A model generated the notes under the pieces. That model was not told the origin of the DNA. It made no database searches and saw nothing but the letters and a program-made list of their open reading frames with translations. Both the position numbers and the translations under genes were made by a program. A stretch of DNA of 64,000 nt, taken from contig CAXXFF010000003.1 of the NCBI GenBank assembly GCA_963676835.2, forward strand, positions 1 through 64,000, written 5' to 3'. Shown piece by piece: positions 1-64,000 of this stretch; positions within the stretch are counted from its first letter, which is position 1, and the number at the start of each line of letters is the position of its first letter. Origin of the DNA: Marispirochaeta sp. (GTDB taxonomy: Bacteria; Spirochaetota; Spirochaetia; JC444; Marispirochaetaceae).

Positions 1-500
1 CTTTTTAGTTCACAACAATAGCATATTCCTTAGAACCAATCTGGAAGTAAATATTCATGAGTTTAACTTTCTACCGTCTTTTGAAAAAAGAATACATGCT
101 TTTCCCAATGGAACATACGTTGGATATTTACCTGTAAAAGATGAAAACTTGAGAATCAATCTTGGAATGATTTAAACCACGAGTTTGAATTGTTTTTCTA
201 TGATTCAAATAATAACAGATACTTTACTGTTAGCAGAGCAAATGGTTGAGTTATCATATTTTCAATGCTTTCGACAATTCAAATATCGGAATTGTGATAT
301 CTGATGTGCCCGGTGCTCAGATAATTATAATAAACGATGATGGTGATTATTTATTCAAAGAAATATTTGAGATTGAGTTTTCACCTGATTATGTGAAATT
401 TATAGAAATAAATAACACACAAGGGACACTGTTGTTAGCAAAGTTAGGAGAAGAATCTAAATACATAGTCAATTTCTTAAATCACAAGGTTATAAATTAG
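1..500 (+). pseudogene. 3' part of a cassette gene (hypothetical), inverted relative to the array, with at least 2 frameshifts
   Basis: Open frames 2-175, ~155-249 and 246-500 join through frame changes; followed by attC elements in + orientation; frameshifts may be sequencing errors. Confidence 0.55.
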
Positions 501-548
501 GTGAATAAGTACTTTTTACTGATATTTAGTCGCAAAGCAAAATACTGA

Positions 549-622
549 ACATAACAGCGAATAGCCGGTTCCGCCTGAAGGCGTCACCCAAATTACCAAG
601 AGCTGGTTGAAAGGGAGTGCTA
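549..622 (+). repeat. Gene-proximal (R''-L'') half of a second attC-like hairpin (type B)
   Basis: ACATAAC AGCGAATAGCCG GTTCCGCCTGAAGGCGTCACC CAAATTACCAAGAGCTGG; same core as the reverse complement of 23080-23137 and 26835-26892. Confidence 0.8.
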
Positions 623-726
623 ACATAACCAGCAATTGGAGCAGTCAAACCTACTGTCACAGTTTGTGCAGTTATGTAACCAGGAGGATGCAATTTTAAG
701 GTTGTTCCGGGATGGAATCGTAGTAA
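623..726 (+). repeat. attC (type A), inverted orientation, truncated by IS21
   Basis: ACATAACCAGCAATTGGAGCAGTCAAACC is the reverse complement of the conserved attC end seen elsewhere; stops at the IS21 left end. Confidence 0.9.
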
Positions 727-924
727 TGTGTACACCGGCCGAAAACGGACACCCATTCCGGAGGAAAGCGGACAGTGATTCCGGGCAAAAACGGACACCT
801 GTTCCGGCCGAAAACGGACAGTTTTTCCGGAGCGCCGGAATTGCTTTAACCTGAAATAAGAAATCCTCGATTAACACGAGCACTCTCGTCACAATAGCAA
901 AACTACTATTTGACGGAGTACAGA

Positions 925-2471
925 ATGTCGAGAGCGAGGATTCATGTGAAACACATGCGTAAACTGCTTGCGCTCACGTACGAGAGCAAGCTGGGACTTC
1001 GGGATGTATCCCAACTGACCGGAGTATCTAAAACCACAGTCAGCGAATATCTGGTGCGATTCCGCCGCACCGGATCAGCTATGCAGCAAGCCAAAAGCTT
1101 ACCGATGAGCAGCTGCTTGGCCTGTTCGAAGAGAAAAGCAGGAAGAAAGTGAGCAGTATACACAACTAACGACACTGTTCCCCGAGTACGCCAACGGCTG
1201 AAACAGCGGGGGATGACGAAGCAGTTCCTATGGAAGGAATACCGTAGAAAGTATCCAAACGGATATAGATACAGTCAGTTCTGTCACCACTTTACGGTGT
1301 TTCTGGACTCCGGTGAGGTGACGATGCGTCAGCCCCACGAGCCTGGAGATATGGCATATCTCGACTATGCCGGAGAAACGTTCCCTTACTATCCTGATGG
1401 AGATGAGCAGCGGGCACAAATATTCGTTGCGGTACTCGGAGCAAGTCAGCTGGCCTATGTTGAAGCAAGTGAGAGCCAGAAACAAGAGGCCTTTGTCCGC
1501 TCCACAGAACGGGCTCTGAGGTACTTCGGCGGGGTTCCGCGAGCTCTCGTCCCGGATAACCTGAAGGCGGCCGTGCTCAGTGCGAGTAAATATGAGCCGG
1601 AGCTTAATCCGTTGTTCGATGATTTTGCCGATTACTACCGGACGACGATAATCCCCGCCAGGGCCTATAAACCGAAAGACAAATCCCTGGCGGAGAATGC
1701 CGTCAAGTTAACCTATCAGCGGATATTCGCCCCGCTGTACGGCAAGAGGTTCCATTCGTTGGCTGAGCTCAACCAGGCCATCGCAGAACTTCTTGAAGAA
1801 CACAATACCCGGAAACTGACAAAGCTGCAAATCTCACGGCGTCAGTTGTTTGAAGAGATCGAACGGTCTGCGCTGAAGACGCCTGCCGGGCGAACCGTAT
1901 CCAATGAAATACTTCGAAACTCACAAGGTTGCACCGGACTATCACTTTATCCTGTCAAAAGATAAGCACTACTACTCTGTTCCCTGGCAGCTGAAGGGAG
2001 AACAGGTCAAAGTGATCTTTGATGAGCGAATTATAGCGGTATATCACAAGAATGTACGCGTAGCCCAGCACCGCCGGAGCAGAAAGAAAGGACAATACTC
2101 CACACAGTCCGCACACATGCCCAGGCACCATCAGTTTGTTGAATCATGGTCGGCGGAGAAGTTTACCACCTGGGCTCAGTCGATTGGAGAAGAGACGTTC
2201 CTGGTGATTTCACATCTATTAAACAGCAAGCCACATGAGCAGCAGGCGTACAAATCCTGCCTTGGTGTGCTGAACCTGGCAAAGGATGCCGGATCACACC
2301 GGCTGAACTGGGCCTGCCGACGTGCGTTGAACTACTCGAGAATCAGTTATCGGGATGTTCGTGCATATCTGGATGAAATCATGCGACAAGAAAAGGATGA
2401 ACAGCAGAACAAAACAGGTGTTTCTCTTCGCCGATCACAAGAACCTGCGGGATTCTGCAATCTACAAATGA
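925..2471 (+). pseudogene. istA: IS21 transposase IstA, frameshifted
   Basis: Five single-base homopolymer indels versus the intact copy at 16597-18144. Confidence 0.85.
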
Positions 2472-2479
2472 GGTAACCG

Positions 2480-3220
2480 ATGAATAATAATCAGGCGACA
2501 ATCAACAAGATGACCGAGATGCGTCTCCACGGAATGGTACAGGCCTTCCGTACACTGCAGGAGACCGGACGCCATATGGATCTTACAACCGATGAGGTTA
2601 TCAGCTACCTTGTCGACTCAGAATGGGATGAGAAACACAATCGCCGACTGGCGCGCCTTGCCAATGCGGCCCGTTTCCGCTATAAGGCAGCGATTGAAGA
2701 TATCGACTATACCTTCGACCGGAATCTGGACAAAAACCAGATCTTAAGACTTGCAGCCTGCTCCTGGATATCCCGGGGGCAGGACCTGCTCATCACGGGT
2801 CCGACCGGAGGAGGAAAAAGTTTTCTTGGATCGGCTTTCGGACATCAGGCATGTCAGTATGGGTATACCGTCGCTTACTTTTCCACAACGCGTTTATTCA
2901 ATGAAATAGCGGCGGCAAGGGATGATGGAACCTACCTGAAGCACTTGTCACGCATAATGAAAAACAAGCTGGTCATTATCGATGACTTCGGTCTGGAACC
3001 GCTGGAGCATACTGCACGGATGGCATTTCTTGAAATCCTTGAAGATCGACACCGGAGAAAATCTACGATAGTGATCGCCCAACAGCCGGTAGAAAACTGG
3101 CACAGCATTATCGGTGACCCCACGATTGCCGATGCCATAATGGACCGTCTTGCCTTTCATTCTCATAGAATTGTAATAACCGGGGACTCGGTAAGGAGGA
3201 AACTCTATGCTGTAGATTGA
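2480..3220 (+). CDS. istB: IS21 AAA+ helper ATPase IstB
   Basis: Walker A GPTGGGKS, Walker B LVIIDD, ADAIMDRL motif. Confidence 0.96.
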   Translation: MNNNQATINKMTEMRLHGMVQAFRTLQETGRHMDLTTDEVISYLVDSEWDEKHNRRLARLANAARFRYKAAIEDIDYTFDRNLDKNQILRLAACSWISRGQDLLITGPTGGGKSFLGSAFGHQACQYGYTVAYFSTTRLFNEIAAARDDGTYLKHLSRIMKNKLVIIDDFGLEPLEHTARMAFLEILEDRHRRKSTIVIAQQPVENWHSIIGDPTIADAIMDRLAFHSHRIVITGDSVRRKLYAVD

Positions 3221-3322
3221 CGCAAAACGGACACCTGATCATACTGAAGACGAGGATTTACTTCCTTCAGGCAGCTGTCCGTTTTCCGCCGGAATCACTG
3301 TCCGAAATCATCGGAATACACA

Positions 3323-3378
3323 GCAAATGCAACGTTTGAAATTATGAATAGAATTAATCCGAGTTGAAGTCTTTTCAT
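3323..3378 (-). pseudogene. 5' stub of a cassette gene (MKRLQLGLILFIISNVAF.., signal-peptide-like) cut by IS21
   Basis: ATG at 3378 after AGGTG; frame runs into the IS21 right end. Confidence 0.7.
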
Positions 3379-3410
3379 ATAAACACCTATACACTTTTGC
3401 AAAATATTGA

Positions 3411-3505
3411 ACATAACGTCCCGCGAATAGCCGAAGTTACCAAGACTTCTTTGCTCGCTGTTCATTGCCTGATGTAAACAATGTGCCTGGAGAAAATTTG
3501 TGTCT
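3411..3505 (-). repeat. Distal (L'-R') half of the type-B attC-like hairpin
   Basis: Minus strand ...TCTTGGTAACTT CGGCTATTCGC GGGAC GTTATGT; homologous to 23800-23895 and 27555-27650. Confidence 0.8.
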
Positions 3506-3689
3506 ACATAACGCCCAATTGAGCTGCAAAGCCGGGCCGCTTTAGCGGCATTGGCATGTGTTTTTGCTGCCTGAATACAGCATTATATAGCGATTGTAGG
3601 TCGGAACCGCAACTTTTATTCTAAATAGTCCTGTGTGCCCTGCCAAAACCATGACAATAGGTTTTGACTGCTCCAATTGCTTGTTATAA
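3506..3689 (-). repeat. attC, subtype A1 (184 bp)
   Basis: ACATAAC GCC CAATTGAGC...GCTCCAATTG CTT GTTATAA. Confidence 0.93.
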
Positions 3690-3699
3690 ACCTGCCTGA

Positions 3700-4110
3700 T
3701 TACAGCAATGCAACTTTTAGATGCTCGACTATTTCGTCTATTTTATCCAGTAATGGAGTGATCAATTCTTCATCAAGCATGAACCCATAATTGTGACGAA
3801 AGAAGTGGCGGAATCCCATGTACTCTTTCAGGGAAGAATATTGCTTTTCATCTATGAGTTGTTCTGTGAATGCTGTTTCTAATAAGACGGAATGCCAGTT
3901 ATCTGTGGTAGCAATTTTAATATTTCGGTTCTTTAAGAGAATATATAGTATTTTTTCAATTCCGTTATAAATAGAATGAAGGCTACTCGCGGCTGCACGC
4001 AATTGAATTTTATCTAATCCATTCGCATTATTAATTACTTTAAGCATTTTTACAATTTCTAATTCAGCATCAATCTGGCAGAATTCAAATTCAATGCTTT
4101 TGCTGTTCAA
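3700..4110 (-). CDS. HEPN-domain RNase toxin (HepT-like)
   Basis: RX4H motif RHFFRH(NY); directly downstream of an MNT gene. Confidence 0.85.
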   Translation of the reverse strand: MNSKSIEFEFCQIDAELEIVKMLKVINNANGLDKIQLRAAASSLHSIYNGIEKILYILLKNRNIKIATTDNWHSVLLETAFTEQLIDEKQYSSLKEYMGFRHFFRHNYGFMLDEELITPLLDKIDEIVEHLKVALL

Positions 4111-4407
4111 TTACGCGACTCTTATTAAGTTTTTGTCTGTTCTTATCTGTTTTGAAAAATCTGTATGATAATCAAGACCTACAATATCAACGGATCTTTT
4201 TAGCCGAGTAAGGAGTTCACCATACACTTGAAAGAACTTTTTCTTCTCTAATCCGGTTATAGCGATATCTATGTCGGAGTCGGCATCGTATTCACCTGAT
4301 GCTAATGAGCCAAAAATGTATATTTCATGTGCTCCAGCAGCTAAAATTATACTTTTTGCGAGTTCTATGTCTTCAATTATATCTTTTGGAAGCGTTTCAA
4401 GGCTCAT
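4111..4407 (-). CDS. Minimal nucleotidyltransferase (MNT) antitoxin
   Basis: IFGSLASG..DSDIDIA motif, 98 aa. Confidence 0.9.
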   Translation of the reverse strand: MSLETLPKDIIEDIELAKSIILAAGAHEIYIFGSLASGEYDADSDIDIAITGLEKKKFFQVYGELLTRLKRSVDIVGLDYHTDFSKQIRTDKNLIRVA

Positions 4408-4416
4408 AATAAGTGT

Positions 4417-4445
4417 ATTTTACTCTATTTGCGTAATTATGGCAA
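4417..4445 (-). promoter_or_regulatory. Cassette-internal sigma70-type promoter for MNT-HEPN
   Basis: TTGCCA-N17-TAAAAT ending 9 nt before the ATG at 4407. Confidence 0.55.
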
Positions 4446-4504
4446 TTTGAAAGCATATGTGAGTCATTAAGTATAATATCTCTAATTTGTAGAATTTTTT
4501 GTGT

Positions 4505-4683
4505 TTATAACATCCAATTGAGCTGCAAAGCCGTGCCGATGTCATTGGCATGCGTTTTTGCTGCCTGGATACAGCATTATATAACGATTGATGCCCGGAA
4601 CCGCAACTTTTATTCTAAACTGACCTGTGTGCCTTGCAAAAACCATGACAATAGGATTTGACTGCTCCAATTGCTGGTTATGT
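4505..4683 (-). repeat. attC, subtype A1 (179 bp)
   Basis: TTATAAC...GTTATGT with conserved CAATTG arms. Confidence 0.93.
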
Positions 4684-4720
4684 TAGCATAGTCATCTTCT
4701 ATGAGTAGAATACTTATATC

Positions 4721-5818
4721 TCATCGTGTAATTCTAAGCACAGCAAGGTCTTCAAAATCATTGTTTTTAGGAAAAATAGCATCACTCAACTCAATTTTGT
4801 ATTTTAGTATTTCGCCTACATCTGTTTTATGCTTTACCTTCTTTACACTAATAAATATATTTGGATCTAACATATTTTTTAAACAACTCAGTTCTATATT
4901 TGAACACAAAAAGTACTCATATGTTTCCATAATGGTATAATTTCTATTTTCTTCCAGAAACTTCTTACTTGTCCCTTTATTTAGTATTTCAAATGCAAAT
5001 ATATATTCAAATATATTATTTTCGGTAACTTTATTAAAATTAATTTTATTCACAAAACAGCCGGTAAAATAATTTGACGGAAGTCTATAGCTATCTTTCA
5101 TTAATAATGGAAACAAAACTTCCTCTCCACCTACTACACTTACCATATCATCATTGCGTAGCTTAGCTCTTTTTTTTTCACCTCCCCAACCCCAATTGAA
5201 ACAGTCTTGTAGAACGTATCTTTGCATATATTCTAAATAATAGGGAATAATATAAATGGATGTACCGCTTGTTATTTCAACTTCTTCTTCATGAATCGAA
5301 TTATTTGAAAAAATATCAAAATCGAATTGCCCTAAACCGGGATTATTTCCAGCAATATATTTAAATTCATCGTAAGGTGGACTCCACAGATAAACTCCTC
5401 TATCTGCAATGAATTTAATTTTATTTCCTTCTGCTTTACCAATCACAGTCTGTATTGGATAACGACAACAAAAAGTATTATTTTTTTCATACAATCTTAT
5501 CAGATGTTGATTTATTATCAAATAAATATCTTTGATATCCTTAATCTTATTCCAAACAAGATGTATAAATACGGATCTTACGGATTCAAGCAATACGGGG
5601 TTGCCATGTTCGATTGAAGCAAATAAGAATAAACCTGAATCTTCGGTATATTGAGGTGTAATAACCAAAAAGTTTGGATAAAATTTTCGATAAATTGTTG
5701 CAATGGTAAATTTGTAATTTTTCTAAGATTCGGTAGTACACATGAAAGGATCATCATTTGAACTAAGCAGTTGTCCTGATGATGCGATAACAGTAAGCTC
5801 CCCATTACGATTTATCAT
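4721..5818 (-). pseudogene. Hypothetical protein, weakly SpoIIE/PP2C-like, with an in-frame TAG at 5723-5725
   Basis: ATG at 5818 after AGAGAG is in frame with the 315-aa ORF 4721-5668; one stop intervenes. Confidence 0.5.
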
Positions 5819-5925
5819 TTTTATCTCTCTTTCTTTTTTCTGAATCTTATTTAATGGCGAACGCTTAATTGTAAAATAAAGTTTTAAACATCTTTATTAG
5901 TACGCCCACGGATAAAGTATTATTA

Positions 5926-6477
5926 CTATTCTTTACTACTAGAAAAATACTTACCATAAATATCAGCTTTTATATTTTCTATTATACTCGCCTTAATGAT
6001 TTCTTCCGATCTTTTTCTATTTTTCAATTCAAAGTGATTTTTAATTAGCGTAAGAGGTGTAGCAAAAATTCCAAATGGGAATCCCCACCAACCAGCTAAA
6101 ACTGTAATTGTTTGAGAAGATTTCACATGTTCAGATAGACATTCATGACAACCGATTATTGTTTCTTTATGTATTTTTGTTATAAAAATGATGCTATAAA
6201 GCCATGAATATTCTATACCAAAAAGTTCTTTCTTCTCTTTACAATATTTACAGAATCCATATTTTTTATCTTCATAAAGATTTGTAATATTTGAGTCAGA
6301 TAATAGTATTTTAAGATCATTTAAAAGTTCTTTTGAACCAACATTGCGTTCATTTGCAACATAGATTAAAGCGACAAACGCTTCTTTTCTCAGATCCCAG
6401 GCTGTGGCCAACAAACCCTCTAGTTCACTATCCTTAAGTAATCGATACTGATCTTTAAATGATTCTGTTTCATCCAT
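5926..6477 (-). CDS. Hypothetical membrane protein with two CxxC pairs
   Basis: 183-aa ORF with GAGG RBS; CKYC, CHEC and hydrophobic GWWGFPFG segment. Confidence 0.75.
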   Translation of the reverse strand: MDETESFKDQYRLLKDSELEGLLATAWDLRKEAFVALIYVANERNVGSKELLNDLKILLSDSNITNLYEDKKYGFCKYCKEKKELFGIEYSWLYSIIFITKIHKETIIGCHECLSEHVKSSQTITVLAGWWGFPFGIFATPLTLIKNHFELKNRKRSEEIIKASIIENIKADIYGKYFSSSKE

Positions 6478-6531
6478 TACAACAACCTCATATAAGTATA
6501 GACATGGAATTCCCCCGATTCTGTCGACACT

Positions 6532-7350
6532 TTACGGGGTTAAATACATAGCTTCGAATTGAGCCGGACTTCGACGGTCCAAATGGCTATGCCGCCTTTT
6601 AGGATTGTAAAATAACTCTATGTAATTGAAAATATCTTTGCGTGCTACCTCCCTGTTTTTGTAGATTTTTTTCTTTACCCGTTCTTTTTTCAAGCTGGAG
6701 AAGAAGGATTCAACAACGGCATTATCCCAGCAATTGCCTCTTCGACTCATACTCGGATCCAAATTGTGGAACTCACAGAAGCTATCCCATTCATAGCTGG
6801 TGAACTGGGTACCTTGATCGGAGTGAATTAGAACTGTCTGTTTTGGCCGTCTTCGTTTGACTGCCATAAACAAAGCATCCATGACCAAGGCTGTTTTCTG
6901 GTTACTCTTCATAGACCATCCAACTATTCGCCTGCTGAACAGATCTATGACAACTGCCAGGTACAGCCAGCCCTCACAGGTTCGAATATATGTTATGTCG
7001 ATACACCAGACACGATTAGGATCGCTAACAGTGAACTCACGATTGAGCTGATTAAGACTGTGTACAGGTCCTTCTGGAGGAATGTAAGGATGCTTTTTGC
7101 GGCGGTGAGCACCCTGTATACCTGCTTCTTTCATAAGTCGCGCAATACGGTTAACACTGTAAGAATAGCCAGCCTCCTTGAAATCCTGATGAATATTGGG
7201 ACTTCCGTAAGTGCCTCCACTTTCTTCCCAATAATGGCGGATCTCTTGGGTTATTACCCGGTTTTGGATGGCTCGTTTGGATTCTGGGTTCTTAATCCAC
7301 CGATAGAAGCCTGATGGATGGACTTTCATGGCCCTGCACATCTGTCGCAC
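6532..7350 (-). CDS. IS3 OrfB DDE transposase (OrfAB by -1 frameshift)
   Basis: WCIDITY, HSDQGTQF, NAVVESFF; slippery A AAA AAG at 7422-7428 leads into an open -1 frame. Confidence 0.95.
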   Translation of the reverse strand: MRQMCRAMKVHPSGFYRWIKNPESKRAIQNRVITQEIRHYWEESGGTYGSPNIHQDFKEAGYSYSVNRIARLMKEAGIQGAHRRKKHPYIPPEGPVHSLNQLNREFTVSDPNRVWCIDITYIRTCEGWLYLAVVIDLFSRRIVGWSMKSNQKTALVMDALFMAVKRRRPKQTVLIHSDQGTQFTSYEWDSFCEFHNLDPSMSRRGNCWDNAVVESFFSSLKKERVKKKIYKNREVARKDIFNYIELFYNPKRRHSHLDRRSPAQFEAMYLTP

Positions 7351-7388
7351 CGGGTAAGTGCTACGATGTTCTTTGATAAATGCGTACT

Positions 7389-7676
7389 TTACAGGGACTC
7401 CCCGGCAAAGTACGCTGCGGCCTTTTTTAGGATGTCACGCTCCATTTTGACCTGCTTAAGCTCTGCCTTAAGCGCCTTTATTTCCTGGTCAGCTTCAGTA
7501 ATTTTCTTTTTGTCTTTTGACTCGCCTGATTTCCACCCGGCAACTTTGAGCCACTTGTATAAGGTGACGTCGCTAACACCGGTTGCCTTGGCAACAGCCA
7601 AAACGCCAACGCCTTCTTCCATGATTTGCTTGATAGTTTCTGCCTTAAATTCTTCCGAATATGGACTCTTAGACAC
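7389..7676 (-). CDS. IS3 OrfA (HTH)
   Basis: YSEEFKAE..TLYKW..ERDILKKAAAYFA. Confidence 0.93.
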   Translation of the reverse strand: MSKSPYSEEFKAETIKQIMEEGVGVLAVAKATGVSDVTLYKWLKVAGWKSGESKDKKKITEADQEIKALKAELKQVKMERDILKKAAAYFAGESL

Positions 7677-7803
7677 CTGATTTCTCCTTAGATTCTAAGC
7701 ATAACAGGTGTCGACAATTTTGGGGGAATTCCAACATTTAGAATTAGTATATAATTACCATTGCCTGTAATATGAACAATACACTTGGATTATACCTATG
7801 TCT

Positions 7804-7974
7804 ACATAACATCCAATTGAGCTGCGTGGCGTTAAGCTGGCGTGGTTTGTGCTGCAACAACTCACCCATTCTACTACAATATCAACTCGGAATCACATGA
7901 AACTTACATTCATCGTGTTCCCTTACTGCACAAACCATGACAGTAGCCATGTCTGCTCCAATTGCTTGTTATAC
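7804..7974 (-). repeat. attC, subtype A2 (171 bp)
   Basis: ACATAAC...GTTATAC. Confidence 0.93.
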
Positions 7975-7975
7975 T

Positions 7976-9070
7976 TCAATTTTGGTATAGCTCAAAATGT
8001 ATCTTCTGTATGTTTTCTATTGCATCAAATCTAAGCAAACCCGTATATGTTTCATTTTTTACTATATGGAGACAACCCATTTCACTGATCATTGTATAAT
8101 TATCAAGATTATAAATTTCAGTATAGTAATGGTCTTTTACCTGACCAGACACATTTTTCTGAACTGTATAAAGTATTTCATTATCAATCGTCTCAATAAT
8201 ATCATTATATAATACAGTGTACTCCTGGAACCCAACAAGCTTAGTCGCTTTATTGTTTGTAATATCTAATTTATAAATTAAATCATTTTTATTTGTTAAC
8301 GCATATAATGCAAGATAATTGTTTTCTGGATTAAATGAACCATTATAGTGCAATACAACATCTTTAATCGCGTCCAGTTTGACAGCTGGTTCTTCACCAT
8401 TCAAATCAAGGATATATAGTGATACAGAGCCATCAGAGATTCGTTCATCATATACAATATGATCATCATACATGTCTATAAAAATATATGGAACGCGAAT
8501 TCTATCTTCAATAAAAGGTGTTTCACATATTATTTTGGTTGATTTATCATTCAGATTAAGTGCTTTAATTTTAGAAATACTTTCTTCAAAATCATGCTCG
8601 ATCCAACATATCCAATTTACACCAACACTGACATGATTTGGGTAATAACCATTTTCACTCTTTGGTAATACTTCGTTGTATTTTTCTAAAACCTTTGTTG
8701 CGGTGTTATAATAGTATATTGCTTCTTCTTTTTTACTGTTAACAGCAGTAAACACAATCACAGAGTGATTTGAGTCGTAATCACGGATTATAGTACTTTC
8801 TTCATCAAAAATGACCTTATCTACTTTGTCCGATTTAAAATTATACTCGATTAGCTTCGAATAATCCTGGGTGTAATTACTCGCTATAAAGAATACGGCA
8901 TTATTTTCTTGATAGTATTTTGTATCAAGAATTATTCGTTTCGGTAAAATTTGGCTATCTGAACTAAAAGCTTTTGTCTCTACTGGATAAATACTTTTAC
9001 TTATCATGTTTGTAGTTTGACAGGAAAATAAAAAAACAAGAGAAAGCAATGTTAAAAACAGTTTTTTCAC
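7976..9070 (-). CDS. Lipoprotein, beta-rich hypothetical (364 aa)
   Basis: GTG start after GAGG; MKKLFLTLLSLVFLFSC lipobox; same protein as 11767-12861. Confidence 0.85.
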   Translation of the reverse strand: MKKLFLTLLSLVFLFSCQTTNMISKSIYPVETKAFSSDSQILPKRIILDTKYYQENNAVFFIASNYTQDYSKLIEYNFKSDKVDKVIFDEESTIIRDYDSNHSVIVFTAVNSKKEEAIYYYNTATKVLEKYNEVLPKSENGYYPNHVSVGVNWICWIEHDFEESISKIKALNLNDKSTKIICETPFIEDRIRVPYIFIDMYDDHIVYDERISDGSVSLYILDLNGEEPAVKLDAIKDVVLHYNGSFNPENNYLALYALTNKNDLIYKLDITNNKATKLVGFQEYTVLYNDIIETIDNEILYTVQKNVSGQVKDHYYTEIYNLDNYTMISEMGCLHIVKNETYTGLLRFDAIENIQKIHFELYQN

Positions 9071-9101
9071 GAATAAACCTCTTATTAAAAATTTTTTGTA
9101 T

Positions 9102-9272
9102 GTATAACATCCAATTGAGCTGCATGGCGTCAAGCTGGCGTGGTTTGTGCTGCAACTCATACCGATTTTACTACAATATAAGCTCGGAATCACCTATAAT
9201 AATCATTCATCAGGTTTCCGTTACTGCACAAACCATGACAGCAGCCATGTCTGCTCCAATTGCTGGTTATAT
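9102..9272 (-). repeat. attC, subtype A2 (171 bp)
   Basis: GTATAAC...GTTATAT. Confidence 0.93.
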
Positions 9273-9277
9273 TTCTT

Positions 9278-10207
9278 TCAATCACTCACCTTATTCTGAC
9301 TTTTTACATATTCTTCAAGAGCTTCACGGGTTGTAACCCATTCCTTATTTAGCTTAATCGCCGAGAGTCTACCTTTTCGCGCAAGAAGAGATAAGTATTC
9401 CTGGGAGTAATCACAATACTGTGATGCTTCTTTCAGATTGATAAAGCCTTGCTTTTCATCGGTATTCGGCTGAATACTGTTCAGATAAATTATAAGGGTT
9501 CGTTCAATGGATTTTCCTATAAAATCTTCAAACGATTCCTCATTTCCTGTATTCGCTTCATTCAGTACTCGATAATACTTTTTCCTGTCCACTTTCAAGA
9601 TTACTGCCGGCGGATAACCATTAGCCATTAGAATAAGGTTCATAAGAAGGCGGGCTACCCTTCCATTACCATCAATAAAGGGATGTATGCATACAAATTT
9701 ATAATGGAACTGAGCTGCGAGTACTGCAATCGGCATTGAATATCGGTTTTCATAATACCAGGCTGTTAGCCTTTCCATTTTTGGTTTTACTTTTATCGCC
9801 TGAGGAGGTATCAATCGCGCACCTACTATTCTAACATTCGTTCTTCTGTAAGCTCCAGCTTCTAAATCATCTATTCCTTTGAGGATAATTCTATGACATT
9901 CACGGATTACACTTTCACTAAGGTCTTCTTTTTTCTGAATAAGCGTATTTAGGAATTCAATGCCTTCTTTATGGTTTATCGCCTCAAGGTGTTCATTAAC
10001 TGATTTTCCACCTATTGTGATGCCTTGATTCAAGACGACTTCTGTTTCCTGCAGGCTGAGAGTATTGCCTTCAATGGCGTTTGAGTTGTAAGTCCATTCT
10101 AAAGCGAGTTGTTCTTGCAATTTTCGCGAGATTGAAGCATTTAGCGGCCTATATTTATCAAGTTCTCGCTTTTTGCCTTCTATGCTCGATAGAAGCTTTT
10201 CATTCAT
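9278..10207 (-). CDS. Fic family AMPylase with C-terminal HTH
   Basis: HPFIDGNGR catalytic loop, SNAIEGN inhibitory motif, C-terminal LKEAS..YLSLLARKGRL HTH-like segment. Confidence 0.92.
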   Translation of the reverse strand: MNEKLLSSIEGKKRELDKYRPLNASISRKLQEQLALEWTYNSNAIEGNTLSLQETEVVLNQGITIGGKSVNEHLEAINHKEGIEFLNTLIQKKEDLSESVIRECHRIILKGIDDLEAGAYRRTNVRIVGARLIPPQAIKVKPKMERLTAWYYENRYSMPIAVLAAQFHYKFVCIHPFIDGNGRVARLLMNLILMANGYPPAVILKVDRKKYYRVLNEANTGNEESFEDFIGKSIERTLIIYLNSIQPNTDEKQGFINLKEASQYCDYSQEYLSLLARKGRLSAIKLNKEWVTTREALEEYVKSQNKVSD

Positions 10208-10266
10208 ATCGGTTAACCTTTATTCCGTTACAACCGATATTTTACTACTAAACTTCCTGAAAGTAA

Positions 10267-10447
10267 ATATAACATCCAATTGAGCTGCAAAGCCGTGCCG
10301 AAGGTATTGGCATGTGTTTTTGCTGCCTGGTTAAAACATTATACTACACCTTTTTTAGCACAAACACTTCTTATAACAGTACCTTTGTTTAAGCTCTTAG
10401 CAAAAACCATGACAATAGGCTTTGACTGCTCCAATTGCTGGTTATGT
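10267..10447 (-). repeat. attC, subtype A1 (181 bp)
   Basis: ATATAAC...GTTATGT. Confidence 0.93.
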
Positions 10448-10453
10448 GCCGAG

Positions 10454-11536
10454 CTATCCTTTGAGTAATTCATATAATTTTTTGTTAACGTAGATATTTT
10501 CTTTCCACGATTTAAACGATTCTAACACCCCTATTTCTTCAAGCTGCTTCAAATATTTACTTGCGGTCCTTCGTTCTGCCAGTCCTGCATTCACCAGAAA
10601 TTCAATCTTGGTATATGGCTGTACAAATAATAGATCAATCAATTCTTTAGAGTATGTGGTTCTTGGTAGTTTATCTTTACAAATTTCCGTAGTTTCATTT
10701 AATAGGTCAACGATGGATGAAACCATTTTATATGTGTCTATAGAAGTAGTTTCAACTGCTTTTAACATATACAGGATCCAGGATTCCCAGCCATTCTCAG
10801 TACGTACATTTTGCAGCAATTCGTAGTATTCATTTTTATTTCTAATGATATATTCACTCAAATACAGTATTGGATTATCTAGTAACCCCTGAAGTATCAA
10901 ATATAGGACATTTAGAATCCTACCAGTTCGCCCGTTACCATCATAAAAAGGATGAATGGATTCAAACTGATAATGTATTACAGCCATTTTTATCAGCGGA
11001 TCTATATCGTCTGAAGCATTGATATAATCTTCCAAATTCTTTAACAAATCAAAAATTATTTCTTTATTGTCTGGTGGAGTATAAATTGCTTCACCTGTAC
11101 TGTTGTTAACAAGCGTTGTCCCTGGCATAGTACGTATACCTGCACTATTCCCTTCCAGTTCACCTTGTATATCTACAATTATATTTGTGGAGATAAAACC
11201 ATGCTTCTTTAATAGGTTATAGCCTTTCCATATTGCGGATCTATAGTTAAGCACTTCTTTTGTTTCAACATCTATTTCATTAACACTATTTGCAAGTGCC
11301 TTATAGATTTCATCTTGCGTCGTTACTATATTTTCAATTTCAGAGCTGGTTTTTGCCTCTTTAAGAATAATAGCACTCAACAGAATTGAATCATTTGGGA
11401 GTAATGAGCAATATCCCTTCAATCTGGCCAATTCACGGTTTGATCTTATCGCTTGGTTTAAAATTTTTTTGGTCTCAATATCAGTTTGAGGTGGCAATTG
11501 TGGAAGATCATTATTCGAAGTGTTTTCAGCATTCAT
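10454..11536 (-). CDS. Fic/DOC family protein (SoFic-like)
   Basis: SSEIENI and HPFYDGNGRTGR motifs; C-terminal wHTH-like region. Confidence 0.92.
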   Translation of the reverse strand: MNAENTSNNDLPQLPPQTDIETKKILNQAIRSNRELARLKGYCSLLPNDSILLSAIILKEAKTSSEIENIVTTQDEIYKALANSVNEIDVETKEVLNYRSAIWKGYNLLKKHGFISTNIIVDIQGELEGNSAGIRTMPGTTLVNNSTGEAIYTPPDNKEIIFDLLKNLEDYINASDDIDPLIKMAVIHYQFESIHPFYDGNGRTGRILNVLYLILQGLLDNPILYLSEYIIRNKNEYYELLQNVRTENGWESWILYMLKAVETTSIDTYKMVSSIVDLLNETTEICKDKLPRTTYSKELIDLLFVQPYTKIEFLVNAGLAERRTASKYLKQLEEIGVLESFKSWKENIYVNKKLYELLKG

Positions 11537-11594
11537 TCATGTACATTATACCAGATTTTATGCACATTACAAGCCTTTCGTGTACAATACGTGT

Positions 11595-11765
11595 ACATAA
11601 CATCCAATTGAGCTGCGTGGCGTTAAGCTGGCGTGGTTTGTGCTGCAACAACTCACCCATTCTACTACAATATCAACTCGGAATCACATGAAACTTACAT
11701 TCATCGTGTTCCCTTACTGCACAAACCATGACAGTAGCCATGTCTGCTCCAATTGCTTGTTATAC
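11595..11765 (-). repeat. attC, subtype A2 (171 bp)
   Basis: Appears identical to 7804-7974. Confidence 0.93.
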
Positions 11766-11766
11766 T

Positions 11767-12861
11767 TCAATTTTGGTATAGCTCAAAATGTATCTTCTGT
11801 ATGTTTTCTATTGCATCAAATCTAAGCAAACCCGTATATGTTTCATTTTTTACTATATGGAGACAACCCATTTCACTGATCATTGTATAATTATCAAGAT
11901 TATAAATTTCAGTATAGTAATGGTCTTTTACCTGACCAGACACATTTTTCTGAACTGTATAAAGTATTTCATTATCAATCGTCTCAATAATATCATTATA
12001 TAATACAGTGTACTCCTGGAACCCAACAAGCTTAGTCGCTTTATTGTTTGTAATATCTAATTTATAAATTAAATCATTTTTATTTGTTAACGCATATAAT
12101 GCAAGATAATTGTTTTCTGGATTAAATGAACCATTATAGTGCAATACAACATCTTTAATCGCGTCCAGTTTGACAGCTGGTTCTTCACCATTCAAATCAA
12201 GGATATATAGTGATACAGAGCCATCAGAGATTCGTTCATCATATACAATATGATCATCATACATGTCTATAAAAATATATGGAACGCGAATTCTATCTTC
12301 AATAAAAGGTGTTTCACATATTATTTTGGTTGATTTATCATTCAGATTAAGTGCTTTAATTTTAGAAATACTTTCTTCAAAATCATGCTCGATCCAACAT
12401 ATCCAATTTACACCAACACTGACATGATTTGGGTAATAACCATTTTCACTCTTTGGTAATACTTCGTTGTATTTTTCTAAAACCTTTGTTGCGGTGTTAT
12501 AATAGTATATTGCTTCTTCTTTTTTACTGTTAACAGCAGTAAACACAATCACAGAGTGATTTGAGTCGTAATCACGGATTATAGTACTTTCTTCATCAAA
12601 AATGACCTTATCTACTTTGTCCGATTTAAAATTATACTCGATTAGCTTCGAATAATCCTGGGTGTAATTACTCGCTATAAAGAATACGGCATTATTTTCT
12701 TGATAGTATTTTGTATCAAGAATTATTCGTTTCGGTAAAATTTGGCTATCTGAACTAAAAGCTTTTGTCTCTACTGGATAAATACTTTTACTTATCATGT
12801 TTGTAGTTTGACAGGAAAATAAAAAAACAAGAGAAAGCAATGTTAAAAACAGTTTTTTCAC
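11767..12861 (-). CDS. Lipoprotein, duplicate cassette
   Basis: Protein identical to 7976-9070. Confidence 0.85.
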   Translation of the reverse strand: MKKLFLTLLSLVFLFSCQTTNMISKSIYPVETKAFSSDSQILPKRIILDTKYYQENNAVFFIASNYTQDYSKLIEYNFKSDKVDKVIFDEESTIIRDYDSNHSVIVFTAVNSKKEEAIYYYNTATKVLEKYNEVLPKSENGYYPNHVSVGVNWICWIEHDFEESISKIKALNLNDKSTKIICETPFIEDRIRVPYIFIDMYDDHIVYDERISDGSVSLYILDLNGEEPAVKLDAIKDVVLHYNGSFNPENNYLALYALTNKNDLIYKLDITNNKATKLVGFQEYTVLYNDIIETIDNEILYTVQKNVSGQVKDHYYTEIYNLDNYTMISEMGCLHIVKNETYTGLLRFDAIENIQKIHFELYQN

Positions 12862-12892
12862 GAATAAACCTCTTATTAAAAATTTTTTGTAT

Positions 12893-13062
12893 GTATAACA
12901 TCCAATTGAGCTGCATGGCGTGAAGCTGGCGTGGATTGTGCTGCAACTCTATCCCATTTTACTACGATATCAGTTCGGAATCACCTGAAACTTACATTCA
13001 CCAGTTTTCCTTACTGCACAAACCATGACAGTAGCCATGTCTGCTCCAATTGCTGGTTATAT
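12893..13062 (-). repeat. attC, subtype A2 (170 bp)
   Basis: GTATAAC...GTTATAT. Confidence 0.93.
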
Positions 13063-13079
13063 TGCCATTGGTTTTTGGT

Positions 13080-13820
13080 TTACACTTTAGGAAAAATTCT
13101 AGTTTCGTTATTCCCAAGCCCATTGTTCCTTAATATCTCTGATATATTTTTATTTATGATTTCAGATCCTTCACTTGATGGTTCAATTGGCGAGATTAGC
13201 GAGTAAAGACGGTCCTCTACGCAAATTTTCCTAAGATCTAATATGTTGAAACTGAAGTCGGATGCAACTGAAATAATAACATCATTAAAAATTGATAGTA
13301 TTGTTTTGAGAATTGGTGATAACACGGGTATTGAGTCATAAATTGTACAAACCATAACATTTGTAAATTTCATAGAAAGTTTTTTACATAAATCTGTGTA
13401 GTCGTAGCGAAAACTCTCTTGTATTTTATTGAGTGCATAAATTTGCGGAGACATTGCATCAACAATATTCATGAACATCATATTTGAAATACCAGCAGAT
13501 CTACCTTCAGAAAGTCTCTGTTTTTTGTTCACAATTTCGGATTTATACTCGTTATTCTCGGTTTCATACGCAGGCATAAAATTATTTAAAGCATGTATCG
13601 CATCATTTCCACCAGAAGAAACAATGACGTGCGTAATTTCTTTATCAAGTTTTTCTACTTGTTTTATTGTATCTAAAGTAATACTGCCATCAATAGCCAC
13701 TAACAAGGGCTCAAATTCGCCCTGAAAGGTTTTTTGTGCCCATTCTATATGACACATTTCGTTTCCAACATATGGTTTGTTATCAAAAACGGAATCGCCA
13801 ATAAAAGCTATTTTTTTCAT
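13080..13820 (-). CDS. SGNH/GDSL hydrolase family protein
   Basis: IGDSVFDN, SSGGNDA, SPIEPS..G blocks; ATG at 13820 after GAGG. Confidence 0.8.
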   Translation of the reverse strand: MKKIAFIGDSVFDNKPYVGNEMCHIEWAQKTFQGEFEPLLVAIDGSITLDTIKQVEKLDKEITHVIVSSGGNDAIHALNNFMPAYETENNEYKSEIVNKKQRLSEGRSAGISNMMFMNIVDAMSPQIYALNKIQESFRYDYTDLCKKLSMKFTNVMVCTIYDSIPVLSPILKTILSIFNDVIISVASDFSFNILDLRKICVEDRLYSLISPIEPSSEGSEIINKNISEILRNNGLGNNETRIFPKV

Positions 13821-13881
13821 TTCTACCTCAAGTAACACTACTATTTCTTTTACTATCTCATATTACTGCAATTTTTTGTCA

Positions 13882-14066
13882 ATATAACATCCAATTGAGC
13901 TGCAAAGCCGGGCCGCGAAGCGGTATTGGCATGTGTTTTTGCTGCCTAAATCACTTCATTATACCACCTATCTTTCACTCTCTTTCCAGAAACAGCATCC
14001 ACGACCATTATGCTAATGCAAATAACCATGACAATAGGTTTTGTCTGCTCCAATTGCTGGTTAAAC
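13882..14066 (-). repeat. attC, subtype A1 (185 bp)
   Basis: ATATAAC...GTTAAAC. Confidence 0.93.
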
Positions 14067-14392
14067 CGACATTGTGATGCCTTACATACAGCACTTAGAA
14101 AACGATGCCACTGGTTACATGACTTTCTTACTTCGGAGCGCACGACCATTCAAAAAGATGGCCCTTGCAGAACTATCATTTTGTTTATTCATCGGGTGCA
14201 TTACCAGATACTCGCCTGAAATCTCTATAAATTTACCCGGATCTTGCCCATAAACAATCAGAGGGCCCTATTCTTTCCCGATTAATTGAAAATCCAAGTA
14301 GATCCAACCATTTCGATTTTCTTGGCATGTGACCCACATTTCCATGCGTTTTCAGCGCAGGGCCTGATACATTTTCTCAATGGCGATTTAAC
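14060..14392. other. ORF-less cassette cargo, long imperfect palindrome (copy 1)
   Basis: No credible ORF; homologous to 24064-24395; ends complementary in blocks over ~90 nt. Confidence 0.75.
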
Positions 14393-14553
14393 ATCCAATT
14401 GAGCTGCATGGCGTTAAGCTGGCGTGGCTTGTGCTGCAACTACTTCTCCATTTTACTACGATATCAGTTCGGAATCACCAGGAATTTACATTCAACAGGT
14501 TTACTTAACTGCACAAACCATGACAGTGGAATTCCCCCGATTCTGTCGACACT

Positions 14554-15372
14554 TTACGGGGTTAAATACATAGCTTCGAATTGAGCCGGACTTCGACGGT
14601 CCAAATGGCTATGCCGCCTTTTAGGATTGTAAAATAACTCTATGTAATTGAAAATATCTTTGCGTGCTACCTCCCTGTTTTTGTAGATTTTTTTCTTTAC
14701 CCGTTCTTTTTTCAAGCTGGAGAAGAAGGATTCAACAACGGCATTATCCCAGCAATTGCCTCTTCGACTCATACTCGGATCCAAATTGTGGAACTCACAG
14801 AAGCTATCCCATTCATAGCTGGTGAACTGGGTACCTTGATCGGAGTGAATTAGAACTGTCTGTTTTGGCCGTCTTCGTTTGACTGCCATAAACAAAGCAT
14901 CCATGACCAAGGCTGTTTTCTGGTTACTCTTCATAGACCATCCAACTATTCGCCTGCTGAACAGATCTATGACAACTGCCAGGTACAGCCAGCCCTCACA
15001 GGTTCGAATATATGTTATGTCGATACACCAGACACGATTAGGATCGCTAACAGTGAACTCACGATTGAGCTGATTAAGACTGTGTACAGGTCCTTCTGGA
15101 GGAATGTAAGGATGCTTTTTGCGGCGGTGAGCACCCTGTATACCTGCTTCTTTCATAAGTCGCGCAATACGGTTAACACTGTAAGAATAGCCAGCCTCCT
15201 TGAAATCCTGATGAATATTGGGACTTCCGTAAGTGCCTCCACTTTCTTCCCAATAATGGCGGATCTCTTGGGTTATTACCCGGTTTTGGATGGCTCGTTT
15301 GGATTCTGGGTTCTTAATCCACCGATAGAAGCCTGATGGATGGACTTTCATGGCCCTGCACATCTGTCGCAC
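14554..15372 (-). CDS. IS3 OrfB DDE transposase
   Basis: Protein identical to 6532-7350. Confidence 0.95.
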   Translation of the reverse strand: MRQMCRAMKVHPSGFYRWIKNPESKRAIQNRVITQEIRHYWEESGGTYGSPNIHQDFKEAGYSYSVNRIARLMKEAGIQGAHRRKKHPYIPPEGPVHSLNQLNREFTVSDPNRVWCIDITYIRTCEGWLYLAVVIDLFSRRIVGWSMKSNQKTALVMDALFMAVKRRRPKQTVLIHSDQGTQFTSYEWDSFCEFHNLDPSMSRRGNCWDNAVVESFFSSLKKERVKKKIYKNREVARKDIFNYIELFYNPKRRHSHLDRRSPAQFEAMYLTP

Positions 15373-15410
15373 CGGGTAAGTGCTACGATGTTCTTTGATA
15401 AATGCGTACT

Positions 15411-15698
15411 TTACAGGGACTCCCCGGCAAAGTACGCTGCGGCCTTTTTTAGGATGTCACGCTCCATTTTGACCTGCTTAAGCTCTGCCTTAAGCGCCTT
15501 TATTTCCTGGTCAGCTTCAGTAATTTTCTTTTTGTCTTTTGACTCGCCTGATTTCCACCCGGCAACTTTGAGCCACTTGTATAAGGTGACGTCGCTAACA
15601 CCGGTTGCCTTGGCAACAGCCAAAACGCCAACGCCTTCTTCCATGATTTGCTTGATAGTTTCTGCCTTAAATTCTTCCGAATATGGACTCTTAGACAC
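15411..15698 (-). CDS. IS3 OrfA
   Basis: Protein identical to 7389-7676. Confidence 0.93.
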   Translation of the reverse strand: MSKSPYSEEFKAETIKQIMEEGVGVLAVAKATGVSDVTLYKWLKVAGWKSGESKDKKKITEADQEIKALKAELKQVKMERDILKKAAAYFAGESL

Positions 15699-16596
15699 CT
15701 GATTTCTCCTTAGATTCTAAGCATAACAGGTGTCGACAATTTTGGGGGAATTCCACAGTAGCCATGTCTGCTCCAATTGCTGGTTATATTTCTTTCAATC
15801 ACTCACCTTATTCTGGCTTTTTACATATTCTTCCAATGCTTCACGGGTTGTAACCCATTCCTTATTTAGCTTAATCGCCGAGAGTCTACCTTTTCGCGCA
15901 AGAAGAGATAAGTATTCCTGGGAGTAATCACAATACTGAGATGCTTCTTTCAGATTGATAAAGCCTTGTTTTTCATCGGTATTCGGCTGAATACTGTTCA
16001 GATATATTATAAGAGTTCTTTCAATGGATTTTCCTATGAAATCTTCAAACGATTCCTCATTTCCTGTATTCGCTTCATTCAATACTCGATAATACTTTTT
16101 TCTGTCTACTTTCAAGATTACTGCCGGTGGATAACCATTTGCCATTAGAATAAGGTTCATAAGAAGGCGTGCTACCCTTCCATTACCATCAATAAAGGGA
16201 TGTATGCATACAAATTTATAATGAAATTGAGCTGCAAGTACTGCAATTGGCATTGAATATCGGTTTTCATAATACCAGGCGATGAGCTCTTCCATTTTCG
16301 GTTTAACTTTTATCGCCTGAGGTGGTATCAATCGCGCACCTACTATTCTAACATTCGTTCTTCTGTAAGCTCCAGCTTCTAAATCATCTATTCCTTTGTG
16401 TGTACACCGGCCGAAAACGGACACCCATTCCGGAGGAAAGCGGACAGTGATTCCGGGCAAAAACGGACACCTGTTCCGGCCGAAAACGGACAGTTTTTCC
16501 GGAGCGCCGGAATTGCTTTAACCTGAAATAAGAAATCCTCGATTAACACGAGCACTCTCGTCACAATAGCAAAACTACTATTTGACGGAGTACAGA

Positions 16597-18144
16597 ATGT
16601 CGAGAGCGAGGATTCATGTGAAACACATGCGTAAACTGCTTGCGCTCACGTACGAGAGCAAGCTGGGACTTCGGGATGTATCCCAACTGACCGGAGTATC
16701 TAAAACCACAGTCAGCGAATATCTGGTGCGATTCCGCCGCACCGGGATCAGCTATGCAGCAAGCCAAAAGCTTACCGATGAGCAGCTGCTTGGCCTGTTC
16801 GAAGAGAAAAAGCAGGAAGAAAGTGAGCAGTATACACAACTAACGACACTGTTCCCCGAGTACGCCAAACGGCTGAAACAGCGGGGGATGACGAAGCAGT
16901 TCCTATGGAAGGAATACCGTAGAAAGTATCCAAACGGATATAGATACAGTCAGTTCTGTCACCACTTTACGGTGTTTCTGGACTCCGGTGAGGTGACGAT
17001 GCGTCAGCCCCACGAGCCTGGAGATATGGCATATCTCGACTATGCCGGAGAAACGTTCCCTTACTATCCTGATGGAGATGAGCAGCGGGCACAAATATTC
17101 GTTGCGGTACTCGGAGCAAGTCAGCTGGCCTATGTTGAAGCAAGTGAGAGCCAGAAACAAGAGGCCTTTGTCCGCTCCACAGAACGGGCTCTGAGGTACT
17201 TCGGCGGGGTTCCGCGAGCTCTCGTCCCGGATAACCTGAAGGCGGCCGTGCTCAGTGCGAGTAAATATGAGCCGGAGCTTAATCCGTTGTTCGATGATTT
17301 TGCCGATTACTACCGGACGACGATAATCCCCGCCAGGGCCTATAAACCGAAAGACAAATCCCTGGCGGAGAATGCCGTCAAGTTAACCTATCAGCGGATA
17401 TTCGCCCCGCTGTACGGCAAGAGGTTCCATTCGTTGGCTGAGCTCAACCAGGCCATCGCAGAACTTCTTGAAGAACACAATACCCGGAAACTGACAAAGC
17501 TGCAAATCTCACGGCGTCAGTTGTTTGAAGAGATCGAACGGTCTGCGCTGAAGACGCTGCCGGGCGAACCGTATCCAATGAAATACTTCGAAACTCACAA
17601 GGTTGCACCGGACTATCACTTTATCCTGTCAAAAGATAAGCACTACTACTCTGTTCCCTGGCAGCTGAAGGGAGAACAGGTCAAAGTGATCTTTGATGAG
17701 CGAATTATAGCGGTATATCACAAGAATGTACGCGTAGCCCAGCACCGCCGGAGCAGAAAGAAAGGACAATACTCCACACAGTCCGCACACATGCCCAGGC
17801 ACCATCAGTTTGTTGAATCATGGTCGGCGGAGAAGTTTACCACCTGGGCTCAGTCGATTGGAGAAGAGACGTTCCTGGTGATTTCACATCTATTAAACAG
17901 CAAGCCACATGAGCAGCAGGCGTACAAATCCTGCCTTGGTGTGCTGAACCTGGCAAAGGATGCCGGATCACACCGGCTGAACTGGGCCTGCCGACGTGCG
18001 TTGAACTACTCGAGAATCAGTTATCGGGATGTTCGTGCATATCTGGATGAAATCATGCGACAAGAAAAGGATGAACAGCAGAACAAACAGGTGTTTCTCT
18101 TCGCCGATCACAAGAACCTGCGGGATTCTGCAATCTACAAATGA
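16597..18144 (+). CDS. istA: IS21 transposase IstA
   Basis: N-terminal HTH, YLDYAG, VPDNLK, KDKSLAE (DDE), HYYSVP. Confidence 0.96.
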   Translation: MSRARIHVKHMRKLLALTYESKLGLRDVSQLTGVSKTTVSEYLVRFRRTGISYAASQKLTDEQLLGLFEEKKQEESEQYTQLTTLFPEYAKRLKQRGMTKQFLWKEYRRKYPNGYRYSQFCHHFTVFLDSGEVTMRQPHEPGDMAYLDYAGETFPYYPDGDEQRAQIFVAVLGASQLAYVEASESQKQEAFVRSTERALRYFGGVPRALVPDNLKAAVLSASKYEPELNPLFDDFADYYRTTIIPARAYKPKDKSLAENAVKLTYQRIFAPLYGKRFHSLAELNQAIAELLEEHNTRKLTKLQISRRQLFEEIERSALKTLPGEPYPMKYFETHKVAPDYHFILSKDKHYYSVPWQLKGEQVKVIFDERIIAVYHKNVRVAQHRRSRKKGQYSTQSAHMPRHHQFVESWSAEKFTTWAQSIGEETFLVISHLLNSKPHEQQAYKSCLGVLNLAKDAGSHRLNWACRRALNYSRISYRDVRAYLDEIMRQEKDEQQNKQVFLFADHKNLRDSAIYK

Positions 18145-18152
18145 GGTAACCG

Positions 18153-18893
18153 ATGAATAATAATCAGGCGACAATCAACAAGATGACCGAGATGCGTCTC
18201 CACGGAATGGTACAGGCCTTCCGTACACTGCAGGAGACCGGACGCCATATGGATCTTACAACCGATGAGGTTATCAGCTACCTTGTCGACTCAGAATGGG
18301 ATGAGAAACACAATCGCCGACTGGCGCGCCTTGCCAATGCGGCCCGTTTCCGCTATAAGGCAGCGATTGAAGATATCGACTATACCTTCGACCGGAATCT
18401 GGACAAAAACCAGATCTTAAGACTTGCAGCCTGCTCCTGGATATCCCGGGGGCAGGACCTGCTCATCACGGGTCCGACCGGAGGAGGAAAAAGTTTTCTT
18501 GGATCGGCTTTCGGACATCAGGCATGTCAGTATGGGTATACCGTCGCTTACTTTTCCACAACGCGTTTATTCAATGAAATAGCGGCGGCAAGGGATGATG
18601 GAACCTACCTGAAGCACTTGTCACGCATAATGAAAAACAAGCTGGTCATTATCGATGACTTCGGTCTGGAACCGCTGGAGCATACTGCACGGATGGCATT
18701 TCTTGAAATCCTTGAAGATCGACACCGGAGAAAATCTACGATAGTGATCGCCCAACAGCCGGTAGAAAACTGGCACAGCATTATCGGTGACCCCACGATT
18801 GCCGATGCCATAATGGACCGTCTTGCCTTTCATTCTCATAGAATTGTAATAACCGGGGACTCGGTAAGGAGGAAACTCTATGCTGTAGATTGA
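18153..18893 (+). CDS. istB: IS21 ATPase IstB
   Basis: Protein identical to 2480-3220. Confidence 0.96.
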   Translation: MNNNQATINKMTEMRLHGMVQAFRTLQETGRHMDLTTDEVISYLVDSEWDEKHNRRLARLANAARFRYKAAIEDIDYTFDRNLDKNQILRLAACSWISRGQDLLITGPTGGGKSFLGSAFGHQACQYGYTVAYFSTTRLFNEIAAARDDGTYLKHLSRIMKNKLVIIDDFGLEPLEHTARMAFLEILEDRHRRKSTIVIAQQPVENWHSIIGDPTIADAIMDRLAFHSHRIVITGDSVRRKLYAVD

Positions 18894-19385
18894 CGCAAAA
18901 CGGACACCTGATCATACTGAAGACGAGGATTTACTTCCTTCAGGCAGCTGTCCGTTTTCCGCCGGAATCACTGTCCGAAATCATCGGAATACACATTTGA
19001 GGATAATTCTATGACATTCACGGATTACACTTTCACTAAGGTCTTCTTTTTTCTGAATAAGCGTATTTAGGAATTCAATGCCTTCTTTATGGTTTATCGC
19101 CTCAAGGTGTTCATTAACTGATTTTCCACCTATTGTGATGCCTTGATTCAGGACGACTTCTGTTTCCTGCAGGCTGAGAGTATTACCTTCAATTGCGTTT
19201 GAGTTGTAGATCCATTCTAATACTAGTTGTTCATGCAATTTCCGCGAGATTGAAGCATTCAGCGGCCTATATTTATCAAGTTCTCGCTTTTTGCCTTCTA
19301 TGCTCGATAGAAGCTTTTTATCCATATCGGTTAATCCTTTTTACGTCACAACCGATATTTTACTATTAAACTTTCTGAAAAGTAA

Positions 19386-19556
19386 ATATAACATCCAATT
19401 GAGCTGCGTGGCGTTAAGCTGGCGTGGTTTGTGCTGCAACTCTTAACCATTCTACTACAATATCAGTTCGGATTCACCTGAAACTTGCATTCACCTGGTT
19501 TCCTTCCCTGCACAAACTATGACAGTAGCCATGTCTGCTCCAATTGCTTGTTATAT
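19386..19556 (-). repeat. attC, subtype A2 (171 bp)
   Basis: ATATAAC...GTTATAT. Confidence 0.93.
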
Positions 19557-19611
19557 ATTTGTTCACCTGATTATCAGGCGTTTTATGCTTTTAATATGCA
19601 ATCTGCGAATA

Positions 19612-20010
19612 TTAAATCCAATTTTCGATTTCTAATCCTTCGATCCTTTGGAATTCCTTTTCATTATTGGTTACTAAACATAATCCACGACTCAAAGCCT
19701 GTGAGCCTATCAATAAATCCATATTTCCTATGATTTCTCCCTTTGACTCTAAATCAGCTCTGATCTTAGCGTATGTATAAGCATCATTCTGAGTGTAATC
19801 CAGAATACGTAAAGGGAGCAGAAATTCCATTAATGCTATTCTGTTTTGATCTTGTTTTTTGCTTTTTTCGACCCCAAGTGCCAATTCAGCAACGGTCATA
19901 GTAGATAAAGCAATTTCTTCAATTCCAGCATCTCTAATACGTTTCATGATATTTCTATATTTGTTATTTAACACGTAGATACAGATATTGGTATCAAGTA
20001 GATATTTCAC
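19612..20010 (-). CDS. vapC: VapC PIN-domain toxin
   Basis: YLLDTNICI, DLLIGSQA, LVTNNEKEF. Confidence 0.95.
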   Translation of the reverse strand: MKYLLDTNICIYVLNNKYRNIMKRIRDAGIEEIALSTMTVAELALGVEKSKKQDQNRIALMEFLLPLRILDYTQNDAYTYAKIRADLESKGEIIGNMDLLIGSQALSRGLCLVTNNEKEFQRIEGLEIENWI

Positions 20011-20237
20011 TACAAAGTGTCTCTTTCCTGTGGGATTTCTTGGTCTCTTGTGAATACCATATCCTCAGAGAATTTATCTATCGATTCGTTAAATATCTTC
20101 CATACTTTGTCTTTGGGTATAAGCATTACCACGTCGTCAATTTTTTTGATAAAAACATCATCACCTGAGAATCTATATTCTTTTGGTAGTCTAACAGCCT
20201 GACTTCGACCGTTTTCAAAGATTTTTGCGGTATCCAT
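20010..20237 (-). CDS. vapB: VapB AbrB/MazE-type antitoxin
   Basis: [20 protein letters not shown]; 1-nt overlap with vapC. Confidence 0.95.
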
Positions 20238-20301
20238 ATCATAACCTCCTGGATTGTGATATATACTACAATATATACCGCGTTCAACTTTTTTTCAATA
20301 T

Positions 20302-20486
20302 ATATAACATCCAATTGAGCTGCAAAGCCGGGCCGCTTTAGCGGCATTGGCATGTGTTTTTGCTGCCTAGATAACACATTATACTACAGCTTTTTATCAC
20401 AAACACTTCTTATAACAATTCCTTTTCTTATGCTCGAAGCAAAAACCATGACAATAGGTTTTGTCTGCTCCAATTGCTTGTTATGT
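20302..20486 (-). repeat. attC, subtype A1 (185 bp)
   Basis: ATATAAC...GTTATGT. Confidence 0.93.
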
Positions 20487-20517
20487 TCCACCATTTCTAA
20501 CCAAGTTATATAACTTT

Positions 20518-21093
20518 CTATAAATATTTCAAAACAAGTTCAATCACAAAGTTACTATAATCGAAAGGAGTTTTGGTACTATCATTTAGTTCTGAAATCT
20601 GCTTTTCTTTTATCAATTTTTCATAGAGATTCTTTGCGTAGCCTCCAGTAATTGCCAGTGGAATCAGGTTTGCTTGCCTTTTCATCGCGATTTCCGCTTC
20701 ATTCTGGGTACCAGGTCCACCCTCCACTACGATATATACATCAGATAAATTTGCCAACACTTCACGTCTTTCTAACATGTCCTGCCCTGCATTTAATGTT
20801 TTGCCATAATCTTTATGGTTAAAACCATGGGGCAAAATATGGTAAATTTTAGCAGTATCACCAGTTTTTTCTTTTTGATACCGAAAAGATCGACTAATTG
20901 CTGGTGCTGTACCTGGCATTCCGCCTGTCAATAAAGCAATATCGCCAATTTCTGCTAATTTTCTTCCTATTTCTGTACAGATCTCTAATGTATTCTCGCC
21001 ATGGATATGGCTACTACCGAGTATTCCTATGCGCTTAATATCACCTATTTCAGAATTAATATGTATGATTTCATTTTCCAGCTTTTTATTCAT
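20518..21093 (-). CDS. SLOG/LOG-superfamily nucleotide-binding protein
   Basis: IGILGS, LLTGGMPG, ERREVL..SD..IVVEGGPGTQNE, IPLAITGGYA. Confidence 0.75.
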   Translation of the reverse strand: MNKKLENEIIHINSEIGDIKRIGILGSSHIHGENTLEICTEIGRKLAEIGDIALLTGGMPGTAPAISRSFRYQKEKTGDTAKIYHILPHGFNHKDYGKTLNAGQDMLERREVLANLSDVYIVVEGGPGTQNEAEIAMKRQANLIPLAITGGYAKNLYEKLIKEKQISELNDSTKTPFDYSNFVIELVLKYL

Positions 21094-21770
21094 ATAGTTA
21101 TTTCAATCCCTTTACTTACAAGCGTTGTCAAGTTGATATCAACAAATTTTCTCGCAGTAGGAAATGCTCCGTTTATTGAATTACCCTCCCTTCCGAAGGA
21201 TTGATGAACATGACCAAAAAGATGTAAAAGAGGCATTCTTTCTTTTACAAGTGCTTTCAATGCTGTACTGCCATAATTCTGTCCATCAAGAACTCCTGCC
21301 GGAGGTCCATGAGTAACCAGTATTGTTTTATCATCTATTTTTGATTTAAGTGTTTTAAAATCTTGTAACTGTTCTATTTCTTGTTTTTCATATAATCCAC
21401 CAAGAAATGGCGGCGTGTATTGATATCCTATGAAGCTATAACCTTTGTATTTTACTTTTTTCTGATTGATGTTAAGCAGTTTACCTATATTAGGCCATTT
21501 GATTCCGCCTTCTATTATTCCATCATCATTTCCCATAATAAAGAAAATATGCTTCCCACTGGATAAAAGGATTTTTTTGATCTCTACAATCATATGTTCT
21601 ATAGACTTCATATAGTCATTCACACCGTCTGATAGCTCATCTAACGGAACATGCGTCATCAGATCACCTGCTATTATTCCGAGATCATAATCTCCATCTT
21701 TAAGAATCCTTGAAAATTCGGAATATGCTTTATAATGTCCATGCAAATCACTTGTAAATAGTATTTTCAT
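21090..21770 (-). CDS. Calcineurin-like metallophosphoesterase
   Basis: SDLHG, AGD, GNDD, THGPP, GHVH; ATGA overlap with the SLOG gene. Confidence 0.9.
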   Translation of the reverse strand: MKILFTSDLHGHYKAYSEFSRILKDGDYDLGIIAGDLMTHVPLDELSDGVNDYMKSIEHMIVEIKKILLSSGKHIFFIMGNDDGIIEGGIKWPNIGKLLNINQKKVKYKGYSFIGYQYTPPFLGGLYEKQEIEQLQDFKTLKSKIDDKTILVTHGPPAGVLDGQNYGSTALKALVKERMPLLHLFGHVHQSFGREGNSINGAFPTARKFVDINLTTLVSKGIEITI

Positions 21771-21841
21771 CCAAATTTATCTATATTTTGTTATCATACA
21801 AGCTTTTAACCACCTGTTTTAAGAACTGAAAATTTGTGTGT

Positions 21842-22012
21842 ACATAACATCCAGTTGAGCTGCGTGGCGTGAAGCTGGCGTGGTTTGTGCTGCATACTCT
21901 TCCCCATTCTACTACGATATCAACTCGGAATCACCTGAAATCTGAATTCACCAGGTTTTCTTACTGCACAAACCATGACAGTAGCCATGACTGCTCCAAT
22001 TGCTGGTTATAT
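21842..22012 (-). repeat. attC, subtype A2 (171 bp)
   Basis: ACATAAC ATC CAGTTG variant...GTTATAT. Confidence 0.92.
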
Positions 22013-22022
22013 ACCAGCATTT

Positions 22023-22856
22023 CTATAACGCTCCGAATATAAGTTCTATTTCAATAGTATCAATTATATTATCATTGAATTTGAATGTTAGTAGATACAC
22101 ATCGTACATAGGATCAATCCAGAAACTTATCTCATCTTGTTTCTCGGTATACTGTTTGCCAAAAGTTGATTTAATAATATCAATATTATCATTCATGCTT
22201 ACTATTAAATCAGAAGAGTCAAAACTATTTATTATTATCTTTGCAATATCAAATCTACTATTTCCTTCTTGGTATAAAATCTGAATTGTTCCAAAAACAG
22301 TAGAATATTCTCTTAATGTACATGAAGAATAAATTTCAGCCGTCATAGCTGTTTCGGAAATACATTCTTTATTCTGAATCCATGACGATGGCACAAAATC
22401 ATTAGACAGGTTTAAATATTTATGCAGGATTTGTTTTCGTAATATGATTGGATTTAAACTTTTTGAATCTATTTTCTGAATACTTCCATTATCAAGCCAG
22501 AATGTTTCAGCATAATCATCTTTGAAGCTGATATATTTTCCATATACCCATCCACTAATGTTTTCTCCATGACGTTTATTTATTCGATACCAGGGATACA
22601 TTTCTCCATTTAGTTCAAACTTTTCTATAGTAGCATTATGGATATTTACCAAGTCACCTGTATTGAGATACCCTGATATTGAACCCCACTCTATATTTGG
22701 TAGAGAACGCACTCGAAGTCGTTCTGTATTACAGAATGGTAACGCATCTTCATATTCAGACCTTGAGACTAATCGCCCTCCTAAGTTTGACATTTGTGCA
22801 TTAAGTGTGATTATGGTTAACAGCAATAGCACCGTTACAATGCATTTTTTTACCAA
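22023..22856 (-). CDS. Secreted SH3b-domain protein
   Basis: Signal peptide; LRVRSLP..G..V..WYRI..GWVYGKYI. Confidence 0.75.
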   Translation of the reverse strand: MVKKCIVTVLLLLTIITLNAQMSNLGGRLVSRSEYEDALPFCNTERLRVRSLPNIEWGSISGYLNTGDLVNIHNATIEKFELNGEMYPWYRINKRHGENISGWVYGKYISFKDDYAETFWLDNGSIQKIDSKSLNPIILRKQILHKYLNLSNDFVPSSWIQNKECISETAMTAEIYSSCTLREYSTVFGTIQILYQEGNSRFDIAKIIINSFDSSDLIVSMNDNIDIIKSTFGKQYTEKQDEISFWIDPMYDVYLLTFKFNDNIIDTIEIELIFGAL

Positions 22857-22882
22857 TTTTATTTCCTATAATTTTTTTGTGT

Positions 22883-23064
22883 ATATAACGCCCAATTGAG
22901 CTGCAAAGCCGGGCCGCTTTAGCGGCATTGGCATGTGTTTTTGCTGCCTGATTACAGCATTATATAACAGTTGTATCTCGGAACCGCAACTTTTATTCAA
23001 GACTGTCTGGATCCTTGCAAAAACCATGACAATAGGCTTTGACTGCTCCAATTGCTTGTTATGG
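22883..23064 (-). repeat. attC, subtype A1 (182 bp)
   Basis: ATATAAC...GTTATGG. Confidence 0.93.
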
Positions 23065-23137
23065 AGCACCCCTTTATATCCAGCTCTTGGTAATTTGGGT
23101 GACGCCTTCAGGCGGAACCGGCTATTCGCTGTTATTG
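23065..23137 (-). repeat. Gene-proximal half of the type-B attC-like hairpin
   Basis: Minus strand CAATAAC AGCGAATAGCCG...AAATTACCAAGAGCTGG. Confidence 0.8.
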
Positions 23138-23196
23138 GAAGTGTCCTTTATTTGCGAGAAATCCACAAAAGGACAGGACGTTCTTTTGTGGATGGA

Positions 23197-23412
23197 CTAT
23201 GACGCTTTCCAATTTATATTAAGCTTCAAGTTCTTCTTTGCACAATCCGCAAGATAAAGATTTATTAATTGCTGGTATTTTATACCAGATTCTTCAGACA
23301 TTTCTTTAAAGTAATCAATCGTATCTTCATCAAGGCGTATTGTAATTTGTTTTTTCAGTTTATTAATATAAGGATTCTTTTTTGCATTAGAAAAGTCATA
23401 ATGATCTCTCAT
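23197..23412 (-). CDS. brnA: BrnA-family antitoxin
   Basis: MRDHYDFS..KQITIRLDEDTIDYFK..YQQLIN; follows BrnT. Confidence 0.88.
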   Translation of the reverse strand: MRDHYDFSNAKKNPYINKLKKQITIRLDEDTIDYFKEMSEESGIKYQQLINLYLADCAKKNLKLNINWKAS

Positions 23413-23416
23413 ATTC

Positions 23417-23701
23417 CTACCCTCCATATTGCTTAGTTTCATCTTTATCAGCTTTTCTGGCTGATATTATTCGTATTATTTCATCATCTGATCTGTAACA
23501 GTGACACACAATCAGAACCTTTAAACTTTGGGAAAGACCCATTATTAAAAACCGATCTTCTTCGGACGAATGATCAGGATCATGGATTATTAATGCAGAA
23601 GGATCAAAAAAGACCGTTTTTGCCTCTTCAAAAGTTACTTTATGCTTTTTTGTATTAGATTGGTTCTTTTCTTCATCCCATTCAAATTGAATGTGTGTCA
23701 T
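23417..23701 (-). CDS. brnT: BrnT-family toxin
   Basis: FEWDEEKN..KHKVTFEEA..EEDRF..IRIISARKA. Confidence 0.93.
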   Translation of the reverse strand: MTHIQFEWDEEKNQSNTKKHKVTFEEAKTVFFDPSALIIHDPDHSSEEDRFLIMGLSQSLKVLIVCHCYRSDDEIIRIISARKADKDETKQYGG

Positions 23702-23707
23702 ACATAT

Positions 23708-23736
23708 ATTATAACTACATTGTAGTGAATGGTCAA
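23708..23736 (-). promoter_or_regulatory. brnTA promoter with operator palindrome
   Basis: TTGACC-N17-TATAAT; ACTACA-T-TGTAGT in the spacer; predicted +1 near the ATG. Confidence 0.7.
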
Positions 23737-23799
23737 TTTATTTGTTTTTATACTCAAGCCAGGGATGGCGCCGCAACTATATTCTATGAAGGACATTTC

Positions 23800-23895
23800 C
23801 AATAACGTCCCGCGAATAGCCGAAGTTACCAAGACATCTGTACACGCTGTCCCTTGCCTTGTGTAAACAATGTACCTGGGCTGTACCCTGTGTCT
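23800..23895 (-). repeat. Distal half of the type-B attC-like hairpin
   Basis: Minus strand ...TCTTGGTAACTT CGGCTATTCGC GGGAC GTTATTG. Confidence 0.8.
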
Positions 23896-24070
23896 ACATA
23901 ACATCCAATTGAGCTGCATGCCGTCAAGTTGGCGTGCTTTATGCTGTTTTATAACCAGTATTATACAATTACTTTCGCTCGGAATCACATGGATTCTTTG
24001 CCCTTCACTTTCAACCTTCCATTGCATAAAGCATGACAATAGGCATGACTGCTCCAATTGCTGGTTAAAC
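23896..24070 (-). repeat. attC, divergent A2-like variant (175 bp)
   Basis: ACATAAC...GTTAAAC. Confidence 0.92.
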
Positions 24071-24395
24071 CGACATTGTGATGCCTTACATAACGCACTT
24101 GGAAAACGAAGCCATAGGTTGGATGACTTTTAGATTTCGAAGCGCACGACCATTCAAAAAGATGGCCCTTGCAGAACTATCATTTTGTTTATTCATCGGG
24201 TGCATTACCAAGAACTCGCCTGAAATATCGATACCTTTACCCGGATCTTGCCCATAATCAATCGAAGAGCCCTAATCTTTCCCGATTAATAAAAATCCAA
24301 GTAGATCCAACCATTTCGATTTTCTTGTCATGTGACCCACATTTCCATGCGTTTTCAGCGCAGGGCCTGATACATTTTCTCAATGGCGATTTAAC
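24064..24395. other. ORF-less cassette cargo, long imperfect palindrome (copy 2)
   Basis: Homologous to 14060-14392 with substitutions and a net 1-nt length difference. Confidence 0.75.
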
Positions 24396-24573
24396 ATCCA
24401 ATTGAGCTGCAAAACCGGGCCGCTTTAGCGGCATTGGCATGTGTTTTTGCTGCCTGGATACAGCATTATATAACCATTAATGCCCGGAACCGCAACTTTT
24501 TGTCTAAAACAAACCTGTGATCCCTGCAAAAACCATGACAATAGGGTTTGTCTGCTCCAATTGCTTGTTATCT
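24389..24573 (-). repeat. attC, subtype A1 (185 bp)
   Basis: ATTTAAC...GTTATCT; the gene stop TAA lies in the core. Confidence 0.93.
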
Positions 24574-25653
24574 TGTATCCACTACTTTAAGCCACTTATT
24601 ATTATCAAATCTATACGTTATCATTTCATCCGCATTTTTTATATTTATTACATTATCTATATATTGGAATTGGTACCCGTATCCATTCTCATTCCACAGT
24701 TTCTCTTCATATACCAGGTTATAATAGTCTCCATCCTCTTCGTATATTTTCAACCAAAAATCACTTGCATAAAATGCTCCAAAAGTAACAGCTACTTTCT
24801 TGTCATCTGAATATGTTGGGAATGAAAATGCATGCGAAACTTCTTTTTGGGTATTAGTATCATACAGGATATAAAAACGACCTTCTGGATAGTGCTTCTG
24901 TAGCCAAATCTGGTTATCATTGGCGATGTCGACTATACTGTAGTAATATTTTTCCTTTCCGATAGCATTATGAAAACCAATATTTTTATATTTTAGTACA
25001 GGACCATTTCGTTGGATATTTTCGTTGAACCTATTATTTAACTTATTTTCTCTAAATATAGCTTGCTCGTAGCTATTATGTATCTGATTTATATCATTAT
25101 AATGAACAACTTCAGAATAATATGATTCTTCTGAAACTTTAAGCTCATTGACTTTTATCCAACCAAATTCTAAATCTTCATTCGCCACAAAATAAAATTC
25201 AGCATTTTCATTATCACTATCTAAAAAGTAAAAATCTCCTGATCGAATTTGACTTTTGTTAGGGTTCCCTATTTCATTATAAATAGTGGTATTACTCAAG
25301 GTATACTTTTTATATAAATATAAACTTTCAATCGGAGCTCGATTTTCTACATACGACAATGTGCGTTCATCATTTAACTCTACATAGCCACTAAATACGT
25401 ATCCTTCAATTTCTTCTTTAGTGCGTATTTTGAACCAAAAACCACGTTTATCGCCAATTTCTTCTTTTAACCCAGTTCTTGATAGGTATGTAAATTCTTC
25501 ACCTGTTTTCAACTGCCCTATTTTGTTACTATCTAAACTTGGATATTCTCTAATATTCAAAGGACCATCAAAACAATGACCGTCTGAGTAAAAGTTATCG
25601 GCGAATAGTAGTGACATAGTGCATAAAAACATTATAAATAAATACTTTTTCAT
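24568..25653 (-). CDS. Secreted SH3b-domain protein
   Basis: Signal peptide; LNIREYPS..IGQL..WFKI..EGYVFSGYV. Confidence 0.78.
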   Translation of the reverse strand: MKKYLFIMFLCTMSLLFADNFYSDGHCFDGPLNIREYPSLDSNKIGQLKTGEEFTYLSRTGLKEEIGDKRGFWFKIRTKEEIEGYVFSGYVELNDERTLSYVENRAPIESLYLYKKYTLSNTTIYNEIGNPNKSQIRSGDFYFLDSDNENAEFYFVANEDLEFGWIKVNELKVSEESYYSEVVHYNDINQIHNSYEQAIFRENKLNNRFNENIQRNGPVLKYKNIGFHNAIGKEKYYYSIVDIANDNQIWLQKHYPEGRFYILYDTNTQKEVSHAFSFPTYSDDKKVAVTFGAFYASDFWLKIYEEDGDYYNLVYEEKLWNENGYGYQFQYIDNVINIKNADEMITYRFDNNKWLKVVDTR

Positions 25654-25672
25654 TAAAACCTTCCTGATATCC

Positions 25673-25843
25673 AGATAACATCCAATTGAGCTGCATGGCG
25701 TGAAGCTGGCGTGGTTTGTGCTGCAACTACTTACGCATTCTACTACGATTTTAGCTCGGAATCACCTGAAGTTAGATTCACCAGGTTTCCTTACCTGCAC
25801 AAACCATGACAGTAGCCATGACTGCTCCAATTGCTGGTTATAT
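25673..25843 (-). repeat. attC, subtype A2 (171 bp)
   Basis: AGATAAC...GTTATAT. Confidence 0.93.
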
Positions 25844-25853
25844 GGTAATCGCC

Positions 25854-26525
25854 TTAATTATTCCTATAACATGTATAACAGAGAGGTCTTGCCATTGTTG
25901 AATCTGTTTCTTCACCACATAAATGACATACATTTTCTATATAATCTTCATTTCCAAACTGTGCCCAAACATTGAAGCAATCCCAACAATAAGGTTTATA
26001 TGTATCAATTTTTATTTCTTCACCGCAACGAATGCAATATCCATGGTTTTTATGTTGAGTTCTTTCAGATGGAATGTTATTCGTTGGCATATAGGTATTG
26101 TCTTCCCTAGAATGTCTAATTATAGACTGTAACTCATTCATAGCATTTTCAAATAGATCTTGATCATTTTCACGAGTTATAAAAATACCCATTTCTTTAT
26201 TATTTTGCATCGAAAAATCATAAAAATTCATAGACGTAATTAACATCTTTTTCTCATTGGCATAACATTTTGCATGTAAGTTTTCACAAAAATACTTTTT
26301 AGCGTTGTGCAATGCGGCAAGCTTTTGTTCTTCAGAAGGATTTAGTTCGTTTTTACCGTATATGAAACTGATTTTAATTTCTTTTTCATTCGCATCAAAA
26401 AGCCGTTCATAAAAATCATCATTAATTTGTAAAAAAGGTGAACATAGGATAATTTCTTTATTCGCCTGATAAATAATCTCTTCAAGTTTTGCTGTAGCAC
26501 CTTTTGTTGTTAAAAATTCTGCCAT
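25854..26525 (-). CDS. Phospholipase D-family (HKD) protein with a C-terminal Cys-rich Zn-binding domain
   Basis: LHAKCYANE..ITSMN..N.EMG; CIRC, CWDC, CHLC, CYTC. Confidence 0.85.
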   Translation of the reverse strand: MAEFLTTKGATAKLEEIIYQANKEIILCSPFLQINDDFYERLFDANEKEIKISFIYGKNELNPSEEQKLAALHNAKKYFCENLHAKCYANEKKMLITSMNFYDFSMQNNKEMGIFITRENDQDLFENAMNELQSIIRHSREDNTYMPTNNIPSERTQHKNHGYCIRCGEEIKIDTYKPYCWDCFNVWAQFGNEDYIENVCHLCGEETDSTMARPLCYTCYRNN

Positions 26526-26637
26526 GAAGTATTTCCTTATTGTATTATGTAGAGTTCATGTTGAATTATAATTTATTTTATCACTTTGTGTAATTTATTT
26601 TGTTTGCTATATGTCCAAATACTCTAAATTTTTATCC

Positions 26638-26819
26638 ATATAACGCCCAATTGAGCTGCAAAGCCGGGCCGCTTTAGCGGCATTGGCATGTGTTTTTGCT
26701 GCCTGATTACAGCATTATATAACAGTTGTATCTCGGAACCGCAACTTTTATTCAAGACTGTCTGGATCCTTGCAAAAACCATGACAATAGGCTTTGACTG
26801 CTCCAATTGCTTGTTATGG
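26638..26819 (-). repeat. attC, subtype A1 (182 bp)
   Basis: Appears identical to 22883-23064. Confidence 0.93.
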
Positions 26820-26892
26820 AGCACCCCTTTATATCCAGCTCTTGGTAATTTGGGTGACGCCTTCAGGCGGAACCGGCTATTCGCTGTTATTG
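26820..26892 (-). repeat. Gene-proximal half of the type-B attC-like hairpin
   Basis: Same as 23065-23137. Confidence 0.8.
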
Positions 26893-26951
26893 GAAGTGTC
26901 CTTTATTTGCGAGAAATCCACAAAAGGACAGGACGTTCTTTTGTGGATGGA

Positions 26952-27167
26952 CTATGACGCTTTCCAATTTATATTAAGCTTCAAGTTCTTCTTTGCACAA
27001 TCCGCAAGATAAAGATTTATTAATTGCTGGTATTTTATACCAGATTCTTCAGACATTTCTTTAAAGTAATCAATCGTATCTTCATCAAGGCGTATTGTAA
27101 TTTGTTTTTTCAGTTTATTAATATAAGGATTCTTTTTTGCATTAGAAAAGTCATAATGATCTCTCAT
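26952..27167 (-). CDS. brnA: BrnA-family antitoxin (duplicate)
   Basis: Protein identical to 23197-23412. Confidence 0.88.
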   Translation of the reverse strand: MRDHYDFSNAKKNPYINKLKKQITIRLDEDTIDYFKEMSEESGIKYQQLINLYLADCAKKNLKLNINWKAS

Positions 27168-27171
27168 ATTC

Positions 27172-27456
27172 CTACCCTCCATATTGCTTAGTTTCATCTT
27201 TATCAGCTTTTCTGGCTGATATTATTCGTATTATTTCATCATCTGATCTGTAACAGTGACACACAATCAGAACCTTTAAACTTTGGGAAAGACCCATTAT
27301 TAAAAACCGATCTTCTTCGGACGAATGATCAGGATCATGGATTATTAATGCAGAAGGATCAAAAAAGACCGTTTTTGCCTCTTCAAAAGTTACTTTATGC
27401 TTTTTTGTATTAGATTGGTTCTTTTCTTCATCCCATTCAAATTGAATGTGTGTCAT
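27172..27456 (-). CDS. brnT: BrnT-family toxin (duplicate)
   Basis: Protein identical to 23417-23701. Confidence 0.93.
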   Translation of the reverse strand: MTHIQFEWDEEKNQSNTKKHKVTFEEAKTVFFDPSALIIHDPDHSSEEDRFLIMGLSQSLKVLIVCHCYRSDDEIIRIISARKADKDETKQYGG

Positions 27457-27554
27457 ACATATATTATAACTACATTGTAGTGAATGGTCAATTTATTTGT
27501 TTTTATACTCAAGCCAGGGATGGCGCCGCAACTATATTCTATGAAGGACATTTC

Positions 27555-27650
27555 CAATAACGTCCCGCGAATAGCCGAAGTTACCAAGACATCTGTACAC
27601 GCTGTCCCTTGCCTTGTGTAAACAATGTACCTGGGCTGTACCCTGTGTCT
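27555..27650 (-). repeat. Distal half of the type-B attC-like hairpin
   Basis: Same as 23800-23895. Confidence 0.8.
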
Positions 27651-27704
27651 ACATAACATAACCACTTATCCACTTTTCAGTATAACTCTGTAATTCCAAG
27701 TAAC
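27651..27704 (-). other. attI: attI recombination site (core G|TTATGT at 27657-27651)
   Basis: First cassette starts at a GTT core with no attC arm beyond it; extra core-like GTTATAC (27686-27680) and GTTACTT (27704-27698) upstream. Confidence 0.8.
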
Positions 27705-27839
27705 ACTGCACAATAAATCCAGAAACGTTTTATTTATCATCCCATGAAGCAGTATACCACTTCTCACGGTATCAGTTATACGTATGCAGTATAACTCTAT
27801 ACAGGAGGTTTCGCTATCAAATTTTCAACCTACCTTTCG

Positions 27840-29099
27840 ATGAAAACAGGCTTGTCTACAAGAAAACAACCATACTTCATCTCTCATGCAAGGGAATTCT
27901 ATCAGTTTTGCCTGGAAGGAAAGCTTGATATCATGGCTTACACAACAGTTGAGGCCTTTGTATCCGGTTTATCAAAGGACATGCCGGATTGGCTCATATT
28001 ACAACATAGAGAGTCCGTTTATGCTTTTCAGCGTTACTGGAAACTATATGGTCATTCAAAAAACAAAAATAGCAGGGATAATATAAAATCATGGGAGGAT
28101 GCTGAATCAGCTATGCGTAATTCACTTCGCCTACATCACCGTTCAAGAGAAACTGAAAAATCTTACCTGAGATGGATTCAGCAGTTTAAGGATCATATAA
28201 AAATTAAGAATCCTCAGGATGTAACAGATAAGCATTTTGTATTGTTTATCACCTTTCTTGCTGTAAACCGTCATATATCTTCTTCTACACAAAATCAATC
28301 CTTTAATGCTCTCTTATTTTTCTACCGGTCAGTTTTAAACCGAACGCCTGAAGGAATCCGCGACTCAGTAAGATCTTGTATACCCCCCAAACTGCCGGAG
28401 GTTATGAGCAGAAATGAGATCTCATACTTACTTGCTAAGCTTAAACCTCCATATCGTTTAATGTGTGCCTTGATCTATGGCGGAGGCTTGAGAATAAACG
28501 AATGCCTGAATCTTCGTATAAAAGATATAGACTACACTAATCAATGTCTGTACATACGAAGTGGCAAAGGAAACAAAGACCGTAGAACCTTGCTTTCTTC
28601 TGTAATATTAGAGGATATAAAACTGCATATCAGCGGAAATGTTAAACCTCTTTATCAGAAAGACCGTATCGAGGGTAATCCTGGAGTACCCCTTCCTGAG
28701 GCTCTATCCAGAAAATTCCCCAATGCTGCCAATGAATGGGGTTGGTATTGGGTATTTCCTTCAAAAAGAATTTCTTTTGATCCCGTCAGTGCGGTAACAG
28801 CCAGGTTTCATATTTACCCCACCTCTTTACAGCGGGAGTTTCATACTGTAAAGAAGCAGATCGGGATATTGCGCCATGTTAGTGTGCATACGTTACGGCA
28901 TAGCTTTGCAACTCATATGATCGAAGATGGATATGACGTCAGAACGGTGCAGGAACTTTTAGGTCATTCATCAGTCAACACCACCATGATCTACACGCAT
29001 ATTGCAGAAAAAAACAAGCTTGGCGCACGCAGCCCCCTCGGTACTGTGTGGAACTCTAATCCAATACAGCAGGCTATGAGGGAAAATCGGGAAGATTAA
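27840..29099 (+). CDS. intI: Integron integrase (long form with N-terminal extension)
   Basis: GGGLR, GKGNKDR, HTLRHSFATH, LLGH, TTMIYTH plus integron-specific insert LPEALSRKFPNAANEWGWYWVFPS. Confidence 0.97.
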   Translation: MKTGLSTRKQPYFISHAREFYQFCLEGKLDIMAYTTVEAFVSGLSKDMPDWLILQHRESVYAFQRYWKLYGHSKNKNSRDNIKSWEDAESAMRNSLRLHHRSRETEKSYLRWIQQFKDHIKIKNPQDVTDKHFVLFITFLAVNRHISSSTQNQSFNALLFFYRSVLNRTPEGIRDSVRSCIPPKLPEVMSRNEISYLLAKLKPPYRLMCALIYGGGLRINECLNLRIKDIDYTNQCLYIRSGKGNKDRRTLLSSVILEDIKLHISGNVKPLYQKDRIEGNPGVPLPEALSRKFPNAANEWGWYWVFPSKRISFDPVSAVTARFHIYPTSLQREFHTVKKQIGILRHVSVHTLRHSFATHMIEDGYDVRTVQELLGHSSVNTTMIYTHIAEKNKLGARSPLGTVWNSNPIQQAMRENRED

Positions 29100-29334
29100 G
29101 CTCTTCTTTGAAGAGTCCTTCAATGTGTACAATTTCTTCTGATTTCTGTTTCCGCTGAAAAAACTGTCGGTCCATGGGAACATACTTATCTATAAGTTTA
29201 TAAGATCTGCTTTTCTTATCGAATTCCCAGATCTCCATGATTACCTCATCTCCGGCCATGTGTTTAACATGGTATATTGTCAGTTTTCTTCCGCTGTAGC
29301 GAGGTGCATACAACTGCCCTGTTTCCATTTCCAT
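29074..29334 (-). CDS. Hypothetical protein
   Basis: Fills the gap between intI and the capA-like gene; overlaps the intI 3' end; start uncertain. Confidence 0.5.
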   Translation of the reverse strand: MEMETGQLYAPRYSGRKLTIYHVKHMAGDEVIMEIWEFDKKSRSYKLIDKYVPMDRQFFQRKQKSEEIVHIEGLFKEELNLPDFPS

Positions 29335-29359
29335 AATTCTTATATTATACTCACCTTCG

Positions 29360-30790
29360 ATGTCGAGAGTAACATTTTTTTTGTTTATCACTCTTTTCTT
29401 TTTTTCATGCAGCGAAGAGAGATTACTTTATGTTAAGGTAAACAATATTAATGCTGAGCATATACCTCAATTACCTGCAGGATTTTCACTGTCTTCAGAC
29501 GGTAATGAGCCACCAGTCCTGACAGTAAATCTTCAGACATTAATAGGACCCAGAAACAACCTGCCTTTTCTTTTTTATTGTGAGCCCCTGATTCCGCGCA
29601 TAAACAATGTATACAGCCCGAATAACATCACTTTCAAAAATATCAGCGACCAGACTACAGAGCTTATTCCACTTTCTTTATGGAAAGACCCCGGGAAGGC
29701 AGCGTTTATTGATGGTATAGGTATAGATGATCCAGCCTATCCTGTCTGGAAATCAGAGAATTTAATTCCTGAATGGGCAGCCGATACGGATCTCGAAACA
29801 AAAATGATTCTACTGAAATGGCTCGGTAAATTCAAAACCGCGGAAACACCTCAAGTCAATGTCACCTGGATTGCCGCTGCAGGCGATATGATGCTACAGA
29901 GAGGGGTTCAGGATATGCTGCTTTCTTCATACTCCGGTCCCTCCTCGGTATTTAACGATCTGTTGCCCAGGTTATCTTCATTCGATCTCTTAATGGCAAA
30001 CCTTGAAGGGGCTGTTACATCAGGCAACGGATTAGTCAATAAGAGCTATAATTTCAAGTTTTCCCCCGGAAATTTACCTGTCTTGAAACAAATAGGATTT
30101 GATTACTTTTCGTTAACCAATAACCATGCCTACGATTACGGACAAAAAGGGTTCATCGATACACTGAATAACTTCAAAGCAGCCGGCATGCCGACATCTG
30201 GAGTTGGCATGCCGATAGAAGAAGCTCTTCGTCCTGCAATCTTTTCGATTAATAATACTGAATACCGCATACTTTCGGTCGGCGCATATCCCAGTGAACA
30301 AAACGGCTTTGACGGACTCAAGCAGGCATCGGTTACCGAAAACAGACCAGGTATCCTCTGGTTTGATCAAAAAGTACTGGACCATATCCGGACATTCTCA
30401 AGCAAACCTGGAATCGACATAATCATGGTTCATGGCGGACACGAATGGCAGAGAAATACCGATACTGAACAAAGAAAAAAATACAGATCCTTAATTGACG
30501 CCGGCGCAGACATTGTCTTTGGATCTCACCCCCATGTTATTCAGGGTGTGGAATCATATAAAAACGGTATCATATATTATTCTCTGGGTAATTTTGTCTT
30601 TAACGGCATGGAAGACATGCCTCATGCGGAAGATTCAATGTTAGCAGTGCTGGGAATTGTTGGAGATAAAATTCTGTATCGCCGGGATATCGGTGTTGTG
30701 ATAGACAAAAAAGTACTGAAAATAGATAAATCAGGAAGAATTATGAAAGAGCTATCAGCCCTATCGGAACATATACCCCCTGAGTTGTAA
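29360..30790 (+). CDS. CapA-family (PGA synthesis-like) metallophosphatase lipoprotein
   Basis: FFFSC lipobox; AGD, NLEG, NNHAYDYG, HGG.E, GSHPHV, YSLGNF. Confidence 0.9.
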   Translation: MSRVTFFLFITLFFFSCSEERLLYVKVNNINAEHIPQLPAGFSLSSDGNEPPVLTVNLQTLIGPRNNLPFLFYCEPLIPRINNVYSPNNITFKNISDQTTELIPLSLWKDPGKAAFIDGIGIDDPAYPVWKSENLIPEWAADTDLETKMILLKWLGKFKTAETPQVNVTWIAAAGDMMLQRGVQDMLLSSYSGPSSVFNDLLPRLSSFDLLMANLEGAVTSGNGLVNKSYNFKFSPGNLPVLKQIGFDYFSLTNNHAYDYGQKGFIDTLNNFKAAGMPTSGVGMPIEEALRPAIFSINNTEYRILSVGAYPSEQNGFDGLKQASVTENRPGILWFDQKVLDHIRTFSSKPGIDIIMVHGGHEWQRNTDTEQRKKYRSLIDAGADIVFGSHPHVIQGVESYKNGIIYYSLGNFVFNGMEDMPHAEDSMLAVLGIVGDKILYRRDIGVVIDKKVLKIDKSGRIMKELSALSEHIPPEL

Positions 30791-32044
30791 TTAGGTTGTA
30801 CTGTCCTCCCCCGCACCTTTCAAAGCTTTCAGCCGTTCCCAGACCGGTGGATGACTATAGTTAAAAAAGCTGTATGCCGGATGCGGAAACGGATTGGATT
30901 TATTGTCTTTATGAAGTTTAACAAGACCACTCGAGAGTGCAGAGCGGTTAGATGCGCGATTGAAGGCATATCGGTCAGCTTCAAATTCCCGTTTACGTGA
31001 GAAGATTGCAGAAACAGGTCCGAACAGAAAAGTAAAAGGAGAAGAAAAATAAAGTGCGAAGGTTAAAAGACCATAGATAGTTCCTCCGGAAAGACCGAAA
31101 AGATCATACAGCGGACTAAAATCAAGCAGCAGGCTTAACAGATAAAATAGTGCAAACAGCAGAACAATACTTGTCGCCAGCTGTTTCTTAATGTGCCCAA
31201 GCTTCGCATGGCCAAGTTCGTGGGCGACAACTGCTTCAAGCTCATCTGTATCCAGAGATTCTATAAGTGTATCAAATAATGCTATCTTTCTGGTAGATCC
31301 AAATCCTGTGAAGAAGGCATTCCCATGCCGGCTTCTTCTGCTTCCATCCATTACCTGTATTGATCCCATGGTAAATCCGCAATTTGAGGCAAGTTTCTCG
31401 ATCCGGTCTTTGAGTTCTCCCTCCTTAAGAGGTGTGAAGGTATAGAATATGGGGGCAAGAACCACCGGAAAAATAAAAAGCAAAAAAACCTGTACAGCGG
31501 TTATAAAAACAGCACCAAGAATCCACCATAATGAACCTGTCAGATTCACGGTGACAATAAGTACCGCAAGCACAGGAGCTCCGATAAGCATCCCTAAAAT
31601 GGTGCTTTTTACAGTATCCTGGACAAACAGCCTGCGGGTCATGGTATTAAATCCAAACTGCTCCTCTATTACAAATTGACTGTAATAGGACAGGAAAATA
31701 TTAGGTATGAAAAAGAGTGCAGAACTTAAAATAACGGTTGTCACACCGATGATAATTGTGTTTGCGGTGTAGTTGCGTATAAGTATTTCAAAAAATCCAG
31801 GCAGGTTAAAAACCAGTGCGGTTAGAATTAAACTCAAATTTATACAAACACTTACTGCTCCGAATTTCATCCGCACAATGTTGTAGGCAACGGAGTCCTG
31901 TATTTCCTGTTCTGTAAGATACGTATGCGCAATGCCTTTGTTATGCGAAACCTGTTTCCGCATATAACGGATGTTTAAATATATTAAATAAACAGATAAG
32001 GCTGTCTCGATAAAAAGCAGGCATATATAGAGTTGCAAAAACAT
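30791..32044 (-). CDS. M48 (Ste24-like) membrane metallopeptidase
   Basis: DGSRRS.HGNAFFTG, HELGH, EFEAD, YSHPP. Confidence 0.93.
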   Translation of the reverse strand: MFLQLYICLLFIETALSVYLIYLNIRYMRKQVSHNKGIAHTYLTEQEIQDSVAYNIVRMKFGAVSVCINLSLILTALVFNLPGFFEILIRNYTANTIIIGVTTVILSSALFFIPNIFLSYYSQFVIEEQFGFNTMTRRLFVQDTVKSTILGMLIGAPVLAVLIVTVNLTGSLWWILGAVFITAVQVFLLFIFPVVLAPIFYTFTPLKEGELKDRIEKLASNCGFTMGSIQVMDGSRRSRHGNAFFTGFGSTRKIALFDTLIESLDTDELEAVVAHELGHAKLGHIKKQLATSIVLLFALFYLLSLLLDFSPLYDLFGLSGGTIYGLLTFALYFSSPFTFLFGPVSAIFSRKREFEADRYAFNRASNRSALSSGLVKLHKDNKSNPFPHPAYSFFNYSHPPVWERLKALKGAGEDSTT

Positions 32045-32139
32045 CTTAATCTTCTTTTAATCCTACAGATAAAGCTTCATATAACCCTTCAGAAAACTCT
32101 TGACAAAGCTCTTCACAAAAAAGGTGAAGGGTTCAGGGC

Positions 32140-32168
32140 AAAAAAAAGCATCCTTATAGAAGGATGCT
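32140..32168 (-). terminator. Intrinsic terminator
   Basis: AGCATCCTT-N4-AAGGATGCT followed by a T-run on the minus strand. Confidence 0.7.
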
Positions 32169-32183
32169 CCGGATAGAAAATTA

Positions 32184-32378
32184 TTACAGTGCTGCTATCG
32201 CATCCTGCAGTTTGTCGTGGGCAAGCGCTGCTTTACACTGCTTGCAGACCTTATATTTCTTTTCTTTCAGTTCTACTTCGTAACCTACCTTAATGGCGGT
32301 ACGTTTACAGAGGGGACAGTTTCCGCGTCCGCTTTTAACTTTATCGCGGATACCGCTTCCCCGGTTGGCCTTTGACAT
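32184..32378 (-). CDS. Small Zn-ribbon-like hypothetical protein
   Basis: AGGAG RBS, CPLC and CKQC, followed by a terminator. Confidence 0.75.
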   Translation of the reverse strand: MSKANRGSGIRDKVKSGRGNCPLCKRTAIKVGYEVELKEKKYKVCKQCKAALAHDKLQDAIAAL

Positions 32379-32497
32379 ATGTGCTCCTTACCTATATCCC
32401 CGCAGGGTCGAATACTGATTGTCAGAGCGTAAGTATATTTATCTTAAAGAAAAAAGTCAACAAATGTATGGATTCAGTATTCGGCACTACCCTGCTT

Positions 32498-33193
32498 CTA
32501 TTTTATAAAAACCCTTCTAATCCACTCATTGTGAGATTTCAGACTGCTTCTTACACCCTCAACATCCCGTTTCTCAAGAGAATCCAGTATGATTTTGTGA
32601 AACTCCAGAGTTTCTCTGGAAAACATCTCAGATTCGAGATAACTGCTGGGTATCTTCTGGATAATCTGGGTAACAAGATCCTGAATATGGTAAATCACGG
32701 AATTATGACTTGCTTTGTAAAGGACTTGATGAAACCGCTGGTCCCATTCAAGGTCAGCATGCCCGTTGATAATTGACTGTTCAAGATTCTCAAGGGCAAG
32801 TTTTGCCTCATCTATCTCTTGTTTACTGATTCTTTCTACTATTAACGGTGCAATAGCGTCTTCAAATACAGCCCTCGCTTCGATAATCTCATTTAAAGAC
32901 TGGTCTTCCAGTGAAAGAAGCAGCTCCACCGGTCCGCGGATAAGATTCCCTGTATGTTTGGTTACGAAATACCCGGAGCCTCTTCTTACTTCGAGTAAAC
33001 CGATGGCCTCAATGGATCTCAATGTTTCACGAATAGAGCTTCTCCCTACATTCAGCTGGTCAGCAAGAGCCTTTTCAGTAGGCAGCTTATCGCCGTCATT
33101 CAGCTGTGTCCAAATATACCTGGTAAGTTTGCGCGTAAGGGTGGTCTTTAATGGTTCTGTCTTTATAGGCTCAAGGCCTGATGTCATACTCAT
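32498..33193 (-). CDS. FadR/GntR-family transcriptional regulator
   Basis: GDKLPTE..LA..VGRSSIRE wHTH plus FCD-like domain (DQRFHQ). Confidence 0.92.
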   Translation of the reverse strand: MSMTSGLEPIKTEPLKTTLTRKLTRYIWTQLNDGDKLPTEKALADQLNVGRSSIRETLRSIEAIGLLEVRRGSGYFVTKHTGNLIRGPVELLLSLEDQSLNEIIEARAVFEDAIAPLIVERISKQEIDEAKLALENLEQSIINGHADLEWDQRFHQVLYKASHNSVIYHIQDLVTQIIQKIPSSYLESEMFSRETLEFHKIILDSLEKRDVEGVRSSLKSHNEWIRRVFIK

Positions 33194-33281
33194 ACTATGG
33201 TTTAACCTTACCTAAATAATCCAGTTTTTTCAATATTACCTATCCTTTACATAGTTTATATCTGAGATATATGCTTGGTGC

Positions 33282-33321
33282 TTGACACTGGTGTTTGATA
33301 ATATTAGTCTGACAACAGACT
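33282..33321 (+). promoter_or_regulatory. Promoter with a FadR-type operator
   Basis: TTGACA-N17-TAGTCT overlapping TAGTCTGACAA and the palindrome AGTCTG-N4-CAGACT. Confidence 0.55.
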
Positions 33322-33348
33322 TAAATCAAGGGGAAAACAGACATCTTT

Positions 33349-34086
33349 ATGGCACGAACGGTAATTGTGACAGGCGCTTCTAAAGGTATCGGCTTTGAGA
33401 CTGCTAAAGTATTTGCGGCACAAGGTGATACGGTTGTTATTTTTGATATAGACCAGGAAAACGGAGAAAAAGCTGCTGCTGCTGAAACAGCTCAGGGGCA
33501 TAAAGTATTTTTCCAGCAGGTGAACATTGTCAAATCAGAGGAAGTTAAAAAGGCCGTTTCGGCAGTGGTTAATGCTCATGGGCCGGTTGAAGTCCTGGTT
33601 AACTGTGCTGGAATACTCGATCTTCATTCCTTTGAAGAAACAACCGAGGAAGTTTGGGACCGTGTTATGGGGATAAACCTCAAAGGTGCCTTCCTTGTTT
33701 CCCAGGCAGTTCTGCCTTATATGTCAGAAAAAAAGAAAGGCAGTATAATTAACATAGCATCCTCTGCAGGACGTACTGGCGGTGTTAAAACAGGCGTAAC
33801 CTATTCTGTCTCCAAAGCCGGTGTAATCGGGTTAACCAGGACTCTGGCCAGAATGGCGGCACCTGACAAGATTACAGTAAACTGTATCGCTCCTGGTACT
33901 ACCAACACAGACATGGCAAAATTATTTACCGATGCAGATATTGAAGCAATAATCAATCAGGTCCCTTTACGCGGTCTTGTTGAGCCCTCCGATATTGGTC
34001 AGGCAGTATATTTTTTCGCATCAGAGCCTGCAAGAATGATCACTGGTATCGTAATGGATATCAATGGCGGAATCTATATGGGTTAA
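33349..34086 (+). CDS. SDR-family oxidoreductase
   Basis: TGASKGIG, NCAG, YSVSK. Confidence 0.93.
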   Translation: MARTVIVTGASKGIGFETAKVFAAQGDTVVIFDIDQENGEKAAAAETAQGHKVFFQQVNIVKSEEVKKAVSAVVNAHGPVEVLVNCAGILDLHSFEETTEEVWDRVMGINLKGAFLVSQAVLPYMSEKKKGSIINIASSAGRTGGVKTGVTYSVSKAGVIGLTRTLARMAAPDKITVNCIAPGTTNTDMAKLFTDADIEAIINQVPLRGLVEPSDIGQAVYFFASEPARMITGIVMDINGGIYMG

Positions 34087-34130
34087 TCCCCATTTATGTA
34101 TAGAGAATAAACAACAAGAAGGAGATTCTT

Positions 34131-35174
34131 ATGGCAATTAATGAATACCTTAAATGGATGGCAGAAAACACCTCTACCCAGTGGTGTAATGACTCAGCCC
34201 GGCTGATCGATCTTAATGCAGCTCTCGACTCGGGCGCCTGCGGATGTACAACCAACCCGCCCCTTTCCTATGATACGCTCAAAAACACACCCGAAGATTT
34301 TAAAGCTGAAGTATCAAAAATTGATTCTTCCCTTAAATGTAACGACCGCAATGTTGAACTTGTAGGTGCTGTAGTAAAAACCATCAGTAAGGTACTGAAG
34401 GACCGTGGCCCCTGGAGCAATGCCCACCTTGGAAACGTCCGAACCCAGGTACAGCCCAGCCTCGGCCAGGATGGCGAGGGTATGCTGGAACAGGGTAAAA
34501 AAATGGCAGCCTGGGGCGACAACGTTATGATCAAGATTCCCTGTACAACTGCTGGAATCTGGACCCTCGAAGAGCTTGCAGCACTCGGCATTCCTACAAA
34601 CCCCACAGTTTGTGTAAGCGTATCCCAGTACATTGCTGTTGGCGAAGCATATGAGAACGGTGCTGCCAGAGCAAAAAAAGCAGGACTTACTCCCGGCCCC
34701 TCAACTGCTGCGCTGGTTATGGGTCGTCTTCAAGATTATCTTACAAAAATCAACATGGTCCGCAATGCCGGCCTGACTGATGAAGACCTGGAGCTTGCTG
34801 CACTTGCAGTAGTAAAACGCTGCGCTGAAGAAAATAAAAAACGGGGATTTTCCCAGAAGATCATGCCTGCAGCTTTCAGGAGTGCCCGTCAGATTGCACA
34901 ACTCGCCGGAGCAGATGCCGTCATGACTATCCATCCCAAATGGCAGCAGGCTGTCGCAAACGCTTTTGCCAAGGGTGAGGTTGAAAAAAAGGAGCTTATT
35001 GATGTGCCTGTCGATCAGGCGGTAATTGATAAGGTTTCTAAAGCACTTCCTGAGTTTGTGCTTGCCTATGAGCCAGGTGCTCTGCCTGTTGAAGAGTTTG
35101 ACTTCTTCGGCGCAACCGTAATGACCCTTACCGGTTTTGATGCAACCGGTTGGCAGCCTCTTCTTTCACTGTAA
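34131..35174 (+). CDS. Transaldolase-family protein
   Basis: WCNDS, GCTTNP, VMIKIP motifs. Confidence 0.85.
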   Translation: MAINEYLKWMAENTSTQWCNDSARLIDLNAALDSGACGCTTNPPLSYDTLKNTPEDFKAEVSKIDSSLKCNDRNVELVGAVVKTISKVLKDRGPWSNAHLGNVRTQVQPSLGQDGEGMLEQGKKMAAWGDNVMIKIPCTTAGIWTLEELAALGIPTNPTVCVSVSQYIAVGEAYENGAARAKKAGLTPGPSTAALVMGRLQDYLTKINMVRNAGLTDEDLELAALAVVKRCAEENKKRGFSQKIMPAAFRSARQIAQLAGADAVMTIHPKWQQAVANAFAKGEVEKKELIDVPVDQAVIDKVSKALPEFVLAYEPGALPVEEFDFFGATVMTLTGFDATGWQPLLSL

Positions 35175-35183
35175 TACTGCAGC

Positions 35184-36005
35184 ATGAGCGGCAATATTCT
35201 CAGTGTGGCCATCGCCGAGGAGCACCTCGGCGAAAAGGCGCCAGTTCTGTTTCAGACCGGCGTTCTTGACGGCATGAAGCAGGCTAAAGATCTTGGTTAT
35301 AACGGTGTGGAGCTGCATATCCGTAATCCCGGGGATCTTGATGCAGATGCTATAGAAACCCTTTCCAAGGAAACAGGTGTTGCGGTTACCGCAGTCGGAA
35401 CCGGCCTTGAGTACGGTTTAAATAAGCTCTGCTTTACTTCCCCCGAAAAATCTGTTCGGGACAATACGGTTGTGAGGTTTAAAGAACATATCGACCTTGC
35501 AGCACGCTTCAATGCCAATGTTTTCGTTGGACTCTGCAGAGGTACTGCACCGTCCATGGCTGAAGTTCCGGCATATCTGGATCTTTTTGCAGAAACCCTG
35601 CTTCCGGTACAAGAATATGCGGATTCAAAGGGAGTAATTCTAACCATTGAGCCTATTACCTATTACATGACCAACCTGTTAAATACAGTTGAGGAAACTC
35701 TTGAATTCATGAACCGTCCCGGATTTGAAAAGATGGAGCTTCTTCTGGACAGTCATCATATGTGGCTGGAAGATAAGGATATGTACGGAGAAGCGGTTCA
35801 GGTGTGCAAAGGCAAAATCGGCCATTTTCACATCTCCGACAGTAACAGAAGGTATCCTGGCGCGGGTAATGTGGATTTTGACCGGCTGGCGGAGAGCCTT
35901 AAATCTGTTGGTTATACCGGCCCTGTCTCCCTTGAGGTTTTACCTTATCCTTCGGGAAAAGAAGCCGCAGCCAAGGCCATAGACTGGATGAAAAAACACT
36001 GGTAG
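35184..36005 (+). CDS. Sugar phosphate isomerase/epimerase (TIM barrel, IolO-like)
   Basis: GVELH, IEP, DSHHM, HISDSNR..PG.G, SLE. Confidence 0.88.
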   Translation: MSGNILSVAIAEEHLGEKAPVLFQTGVLDGMKQAKDLGYNGVELHIRNPGDLDADAIETLSKETGVAVTAVGTGLEYGLNKLCFTSPEKSVRDNTVVRFKEHIDLAARFNANVFVGLCRGTAPSMAEVPAYLDLFAETLLPVQEYADSKGVILTIEPITYYMTNLLNTVEETLEFMNRPGFEKMELLLDSHHMWLEDKDMYGEAVQVCKGKIGHFHISDSNRRYPGAGNVDFDRLAESLKSVGYTGPVSLEVLPYPSGKEAAAKAIDWMKKHW

Positions 36006-36026
36006 GCAAGTAATACCTCAATTTAT

Positions 36027-36066
36027 AAAGCCCGGCAGTACCTGAGGTACTATCCGGGCTTTTTTT
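36027..36066 (+). terminator. Intrinsic terminator
   Basis: AAAGCCCGG..GTACC/GGTAC..CCGGGCTTTTTTT. Confidence 0.75.
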
Positions 36067-36131
36067 ATAATATTACTTTAGTTGAACTTTTACCTGGCAC
36101 CCTGGAAGTTCCAGGTTTGCCTTTAAATACA

Positions 36132-37934
36132 TCATTCCCTGTATAGAATATCTTTATAGTTTTCAGGCAGATCCTTAAGGATATCTTTTGAGGCTGCATA
36201 AAACCCGCTAAGATTACTGGATGTAACTATAATATCACCTGCATTCCTCAATTGTGTAGATTCAGAAGGACTGCCGGGAATATAACAGGTTATGATACCA
36301 GCTTGATTTTTATTCTCATCCCACAGGCTTATACGGACAGTTTTTTCGGGCATATCCACCGGATCTTCAGAAAGACGGTAAAGAAACTCGGCCTTTTCAA
36401 ATCCGAAAACCATTCCCCAGATCAAAGGAGTATTTGCGGCGACTCTTTCAGGATCTGTAACAACCCACTCTTTAGCAAACTTTTCAAGACGGATATCCTC
36501 TGCCATACTGCGTTTGATCTCTATCGCACCAAGGGCCATCGGGTTTATATGAAGAAGCTTTTTATCGATAAAATCATCTGCCTCGAGGGGAATATTTTCA
36601 AGAATTTCAGCATCAAGAAAAACAGGTTCTTCAAGAAAGCTTGATAAAACGGCAACTTTGCTGTTCTTATATGGCTGTATTTTTATGCTGTGCTCTGTCC
36701 CGTTTTTTTCCAGCAATTTGAATGAGATATCATCGGGACTTTCTGAATATACAAATGAGCCGTCATTGACATATGCATCATCCGGTAGGCGGTAGCGAAC
36801 AAGTACGCTGAAAATACGGAATACCAGTGCCGGCTCCGCACGCTCTTCCACGGGCTGCACAATCTTCCATTCGTTTTCCCCGGTTTTTTGTATCTCGGTA
36901 AGGGTACCGGATTTTTCGATAATGACCTGACTGATGTCTCCCGGTGTAAATCTTAAAAGTCCCCGATGCAGAAGGTCATGCGTGTCTACTACCAGTGTCT
37001 CAGGGCGGAAATTACTCAGCTGAACACCTTCCGGGTCATTGTCAGTTTCTGCAGCTATAGTCCGGGTTCCTGCAGGATAAGGGAAGCTTACCGTATCGCT
37101 GCCTTCAGGGCCGGAAAGCTGATATGTTACCAGACTGCTTCCGGGGAATAGAAACGGATCATTCGGCCTGACACCATAAGCGGTAATTTCAGCCGCACCT
37201 ATGCTCTTCAGCATTTCACTTATTTTACCGTCATCAGCAGGGGCATTGCCGTCGGAAACAAAATCCCACCAGTCACCATCTTTCTTCAGTTCTACTTCAG
37301 GATATCCATCCCTGCTTATTATAAGGCTGGTAACGGAATCCGGGTCCTGGTAAATAAGCTTATGCCCCCTGTAGCCATTTACCTCTTCGGTCATTATATC
37401 TTTAATCTGCTTTTGTGCTTTGTAAAGTATTCCCGGTTTCCCGGTCAGTGCGGCATAAACATAGCCTACATCCAGAGGGAGGATTCGTCCCAGATGCACT
37501 TCATCAAGAACAACTCCATCTTCAGACCCAATTTTTATAACCACAGAAGAGGCGGAATCAAGACCGTATTGTGACAAATCTGATTCAGACTCCGAATCAG
37601 ATGAGACCGGGATACCGACAACCTTTGAAACCATTTCCAGCAGGCTGTTTACTTTTTCCTGATCAGCAGCAGCATGCAGAGGTCTGGTCATTTTCCACAA
37701 GGTGTTGCCCTGTTCCTCAACAGCAAGAGAGAAAGCAAGATTATCTCCAGATGGTCGTACTATCTCAATCCACCGGATATCTTCTACTGATGTTGAAAGT
37801 AAATGAGGACGGACCTCTTTTTCTTCTTTACTGCCTTTATCGGCGGTTAAAAAAAGAACCCCTGCCAGCAGTACCAGAACTGCAAGAAGGATAGGCAGTA
37901 GTAGATTCTTCTTTTTTTTCCTTACCTGCGCCAT
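36132..37934 (-). CDS. DUF4340-like membrane-anchored protein (three repeats)
   Basis: N-terminal TM, repeated W...P...A units, LSQYGL; follows a GldG-like gene. Confidence 0.75.
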   Translation of the reverse strand: MAQVRKKKKNLLLPILLAVLVLLAGVLFLTADKGSKEEKEVRPHLLSTSVEDIRWIEIVRPSGDNLAFSLAVEEQGNTLWKMTRPLHAAADQEKVNSLLEMVSKVVGIPVSSDSESESDLSQYGLDSASSVVIKIGSEDGVVLDEVHLGRILPLDVGYVYAALTGKPGILYKAQKQIKDIMTEEVNGYRGHKLIYQDPDSVTSLIISRDGYPEVELKKDGDWWDFVSDGNAPADDGKISEMLKSIGAAEITAYGVRPNDPFLFPGSSLVTYQLSGPEGSDTVSFPYPAGTRTIAAETDNDPEGVQLSNFRPETLVVDTHDLLHRGLLRFTPGDISQVIIEKSGTLTEIQKTGENEWKIVQPVEERAEPALVFRIFSVLVRYRLPDDAYVNDGSFVYSESPDDISFKLLEKNGTEHSIKIQPYKNSKVAVLSSFLEEPVFLDAEILENIPLEADDFIDKKLLHINPMALGAIEIKRSMAEDIRLEKFAKEWVVTDPERVAANTPLIWGMVFGFEKAEFLYRLSEDPVDMPEKTVRISLWDENKNQAGIITCYIPGSPSESTQLRNAGDIIVTSSNLSGFYAASKDILKDLPENYKDILYRE

Positions 37935-39268
37935 CGGTTAATCACCATAACCGCCAGACCGGCCAAAGCAGATAACAGCGGCAGAAGTACGATGGAAAGC
38001 CAGAAAACAAGGGTACTTTCATTACTTGTCAGTATCACCGGTGTATGGTTCGGATCCCTGGAGCGGATCCCGATAAGACTCTGCTCGCTGGTAAGCCATG
38101 CAACGGAGTTCATGGCAAGATCCTTATTCCCGGCTACTTCGAAGTAGTCATTTCCGGTAAAATCCGCATCACCGTACACTACAATGCGGCTGTCCCCTGA
38201 GGAATCACCATTGTCAACGGTTAGAGCCACCCCGGTATTTACCGGTCCCTGAAGATCAACTCCGGGGGTGTAGCCTATTTCACCGCTGCTCAATCCTTCA
38301 AGATCCCTTTCCGCCCATGTTCCCTGGCTGGTACGTCCGATAAACCATGCTTCGACACCTGAAGGCAGATTATCAGCAATTTCTACTGACCGGCACACCG
38401 GATAAAGTGTAATCATCCCCAGCCCGCGCGAAATAACATGGGTACCGTAATCGTTAACAATTGGAAGCAGAACGTCTCCACCCATCATCTGGCTCTGTTC
38501 ATCGATAATGGTGTCAAGTTCCATGGTTAATCCCAAATCTTCAAGATATGCATCCAGACCGCTTCTGCGCATGGGTTCTATAAGCAGCATAAGACTGCCG
38601 CCCTTTTTAAGATAATCCTCAACGGCCTTGACTTCAGGGTCCGTAAGCGGGGTTTTCTGTCCGGCGATTACCAGTGCTTCAGCATCGGCAGGAACACCAT
38701 TTTCCCGAACAAGCAGAAGTTCTTTTACATCGTAACGTTCTGAACTAAGAGCATCGGCCAGCTGACTGTACTCCCCGCTGATCGATTTCTCACCATGTCC
38801 GGTAATGAAATAGACTACCGGGCTATGGTCATCGATGAGTCTGTTTATACCGTTGGTTACTGCTTCTTCTTCACCGCTGACAACTTTCCGGGTTTTCCCC
38901 TTGTATTCAAGAACAATCGTTCCATTGCTGCTGACACCGAATTTTTCGACCATGTTCGGATTATTTGCAGGATCGATAATTTCATAGGAAAAATGTGAAT
39001 ACTTGCTTCTGTATTCATCCAAAAGATCTTTTGTAGCCTGCCGGTCATAATCATTGGCGGTTAAAAAAGCGGTGGCTGTAAGATCGCTTCCATCGAGACT
39101 GCTGAGAACATTAACTGTCTTTTCAGACAGACTGAAAAGCCTCTTGTCTGTAAGGTCAGCCCGCATGGTAAATCGATGTGATACAAGCTGAATAAGAACC
39201 AGGACGGCAATAAAGACCAGAGGAGTTGCCAATGCTGTAAAATTTATCGGTTTTCTTTTATCTGCCAT
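37922..39268 (-). CDS. GldG-like ABC auxiliary component
   Basis: RADLT..LFSLS.KT, YFITGHGE, GDADF..N..GN. Confidence 0.85.
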   Translation of the reverse strand: MADKRKPINFTALATPLVFIAVLVLIQLVSHRFTMRADLTDKRLFSLSEKTVNVLSSLDGSDLTATAFLTANDYDRQATKDLLDEYRSKYSHFSYEIIDPANNPNMVEKFGVSSNGTIVLEYKGKTRKVVSGEEEAVTNGINRLIDDHSPVVYFITGHGEKSISGEYSQLADALSSERYDVKELLLVRENGVPADAEALVIAGQKTPLTDPEVKAVEDYLKKGGSLMLLIEPMRRSGLDAYLEDLGLTMELDTIIDEQSQMMGGDVLLPIVNDYGTHVISRGLGMITLYPVCRSVEIADNLPSGVEAWFIGRTSQGTWAERDLEGLSSGEIGYTPGVDLQGPVNTGVALTVDNGDSSGDSRIVVYGDADFTGNDYFEVAGNKDLAMNSVAWLTSEQSLIGIRSRDPNHTPVILTSNESTLVFWLSIVLLPLLSALAGLAVMVINRWRR

Positions 39269-39272
39269 ACTG

Positions 39273-40040
39273 CTAACTCTTCCATGTCCTTCGCTGTAAA
39301 TTAAAAAGGGTAAACATAAAAAACACTACCGTCAGATTCAGGTAATAGACAAAGTCATTGCTGTTTAGCACACCACGGTTGAAATCGGTAAAATGGTTGT
39401 ACACCGACATCTCGGAGAGTACTTTACCGATTACCCCTGGAAGCAGCTGAGCAGTCCATTCAAGCGCCCACAGCAGCAGGAGCACACCAAATCCAAGTAC
39501 GGCAGCTATCAGCTGATTCTCTGTCAGGGAGGAGAAAAAGGTGCCCACAGAAACAAAGGCAAGTCCGATTAAGGCAAGACCGATATAACTGGTAATAAGT
39601 GGTGCAGTTTCAACCTGCCCGAAGCTTGCAGCCATAATGGGGAACAGCATTGTTAAGACAAGAGAGATTACCAGGATAATAAATGCTGAAAGAATTTTCG
39701 CAAAAACAACGTCTGCATATCGCAGGGGGTAGCTTATGAGAAGTTCCAGGGTGCCGCTCTTTTTTTCCTCTGCAAAAAGACGCATGGTAATAAGCGGAAC
39801 AAAAATCAGCATTACAAATACATAGTTTGAATGCACCGGACGGAACACCGCTTCAGTAATATTCAAAACCATTGAACCGCCGTCATAATCACTCTGCATA
39901 CTGAGAACAGAAAAATAGAGGAAATTCTTATAGAAAAAATATCCGCAGATAAGGGTGAACATGGCAATAAACACGTAAACCATTGCGGAGGAAAGATAGG
40001 AACCCAGCTCTCTTCTGGTTACCGACCAAATACCTTTCAT
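39273..40040 (-). CDS. ABC-2 permease (GldF-like)
   Basis: TMRLFAEEKKSGTLELL; multiple TM segments. Confidence 0.9.
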   Translation of the reverse strand: MKGIWSVTRRELGSYLSSAMVYVFIAMFTLICGYFFYKNFLYFSVLSMQSDYDGGSMVLNITEAVFRPVHSNYVFVMLIFVPLITMRLFAEEKKSGTLELLISYPLRYADVVFAKILSAFIILVISLVLTMLFPIMAASFGQVETAPLITSYIGLALIGLAFVSVGTFFSSLTENQLIAAVLGFGVLLLLWALEWTAQLLPGVIGKVLSEMSVYNHFTDFNRGVLNSNDFVYYLNLTVVFFMFTLFNLQRRTWKS

Positions 40041-40990
40041 GCTGTTTCTCCTTCCTTCTTTTCACGGGTAACCAGATTGAGAAACACATCTTCAAGCCCG
40101 GCTGTAACAACTGAGAGCTCGAGGAGATCCCATCCCTTTTCGACAACAAAGCGGTTAATACTCTGCCTGGGATCCAGTTTGGAGTCGGCAGTTATTCGTA
40201 TTTTAAGTATACCGTCTTCCTGATCCTCAAGATTAACTGTATTAACCCCGTTTACCGCTTCTATACCTTTGAGTGCACTCTCTTTTTCACCGTTAATTGT
40301 GTAGATAAACTCAGAGTGGCTTTTTGCGGCTTTTGCAAGATTTTCGGGTGTATCTTGGGCGATTATTTTCCCCTTTGAAATAATGACAACCCTGTCACAA
40401 ATCATGCTGACTTCAGGAAGGATGTGGCTAGAGAGGATTATGGTACGCTCCCCTCTTAAACCCTGGATAAGATTACGGAACTCAAAAGTCTGGGTAGGAT
40501 CCAGGCCGACGGTTGGTTCATCTAATATAATAACCGGAGGATCACCCACCAGAGCCTGTGCCAGGCCTAGGCGCTGCCTGTAACCTTTTGAAAGCTTCCT
40601 TGCTGTTCTTCGTCGCATTTCCTGAAGGCTGGTTGCCTCCATGGCCTTTTCAATCTGTTCTTTTTTGCTGTTTCGCCCAACACCTTTGGCGTTGGCGACA
40701 AACCCGAGATACTGTTCTACAGTCATATCCAGGTATACCGGAGCACTTTCCGGCAGATATCCGATTCTTCTTTTTACTTCAAGTGGATCTTCCGTTATGG
40801 AATATCCATCCAGTTTAATATCCCCGGAACTTGGGGAAAATAAACCGGTCATCATACGCATGGTAGTGGTTTTACCGGCCCCGTTGGGGCCGAGAAATCC
40901 AATTGTCTCACCGCGCTCTACAGAAAAGCTTGCATTATCTACGGCCCGGAAAGGGCCGTAGTTTTTAGTAAGAGATTCAACTGAAATCAT
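40037..40990 (-). CDS. ABC ATP-binding protein (GldA-like)
   Basis: GPNGAGKTT, LSKGYRQR, ILDEPT. Confidence 0.95.
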   Translation of the reverse strand: MISVESLTKNYGPFRAVDNASFSVERGETIGFLGPNGAGKTTTMRMMTGLFSPSSGDIKLDGYSITEDPLEVKRRIGYLPESAPVYLDMTVEQYLGFVANAKGVGRNSKKEQIEKAMEATSLQEMRRRTARKLSKGYRQRLGLAQALVGDPPVIILDEPTVGLDPTQTFEFRNLIQGLRGERTIILSSHILPEVSMICDRVVIISKGKIIAQDTPENLAKAAKSHSEFIYTINGEKESALKGIEAVNGVNTVNLEDQEDGILKIRITADSKLDPRQSINRFVVEKGWDLLELSVVTAGLEDVFLNLVTREKKEGETA

Positions 40991-41022
40991 AATGATAGAT
41001 TAATAACCGTCCTGTGATGTGT

Positions 41023-42309
41023 CTATAGGTAACCGAAGAACTTCGGAGCGAAAAGAACGAGATCCGGAGCAAATGAAATCAGGCCGATTACTGCAAGATG
41101 AACGAGAAAAAACGGAAAAACCGCTTTGGCTACCCGTTCCATACTTATCTTGGCGATATCAGCACTTATAAAAAGACACAGTCCAACCGGCGGCGTAATC
41201 AGGCCGAGTGCAAGGTTTGTTATCATAAGCATGCCGAACTGAATATCATGCATACCCGCCTGATGGGCCAGAGGTGCCAGTGCCGGAGCAAGCATGATTA
41301 TTGCAGCTCCCGGGTCCATTACTGTACCTACCAGTAGTAGCAGCAGGTCGATAAGCAGAATAATGATTACAGGGCTGTCCGTAACCGCAAGTATTCCGTT
41401 TTTGATGATCAATGGCACCTGGTAGGTGCTGAGTACCCAGCTGAACAGCCGCGCCGTTGCCAGAAGCAGAAATACAGTGCCTGTGCTGTAGGCTGCATTG
41501 AGGATAATCTTGGGCAGATCTTTGAATTTAACCGTTTTGAGCACAAAAAGGCTTACAAAAAAAGCGTATCCCACAGCTACCGCAGCGGCTTCGGTGGGAG
41601 TAAATATACCGAAAAGAATACCTCCCAATATAATCAACGGCATTACCAGGGCAACGAGAGCCTGGCCGATGATAGACATGCGTTCCTTTCTGGTAAGCTT
41701 CATAACTTTTTTGGGGAAGTTATGTTTTTTGGCCAGATAGATAACAATCGCCATATCTGAGAGCCCGAACAGCACACCGAGGGGAATACCGGCGGCAAAA
41801 AGAGCACCAATGGATTGACCCATGGTGGCGCCATATATTACTGCCAGAATACTTGGCGGGATAATCGGTCCCTGCAGGGAAGACGATGCCGTTACGGCAG
41901 CACTGAAATCAGGGGTATATCCGTCTTTTTCCATGGCCGGGATCAGCATGGAGCCCAGAGCAGAGACGTCCGCCGCGGCAGATCCGGTGATCCCTCCGAA
42001 AAACATACTGGCGATGATATTTGCATGGGCCAGGGCACCGCGCATTCGTCCCACCAGCATGTCCGCAAACTTTACCAGCCGTTCCGTGATCTTGCCGCTG
42101 TTCATAAGATCACCGGCAAGAATAAAGAACGGGATACACATAAGGGGAAAGGAGTCCAGACCGGTAAAAATTCTTTGTGCAACCACCTCAAGAGGTACAG
42201 TTCCAAGAAAGATAATGCCCACCAGACCCATCAGACCCAGTGAAACTCCAACCGGTACACCAATAAACAAAGTTCCTACAAATGTCAGTATTGCTAAAAA
42301 GAGTCCCAT
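41023..42309 (-). CDS. dctM: TRAP transporter large permease
   Basis: IPFFILAG, GSAAAD, IIPPS, FTPTEA, ITPPVG. Confidence 0.95.
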   Translation of the reverse strand: MGLFLAILTFVGTLFIGVPVGVSLGLMGLVGIIFLGTVPLEVVAQRIFTGLDSFPLMCIPFFILAGDLMNSGKITERLVKFADMLVGRMRGALAHANIIASMFFGGITGSAAADVSALGSMLIPAMEKDGYTPDFSAAVTASSSLQGPIIPPSILAVIYGATMGQSIGALFAAGIPLGVLFGLSDMAIVIYLAKKHNFPKKVMKLTRKERMSIIGQALVALVMPLIILGGILFGIFTPTEAAAVAVGYAFFVSLFVLKTVKFKDLPKIILNAAYSTGTVFLLLATARLFSWVLSTYQVPLIIKNGILAVTDSPVIIILLIDLLLLLVGTVMDPGAAIIMLAPALAPLAHQAGMHDIQFGMLMITNLALGLITPPVGLCLFISADIAKISMERVAKAVFPFFLVHLAVIGLISFAPDLVLFAPKFFGYL

Positions 42310-42336
42310 CAGGTGGTTCCCTCCGATTTTTTAAGT

Positions 42337-42852
42337 TTACACACCATGTTGACCCGCCGATTCTTCGGGATTAACCAGTTTTTTCAACAGCAGGATAATG
42401 GTTTCGAATGAAAGAAACAGACCGCCCACAGGAATGGAGAGATAGGGAATCCACATGGGCCAATTCATACTTGGTGAGTGCTGATTTACCACAAAGAACG
42501 TCATCTTGACTCCGGTAATCAGCATTACCAAAAAGAAAATCAGCATGGCTACATCGGCCATAAAAAAGGCGATCCGGGAAAACCTTCCCCACAACCTTTC
42601 TACAAGTGAAGAAAGGCCGATATGCCTTTTCTGGCGCAGAGCCATACTCATTGCCAGCAGTGCCGACCAGACCATAATATATCGTGACATTTCTTCCGAC
42701 CATGAAGGAGCGGAGTTCAGTACATAACGCATGAATACCGCGTATAAAACAATAAGAGTAAGAACCGCATACAGTGCCACCAGCAGTGGTCTCATAACCA
42801 CCTGATATTTTTCACTAATCCAGTCCAGACCCGCAACAAGTGACTTAATCAT
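42337..42852 (-). CDS. dctQ: TRAP transporter small permease
   Basis: RYVL..WSEE.SRY; 4 TM segments. Confidence 0.93.
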   Translation of the reverse strand: MIKSLVAGLDWISEKYQVVMRPLLVALYAVLTLIVLYAVFMRYVLNSAPSWSEEMSRYIMVWSALLAMSMALRQKRHIGLSSLVERLWGRFSRIAFFMADVAMLIFFLVMLITGVKMTFFVVNQHSPSMNWPMWIPYLSIPVGGLFLSFETIILLLKKLVNPEESAGQHGV

Positions 42853-42913
42853 ACAAACCTACTCGCATTTCAGGGAATTTCCGTGCACAACAGAAAGTAC
42901 ACAGATGATAGAA

Positions 42914-42936
42914 TGCCCCCGGAAGTTCCGGGGGCA
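42914..42936 (-). terminator. GC-rich hairpin between dctP and dctQ
   Basis: TGCCCCCGGAA-G-TTCCGGGGGCA. Confidence 0.5.
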
Positions 42937-42971
42937 GAATTGTGAAGTAATAAGTCTTCAGGACCGCCTGA

Positions 42972-44060
42972 CTACTGGATAACAAATCCGCGGCCGGCTT
43001 CTGTACCCTTGGGGGCTACCAATCCTTTCTTTGCGTCTTCGATAGATTTAAGGAAATCATCAACCCATTTGCCGTCTATTTCGCCTTTTATCCAGTCGAT
43101 AACCGGTTTCTGGCTGGCTTCCTGGAACTGTGCAAGTTCAGCAGCGGTGGGAGTGTAAATCTCCATACCTTCTTTAATCAGCTGACCTACTGCGGTTACA
43201 CCGGAAGCATAGGTTTCAAGGGCTTTGTGAACAGTACCGGCAATATCAGCACCTTCGTACACAATCTGCTGCAGGTCTGCAGGAAGACTGTTGTAGAATT
43301 TATTGTTGATAAAGGTAAAATCGATACTGTAGATATGTCCGTCCAGGGTGTAATACTTCTGAACTTCGTAGAACTTCATAGCATTAACCAGACTTGGGGG
43401 GTTTTCCTGTCCGTCTACAACCTTCTGCTGCAGTGCGCTGTAAAGCTCACCCCAGGCAATAGGTACAGCGTTTCCGCCGAGAGCATTAACCATAGCCATA
43501 TGACCCCGGTGCTCCATGGTCCGGATCTTGAGTCCCTGAAGATCTGCAGGGGTCTTTATGGGACGAACGTTATTGGAGAAGTTACGGAAACCGTTCTGGT
43601 TTACGTCGAGACAGCGGATACCGGTATCCTTAACCATTTTACCGAGAAGATTCTTCATGTAGGGGCTGTCTGCAACGGCCCATGCCTCGGTGTAGGTCCG
43701 GAAGGAATACGGTACGGAAAGAGCCATGATTTCAGGGAAGAAGATACCTACAGTACCTTCACTGACGTTACACATCTGGATACTGCCAAGCTGAACGCCT
43801 TCCATCTGCTCACGTTCGGAACCCAGCTCATTTGCAGGATAAATCTCAACTTTGATTCTTCCTCCGGAACGGGCTTCCACGTAGTTCTTGAACATAACTG
43901 CATCAGCATGGGCAGAAGCGGTGGTAACATCGGGGGGATCGCCGGTGGCGAACTTGATCGTGTACTGAGCACCTGCACCTGCTGCTGATTCTCCCTGGCC
44001 TGCAGCAAAAAGTGCAGCAGTCATGAGTACAGCAAGTAAAACAACCAACAGTTTTCTCAT
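42972..44060 (-). CDS. dctP: TRAP substrate-binding protein
   Basis: ATG at 44060 after AGGAGG; NGFR, GLKIR, ELYSALQ..VDGQENP. Confidence 0.95.
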   Translation of the reverse strand: MRKLLVVLLAVLMTAALFAAGQGESAAGAGAQYTIKFATGDPPDVTTASAHADAVMFKNYVEARSGGRIKVEIYPANELGSEREQMEGVQLGSIQMCNVSEGTVGIFFPEIMALSVPYSFRTYTEAWAVADSPYMKNLLGKMVKDTGIRCLDVNQNGFRNFSNNVRPIKTPADLQGLKIRTMEHRGHMAMVNALGGNAVPIAWGELYSALQQKVVDGQENPPSLVNAMKFYEVQKYYTLDGHIYSIDFTFINNKFYNSLPADLQQIVYEGADIAGTVHKALETYASGVTAVGQLIKEGMEIYTPTAAELAQFQEASQKPVIDWIKGEIDGKWVDDFLKSIEDAKKGLVAPKGTEAGRGFVIQ

Positions 44061-44241
44061 AAGTTCCTCCTTATTTTTTACAAGTAAAAACGTTGTTGTT
44101 TTACGGTACCATGGGTCTGACATCACGTCAAATTAAAGTTTATTTGTATACAAAATTAAATATTTACCGGGATTCCAAAGATATTCCAGTCAATCTTGAA
44201 TTTAAGATTGAGAAAAAAGAGATCAGTTGACTGCGCAGTTT

Positions 44242-44931
44242 TTATGCACCTTTCAGGAGGTAACGCACCAGTTCAACAGAATGTCTGCTGGCGCTTTTTA
44301 AGAAATCCTGAAAATTTGAAGGTGCTGACCCATCGGCTTTATCGGAAATAAAGCGCAGGACGAGAACGGGCGTGTTGTAAACAGCGGCAGTCAATGCAAC
44401 ACTTGCACCTTCCATCTCTACCGCCATTCCCTGAAGTTCATCAAAACGGCTCTTTTTTACCGGATCATCCTTATCGGTTACAAATACATCTCCCGTGAGG
44501 ATTCGGCCGAAGTGCACGGTATACTCAGGATGGGAAAATTTTTTCATGGAAGCCAGCAGTTCAGGAGCACCTGAAATTTCACGGTAGTCAGAATAGGGAA
44601 TCTGGCCGACGGGAAAGCCAAGGGCGGTTACATCAAAATCATATTGGATACATTCTGTACCGACCACAAGATCTCCTATTTCAAGATCTCCGCTTAATCC
44701 TCCTGCAATTCCGGTAAAGAGAATAAAATCAGGATTAAATGTATTAATCATTTCAGCGGCGCTTAAGGCGGAAAGTACCTTACCCACCCCTGTTTTAGCC
44801 ACTACAACCTCATGCCCGTCCAGGGTTCCACGGAAAAAGAGCGAGGCAGAACCTGTGATCTTTTCAGAATTATCTAAAGCATGAATCAACGCCTCAACTT
44901 CTTCTTTCATAGCCCCTAATATTCCGACCAT
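44242..44931 (-). CDS. mtnN: 5'-methylthioadenosine/S-adenosylhomocysteine nucleosidase
   Basis: GAMKEE, GVGKV, TGIAGG, VEMEGA, RFISDKAD. Confidence 0.93.
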   Translation of the reverse strand: MVGILGAMKEEVEALIHALDNSEKITGSASLFFRGTLDGHEVVVAKTGVGKVLSALSAAEMINTFNPDFILFTGIAGGLSGDLEIGDLVVGTECIQYDFDVTALGFPVGQIPYSDYREISGAPELLASMKKFSHPEYTVHFGRILTGDVFVTDKDDPVKKSRFDELQGMAVEMEGASVALTAAVYNTPVLVLRFISDKADGSAPSNFQDFLKSASRHSVELVRYLLKGA

Positions 44932-45074
44932 TTTATCTCCCCGATTTTATATCTATCTGCGCAGTTTACCCCGGATTCTTATGAGTCAAGAAGAATGGAT
45001 ATCCGATTCTCACATTGAAACAGTACTCTTACTCCGGTATACTATGATCCAATTCTTCAGAACAGGACAAATGC

Positions 45075-46289
45075 ATGATAACCGTAAACGAGAACTATAG
45101 CAAACTGCAGGCTTCCTATCTTTTTGTAACCATTGCAAGAAAAGTCAAAGAGTATCAGGATGCCAATCCCCAGGCAGATTTAATCAAGCTTGGTATAGGT
45201 GACGTAACAAAACCCCTGCCCGAGGCTTGTATACAGGCATTTCAGAACGGCGTCAGCGAGATGGCGGATGAAAATACATTCCGCGGATACGGTCCGGAAC
45301 AGGGCTACGATTTCCTCCGTGCTGCCATAGCGGAGAACGATTTCAGTGGCACAGGAATAAACGCAGATGATATTTTTATTTCCGACGGTGCCAAATGCGA
45401 TACAGGCAACTTTCAGGAACTCTTCAGCCTTGATGCAAAGGTAGGAGTTCCCGATCCGGTCTATCCCGTTTATGTAGATACCAATGTCATGGCCGGCCGT
45501 ACGGGAGAATGGAAAGACGGACGTTACGAAGGTCTTTACTATCTGGAAGGGACTTCAGCCAACGGATTTATTCCCGCTCCTCCGGATGCGCCCCTTGACC
45601 TTGTGTATCTCTGCTTCCCCAACAACCCTACCGGTCAGGTAGCAACCCACTCCCAGTTGGAAGAGTGGGTAAAATATGCCAAAGAAAACAAAGCACTTAT
45701 TCTTTTTGATGCTGCTTATGAGACTTTTATTAGGGACAGCTCCCTGCCCAAATCAATTTATGAGATTCCAGGGGCACGTGAAGTAGCGGTGGAATTCAGA
45801 AGCTTCTCAAAAACCGCCGGTTTTACCGGTACTCGCTGCGCCTATACGGTAGTTCCCAAAGAGTGCCGGGGCTTTACCAGTGCCGGAGCGTCAGTTGATC
45901 TCCAGCCTCTCTGGAACAGACGTCACTCCACGAAGTTTAATGGTGTCTCCTACCCTGTTCAGCGCGCCGCGGAAGCGGTCTACTCTCCGGAAGGTAAAGC
46001 ACAGGTTAAAGGTCTTGTGGACTACTATCTGGGAAATGCTGCTGTTATCAAGGAAAAAATGGAGAATCTTGGTTTTGCCTGTGTCGGCGGAGATAACTCT
46101 CCCTATATCTGGGTGGACGGAAAAAAGGATTCCTGGGATTTCTTCGACCAGCTGTTAGCTGCCGGTGTTGTAGTAACTCCCGGTTCCGGTTTCGGACAGT
46201 GTGGAGAAGGCTTTATCAGAATAAGCGCCTTTAATGACCGGGATAAGGTAATCCAGGCCATGGGCAGAATAGAGAAATCCCTCAGTTGA
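45075..46289 (+). CDS. dapL: LL-diaminopimelate aminotransferase
   Basis: [42 protein letters not shown]. Confidence 0.95.
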
Positions 46290-46326
46290 AACCCGGGATT
46301 AACTGTAAAAGGAACATAAAGTAACG

Positions 46327-48189
46327 ATGAAAGGCTCCTTTTTATCCGGGTTTTCAGCTCATGATTTTTATAACAGCATCCGCGGGGTTATCTCCCGCGG
46401 CTTTAATCCGGAAAAATTGGGGCTGATACTTTCAGCTTCCGGCTGGCGGGGTGTTTTTTCCTCTGACGAAGAGAACCGGAATGCACTGCCCCTGCCGGAA
46501 ATGGGGGCTGCAGCTCTCGCCATGGCCGGGGCTGCAGCTGAGTTTTTCATTGGTGAATGCAGGACAATAAATAATTCGGACTTGCAGATACTGCTCGGCT
46601 GTGATGCCCGCCCAACCGGCTCTGCCATTGTGGATATTTTTACCCGGGTATTTCTTCTCAGCGGCCTTAATCCCTCGGTGACCGGAATCTCTGCAGCTCC
46701 GGAAATTATGGCCGCCGCACGCAATACAGCCAAGTATGCCGGGTTCTGTTACATCAGTGCCAGTCATAATCCGGTTGGTCACAACGGGGTCAAACTTGGC
46801 CGAACCGACGGCGGCGTTCTTCCCGGAGAAGATGCAGCACCGCTTATAGAAAAGGTCAGAAAGAATCTTCAAAATCCGGCACTGCTGACAGAACTCTGCA
46901 ATCAGTGTATGGAATTGAAAGATAATACCCTCTCAAACATCTATTCATCCATGGATGTGAAGAAATCGGAAATACTCAATGATTACAGCAGATTTACCAC
47001 TGAAGTTGTATTCGGAAATTATGCGGATCAAAGAACAAAACTCATCTCCAACCTGAAGGAATTACCCCTGGGAGTTGTGGGAGAACTGAACGGCAGCGCC
47101 AGAGGTGTCTCCATAGACGGAGATTTTTTTGCCCAGACCGGGTTGAAATACCGGCTTATAAACGACACTCCCGGTAAAGATATTGTTCACCCCATACTGC
47201 CGGAAGGAGATAACCTTAATGATTGCTGCAGATATCTTGAAAAGGTATACAGCGGAGATCCGGATTTTCAGTTAGGCTATGTTCCCGATAACGACGGTGA
47301 CCGCGGTAATCTTGTGTACATTGATCCTGAAACCGGAAAAGCCCACGCCCTTGGAGCACAGGAAGTTTTCGCACTCTCCGTATTATCTGAGCTCTCCTGC
47401 GAGAGACTTTTTTCGCGTAATGCTTCTGATCTTGCAGTCGCTGTAAACGGTCCTACATCAATCAGGATAGACAGAATTGCGGAACTGTTTGATGCTCAGG
47501 TTTACCGTGCCGAAGTCGGTGAAGCCAATGTGGTTAATCTTGCACGGAAAATCCGCAACAGCGGCAGTAATGTAAGAATCCTCGGTGAAGGATCAAACGG
47601 CGGCACCATAACCTATCCTGCCGCTGTACGAGACCCGCTGAATACCATTTTAGCCTTTGTTAAACTGCTTCGCCTTAAAACAACCGATGGTATTACCCCG
47701 GCAGAAGAGTGGCTTAATCGAGCTGGTAAACCGCTGAAAGATGGAGAAAAACTCTCTATCCGGCGAATTCTCGACAGTCTGCCGGTATTTCAGACTACCC
47801 CTACCGGTGAGTCCCGGGCAAAATATCCGGTAAAAACTGCTGATCACAACCTGTTAAAAAGCAGATATGAGACGGTTTTTACCGAAAACTGGATAGACAG
47901 ACCTGCATTAATAAATGATCTGGGAATAACTGATTACAGGTTCATCAATTATGAAGGAATCGAAACCATCCTTGGCCCCGGAGGGCGTAAGGGCACCGGC
48001 CGGGGTGGATTTAAAGTGGAACTCACGGACAAAGACGGCAAAGCCTGCGGTTTTCTGTGGATGCGCGGATCCGGTACAGAACCTGTTTTCCGGGTTATGG
48101 CGGACATTGCAAGCCCTGAAGCCGGAATGGAAGAAACTCTGCTTAACTGGCACAGAGAAGTACTTAAAGAAGCGGATAACGCGGGTTAA
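46327..48189 (+). CDS. Phosphoglucomutase/phosphomannomutase family protein
   Basis: SASHNP, DNDGDR, RGSGTEP. Confidence 0.88.
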   Translation: MKGSFLSGFSAHDFYNSIRGVISRGFNPEKLGLILSASGWRGVFSSDEENRNALPLPEMGAAALAMAGAAAEFFIGECRTINNSDLQILLGCDARPTGSAIVDIFTRVFLLSGLNPSVTGISAAPEIMAAARNTAKYAGFCYISASHNPVGHNGVKLGRTDGGVLPGEDAAPLIEKVRKNLQNPALLTELCNQCMELKDNTLSNIYSSMDVKKSEILNDYSRFTTEVVFGNYADQRTKLISNLKELPLGVVGELNGSARGVSIDGDFFAQTGLKYRLINDTPGKDIVHPILPEGDNLNDCCRYLEKVYSGDPDFQLGYVPDNDGDRGNLVYIDPETGKAHALGAQEVFALSVLSELSCERLFSRNASDLAVAVNGPTSIRIDRIAELFDAQVYRAEVGEANVVNLARKIRNSGSNVRILGEGSNGGTITYPAAVRDPLNTILAFVKLLRLKTTDGITPAEEWLNRAGKPLKDGEKLSIRRILDSLPVFQTTPTGESRAKYPVKTADHNLLKSRYETVFTENWIDRPALINDLGITDYRFINYEGIETILGPGGRKGTGRGGFKVELTDKDGKACGFLWMRGSGTEPVFRVMADIASPEAGMEETLLNWHREVLKEADNAG

Positions 48190-49184
48190 ACAATACCGAT
48201 TGCCCTGCGCAGACGCCGGATAGTCCCTGCTGCAATTTCCCGGGCCTGTTCCGCTCCACGGGAAAGAATCGCATCTATGACGGATGTATCCGCCATCAGC
48301 TGATCATATTTTTCCCGGTACGGCCCTATTTCACGGTCCATGCATTCAAACAGTTCCTGTTTCGCTTCGCCCCAACCCATTCCGCCGGCCCTGTATCGCG
48401 CTGCCAGTTCCTGCTGCTCATCTTCGGTTGCAAAGAGCCGGTACAGATTGAAAACATTGCAGCTTTCAGGTTCCTTAGGTTCTTCCACCCCCTGAGAATT
48501 GGTAACGATCTTCATTATAGTTTTACGCAGCTTTTTTGCCGGTGTAAAAAGAGGTATGGTATTGCCATAGCTTTTACTCATTTTACGCCCGTCCATTCCG
48601 GGAATGATCTGGGTAGTCTCGTTTATAATCGGTTCGGGGATAACCAGCAAATCTTCTTTATAATTACTGTTAATGGCCTGGGCAATGTCTGCAGTCATTT
48701 CTATATGCTGCTTCTGATCCTTTCCCACGGGAACAACATTACTGTCAAACAGCAGGATGTCTGCAGCCATCAGGACTGGATAAGTATAGAGCCCCATATT
48801 TATTCCTTTATCCGGATCCTTTCCTGCACGTTTATTATCTTCAGAAACTGCTTTATATGCATGGGCCCGGTTCATCAGGCCCTTGCTGGTAAAAGCCATT
48901 AAAATAGTCGAGAGCTCAAAGGTTTCGGGAACAGATGACTGCTTGTACACAAGAGATTTCTCGGGATCAAGCCCGCAAGCAAGCCAGGTTGCAGCTACCT
49001 GATAGGTCTGCTCTTTCAATTTGGCCGGATCCCTCTCACTGTTCAGGGCATGGTAATCGGCAATAAAATAGCGTGTCTCGTACTCTTTAACCAGCTGAAG
49101 TGCCGGTTTTATAGCGCCGAAATAGTTTCCAATGTGAGGGGTGCCGGTTGGCTTTATGCCGGTAAGTGAAATCTTTGTGTCCAT
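48186..49184 (-). CDS. trpS: Tryptophan-tRNA ligase
   Basis: TGIKPTG.PHIGN, VPVGKDQ, KMSKS. Confidence 0.97.
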   Translation of the reverse strand: MDTKISLTGIKPTGTPHIGNYFGAIKPALQLVKEYETRYFIADYHALNSERDPAKLKEQTYQVAATWLACGLDPEKSLVYKQSSVPETFELSTILMAFTSKGLMNRAHAYKAVSEDNKRAGKDPDKGINMGLYTYPVLMAADILLFDSNVVPVGKDQKQHIEMTADIAQAINSNYKEDLLVIPEPIINETTQIIPGMDGRKMSKSYGNTIPLFTPAKKLRKTIMKIVTNSQGVEEPKEPESCNVFNLYRLFATEDEQQELAARYRAGGMGWGEAKQELFECMDREIGPYREKYDQLMADTSVIDAILSRGAEQAREIAAGTIRRLRRAIGIV

Positions 49185-49261
49185 GATTTTTGGAGACTCC
49201 CTGATGCATTAAATGAATGATCAACACTATACCCGGAAGGGGAATGCAACCTCAAGTGCCT

Positions 49262-50404
49262 CTATTTTTCCAGGATTTCATTTCTCGCTGAGGTACTGCT
49301 CTCCATCTTTGCCATACCGACAGTTTGTACGGAAGTACTGCGGATCAGCTTACGCAATGCCCTGCGACTTTCCCGAATCTCCTTGCCGGATCCCATAAGG
49401 ATAGCTACAGCCTTAAGACTGGGGACATTTTCACAGACAATCTTGATCATGGCCATGATCGGTACGGCAAGAAACATTCCAACCACACCCCAGAGCCATC
49501 CCCAGACAAGAAGAGCAACAAGAATGAGAAAAGGACTGAGGTTAAGTCTGCGCCCCTGAAGAAAGGGGTCCAGGATGTTCCCGAGGGTAACCTGAATTGC
49601 TATCACGGAACCGGCGACAAGAAAAATCGGTTTCGGTTCAGGATAAAACTGGAGAAAAGACATGAGTATAATTATAAAAACTATAAATGCCGATCCGAGA
49701 TTAGGAATAAAATTCAGAAAGAATGCGAAGGAGGCCCAGAGAATGGGAAAGTCGAGTCCTATAATCATAAGGCTTACATAAATGAGGATTCCCGTTGCGA
49801 GACTGATTACGAACTTAACAGACAGGTATCGTCCTATCTGATCATTGATATGCCTCATGACCAGATATATTCTATCGGACATGCTTATATGAAAAGCCTG
49901 GCGGATTTTACTCTGAAACCGGTCTTTCTCCATAAGCATAAACACAAGAAACAGGGTGATTATTAGAAGATTGCTTATGACTCCCATAATTGAGTTTGAT
50001 ACGGAAAGAAGCGAACTCTGCAGAGCCCTGCTCCAGTCAAAATCCCTGATTACCCCCGGGTTGAGTGAAAACCTCTCAAACAGGGTTTTGGACACTTCCA
50101 TAATTAATGTAGCCATTCTGGCCTGATACTTGGGCAGCTGAACAATGAATGACTTGATGGAAGTATACATAAAGAGACCCAGAAGGTAGAAAATCCCGGA
50201 AAATATCAGAATAACTATAATAATAGATAGAATCCGCGGGATTTTTACCCGCTCCAGGAGATCGACGAAAGGAGAAAAAACGAAAAAGAGCAGAATTGCA
50301 ATGGCCAGGGGCATCAGAGCCACCTGTGCAATTTTAAGCACCGCTAAAATGAGAATAATGGAAATGATCCCGGTAAAAAGGGTGGTCAGCTTTTCCGTTG
50401 GCAT
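49262..50404 (-). CDS. AI-2E family transporter
   Basis: LNFIPNLGS, GNILDP..G..LNLSP, WGVVGMFLAVP. Confidence 0.9.
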   Translation of the reverse strand: MPTEKLTTLFTGIISIILILAVLKIAQVALMPLAIAILLFFVFSPFVDLLERVKIPRILSIIIVILIFSGIFYLLGLFMYTSIKSFIVQLPKYQARMATLIMEVSKTLFERFSLNPGVIRDFDWSRALQSSLLSVSNSIMGVISNLLIITLFLVFMLMEKDRFQSKIRQAFHISMSDRIYLVMRHINDQIGRYLSVKFVISLATGILIYVSLMIIGLDFPILWASFAFFLNFIPNLGSAFIVFIIILMSFLQFYPEPKPIFLVAGSVIAIQVTLGNILDPFLQGRRLNLSPFLILVALLVWGWLWGVVGMFLAVPIMAMIKIVCENVPSLKAVAILMGSGKEIRESRRALRKLIRSTSVQTVGMAKMESSTSARNEILEK

Positions 50405-50546
50405 GCTGAATAAAGTATAGCAAATAGCATCAACATAAGCGAGTACTTGTTTTCACTCCTATGCAGCCCTTGGATCCCTTTTTAACAGTTGTTTTACCGT
50501 CAGGAAAAATGTATGTTTTTCAGGATATTTTTCACGAGGTTAGTAA

Positions 50547-51038
50547 ATGGCAAAAATAATTGATACAGCTGCTTTTATTGCGGATAACGCTGCAGTTACC
50601 GGAAATGTAAGCCTGGGAAAAGATTCATCCGTTTGGTATGGAGCCTCAGTACGAGGAGATCTGGCTCCGATTACCATCGGAGAAGCAACGAACATTCAGG
50701 ATAATGCTTCTGTTCATGTAGATACTGATACTCCCACCGTTGTTGGCAAGGGCGTTACCGTAGGACACAACGCAGTCCTCCATGGCTGCACCGTGGGAGA
50801 TAACTGCCTTATAGGCATGGGTGCAATAGTATTGAACCGCTCGGTAATAGGCGAAGGTTCGATTATTGGCGCCGGCGCTCTGGTTACGGAAGACAAGGTG
50901 ATCCCCCCGGGTTCTCTTGCTGTTGGCTCCCCGGCTAAGGTTATCCGGCAGATTGATGAAGCCAGTCTTGAAAAAGTCAAAAAAAACGCCGGACATTACG
51001 TTGAGTATGCCCGGCGCCATAAAAATGGAGAGTATTAA
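50547..51038 (+). CDS. Gamma-carbonic anhydrase family protein
   Basis: RGD, NIQD, hexapeptide repeats, VGH..LHGC. Confidence 0.92.
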   Translation: MAKIIDTAAFIADNAAVTGNVSLGKDSSVWYGASVRGDLAPITIGEATNIQDNASVHVDTDTPTVVGKGVTVGHNAVLHGCTVGDNCLIGMGAIVLNRSVIGEGSIIGAGALVTEDKVIPPGSLAVGSPAKVIRQIDEASLEKVKKNAGHYVEYARRHKNGEY

Positions 51039-51040
51039 CC

Positions 51041-54000
51041 CTATTTTTTTGTCTCAATCCAGCGCTGCATGCCCCGTCTGACCGCATCGATCAGATAGGG
51101 GCGCATTTTTGCCGGGTTGATAATATTATCTATTGAACCCACCTCCCGGGCCCGTCCGACGCTGTGAATTGAATCAAATTCTGCCCCCAGGGCAGTCTGG
51201 TATTCGTTATAAACAGTCTGATACAGCATTTCAAACTCTTTGTAGGTACAGTCACCGTTCTTGAGTTTCCTGCGTTCTTCCACTATACGCGTATCCTCTT
51301 CGGTCTGTTTTTTAACCGTTTTGGGGAACACAACCGCAGCGGCAGGAGCACCGCCGATAACTGATGCGAAAGAACCTTCCAGTGCAGCTACTTCCAGAGA
51401 CGGATTAAGCTTCTTGGAAAAAACAACATAGGCGCCGCCATGATAGCGTGCGGTTACCAGGAACACAAGCGGGCCTTTGAAGTTAACCACAGCGCGGCCT
51501 ATTTCTGCACCGTATTCAAGCTGCAGACGTCGAAGAGATTCCGGAGAGCCGTCAAAGCCGGATAAATTTGCAATAATAACAGCCGGGAGTCTTCCCGAGA
51601 AGGAATTAATACCTCTGGCAACCTTTTTTGAAGACTGCGGATACAGGGTTCCACCGCTCCAGGTATCCGGTCCATCCGGCGGAACCGCTCCGATCCGGGA
51701 AAAGCTTCGGCTTTCGATACCGATCATACCGACAGCCTGTCCTCCAAGCCGGGTTTCCCATACGAGAGCAGTGTCACCGTCTTCGAGGTTTCTCCAACGC
51801 TCAAGTATTTCACCATCCTGATCCACCAGTGCACGCATAACCTGACGCATATCAAAGGGCTTTTTCCTGTCCGGATTATTGTCAAGGCTGAAAATATCAC
51901 CGATGGTCGTAAACCCCTGCCCCAGAGAATCAGTATATGCAGTGGATGTCACATCACGGCCTTCGGAGTCTGTACTCTCCATTATCCGGGGGAAGTCCTC
52001 TCCGGGAATAACATAACTTACCCGGTAATGCTGAAAAAGAACCGCATATGCTTCGGCTATATTGGCAACCCGGATTTGTGCCTGGCCGTTGGGAAGCATG
52101 ATTTTTTCTGCTCCGCCGATATCCACATTTGTTTCTCCGGATACACTACCGGAGAAATCCAATGCACGCTTTCCGGTAAGCAGCATGGAGGCATCATCGG
52201 TCATCAGCAGAAGCCCCCTGGTATGCATAAGCATAGTTGACTCTGCATCCCAGTAAGACTGGGCACCGACATTTATCGACTGGACAATAATGTTAATTTC
52301 CCCGCCGCCCTGGGTAAATTCTATAATCCTTTTCAGGGTAGCCGCTGTCCAGTCCAGGTTTTCGGTGCCGGAATCCATGGTGATCTTGGCCCCGGAGGAG
52401 ACGGGAATCCATTCCACGGGAATCTTTTCTGTTTCCGCCATATCTATCGCGGCGTTAATTCTGCGGCATTCTCCCTCGGCAAGGCTTCCCAGATCGCTGG
52501 TGGGGTCACTGAGAATCAGCATACGCCGGTATGCGATGCCTGTTTCAGGATCGGTATTTTCTATACGCCCGATAACAACATTGCTGCTGTTATTGCCGGG
52601 ATCCCTGCCTTTAACCGAGAACATTCGGGTTGCACCATTGCTCTCAACTTCAATATCAAACTCTTCAAACTCTCCCCGGGGAACACCCTGCTGAAGGGGG
52701 AAGCCGGCATGAGTCAGCATTTTAATCAGTTCATACGGGTAGATCTGGTTTCGCTGACGGGCCCGTACAACCTTTGAACCATAGGCATCAAGGGTTGTGA
52801 GAGGCACACCGGAAGGCTTTCGGCTGCGCAGGGTAAACTGATCCTGGGTTAAATTATGAAAAATCAGTTCGTGTTCCCGGATTGTCTCTTCTCTCCAGCG
52901 TTTCCGCCGTGTATAAACCACCATTTTTTCAAGGCCCAGACCGGCAGTTCGTGGCACAAGATTAAGTCCGAAATCCCGCAGCTGCATGAGCTTAAGCCCG
53001 AGGAGTGACCGGTTATAGATAATAATCCGGTTCCATTGCAGCCGGAAACGGTATCCCTGCTGCACTGCTCTCATGGCGGATACAGCTTCCATAAAAACCT
53101 GTTCGAAGCGGACCATGCGGGTAAGGTCGCTCATGGAGGAAAGTTCAGGATCTGTTTCCGATGTAGACGCCAGGGCAAACAGGCGCATATCTTTTGCATT
53201 TTCCCGGGCGGTTCCTTCCAGCACGGTAACATTCTCAGTTCTGGAAACAAGTTTCAGATGAAAGCCTTTAAGCCGCGCCACCCGCAGTTCGCGATATTCC
53301 AGAGGGCTGAAAGAAAACGCCTCTTCCCATTCTTTCCAATCCCCATCTTCATTGTGGTAGGTTGTGTAACTGGGGTAATCACTCTCCCCATATACACCGA
53401 TGGAAAGAAAGCGGCAGCTGAAAGGCGCAATAATCTTAATAACCTTACCGGCGTCTGCATCAAAAGGAAGCAGCAGAATAAACTCGCAGGTTTCGCTGCT
53501 GTATTTCCCTGCAGCAGTTTTAAGCAGACTTTCAACATCTGCTTTTTGATCAGCAATAATTATTACCGCATTGTCTTTATCCGGGAATTCCGCAGCGGCA
53601 CCGGCACTGTCTCCATCAAGATTCAGAATTTCTATTGATGAAACATCCCGGTCACGGTTCAGGTACTTTGTTACTATCTGAGCAAGAATATCCTTGTTTA
53701 TGCTGGATTTTTCTGCCCGGAGAAGATCAACCAAAACCGCAGGGGGAAGCTCAAGTATGGCATCGATCTTATTGTCCAGATCGTCAATACATCCGCTGCA
53801 GCTCTCTTTAATAAGGGTCCCCACTGAGGTGCGCTGTTTGTCCCGCTGCTGAGAGAGGTGAGCTTTATCCAGCAGAATATAGCGTGCATGCAGTGCAGCA
53901 TCTGCCAGATTCGGATGATTAACAATACTGATACGTACAATTTCATTAACCAGCAGGGGGAAGTTTTCATTAAGGACAGAATCATCCCCCGCTTCCTCAA

Positions 54001-56542
54001 GAAAAAGCAGAAGTTCCCGTGCGGCTGCAGCCTTCCCCTTAACTGCGTTATGGGATCGGTAAATATGAAACAGCAGCTGGTCGATATCGTCGTTTATCCC
54101 AGCTTTGCGATAGTTTTCAATAACCCTTTCCATGGCCTGAATAAACGGAGCAGGAAGACCTTTTTCCCTGTCGGTTTTTCTCAAAGCATAATGGGTAAGC
54201 AGCTCGGTAAAGCTGTGAGGACGACCGCCTCCGGTTCCGTCATCTATCTCACTGCTGCTGAAGAGTCCTTCCACGGCACAGAACTTCTCAAGAGCCCTTG
54301 AAGTGAGGTCCGTCAGGCGCTGTTTGAAATCTTCGCTGTCATTTTTTAATGATCTCAGGCGATTGATAATCTGAACCGGCGCGTCACCGGTATCAAAACC
54401 AAGAAACAGCGCGCGAATCTCGTAGCCGATTCTCTGCCAGAGCTCTTCATCCGAAGGAGCTTTCTGGTCAAATGTAACCCGGGTTTCAACAACCTCATCA
54501 ACAGCCTCTTCTTTCCCGTCTTCCTCTTCTTCCAGACGAATAAGAGACTGCCCCGCCGCGACCTGGGAACCAGGTCCTGCAAGTATGTCTGCCACAACTC
54601 CGTCACCGGGAGCTTCAATGAGCATCTCCATCTTCATGGCTTCAAGAACAAGCAGAACATCGCCTTTTTTTACACTGTCTCCGGGCTTTACCGGAATGGA
54701 CAAAATAATTGCAGGGGAAGGAGATTTAACAAAACCACGGGATTCCTGCTCAAGGAGAAAAGGTACGCCGTTTATTTCGCACTGAAGAGCGTCTCCACGA
54801 TGAACCAGCAGAAAGCGGTAGCGCTTGTTATTGTATTCAAGCACACCCTCTTCCTCTAAGGAACAGCGGTAATGACAGACGATAAACTGATCGTCCACCC
54901 CTATATGGTACCGTTCACCACCGACATGATACACCTCGAGCTGATATGAGGTTCCCCCCAGAGTCAGAGAGACCTCCTGAGGGCTGTTCCTGGGCATAGT
55001 CCGGGGCTTTCCTACACTGGAAAGATCGTACAGAAAGTTAACCCTGCTTTCATCAAGCTGCTTCAATGCAACTGTTACAGCACCGGCAATAAGCGCCGCC
55101 CGGAAATCCTCTTCTGGCGGGCGGGTAATCCCCCGCTGCAGAAGCTCAGCCACAAATCCGGTGGAAACACCGCCGGCTATAATCTCTTCCTGATCCAGAA
55201 GCTGCCTGAGAAAGGAACGGTTTGTTGTTCCGTTTTCTATACGGATGGTGCATTCATCAAGTGCCCGCTTAAGCCGAGCCATGGCTTCCTGCCGGTTTCG
55301 GCCCCGGGCAATAATCTTGGCGACCATGGAATCAAACTCGGGAGGGATTTCCGCACCGGTTTCGATTCCCGAATCAACTCTGATTCCCGGTCCTGCAGGT
55401 GATCTGAACAGATCAACTCCACCGGGTGCAGGGGAGAATTCCCTGCCTGGATCCTCGGCATTGAGTCGTACTTCCATAACATGTCCACGGGGAAATGCAT
55501 CTGAAAGATCGACTTCCAGTCCCGCGGCAACTTCTATCTGACCTGTAACCAGGTCGATCCCGTACAGTTCTTCAGTAATCGGATGTTCAACCTGAAGCCT
55601 GGTATTAACTTCCATAAAGAAGTAGCGGTCGGAATCGAGATCATACAGATATTCAACCGTACCGGCGCCTACATAATCTGCGGCATTGATAAGCCTGGCG
55701 GCAGCCTCCTGCATGGCCAGAATTTTCTCTTCCGGTAATCCGGGAGGTGGAGTTTCTTCTATTATCTTCTGATTTCGCCGCTGAACAGAGCAGTCCCGGA
55801 CACCAAAGGTGTTTACATGTCCATGACTGTCTGCAAGTACCTGTACCTCAAGGTGTCTACCTCGTTGTACCAGATGTTCAATGAAGACTGTTCTGGTACC
55901 GGTTATTCGCAGGGTTTCATCCACAGCTGAATTATACTGGGCCTTCAGTTCTTCCGGTGTAAGGACAAAACGGATGCCCCTGCCACCGCCGGCATTTGAA
56001 GCTTTTACGATAACCGGGTAACCGATTGCATTGGATACCTTCTCCGCATCCTCTATGGTCTCAACAGGTCCCTTACTCCAGGGGAGAATGGGAACATCCG
56101 CTGATTCAGCAAGGTCTTTTGCTGCGATTTTGTCACCCAGCAAAGCCATTGCCTTACTGGAAGGTCCCAGAAAGACCAGCCCCTTTGCTTCAGTTTTTTC
56201 TGCAAAAACCGAGTCTTCCGAGACAAATCCCCATCCCACCCATAAAGCATCACATCCGCCTTTTTCGAGGGCCGATATAATAAGTTCATGATCGAGATAA
56301 GGCGTAGATGCAGTTCCGGGAAATGCCTGAAGATCTTCAAAACATACACGGTCATCCGCATTTTTGACAAACGGTGACTGTTCTTCTTTTGCATTATAAA
56401 TAGCCACAGCTTCAATACTGGTGCCGTAGCGGGAGTTATACTCCCTTACTCCTCTGATAAAGCGTAAAGCAGCTTCACCGCGGTTTACTATTCCTATTCT
56501 GGAATCTGATTTCAAAACTGGAAGTGCAGTTTGGGGTGCCAA
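51041..56542 (-). CDS. Single-chain biotin-dependent acyl-CoA carboxylase (BC-BCCP-central-CT, 1833 aa)
   Basis: NRGE, GGGRG, RDCSVQRR.QK, EVNTRLQVEH (BC); EAMKM (biotin Lys); C-terminal CT motifs SSGAKI, GFDGS, HGGAYVV; TTG start after GAGGAG. Confidence 0.92.
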   Translation of the reverse strand: MAPQTALPVLKSDSRIGIVNRGEAALRFIRGVREYNSRYGTSIEAVAIYNAKEEQSPFVKNADDRVCFEDLQAFPGTASTPYLDHELIISALEKGGCDALWVGWGFVSEDSVFAEKTEAKGLVFLGPSSKAMALLGDKIAAKDLAESADVPILPWSKGPVETIEDAEKVSNAIGYPVIVKASNAGGGRGIRFVLTPEELKAQYNSAVDETLRITGTRTVFIEHLVQRGRHLEVQVLADSHGHVNTFGVRDCSVQRRNQKIIEETPPPGLPEEKILAMQEAAARLINAADYVGAGTVEYLYDLDSDRYFFMEVNTRLQVEHPITEELYGIDLVTGQIEVAAGLEVDLSDAFPRGHVMEVRLNAEDPGREFSPAPGGVDLFRSPAGPGIRVDSGIETGAEIPPEFDSMVAKIIARGRNRQEAMARLKRALDECTIRIENGTTNRSFLRQLLDQEEIIAGGVSTGFVAELLQRGITRPPEEDFRAALIAGAVTVALKQLDESRVNFLYDLSSVGKPRTMPRNSPQEVSLTLGGTSYQLEVYHVGGERYHIGVDDQFIVCHYRCSLEEEGVLEYNNKRYRFLLVHRGDALQCEINGVPFLLEQESRGFVKSPSPAIILSIPVKPGDSVKKGDVLLVLEAMKMEMLIEAPGDGVVADILAGPGSQVAAGQSLIRLEEEEDGKEEAVDEVVETRVTFDQKAPSDEELWQRIGYEIRALFLGFDTGDAPVQIINRLRSLKNDSEDFKQRLTDLTSRALEKFCAVEGLFSSSEIDDGTGGGRPHSFTELLTHYALRKTDREKGLPAPFIQAMERVIENYRKAGINDDIDQLLFHIYRSHNAVKGKAAAARELLLFLEEAGDDSVLNENFPLLVNEIVRISIVNHPNLADAALHARYILLDKAHLSQQRDKQRTSVGTLIKESCSGCIDDLDNKIDAILELPPAVLVDLLRAEKSSINKDILAQIVTKYLNRDRDVSSIEILNLDGDSAGAAAEFPDKDNAVIIIADQKADVESLLKTAAGKYSSETCEFILLLPFDADAGKVIKIIAPFSCRFLSIGVYGESDYPSYTTYHNEDGDWKEWEEAFSFSPLEYRELRVARLKGFHLKLVSRTENVTVLEGTARENAKDMRLFALASTSETDPELSSMSDLTRMVRFEQVFMEAVSAMRAVQQGYRFRLQWNRIIIYNRSLLGLKLMQLRDFGLNLVPRTAGLGLEKMVVYTRRKRWREETIREHELIFHNLTQDQFTLRSRKPSGVPLTTLDAYGSKVVRARQRNQIYPYELIKMLTHAGFPLQQGVPRGEFEEFDIEVESNGATRMFSVKGRDPGNNSSNVVIGRIENTDPETGIAYRRMLILSDPTSDLGSLAEGECRRINAAIDMAETEKIPVEWIPVSSGAKITMDSGTENLDWTAATLKRIIEFTQGGGEINIIVQSINVGAQSYWDAESTMLMHTRGLLLMTDDASMLLTGKRALDFSGSVSGETNVDIGGAEKIMLPNGQAQIRVANIAEAYAVLFQHYRVSYVIPGEDFPRIMESTDSEGRDVTSTAYTDSLGQGFTTIGDIFSLDNNPDRKKPFDMRQVMRALVDQDGEILERWRNLEDGDTALVWETRLGGQAVGMIGIESRSFSRIGAVPPDGPDTWSGGTLYPQSSKKVARGINSFSGRLPAVIIANLSGFDGSPESLRRLQLEYGAEIGRAVVNFKGPLVFLVTARYHGGAYVVFSKKLNPSLEVAALEGSFASVIGGAPAAAVVFPKTVKKQTEEDTRIVEERRKLKNGDCTYKEFEMLYQTVYNEYQTALGAEFDSIHSVGRAREVGSIDNIINPAKMRPYLIDAVRRGMQRWIETKK

Positions 56543-56814
56543 AGGGTCGCCTCCTCATGCAGCGTTGTGTCGGCCACTGGCCGCATCGAGTGAAAAAAAG
56601 ATCACACGAGTATACCTATTCTACACGGCATGGTGAAGGCCCAGCAATAGCCAATTTATGCTTAAAAGAGTACGAATATTTAACCATTTTAGAGTTTATG
56701 GACATAAGGTGTCTGTATTGCCAGACACTCGGCTTGACTTAATCCTTCATTCTTGAGTACACAGACATAATCCTTTTAACCTGTATGGTTTAAGGATGGT
56801 TTTTGGGAGGATGG

Positions 56815-57798
56815 ATGAACGCTACTATCAGATCAGTCGGGGCTTACCTGCCTGCAGAGAGGGTAACCAACGACGATTTGGCCGCACGTATAGATACATC
56901 TGATGAATGGATACGCAGTCATACAGGTATCGGCGCCCGCCACATAGCAGGAAATGACGAAACAACATCAGAAATGGCAGTAAAAGCGGCCCTGAATGCA
57001 TTGGAAAATGGTGGCGTTTCACCTGATGAGATCGATATGGTCATAGTTGCAACAAGCACACCCGATTACACCGGCTTTCCTTCTACAGCGAGTATTGTCC
57101 AGGACCGGATCGGGGCGACATCCTGCGGAGCATTTGATCTGGGAGCCGCCTGCACCGGATTTGTTTATGCCATGGAGGCCGGCCGAGGGCTTATTGCAGG
57201 CGGCAGTTTCCGTAATGTTCTTGTTATAGGGGCTGAGAAAATGTCCGCCATGCTCAACTGGGAAGACCGCAGCACCTGTGTTCTATTCGGAGACGGCGCG
57301 GGGGCAGTTCTCCTTACTCCCGCCGACGATAATGCCGGGGTTCTCTCCTCCCGCCTGCTTTCCGACGGCAGCGGAGACGATGCACTTATTATACGTGCCG
57401 GAGGCGTCAAGATGCCCCTTAGAGGATGCAGTGAGGTTTCCAAAGAAGATATGTATATAGCCATGGACGGACGCAGGGTTTACAACTTTGCTGTCCAGGC
57501 TAATACGGAGCTTTTCAAAACCCTGCTTGCCGACGCAGACATTGAAATTGACCAGGTTAAATATATTGTTCCCCACCAGGCGAATGTTAAAATCATCAAG
57601 GCTGCGGCAAAACGGGCACGGATTCCTCTGGAAAAGTTCTATATAAACATAGAGGAGTATGCCAATACTTCCGCTGCTTCCATACCAATTGCCCTTAACG
57701 ATCTCTGGAGCAGAAAAGAGCTGAATAAGGGAGATATCATAATGATTGTCGGCTTCGGAGCCGGTTTGACCTATGGTGGTCAGCTTATTCGTTTGTAA
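56815..57798 (+). CDS. fabH: Beta-ketoacyl-ACP synthase III
   Basis: AACTG, FGDGAGA, PHQAN, NTSAAS, GFGAG. Confidence 0.96.
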   Translation: MNATIRSVGAYLPAERVTNDDLAARIDTSDEWIRSHTGIGARHIAGNDETTSEMAVKAALNALENGGVSPDEIDMVIVATSTPDYTGFPSTASIVQDRIGATSCGAFDLGAACTGFVYAMEAGRGLIAGGSFRNVLVIGAEKMSAMLNWEDRSTCVLFGDGAGAVLLTPADDNAGVLSSRLLSDGSGDDALIIRAGGVKMPLRGCSEVSKEDMYIAMDGRRVYNFAVQANTELFKTLLADADIEIDQVKYIVPHQANVKIIKAAAKRARIPLEKFYINIEEYANTSAASIPIALNDLWSRKELNKGDIIMIVGFGAGLTYGGQLIRL

Positions 57799-57867
57799 AT
57801 GTTTATATGTGTCCCCGGTTCAGTCGGTTCTTGACCGATAAAAACAGGGCATGATAAGGTCGCAGGA

Positions 57868-58818
57868 ATGGCAAATAACAACAGTAAAATCTGCTTTCTC
57901 TTTCCCGGACAGGGAGCCCAGTACAAGGGAATGGGAAAGGATATGTATGACAAAAGCCCGGCAGTACAGGAGCTTTTTACAAAAGCAAGTGACCTGACCG
58001 GTATTGATGTTCCCAATCTGCTCTTTGAGGCGGATGAAGAAGAACTGAAAAAAACAGAAAACACTCAGGTGGCAATAACGGCGGTAAATCTTGCAGCCTG
58101 GAAACTTCTGCAGGAAGCGGGTATTTCTCCGGCACTGGCCGCAGGATTCAGTCTGGGCGAGTTCAGTGCACTTGTAGCTGCGGGAGTAATATCTGAAGAA
58201 ACAGTATTTCCCATGGTAAAAGAGCGCGGTCTTATTATGGCAAAGGTTGCAGACAAGCTGTCAGCAGGGGGTAACGGCCCCGGAATGGCTGCGGTTATGG
58301 GTCTTGAGCCCGAAAAAGTGCAGGAACTCTGTGAAGCATCAGGGCTTGAACTCTATGCCGCCAACTTCAACAGCTCCGTACAGACAGTTGTTGCAGGTAC
58401 CTTTGATGCCTTAACCAGGGGTAAAGAATATTTCAGTGAAAACGGCGCAAAACGCTGGATCCCCTTAAAAGTATCCGGTCCTTTTCACTCCCCCCTTCTG
58501 AAAGAGGCACGGGAGGAGTTCAGTTCCATTGTTGATGCAGCCGATTTTGCTGATCCGCTTATCTCCCTTATCTCTAATGTTTCCGGCAAAGCTGTCAAAA
58601 ACGGTGAAGAGGCCAAAAAGCTCTGTATTGAGCAGGTTACCTCGCCGGTCCGCTGGACCACCGAAGAAGAAACAGTTCTTTCCCTGGGAGCTTCCGCCTG
58701 TATTGAAGCGGGCCCCGGAAAAGTTTTAACCGGACTTTGGAAAAAAACAGACTATACTATACCCTGTTATCCGGCTGGAACCATTGAAGAAATAAACGCT
58801 GCAGCAGCAGAACTGTAG
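57868..58818 (+). CDS. fabD: Malonyl-CoA:ACP transacylase
   Basis: FPGQGAQ, GFSLGE, VSGPFHS. Confidence 0.95.
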   Translation: MANNNSKICFLFPGQGAQYKGMGKDMYDKSPAVQELFTKASDLTGIDVPNLLFEADEEELKKTENTQVAITAVNLAAWKLLQEAGISPALAAGFSLGEFSALVAAGVISEETVFPMVKERGLIMAKVADKLSAGGNGPGMAAVMGLEPEKVQELCEASGLELYAANFNSSVQTVVAGTFDALTRGKEYFSENGAKRWIPLKVSGPFHSPLLKEAREEFSSIVDAADFADPLISLISNVSGKAVKNGEEAKKLCIEQVTSPVRWTTEEETVLSLGASACIEAGPGKVLTGLWKKTDYTIPCYPAGTIEEINAAAAEL

Positions 58819-58912
58819 ACTTTTTCCTGCGGGACATATTGCCCGCACAACATATTTCCCGACGGCATACGCCGTCTCTATTTTATAAGGATAATTATTA
58901 CTGGAGGAAACT

Positions 58913-59653
58913 ATGCTTCTTGAAGGAAAAAAAGCCCTTGTAACCGGCGGTGCACAGGGTATCGGAAAAGAAATTGTCATGAAATTACTGTCTGAAGGCG
59001 CTTCAGTTCACTACTGTGACCTGAACGAAGGACCTTTCAAGGCAGAGATGGATGCTGCCTGCAAGGGTGACGCGGTTGCCGTTTTTCATAAGGCAAACAT
59101 CACCGATGAGGCTGAAGTCAAAGAGCTGATCAAAGAGATCACCGCTGACGGCAAGCTGGATATTCTTGTTAATAACGCGGGTATAACCCGGGACGGAATG
59201 GTTTTCCGCATGAGCCTCGACCAGTGGGAATCCGTACTGAAGGTAAACCTTACCGGAGCCTTCCTGGTTGCCAGGGAAGCATCAGCCTTTATGGCAATGA
59301 AACAGAAATCAGGAGCTATCATCAATATGGCTTCCGTTGTAGGCCAGATGGGTAATGCCGGACAGACAAACTACTCTGCATCCAAAGCAGGACTGATCGG
59401 CTTTACAAAATCCCTGGCAAAAGAGGTATCCAAACGTAATGTTCGGGTAAATGCCATTGCCCCGGGATTCATCGAAACAGCCATGACCGACAAACTTACG
59501 GATGAAGTAAAAGCTGATTATGCCCGTGCCATACCTCTTGGACGCATGGGATCTCCTGAAGATATCGCCAACGCCGTACTCTATCTTGCCAGTGATCTTT
59601 CCAACTACATCACCGGCCAGGTAATCCGCGTAGACGGCGGACTGATAATGTAA
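58913..59653 (+). CDS. fabG: 3-oxoacyl-ACP reductase
   Basis: TGGAQGIG, NNAGITRD, GNAGQTNYSASK. Confidence 0.96.
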   Translation: MLLEGKKALVTGGAQGIGKEIVMKLLSEGASVHYCDLNEGPFKAEMDAACKGDAVAVFHKANITDEAEVKELIKEITADGKLDILVNNAGITRDGMVFRMSLDQWESVLKVNLTGAFLVAREASAFMAMKQKSGAIINMASVVGQMGNAGQTNYSASKAGLIGFTKSLAKEVSKRNVRVNAIAPGFIETAMTDKLTDEVKADYARAIPLGRMGSPEDIANAVLYLASDLSNYITGQVIRVDGGLIM

Positions 59654-59671
59654 CTTCCGGGAGGATTTCTG

Positions 59672-60919
59672 ATGGAACGAAGACGAGTCGTAATTACCGG
59701 ACTTGGTACGGTTAACTCTCTGGGGCTTGATATTACAAGTACCTGGGAAGCCGTAAAAGCCGGTAAAAGCGGAATAGGCCCCATTACCCTTTTTGATACA
59801 ACAGATTTCACCTGCCGTGTGGCGGGTGAAGTAAAAAACTTTGACCCTTCTGTCTGGATGGAGAAGAAAGAAGCAAGAAAACTGGCCAGATTCACCCAGT
59901 TTGCCATGGCCGGATCAGCCCAGGCCCTGGATGATTCAGGACTGCTTTCATCTGCATACGATTCCGACAGAGTGGGTGTAATCCTGGGTAACGGAATCGG
60001 CGGCTATGAGGTAACCGAGGAAGGTATCCGGCAGCTTGCAGAAAAAGGTCCACGGGCGGTGGCTCCCATGTCTATCCCCAAGCTGATTATCAACGAAGGG
60101 CCCGCAAATGTTTCGATAAAATTCGGTTTTCACGGACCCTGCTACGCCTTGGTTACGGCCTGTACTTCAGGTACCGACGCCATGGGTGCTGCCCTGAATG
60201 CAATCCGCAGCGGACAGATAGATGTTGCCGTAACAGGTGGTATGGAAGCTGCGATTACCCCCTTCGGCATTGCAGGTTTCCAGAAACTGACAGCCCTTTC
60301 CACCAACTTTAATGATACCCCGGAAAAAGCCAGCCGTCCTTTTGATAAGGACCGGGACGGTTTTGTAATGGGCGAAGGTGCCGGAATTCTGGTTATAGAA
60401 GAGCTGAGTCACGCCCTTAAAAGAGGGGCAAAAATCTACGCTGAACTTGCAGGCTACGGAATGAGCTGTGATGCATATCACCTTACCAGCCCGGATTCTA
60501 CCGGTACCGGCCCCTCCAAGGCCATGAAGTGGGCAATGCAGGATGCTGGTGTAGAACCGGAACAGGTTGATTATCTGAATGCACACGGTACTTCTACCCC
60601 CACCAACGACCCCCTTGAGACTATGGCGGTTAAAAAGGCCTTTGGTGATCATGCATCTAAACTGCCCATCTCATCAACCAAGTCAATGACTGCCCATATG
60701 ATAGGCGGCGCTGGCGGTATGGAAGCTATTCTTTCCATTCTTGCCATGAAAGACGGATATATTCCCCCCACTATCAACCTCGATGAACCCGACGAAGCAT
60801 GTGATCTCGATTATGTGCCGAACCAGGGCCGCAAGGCTGATCTTAAAGTCGTCATGTCCGACAACCTCGGTTTCGGTGGTCATAACGGCGTAGTAATTTT
60901 CAAGAAATTTGAGGAGTAG
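59672..60919 (+). CDS. fabF: Beta-ketoacyl-ACP synthase II
   Basis: TACTSG, NAHGTST, KSMTAH, GFGGHN. Confidence 0.96.
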   Translation: MERRRVVITGLGTVNSLGLDITSTWEAVKAGKSGIGPITLFDTTDFTCRVAGEVKNFDPSVWMEKKEARKLARFTQFAMAGSAQALDDSGLLSSAYDSDRVGVILGNGIGGYEVTEEGIRQLAEKGPRAVAPMSIPKLIINEGPANVSIKFGFHGPCYALVTACTSGTDAMGAALNAIRSGQIDVAVTGGMEAAITPFGIAGFQKLTALSTNFNDTPEKASRPFDKDRDGFVMGEGAGILVIEELSHALKRGAKIYAELAGYGMSCDAYHLTSPDSTGTGPSKAMKWAMQDAGVEPEQVDYLNAHGTSTPTNDPLETMAVKKAFGDHASKLPISSTKSMTAHMIGGAGGMEAILSILAMKDGYIPPTINLDEPDEACDLDYVPNQGRKADLKVVMSDNLGFGGHNGVVIFKKFEE

Positions 60920-60923
60920 TAAA

Positions 60924-61346
60924 ATGAGAGATATCAAGGAACTTTTACCCCACCGGAAACCTTTTCTTTTTGTGGATGAACTTCTTGAAGTAAGTGAAGA
61001 GAAAATTGTCGGTACCCGCAAATATGTCAAGGAAGAGTTCTTTTTCCCCGGACATTTCCCTGAGTATCCTGTTGTCCCCGGAGTAATCCTGGTGGAAACC
61101 ATGGCTCAGTGCGGCGGTGCCGGAGTTCGCGAGCTGGGAACATTGAGTGATGATGCCCTGTTTTTTCTTGCAGCTGTAGAAAAAGCGAAGTTCCGCCGTC
61201 AGGTACGTCCCGATGAAACCATTCGTATGGAAATTACCAACAACCGGCTCTCACCGAGAATGATTAAACAGAGCGGTAAATGCTATGTCGGCGAAGAACT
61301 CGCCTGTGAAGCATCCTGGACCTGTATGGTAGGCTCCAAGTCATGA
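60924..61346 (+). CDS. fabZ: 3-hydroxyacyl-ACP dehydratase
   Basis: LPHR.PFLFVD, GHFP..PVVPGV..E.MAQ. Confidence 0.95.
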   Translation: MRDIKELLPHRKPFLFVDELLEVSEEKIVGTRKYVKEEFFFPGHFPEYPVVPGVILVETMAQCGGAGVRELGTLSDDALFFLAAVEKAKFRRQVRPDETIRMEITNNRLSPRMIKQSGKCYVGEELACEASWTCMVGSKS

Positions 61347-62512
61347 TTATTACTCCCAAGATTCGAAACAATATCTGCATGAATGCACACCCTGCAGGGT
61401 GTGAGCAGGAGACACTCAATCAGATTGAGTATGTCAAAAAACAGGGGACCTTTGATGGCCCGAAAACTGCTCTGGTGGTTGGTTCATCAACCGGTTTTGG
61501 TCTGGCATCGAGAATTTCTCTGGCTTTTGGTGCAGGTGCTGATACAATCGGTGTTTTTTTTGAAAAGGAAGCCACCGAAAAACGCCCGGGTACCCCGGGT
61601 TACTATAACAACCGTGCCTTTGAAAAGGCAGCTAAAGCCGCAGGCCGCAAAGCTGACAGTATCAACGGCGATGCCTTCAGTAATGAAGTGCGGAGCCAGG
61701 CAATTGACCTGATCAAGGAAAAATACGGCAGCATCGATCTGGTCGTCTACAGCCTTGCATCACCTGTCCGTACAGATCCCGATACCGGAGAGATGTACCG
61801 GTCCGTGTTGAAACCTCTGAAGGGTACCTACACGGCAAAATCTGTTGATGCAATGTCCGGCGAAATCGGTGAAGCATCGATTGAACCTGGCGATCAGGCA
61901 GATACTGAAGCAACCGTTAAGGTTATGGGCGGCGAAGACTGGAGAATCTGGCTCAAAGCTCTCAAAGATGCGGGTGTTCTGTCCAAAGGTGTTAAAACCG
62001 TAGCCTATTCGTACATAGGACCGGAAATAACCTACGCGGTTTACCGGGAAGGCACTATCGGTAAAGCCAAGGAGCACCTTGAAAAAACTGCTTTTGAAAT
62101 AACAGAAGATCTTAAGGATATGGACGGATCGGCCTTCGTATCTGTTAATAAAGCCCTGGTTACCCGTTCTTCTGCAGTTATTCCTGTTGTTCCCCTGTAT
62201 ATCGGGCTGCTGTACAAGGTTATGAAAGATAAGGGCATCCACGAAGGTTGTATTGAGCAGATGTACCGCCTTTTCAGCAGTCGCCTGTACTTAAAAGGGA
62301 ACGTACCTGTTGATGATCAGGGACGTATCCGTGTGGATGACTGGGAAATGCGGGAAGATGTTCAGGCTGAAGTACAGGCCCTCTGGCCACAGGTTACTTC
62401 AGAGAACCTCAACGAACTGGCTGACCTTAAAGGATATCAGACAGAGTTCCTTAACCTTCACGGTTTCGCCGTACCCGGTATCGATTACGATGCGGATGTA
62501 ACTGAATTCTGA
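61343..62512 (+). CDS. fabV: Enoyl-ACP reductase FabV / trans-2-enoyl-CoA reductase
   Basis: AHPAGC, GSSTGFG, VYSLASP, VMGGEDW, YREGTIGKAK. Confidence 0.93.
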   Translation: MIITPKIRNNICMNAHPAGCEQETLNQIEYVKKQGTFDGPKTALVVGSSTGFGLASRISLAFGAGADTIGVFFEKEATEKRPGTPGYYNNRAFEKAAKAAGRKADSINGDAFSNEVRSQAIDLIKEKYGSIDLVVYSLASPVRTDPDTGEMYRSVLKPLKGTYTAKSVDAMSGEIGEASIEPGDQADTEATVKVMGGEDWRIWLKALKDAGVLSKGVKTVAYSYIGPEITYAVYREGTIGKAKEHLEKTAFEITEDLKDMDGSAFVSVNKALVTRSSAVIPVVPLYIGLLYKVMKDKGIHEGCIEQMYRLFSSRLYLKGNVPVDDQGRIRVDDWEMREDVQAEVQALWPQVTSENLNELADLKGYQTEFLNLHGFAVPGIDYDADVTEF

Positions 62513-62529
62513 CAAATACAGCTAAGATT

Positions 62530-62569
62530 AAAAAAGGACGTCCCGTTTAATGCGGGCGTCCTTTTTTTT
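62530..62569. terminator. Bidirectional intrinsic terminator
   Basis: A6-GGACG.CCCG loop CGGGCGTCC-T8 between convergent genes. Confidence 0.8.
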
Positions 62570-62623
62570 ACATGGCTCTGATCAGATCAGAATTATCAGA
62601 CGGCTTAATATAGAAAAATCTGT

Positions 62624-63325
62624 TTAAAGATACTTTTCCCGTATCTTCTTTGACCAGTATATGAATGGTGTATCTGCAAGGGCTACCAGCCATTTAAGTA
62701 CGTAGGTTGTAACAAAAATATCAATCAGTACGGAAAACTCAAAAACACCGTAAAAGGAAACGGCTACAAAAACCAGGGAGTCGATCAGCTGACTGACCAT
62801 GGTGCTGAGATTATTACGAATCCATATATGTTTGTCTTCTGGAAATCTGCTCTTCCAGAAACTGTAGGACCACACATCGTGACGCTGGGAAAGAATATAG
62901 GCAATAAGACTGCCGGCTGCGATTCTCGGCATAATACTGAAAATGGTTGTCAGGGATTCCTGGGCGAAATCGGAGGAATCCGGCGTAAAAAGCAGGGCTA
63001 TATTCATAAAAAGAGTCATCACAATAATCGCGAAAAAACCAACCCAGACTGCTTTTCCGGCTTCCTCTTTACTGTGATTTTCTGAAAGGATGTCGGTAAC
63101 AAGAAACGAGGTCGCATAAACAATATTTCCGAGGGTCGCTGTGAAACCAAAAATCGGAACGTTTTTCAGCACCTGTATATTGGCAATTATTACCGAGATG
63201 GGAATCCAGACAAAAAGGCCGGTTTTACCCATTATACGGTAAAGGGATATTATAATAAAAAAATTCAGTAACAGCATAACAAGCCACAGGACTTCATTAT
63301 GCATGGGAAACGTCAAAACAGGCAT
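62624..63325 (-). CDS. Queuosine precursor transporter (YhhQ/VUT family)
   Basis: ANIQV.K, TDILSE, RNNLSTMVSQLID, DTPF; GGAGG RBS. Confidence 0.88.
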   Translation of the reverse strand: MPVLTFPMHNEVLWLVMLLLNFFIIISLYRIMGKTGLFVWIPISVIIANIQVLKNVPIFGFTATLGNIVYATSFLVTDILSENHSKEEAGKAVWVGFFAIIVMTLFMNIALLFTPDSSDFAQESLTTIFSIMPRIAAGSLIAYILSQRHDVWSYSFWKSRFPEDKHIWIRNNLSTMVSQLIDSLVFVAVSFYGVFEFSVLIDIFVTTYVLKWLVALADTPFIYWSKKIREKYL

Positions 63326-63391
63326 ATAACCTCCAGGAATTGGCATACGCTACAAAATTGTACGCATTTTTTCAAGGAGAACTTCTGTATT

Positions 63392-64000
63392 TCAAGACAG
63401 GTTTTCGAGACGGGTTATCTGCATTCGAACATCTTCCAGCCTGGCATTTAACCGTTTCAATGTCCGCTCTATTCTTTTTTCTTCCTGCCGCAAACGTTTC
63501 TCTATTTTATCATCATCAAGATCAACTGCCGCACTCTGTGCGGAATATTCATGGTACACAGTGTCCGGACTCTTCCCCTGCTCCAGCGCAGCTGCTGCTT
63601 CCTGCCGTTTATCCGGGTCTTTAATTCGCAAAAGCCCTTTCATATTTTCGTAACCGAACTGAGCCGGAATATCTTCCTTATAGGTTTGAATCAGGTTGCG
63701 GGCAACACTATGCTGCATTCCGAGTTCCCGATCGGCGAAATCTTCGAAAGAATAGTGTCTGTCGTGACAAATCTGGTATGCTTGCATCAGCAGTTTTCCA
63801 AACTCAAGCACCCGCTGGCCTTCCTCCTGAAGAAACTCTGTCCGGATTCGTACCGCAAGAATTTTCAACTCTGAATCGTCTCTTAAAGGGTTCTTGTAGA
63901 GGTTTTCGTTTTCCGCCTTTTCCAGCAGCCTGTGAAAGGTGGCCCAGAAATCTCTACTGTGACTGCGCCGGGTGTTTCCGCAAAGATGATGGGCGTATTC
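63392..64000 (-). CDS. Partial protein, possibly SprT-like metalloprotease with a coiled-coil tail (5' end outside the window)
   Basis: Frame open to the window edge: EYAHH...H.RDFW..FH.LL. Confidence 0.6.
   Translation of the reverse strand, partial: EYAHHLCGNTRRSHSRDFWATFHRLLEKAENENLYKNPLRDDSELKILAVRIRTEFLQEEGQRVLEFGKLLMQAYQICHDRHYSFEDFADRELGMQHSVARNLIQTYKEDIPAQFGYENMKGLLRIKDPDKRQEAAAALEQGKSPDTVYHEYSAQSAAVDLDDDKIEKRLRQEEKRIERTLKRLNARLEDVRMQITRLENLS

Follow-up and report, generated by a model that had tools for sequence, protein, structure and literature searches.

Nested attC-like sites on an integron cassette of Marispirochaeta: a possible adaptor between two cassette-array systems

How can a single gene cassette carry two sets of recombination cores, one inside the other? 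The question is raised by a brnTA toxin-antitoxin cassette in the integron of Marispirochaeta sp., which we analysed within a stretch of 64,000 nucleotides (hereafter the window; positions 1 to 64,000 of contig CAXXFF010000003.1, assembly GCA_963676835.2). The initial annotation of this DNA proposed that the genes of the cassette are bracketed by the two halves of a second attC-like site, here termed B, and that an attC of the resident type, here termed A, lies in the loop of B. The two-layer site is confirmed as an observation. From comparison of sequences, a cassette with such a nested site is fairly likely to be an adaptor between two cassette-array systems.

The features of the locus are collected in Table 1. 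The integrase of the resident integron scores 355.7 bits against TIGR02249 (cut-off 265) in a single stretch and contains the IntI-specific insert (alignment A1). The A array extends downward from 27657 beside this gene, as it does beside IntI in five congeners, with one site per cassette. The 16 complete A sites, which are 170-185 nt long (~180 nt), were aligned and have in common nnATAAC-nAG-CAATTGGAGCAG ... GCAGCTCAATTGG-nn-GTTAT, that is, an inverse core and a core with internal imperfect inverted repeats, as in attC sites. When core matching is read by eye and the crossover is placed at G|TT, the first six bases of the cassette complement its own inverse core perfectly in 13 of the 16 cases and at 5/6 in the other three. 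A conserved TATAAT-like box inside the A sites was considered as a promoter and dropped, because the consensus scan, in which the overall count does not exceed that of shuffles (36 vs 39.8), did not flag it.

Table 1. Positions of the integron features in the window.
Feature	Positions	Strand	Basis
Canonical integron integrase IntI (system A)	27840-29099	+	Pfam Phage_integrase + SAM_4
Putative attI region, limits approximate; first cassette joins at ...GTTATG|TTATGT	27657-27839	-	Sequence between intI and first cassette
brnTA copy 1 (first cassette), parts as in copy 2 shifted by +3755	26638-27657	-	1022-nt identity
Upstream A-type attC (site of the preceding cassette)	23896-24070	-	Alignment of 16 A sites; nhmmer E 8e-35
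Leader, 61 nt, joins inner A core to B 3′ arm	23835-23895	-	Read from sequence
B 3′ half (apical stem, L′, 5-nt bulge, R′ GTTATTG)	23800-23834	-	Sequence
Cassette-specific extension, complementary to 23138-23148	23789-23799	-	Conserved in B-type brnTA cassette of G002
Promoter-like site of brnTA, TTGACC-17-TATAAT	23708-23736	-	Consensus scan, 11/12 (scan overall not enriched over shuffles)
brnT toxin gene	23417-23701	-	Pfam BrnT_toxin, E 8e-30
brnA antitoxin gene	23197-23442	-	Pfam BrnA_antitoxin, E 1e-7
B 5′ half (R′′ CAATAAC, L′′, side hairpin CGCC-TGAA-GGCG, apical stem)	23085-23137	-	Sequence; nhmmer
Linker, 22 nt, B 5′ arm to inner A site; final 2 nt shared with the 182-nt A stretch in the limits used here	23063-23084	-	Read from sequence
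182-nt stretch with inner A-type attC of brnTA	22883-23064	-	A-site alignment; E 2.9e-46
Second composite: leader 3446-3505 and B 3′ half 3411-3445 (R′ GTTATGT)	3411-3505	-	Sequence
IS21 copy, istA broken; splits second cassette and bounds inverted segment	727-3322	+	Pfam IstB + Mu-transposase C
Inverted end: extension 537-548, B 5′ half 549-601, linker, A part 624-726	537-726	+	Sequence; A-model

On the cassette strand the B 3′ half reads TCTTGGTAACTT-CGGCTATTCGC-GGGAC-GTTATTG and the B 5′ half CAATAAC-A-GCGAATAGCCG-side hairpin-AAATTACCAAGA. The complementarity first reported for the core and the two stems (7/7, 11/11 and 11/12) is recovered from the sequence, and the pairing continues for 11 nt past the B core into the cassette, between 23789-23799 and 23138-23148. 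This complementarity is not due to chance, because the apical motif TCTTGGTAAYTT occurs six times in the 4.43-Mb genome, always at composite sites in the integron, and because CGGCTATTCGC with at most one mismatch has nine matches in the window vs 0.55 expected. The upstream A site ends in GTTATGT, with the crossover G|TTATGT at 23901/23902; at the inner A site the crossover is G|TTATAT, where the brnTA cassette proper ends at G 22889, and positions 22883-22888 (TTATAT) are the start of the next cassette. Circularised in silico at the A crossover, the cassette has a junction of 351 nt that forms a hairpin, and its loop contains the complete A site, as the initial annotation had foreseen. The bottom strand of this junction folds into fully nested hairpins of -72.3 kcal/mol, vs -36.9 +/- 4.0 kcal/mol for 60 shuffles (z -8.7), and the classical A hairpin is absent from the minimum free energy structure of the top strand. 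The bottom strand of a contiguous natural composite in a relative, G004, likewise folds into a nested structure. The two brnTA copies, at 22883-23902 and 26638-27657, have no mismatch over 1022 nt (22883-23904), and their identity ends at the A crossovers, in agreement with the earlier proposal that they moved via the inner A site.

Such pairing might instead operate at the RNA level, as a duplex of the 5′ and 3′ untranslated regions or a terminator that regulates brnTA, in which case the likeness to attC would be incidental. The halves do lie in transcribed flanks if transcription enters from upstream, and toxin-antitoxin cassettes have their own promoter. However, the promoter-like site is downstream of the 3′ half and would leave this half outside the brnTA transcript, and these arms also border cassettes unrelated to brnTA, as well as non-coding stretches. 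In addition, a scan of positions 1-30000 against Rfam, which contains no attC family, gave three chance microRNA matches at E <= 1 and no family on the halves. Regulation by an RNA duplex is thus a very improbable explanation of the halves.

The initial annotation described the same architecture on an unrelated cassette, and this description holds in part. The second cassette has matched cores (ACATAAC/GTTATGT, as against CAATAAC/GTTATTG in brnTA) and matched 12-nt extensions, and each cassette possesses its own B-core pair, as had been stated; the arrangement of its parts has been altered by an IS21 inversion. The IS21 copy, which is 99.8% identical to 16399-18995, lies between the halves at 3411-3445 and 549-601. 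These two halves have the same orientation as each other, unlike the inverted halves of brnTA, and the 5′ half is now found on the + strand together with its partial A site. The segment bearing the end of the second cassette was inverted secondarily, because the initial 20 nt of the present contig recur, reverse-complemented, at the start of contig C1, which contains a second, inverted IS21, and because the gene of the second cassette is split, with a 6-bp duplication. A simple single-step intramolecular inversion by IS21 is at odds with the sequence on the distal side of the C1 copy. The A site of the second cassette is cut by IS21, positions 624-731 matching A-model positions 2-113, and a candidate 'short' A site at 624-680 was rejected, as it is the 5′ part of this normal site. 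Between the brnTA cassette and the second composite, the B arms are identical (33/33 in the 3′ half and 56/56 in the 5′ half), whereas the leaders (44/61 columns) and the inner A sites (77/110) have diverged to about 70%. The identity of the arms suggests constraint but could reflect gene conversion rather than function. Homologues of the leader are also present in G004 and in locus L024 of G002, and homologues of the linker in G003, in G004 and in one KSB1-labelled MAG.

Judged from their conservation and pairing, the B halves represent the opposite arms of another attC family, and this family is a genuine one. Its consensus of 82 nt is conserved in sequence in several phyla; the 5′ half of the brnTA cassette corresponds to B-model positions 3-44 (nhmmer, E 1.3e-6) and the 3′ half of the second cassette (3412-3442) to positions 51-81. 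B sites were found in 8 of the 31 relatives. In line with the view that the halves form one attC, uninterrupted B sites of 70-150 nt lie between genes in arrays on C2 of the same genome, in a congener and at scan loci, and about 50 of the 58 loci in a scan of species genomes are, by eye, contiguous B sites. Among 21 sites, selected by means of a motif in which some of the 5′ arm is invariant, 95.6% of the cells are paired, vs 19-37% when the partners are slid by 1-3 columns, and compensatory changes are seen at six pairs, in 26 cells altogether; none of 500 shuffles attained this number. All four cassettes of the B array of G002 begin with the complement of their own R′′ (by eye), and in the B array of C2 four of five junctions match their own R′′, the fifth having one mismatch. 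B sites differ from canonical attC sites in their conservation across phyla and in their architecture: the central spacer is asymmetric, with 1 nt on the 5′ arm vs 5 nt on the 3′ arm, instead of roughly symmetric, and a bulge of ~20 nt, often forming a small hairpin, takes the place of single extrahelical bases. The A-model search of the same genome did not recover the inner hairpin of a nested site on C2, and the inner site there is therefore not a close relative of A. A metagenome scan for the composite-specific 5′ arm gave two loci, both of them chance matches inside genes, and no further composites.

MITE-flanked integron mobilisation units also consist of inverted repeats bracketing cassette genes; these repeats are transposon ends on double-stranded DNA, with target duplications. 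If the B halves were the terminal inverted repeats of a brnTA transposon inside an A-type cassette, the inverted repeats of 46-64 nt (including the extensions) around a two-gene module and the abundance of IS elements in the array would be explained. This origin is hardly credible, however: the same sequence is found as a contiguous hairpin between cassettes, with its arms facing; the gene-side inner ends vary from cassette to cassette and the outer ends are conserved; target-site duplication is absent; all six copies of the apical motif are in the integron; and the arms, at the model positions given above, are divided exactly at the apical loop. The halves are most readily regarded as hairpin arms split by recombination in the loop, and not as the ends of a MITE or IS, which would have refuted the initial annotation.

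Both cores appear to have served as crossovers, because homologous cassettes occur bounded by plain B sites, opened at A, closed, and in mixed form. Over 740 nt, the brnTA cassette shares 90% identity with one in the congener G002 that is bounded by plain B sites, and the homology stops in the apical stems. This relationship fits the earlier suggestion that a foreign B-type cassette was given the host attC, and the A site presumably entered the B loop. Another cassette, 'Y', is opened at A next to IntI at loci L027 and L032 of G004 and is closed at L031, where a contiguous B5′-linker-A-leader-B3′ is followed by another cassette and the R′ after the composite fits the R′′ of Y itself better than that of the next cassette. 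At L098, cassette Y has a plain B variant upstream and B5′-linker-A downstream, and an unrelated cassette comes immediately after it. One array contains A-type, B-type and composite sites together at both L031 and L098. Both sources are weak assemblies, G004 consisting of 630 contigs with 12% contamination and L098 belonging to a MAG labelled as another phylum. Taken together, these arrangements indicate that either layer may have been used to move cassettes between the two array systems.

The composite may also be a relic, in which a B cassette gained an A site in its loop by an illegitimate event, has since behaved as an ordinary A-type cassette, and carries its B halves as inert passengers in all genomes with the composite. 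In their own genome (G000), the two brnTA copies have A cores as their only boundaries, no B-core junction of a composite was seen in this genome, and G003 has a decayed version with the B 5′ half, the linker and a degenerate A site and with the upstream half absent, all of which would suit a relic. In contrast, the two cassettes agree at 100% in their B arms but only at ~70% in their linkers and inner A sites, and the contiguous composite of G004 followed by a different cassette, as well as the B-bounded upstream end at L098, is hard to explain without B-core crossovers. We consider a relic unlikely and infer that the B arms are still active in the genome of the window.

Which recombinase might act on the B family? 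On C2, the B array begins ~240 nt upstream of the gene for a short IntI-like tyrosine recombinase (C2:570374-571222), and orthologues of this protein stand beside B arrays in G001, G002, G003, G004 and G005. Its best relative of solved structure is IntI4 (PDB 2a3v), and among NCBIfam models it is matched best by NF040815, 'tyrosine recombinase/integron integrase'. Members of the short family match TIGR02249 on both sides of the insert with 177-205 bits, vs the cut-off of 265; the C2 protein scores 177.4 bits in two stretches, the first ending at model position 177, and in G034 the second stretch starts at position 230. The short recombinase lacks the IntI-specific insert of ~45 residues (alignment A1), the part that we take to bear the I2 helix, and its action on hairpins is therefore uncertain.

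The two site families are nevertheless distributed in accordance with the two recombinases. B-model matches were obtained in 8 of the 30 short-recombinase loci (100 kb in total), vs 11 in the whole 4.43-Mb genome, where all but one lie in the C2 array or the composites of the window; the other 22 loci have no B match within 1.5 kb. In seven of the eight loci with matches, which include other families of the class, the B matches are divergent in strand from the recombinase. Among 12 IntI loci, all six of the genus contain A sites, and the B matches there are split composite halves only; no full A site was found in the 30 short-recombinase loci. In the six genomes of the genus, the array types are thus cleanly divided, A arrays accompanying IntI and B arrays the short recombinase. 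Moreover, G028 has B sites and no match to the IntI query at E <= 1e-20. A recombinase at 3 kb from a B site in Mobilitalea was withdrawn from consideration, as it is on another contig, and no homologue of the short recombinase was found in Mobilitalea at E <= 1e-15. B arrays and the short recombinase thus look like a platform of their own, each of the two recombinases would act on the adjoining site family, and the earlier notion of two integrase types is supported by this pairing.

A single enzyme would be a competitor of this reading: IntI would recombine both A and B, the short recombinase would be unrelated to the B arrays (e.g., Xer-like or the integrase of an element), and the composite would be no more than an attC of large size and branched form, at which one enzyme could use either core. 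A and B have ATAAC/GTTAT cores in common, the short recombinase is without the IntI insert, and IntI is believed to act on CALINs in trans (PMC9668308). Given the mixed arrays at L031 and L098, a single integrase might indeed handle both families. The clean partition in the genus, the divergent orientation of B matches and the IntI result for G028 argue against a single enzyme, which we regard as rather unlikely both as the agent and as the explanation of the composite.

As an adaptor between two systems, the cassette would probably function as follows. Its outer layer is a B-type attC, of the ~82-nt hairpin family that forms arrays in the genus beside the short recombinase, and its inner layer is a complete A-type attC of the resident IntI family, situated at the apex of the B hairpin between linkers of 22 nt and 61 nt. 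In the single-stranded or circular cassette, both hairpins could form, offering an inner crossover point at G|TTATGT and an outer one at G|TTATTG. Recombination at the inner core would deliver the cassette to an IntI array and split the B hairpin, its 3′ half coming to lie at the start of the cassette and its 5′ half before the A site. Such a split is unavoidable with an inner-core crossover and would account for the arrangement in the window, which is present twice, once beside attI. An outer-core crossover would instead bring the cassette into B-type arrays and leave the composite in one piece.

Integron cassettes are generally regarded as bound to a single attC, with exchange between those integrases that accept the structure of this site. 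With two complete, nested sets of cores, a cassette would gain another specificity by simple and natural means and could pass between arrays of different recombinases. Both layers resemble canonical attC sites in their RYYYAAC-like and GTTRRRY-like cores, their imperfect L stems, their position at the 3′ end of cassettes and the probable crossover at G|TT. The composite differs in that a second complete attC, cores included, takes the place of the terminal structure in the first, and its outer loop measures 265 nt vs 3-100 nt in natural class 1 sites (PMC7439510). No description of nested attC sites was found in the literature searched. If the adaptor is real, attC loops would be evolvable docking points at which an existing cassette can acquire a new specificity.

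B arrays are also to be compared with CALINs, which are clusters of attC sites without an integron integrase (Cury et al., 2016, PMC4889954). Under the common definition they would count as CALINs, as they lack an adjoining IntI with the specific domain; they differ in that a conserved short recombinase does adjoin them, mostly in divergent orientation, both within the genus and in a number of further families of the class. An unrecognised recombinase may similarly be located next to many 'integrase-less' attC clusters. In passages of the literature, the I2 helix or additional domain distinguishes IntI from Xer-type recombinases (PMC7790495, PMC4792948), and single-strand recombination by IntI is tied to this helix (PMC7790495). 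The short recombinase resembles IntI in its relationship to IntI4 and its matches around the insert and differs in the absence of the insert and its score below the cut-off. Whether hairpin sites can be recombined without the insert held responsible for single-strand recombination becomes a testable question, and a link between an attC family and an IntI-like enzyme devoid of the insert bears on the origins of integrons. Tentatively, two hairpin-based systems could coexist in one cell, with nested attCs as natural adaptors for the trade of cassettes; the second platform would then depend on an IntI relative that lacks the insert with the I2 helix and would use an 82-nt attC as a cross-phylum 'currency', an extension that we put forward with the same reserve.

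attC sites that are 95-100% identical between archaeal MAGs (including Nanoarchaeota) and bacteria have been described (Ghaly et al., 2022, PMC9668308); the bacteria in this comparison include Spirochaetota and Desulfobacterota, and the relevant passages do not mention nesting. The B scan matched MAGs labelled as archaeal and bacterial groups named in that study. In four of 13 sequencing runs, the contigs compared gave no usable evidence of excision circles, and the joints between A sites in them are explicable by repeats. Runs X2 and X3 contain parts of the brnTA cassette in diverged form, among them the leader and the 3′ half.

The brnTA cassette carries a composite attC, in which a hairpin of a second, ~82-nt attC-like family (B) holds in its loop a site of the ~180-nt attC family (A) of the resident canonical integron. 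The composite is real and more than a product of chance, and the picture is larger than the initial annotation proposed: the composite is best read as a two-layer attC serving as an adaptor between the canonical integron and a second, integron-like system. The two B half-sites around brnTA (B5′ and B3′) lie on the − strand exactly as had been claimed and pair at 7/7, 11/11 and 11/12 positions; the longer half includes a small side hairpin, and the halves' apical motif is found only six times genome-wide, always at composite sites. Circularisation at A rebuilds the nested hairpin that had been predicted: the joined site is 351 nt long and its bottom strand folds fully nested, at -72.3 kcal/mol against -36.9 ± 4.0 kcal/mol for 60 shuffles, and its top strand reaches -64.6 kcal/mol (z -5.9) with a minimum-free-energy structure that lacks the classical A hairpin. 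The two brnTA copies, the second of which is the first cassette beside attI, are identical across 1022 nt. Because this identity stops at the A crossovers, both copies moved through the inner A site, as had been suggested, and probably did so recently.

Main features of the window and of contig C2 of the same genome
Feature	Coordinates	Strand	Description
brnTA cassette	22883-23902	−	In order: A crossover; 61-nt leader; 35-nt half-site ending GTTATTG; brnT, brnA; 53-nt half-site from CAATAAC; 22-nt linker; own 182-nt A site
Second brnTA copy	26638-27657		
Canonical integron integrase	27840-29099		Pfam Phage_integrase and SAM_4; TIGR02249 355.7 bits (cut-off 265)
IS21 copy	727-3322		Between the halves of the second composite cassette
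Short recombinase	C2:570374-571222		282 aa; homologue of the recombinases near B sites in other genomes

Complementarity of the brnTA halves runs 11 bases further on the gene side (23789-23799/23138-23148). Such cassette-specific complementarity, of 11-20 nt just beyond both cores, is also seen in other B-type cassettes (3399-3410/537-548; L098:12940-14790), and the outer stem would therefore reach into the cassette ends in the circular form.

The window opens contig C3 of a 4.43-Mb genome in four contigs. A-type cassettes, each closed by a long A attC, lie on the − strand from ~27657 down to ~3500, and the array extends into contig C1, with further A sites on C4. The motif CCAATTGAGCTGCA, with up to two mismatches, has 18 matches against 0.65 expected, and 16 complete A sites of 170-185 nt can be aligned. 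By eye, 13 of 16 cassettes open with six bases exactly complementary to their own inverse core; in the other three, five of the six positions match. This pattern is the expected trace of G|TT crossovers. IS21 and IS3 insertions interrupt the array: one IS3-family element (14388-15788; ORFs 14554-15372 and 15411-15698) splits an A site near model position 30-36, and a second copy (6532-7680) comes after a cassette start (7809) that has the first ~45 nt of the leader and no B half. Neighbouring cassettes with their A sites are present twice (7804-10447 and 11595-14066; 24075-24391 and 14066-14391), with near-identical starts and pre-attC flanks, a pattern suggestive of either segmental duplication or repeated capture.

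A second cassette (halves at 3411-3445 and 549-601) had been assigned the same architecture as brnTA. In agreement with this, its cores (GTTATGT/ACATAAC) match, as do its 12-nt extensions, but its 5′ half and linker, together with the 5′ portion of its A site (624-726), now lie on the opposite strand, with an IS21 copy between the halves. Another IS21, in inverted orientation, lies on contig C1, which begins with 20 nt that are reverse-complementary to the window start. The small gene of the cassette is divided between the two IS21 copies, with 6 bp duplicated; the architecture was therefore originally the same, before an IS21-linked inversion. In window positions 1-726 together with C1:1-2650, an inverted segment of the array is bracketed by the two inverted IS21 copies. 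A one-step inversion does not account for the C1 copy's far flank.

The B sites are likewise a genuine family. The expectation that uninterrupted B sites occur as attC-like sites between genes was borne out on contig C2 of the same genome, in an array of the congener G002 and at ~50 scan loci. With a 91-nt query covering the 5′ half, relatives turned up in 8 of the 31 genomes of the class. On C2, a higBA pair is flanked by two uninterrupted B sites; the G002 array, distant from IntI, reads gene-B-brnTA-B-higBA-B-gene-B-gene-B, and the complement of its own inverse core opens each of four cassettes. A degenerate-pattern scan of one genome per species gave 58 loci, of which ~50 were accepted by eye as B sites and eight (L047, L054, L067, L073, L076, L079, L080, L090) were taken as chance. 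The loci are mostly from Spirochaetia, and some are in records labelled Bacteroidales, Flavobacteriales, Cloacimonadota, Desulfobacterales, KSB1, Nanoarchaeota, Saccharibacteria and a Firmicute. The consensus is nnnTAAC-A-GCGAATAKGCGG-(bulge ~20 nt)-AAATTGGCC-loop-GGCCAACTT-CGCMTATTCGC-GGAAC-GTTAnnn, in which invariance of part of the 5′ arm is uninformative because the selecting pattern fixes it. Pairing holds for 95.6% of cells in 21 sites 80-84 nt long and drops to 19-37% once the partners are shifted by 1-3 columns; six pairs have compensatory changes in 26 cells, a count that none of 500 shuffles reaches. The window halves match positions 3-44 and 51-81 of the B profile, which places the split precisely at the apical loop of the site.

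In two other Spirochaetia genomes, a tyrosine recombinase of ~270-340 aa is encoded within a few kb of the B sites, and its setting is syntenic. The homologue in the present genome, the IntI-like short recombinase, has a B array that begins ~240 nt upstream on the other strand and runs toward 552 kb, taking in two copies of IS66 as well as the higBA pair, with core matching at four of five junctions and one mismatch at the fifth. The array (loci L105 and L106) is also interrupted by an IS21, and its cassettes include vapBC, higBA and GNAT genes. Orthologues adjoin B arrays in the congeners G001, G002 (71% identity), G003, G004 and G005, and 37 of 201 sampled genomes of the class have a homologue (E <= 1e-40). 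Aligned with IntI, the short family matches on either flank of ~45 absent residues, which include the IntI hallmark stretch; it scores 177-205 bits in two stretches against TIGR02249, below the cut-off, and the closest solved relative of the short recombinase is IntI4 (PDB 2a3v, E 2.4e-34). Public sources call it only tyrosine recombinase or XerD; homologues named from Patescibacteria records also occur. C2:552000-571222 is best read as a second, integron-like platform. Among the papers listed by a literature search on this theme, none describes cassette arrays beside an IntI relative without the additional domain.

In the genus, the two site families are partitioned by recombinase type. Within 1.5 kb of 30 short-recombinase genes (100 kb in total), the B profile matches at eight loci, on the divergent strand in seven, and no full A site was found in these 30 loci. 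At 12 canonical IntI loci, taken as a control, A sites are present in all six genomes of the genus, and the sole B matches are split composite halves in the present genome and in G004. Across the present genome, the B profile has 11 matches, all but one in the C2 array or the window composites. Each recombinase would act on its neighbouring site family. The main rival on this point, that a single IntI serves both families, is favoured by the mixed arrays seen in G004 and in L098 (a KSB1-labelled MAG contig).

Homologous cassettes have alternative boundaries. The brnTA cassette of G002, 90% identical to that of the window over 740 nt, is B-bounded there and A-bounded in the window, and the homology covers both B arms and ends in the apical stems. 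A short cassette, Y (cores GCTTAAC/GTTAAGC), is found in three states: opened at A beside IntI in G004 (L027 and L032; A-leader-B3′-Y-B5′-linker-A); in a contiguous composite (L031 of G004; Y-B5′-linker-A-leader-B3′), where the next cassette, joined at the B core, is a different one with a B-form site; and in L098, with a plain B variant ending G|TTAAGC upstream and B5′-linker-A downstream, an unrelated cassette coming next at the A core. The bottom strand of the L031 composite also folds nested. In the C2 array, a B site at ~C2:568195-568470 (L105:17193-17466) has a different hairpin nested in its loop, one that has ATATAAC/GTTATAT cores of its own and is A-like in its interior. The A profile run on the whole genome did not recognise this inner hairpin; the arrangement is a contiguous nested site with a different inner family.

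Under the adaptor reading, the outer B layer would be active in the present genome. The other main rival holds that the B arms are relics. Between the two window composites, the B arms are identical (33/33 and 56/56), and the leaders match at 44/61 positions, the rest of the linker at 12/18 and the inner A sites at 77/110. Either selection or gene conversion acts specifically on the B arms. By eye, the side hairpin has paired substitutions between the present genome and G004. The A site would have entered the B loop; the observed order of parts is not what a simple insertion of an A-type cassette by IntI would give. No description of an attC within an attC emerged from full-text literature searches on nested, composite, double or hybrid sites. 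The terminal structure of natural class 1 attC sites is given as 3-100 nt in an excerpt of PMC7439510.

B loops vary from short tetraloops to a ~66-nt insert family and a module shared with the A-site interior. The ~66-nt insert (TTTGAYAAA...TTTATCAA...) occurs in distant genomes (L069, L077, L043, L006; one record labelled Marinimicrobia) and in the first site beside the short recombinase (C2:570020-570135). The A-site interior (TTGTCATGGTTTTTGC ... GCAAAAACACATGCCAA plus side hairpin; e.g. 22883-23064) is the loop module of B sites in L065, L086 and L031:6090-6300 (the site of a cassette termed Z), and congeners have ~100-nt A sites without it, A-model positions 2-50 being joined to 124-180 (L023, L028). 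With such shared modules and interior-less sites, attC loops look modular. A Spirochaetes attC type has been modelled, according to the accessible part of PMC8352920. PMC9668308 reports attCs shared at 95-100% identity by archaeal and bacterial genomes, Spirochaetota among them, and states that archaeal arrays mostly lack IntI. Well-formed B sites are present in MAG records labelled Nanoarchaeota, 'archaeon' and Saccharibacteria (L056, L081, L083, L087, L045), which may reflect binning errors.
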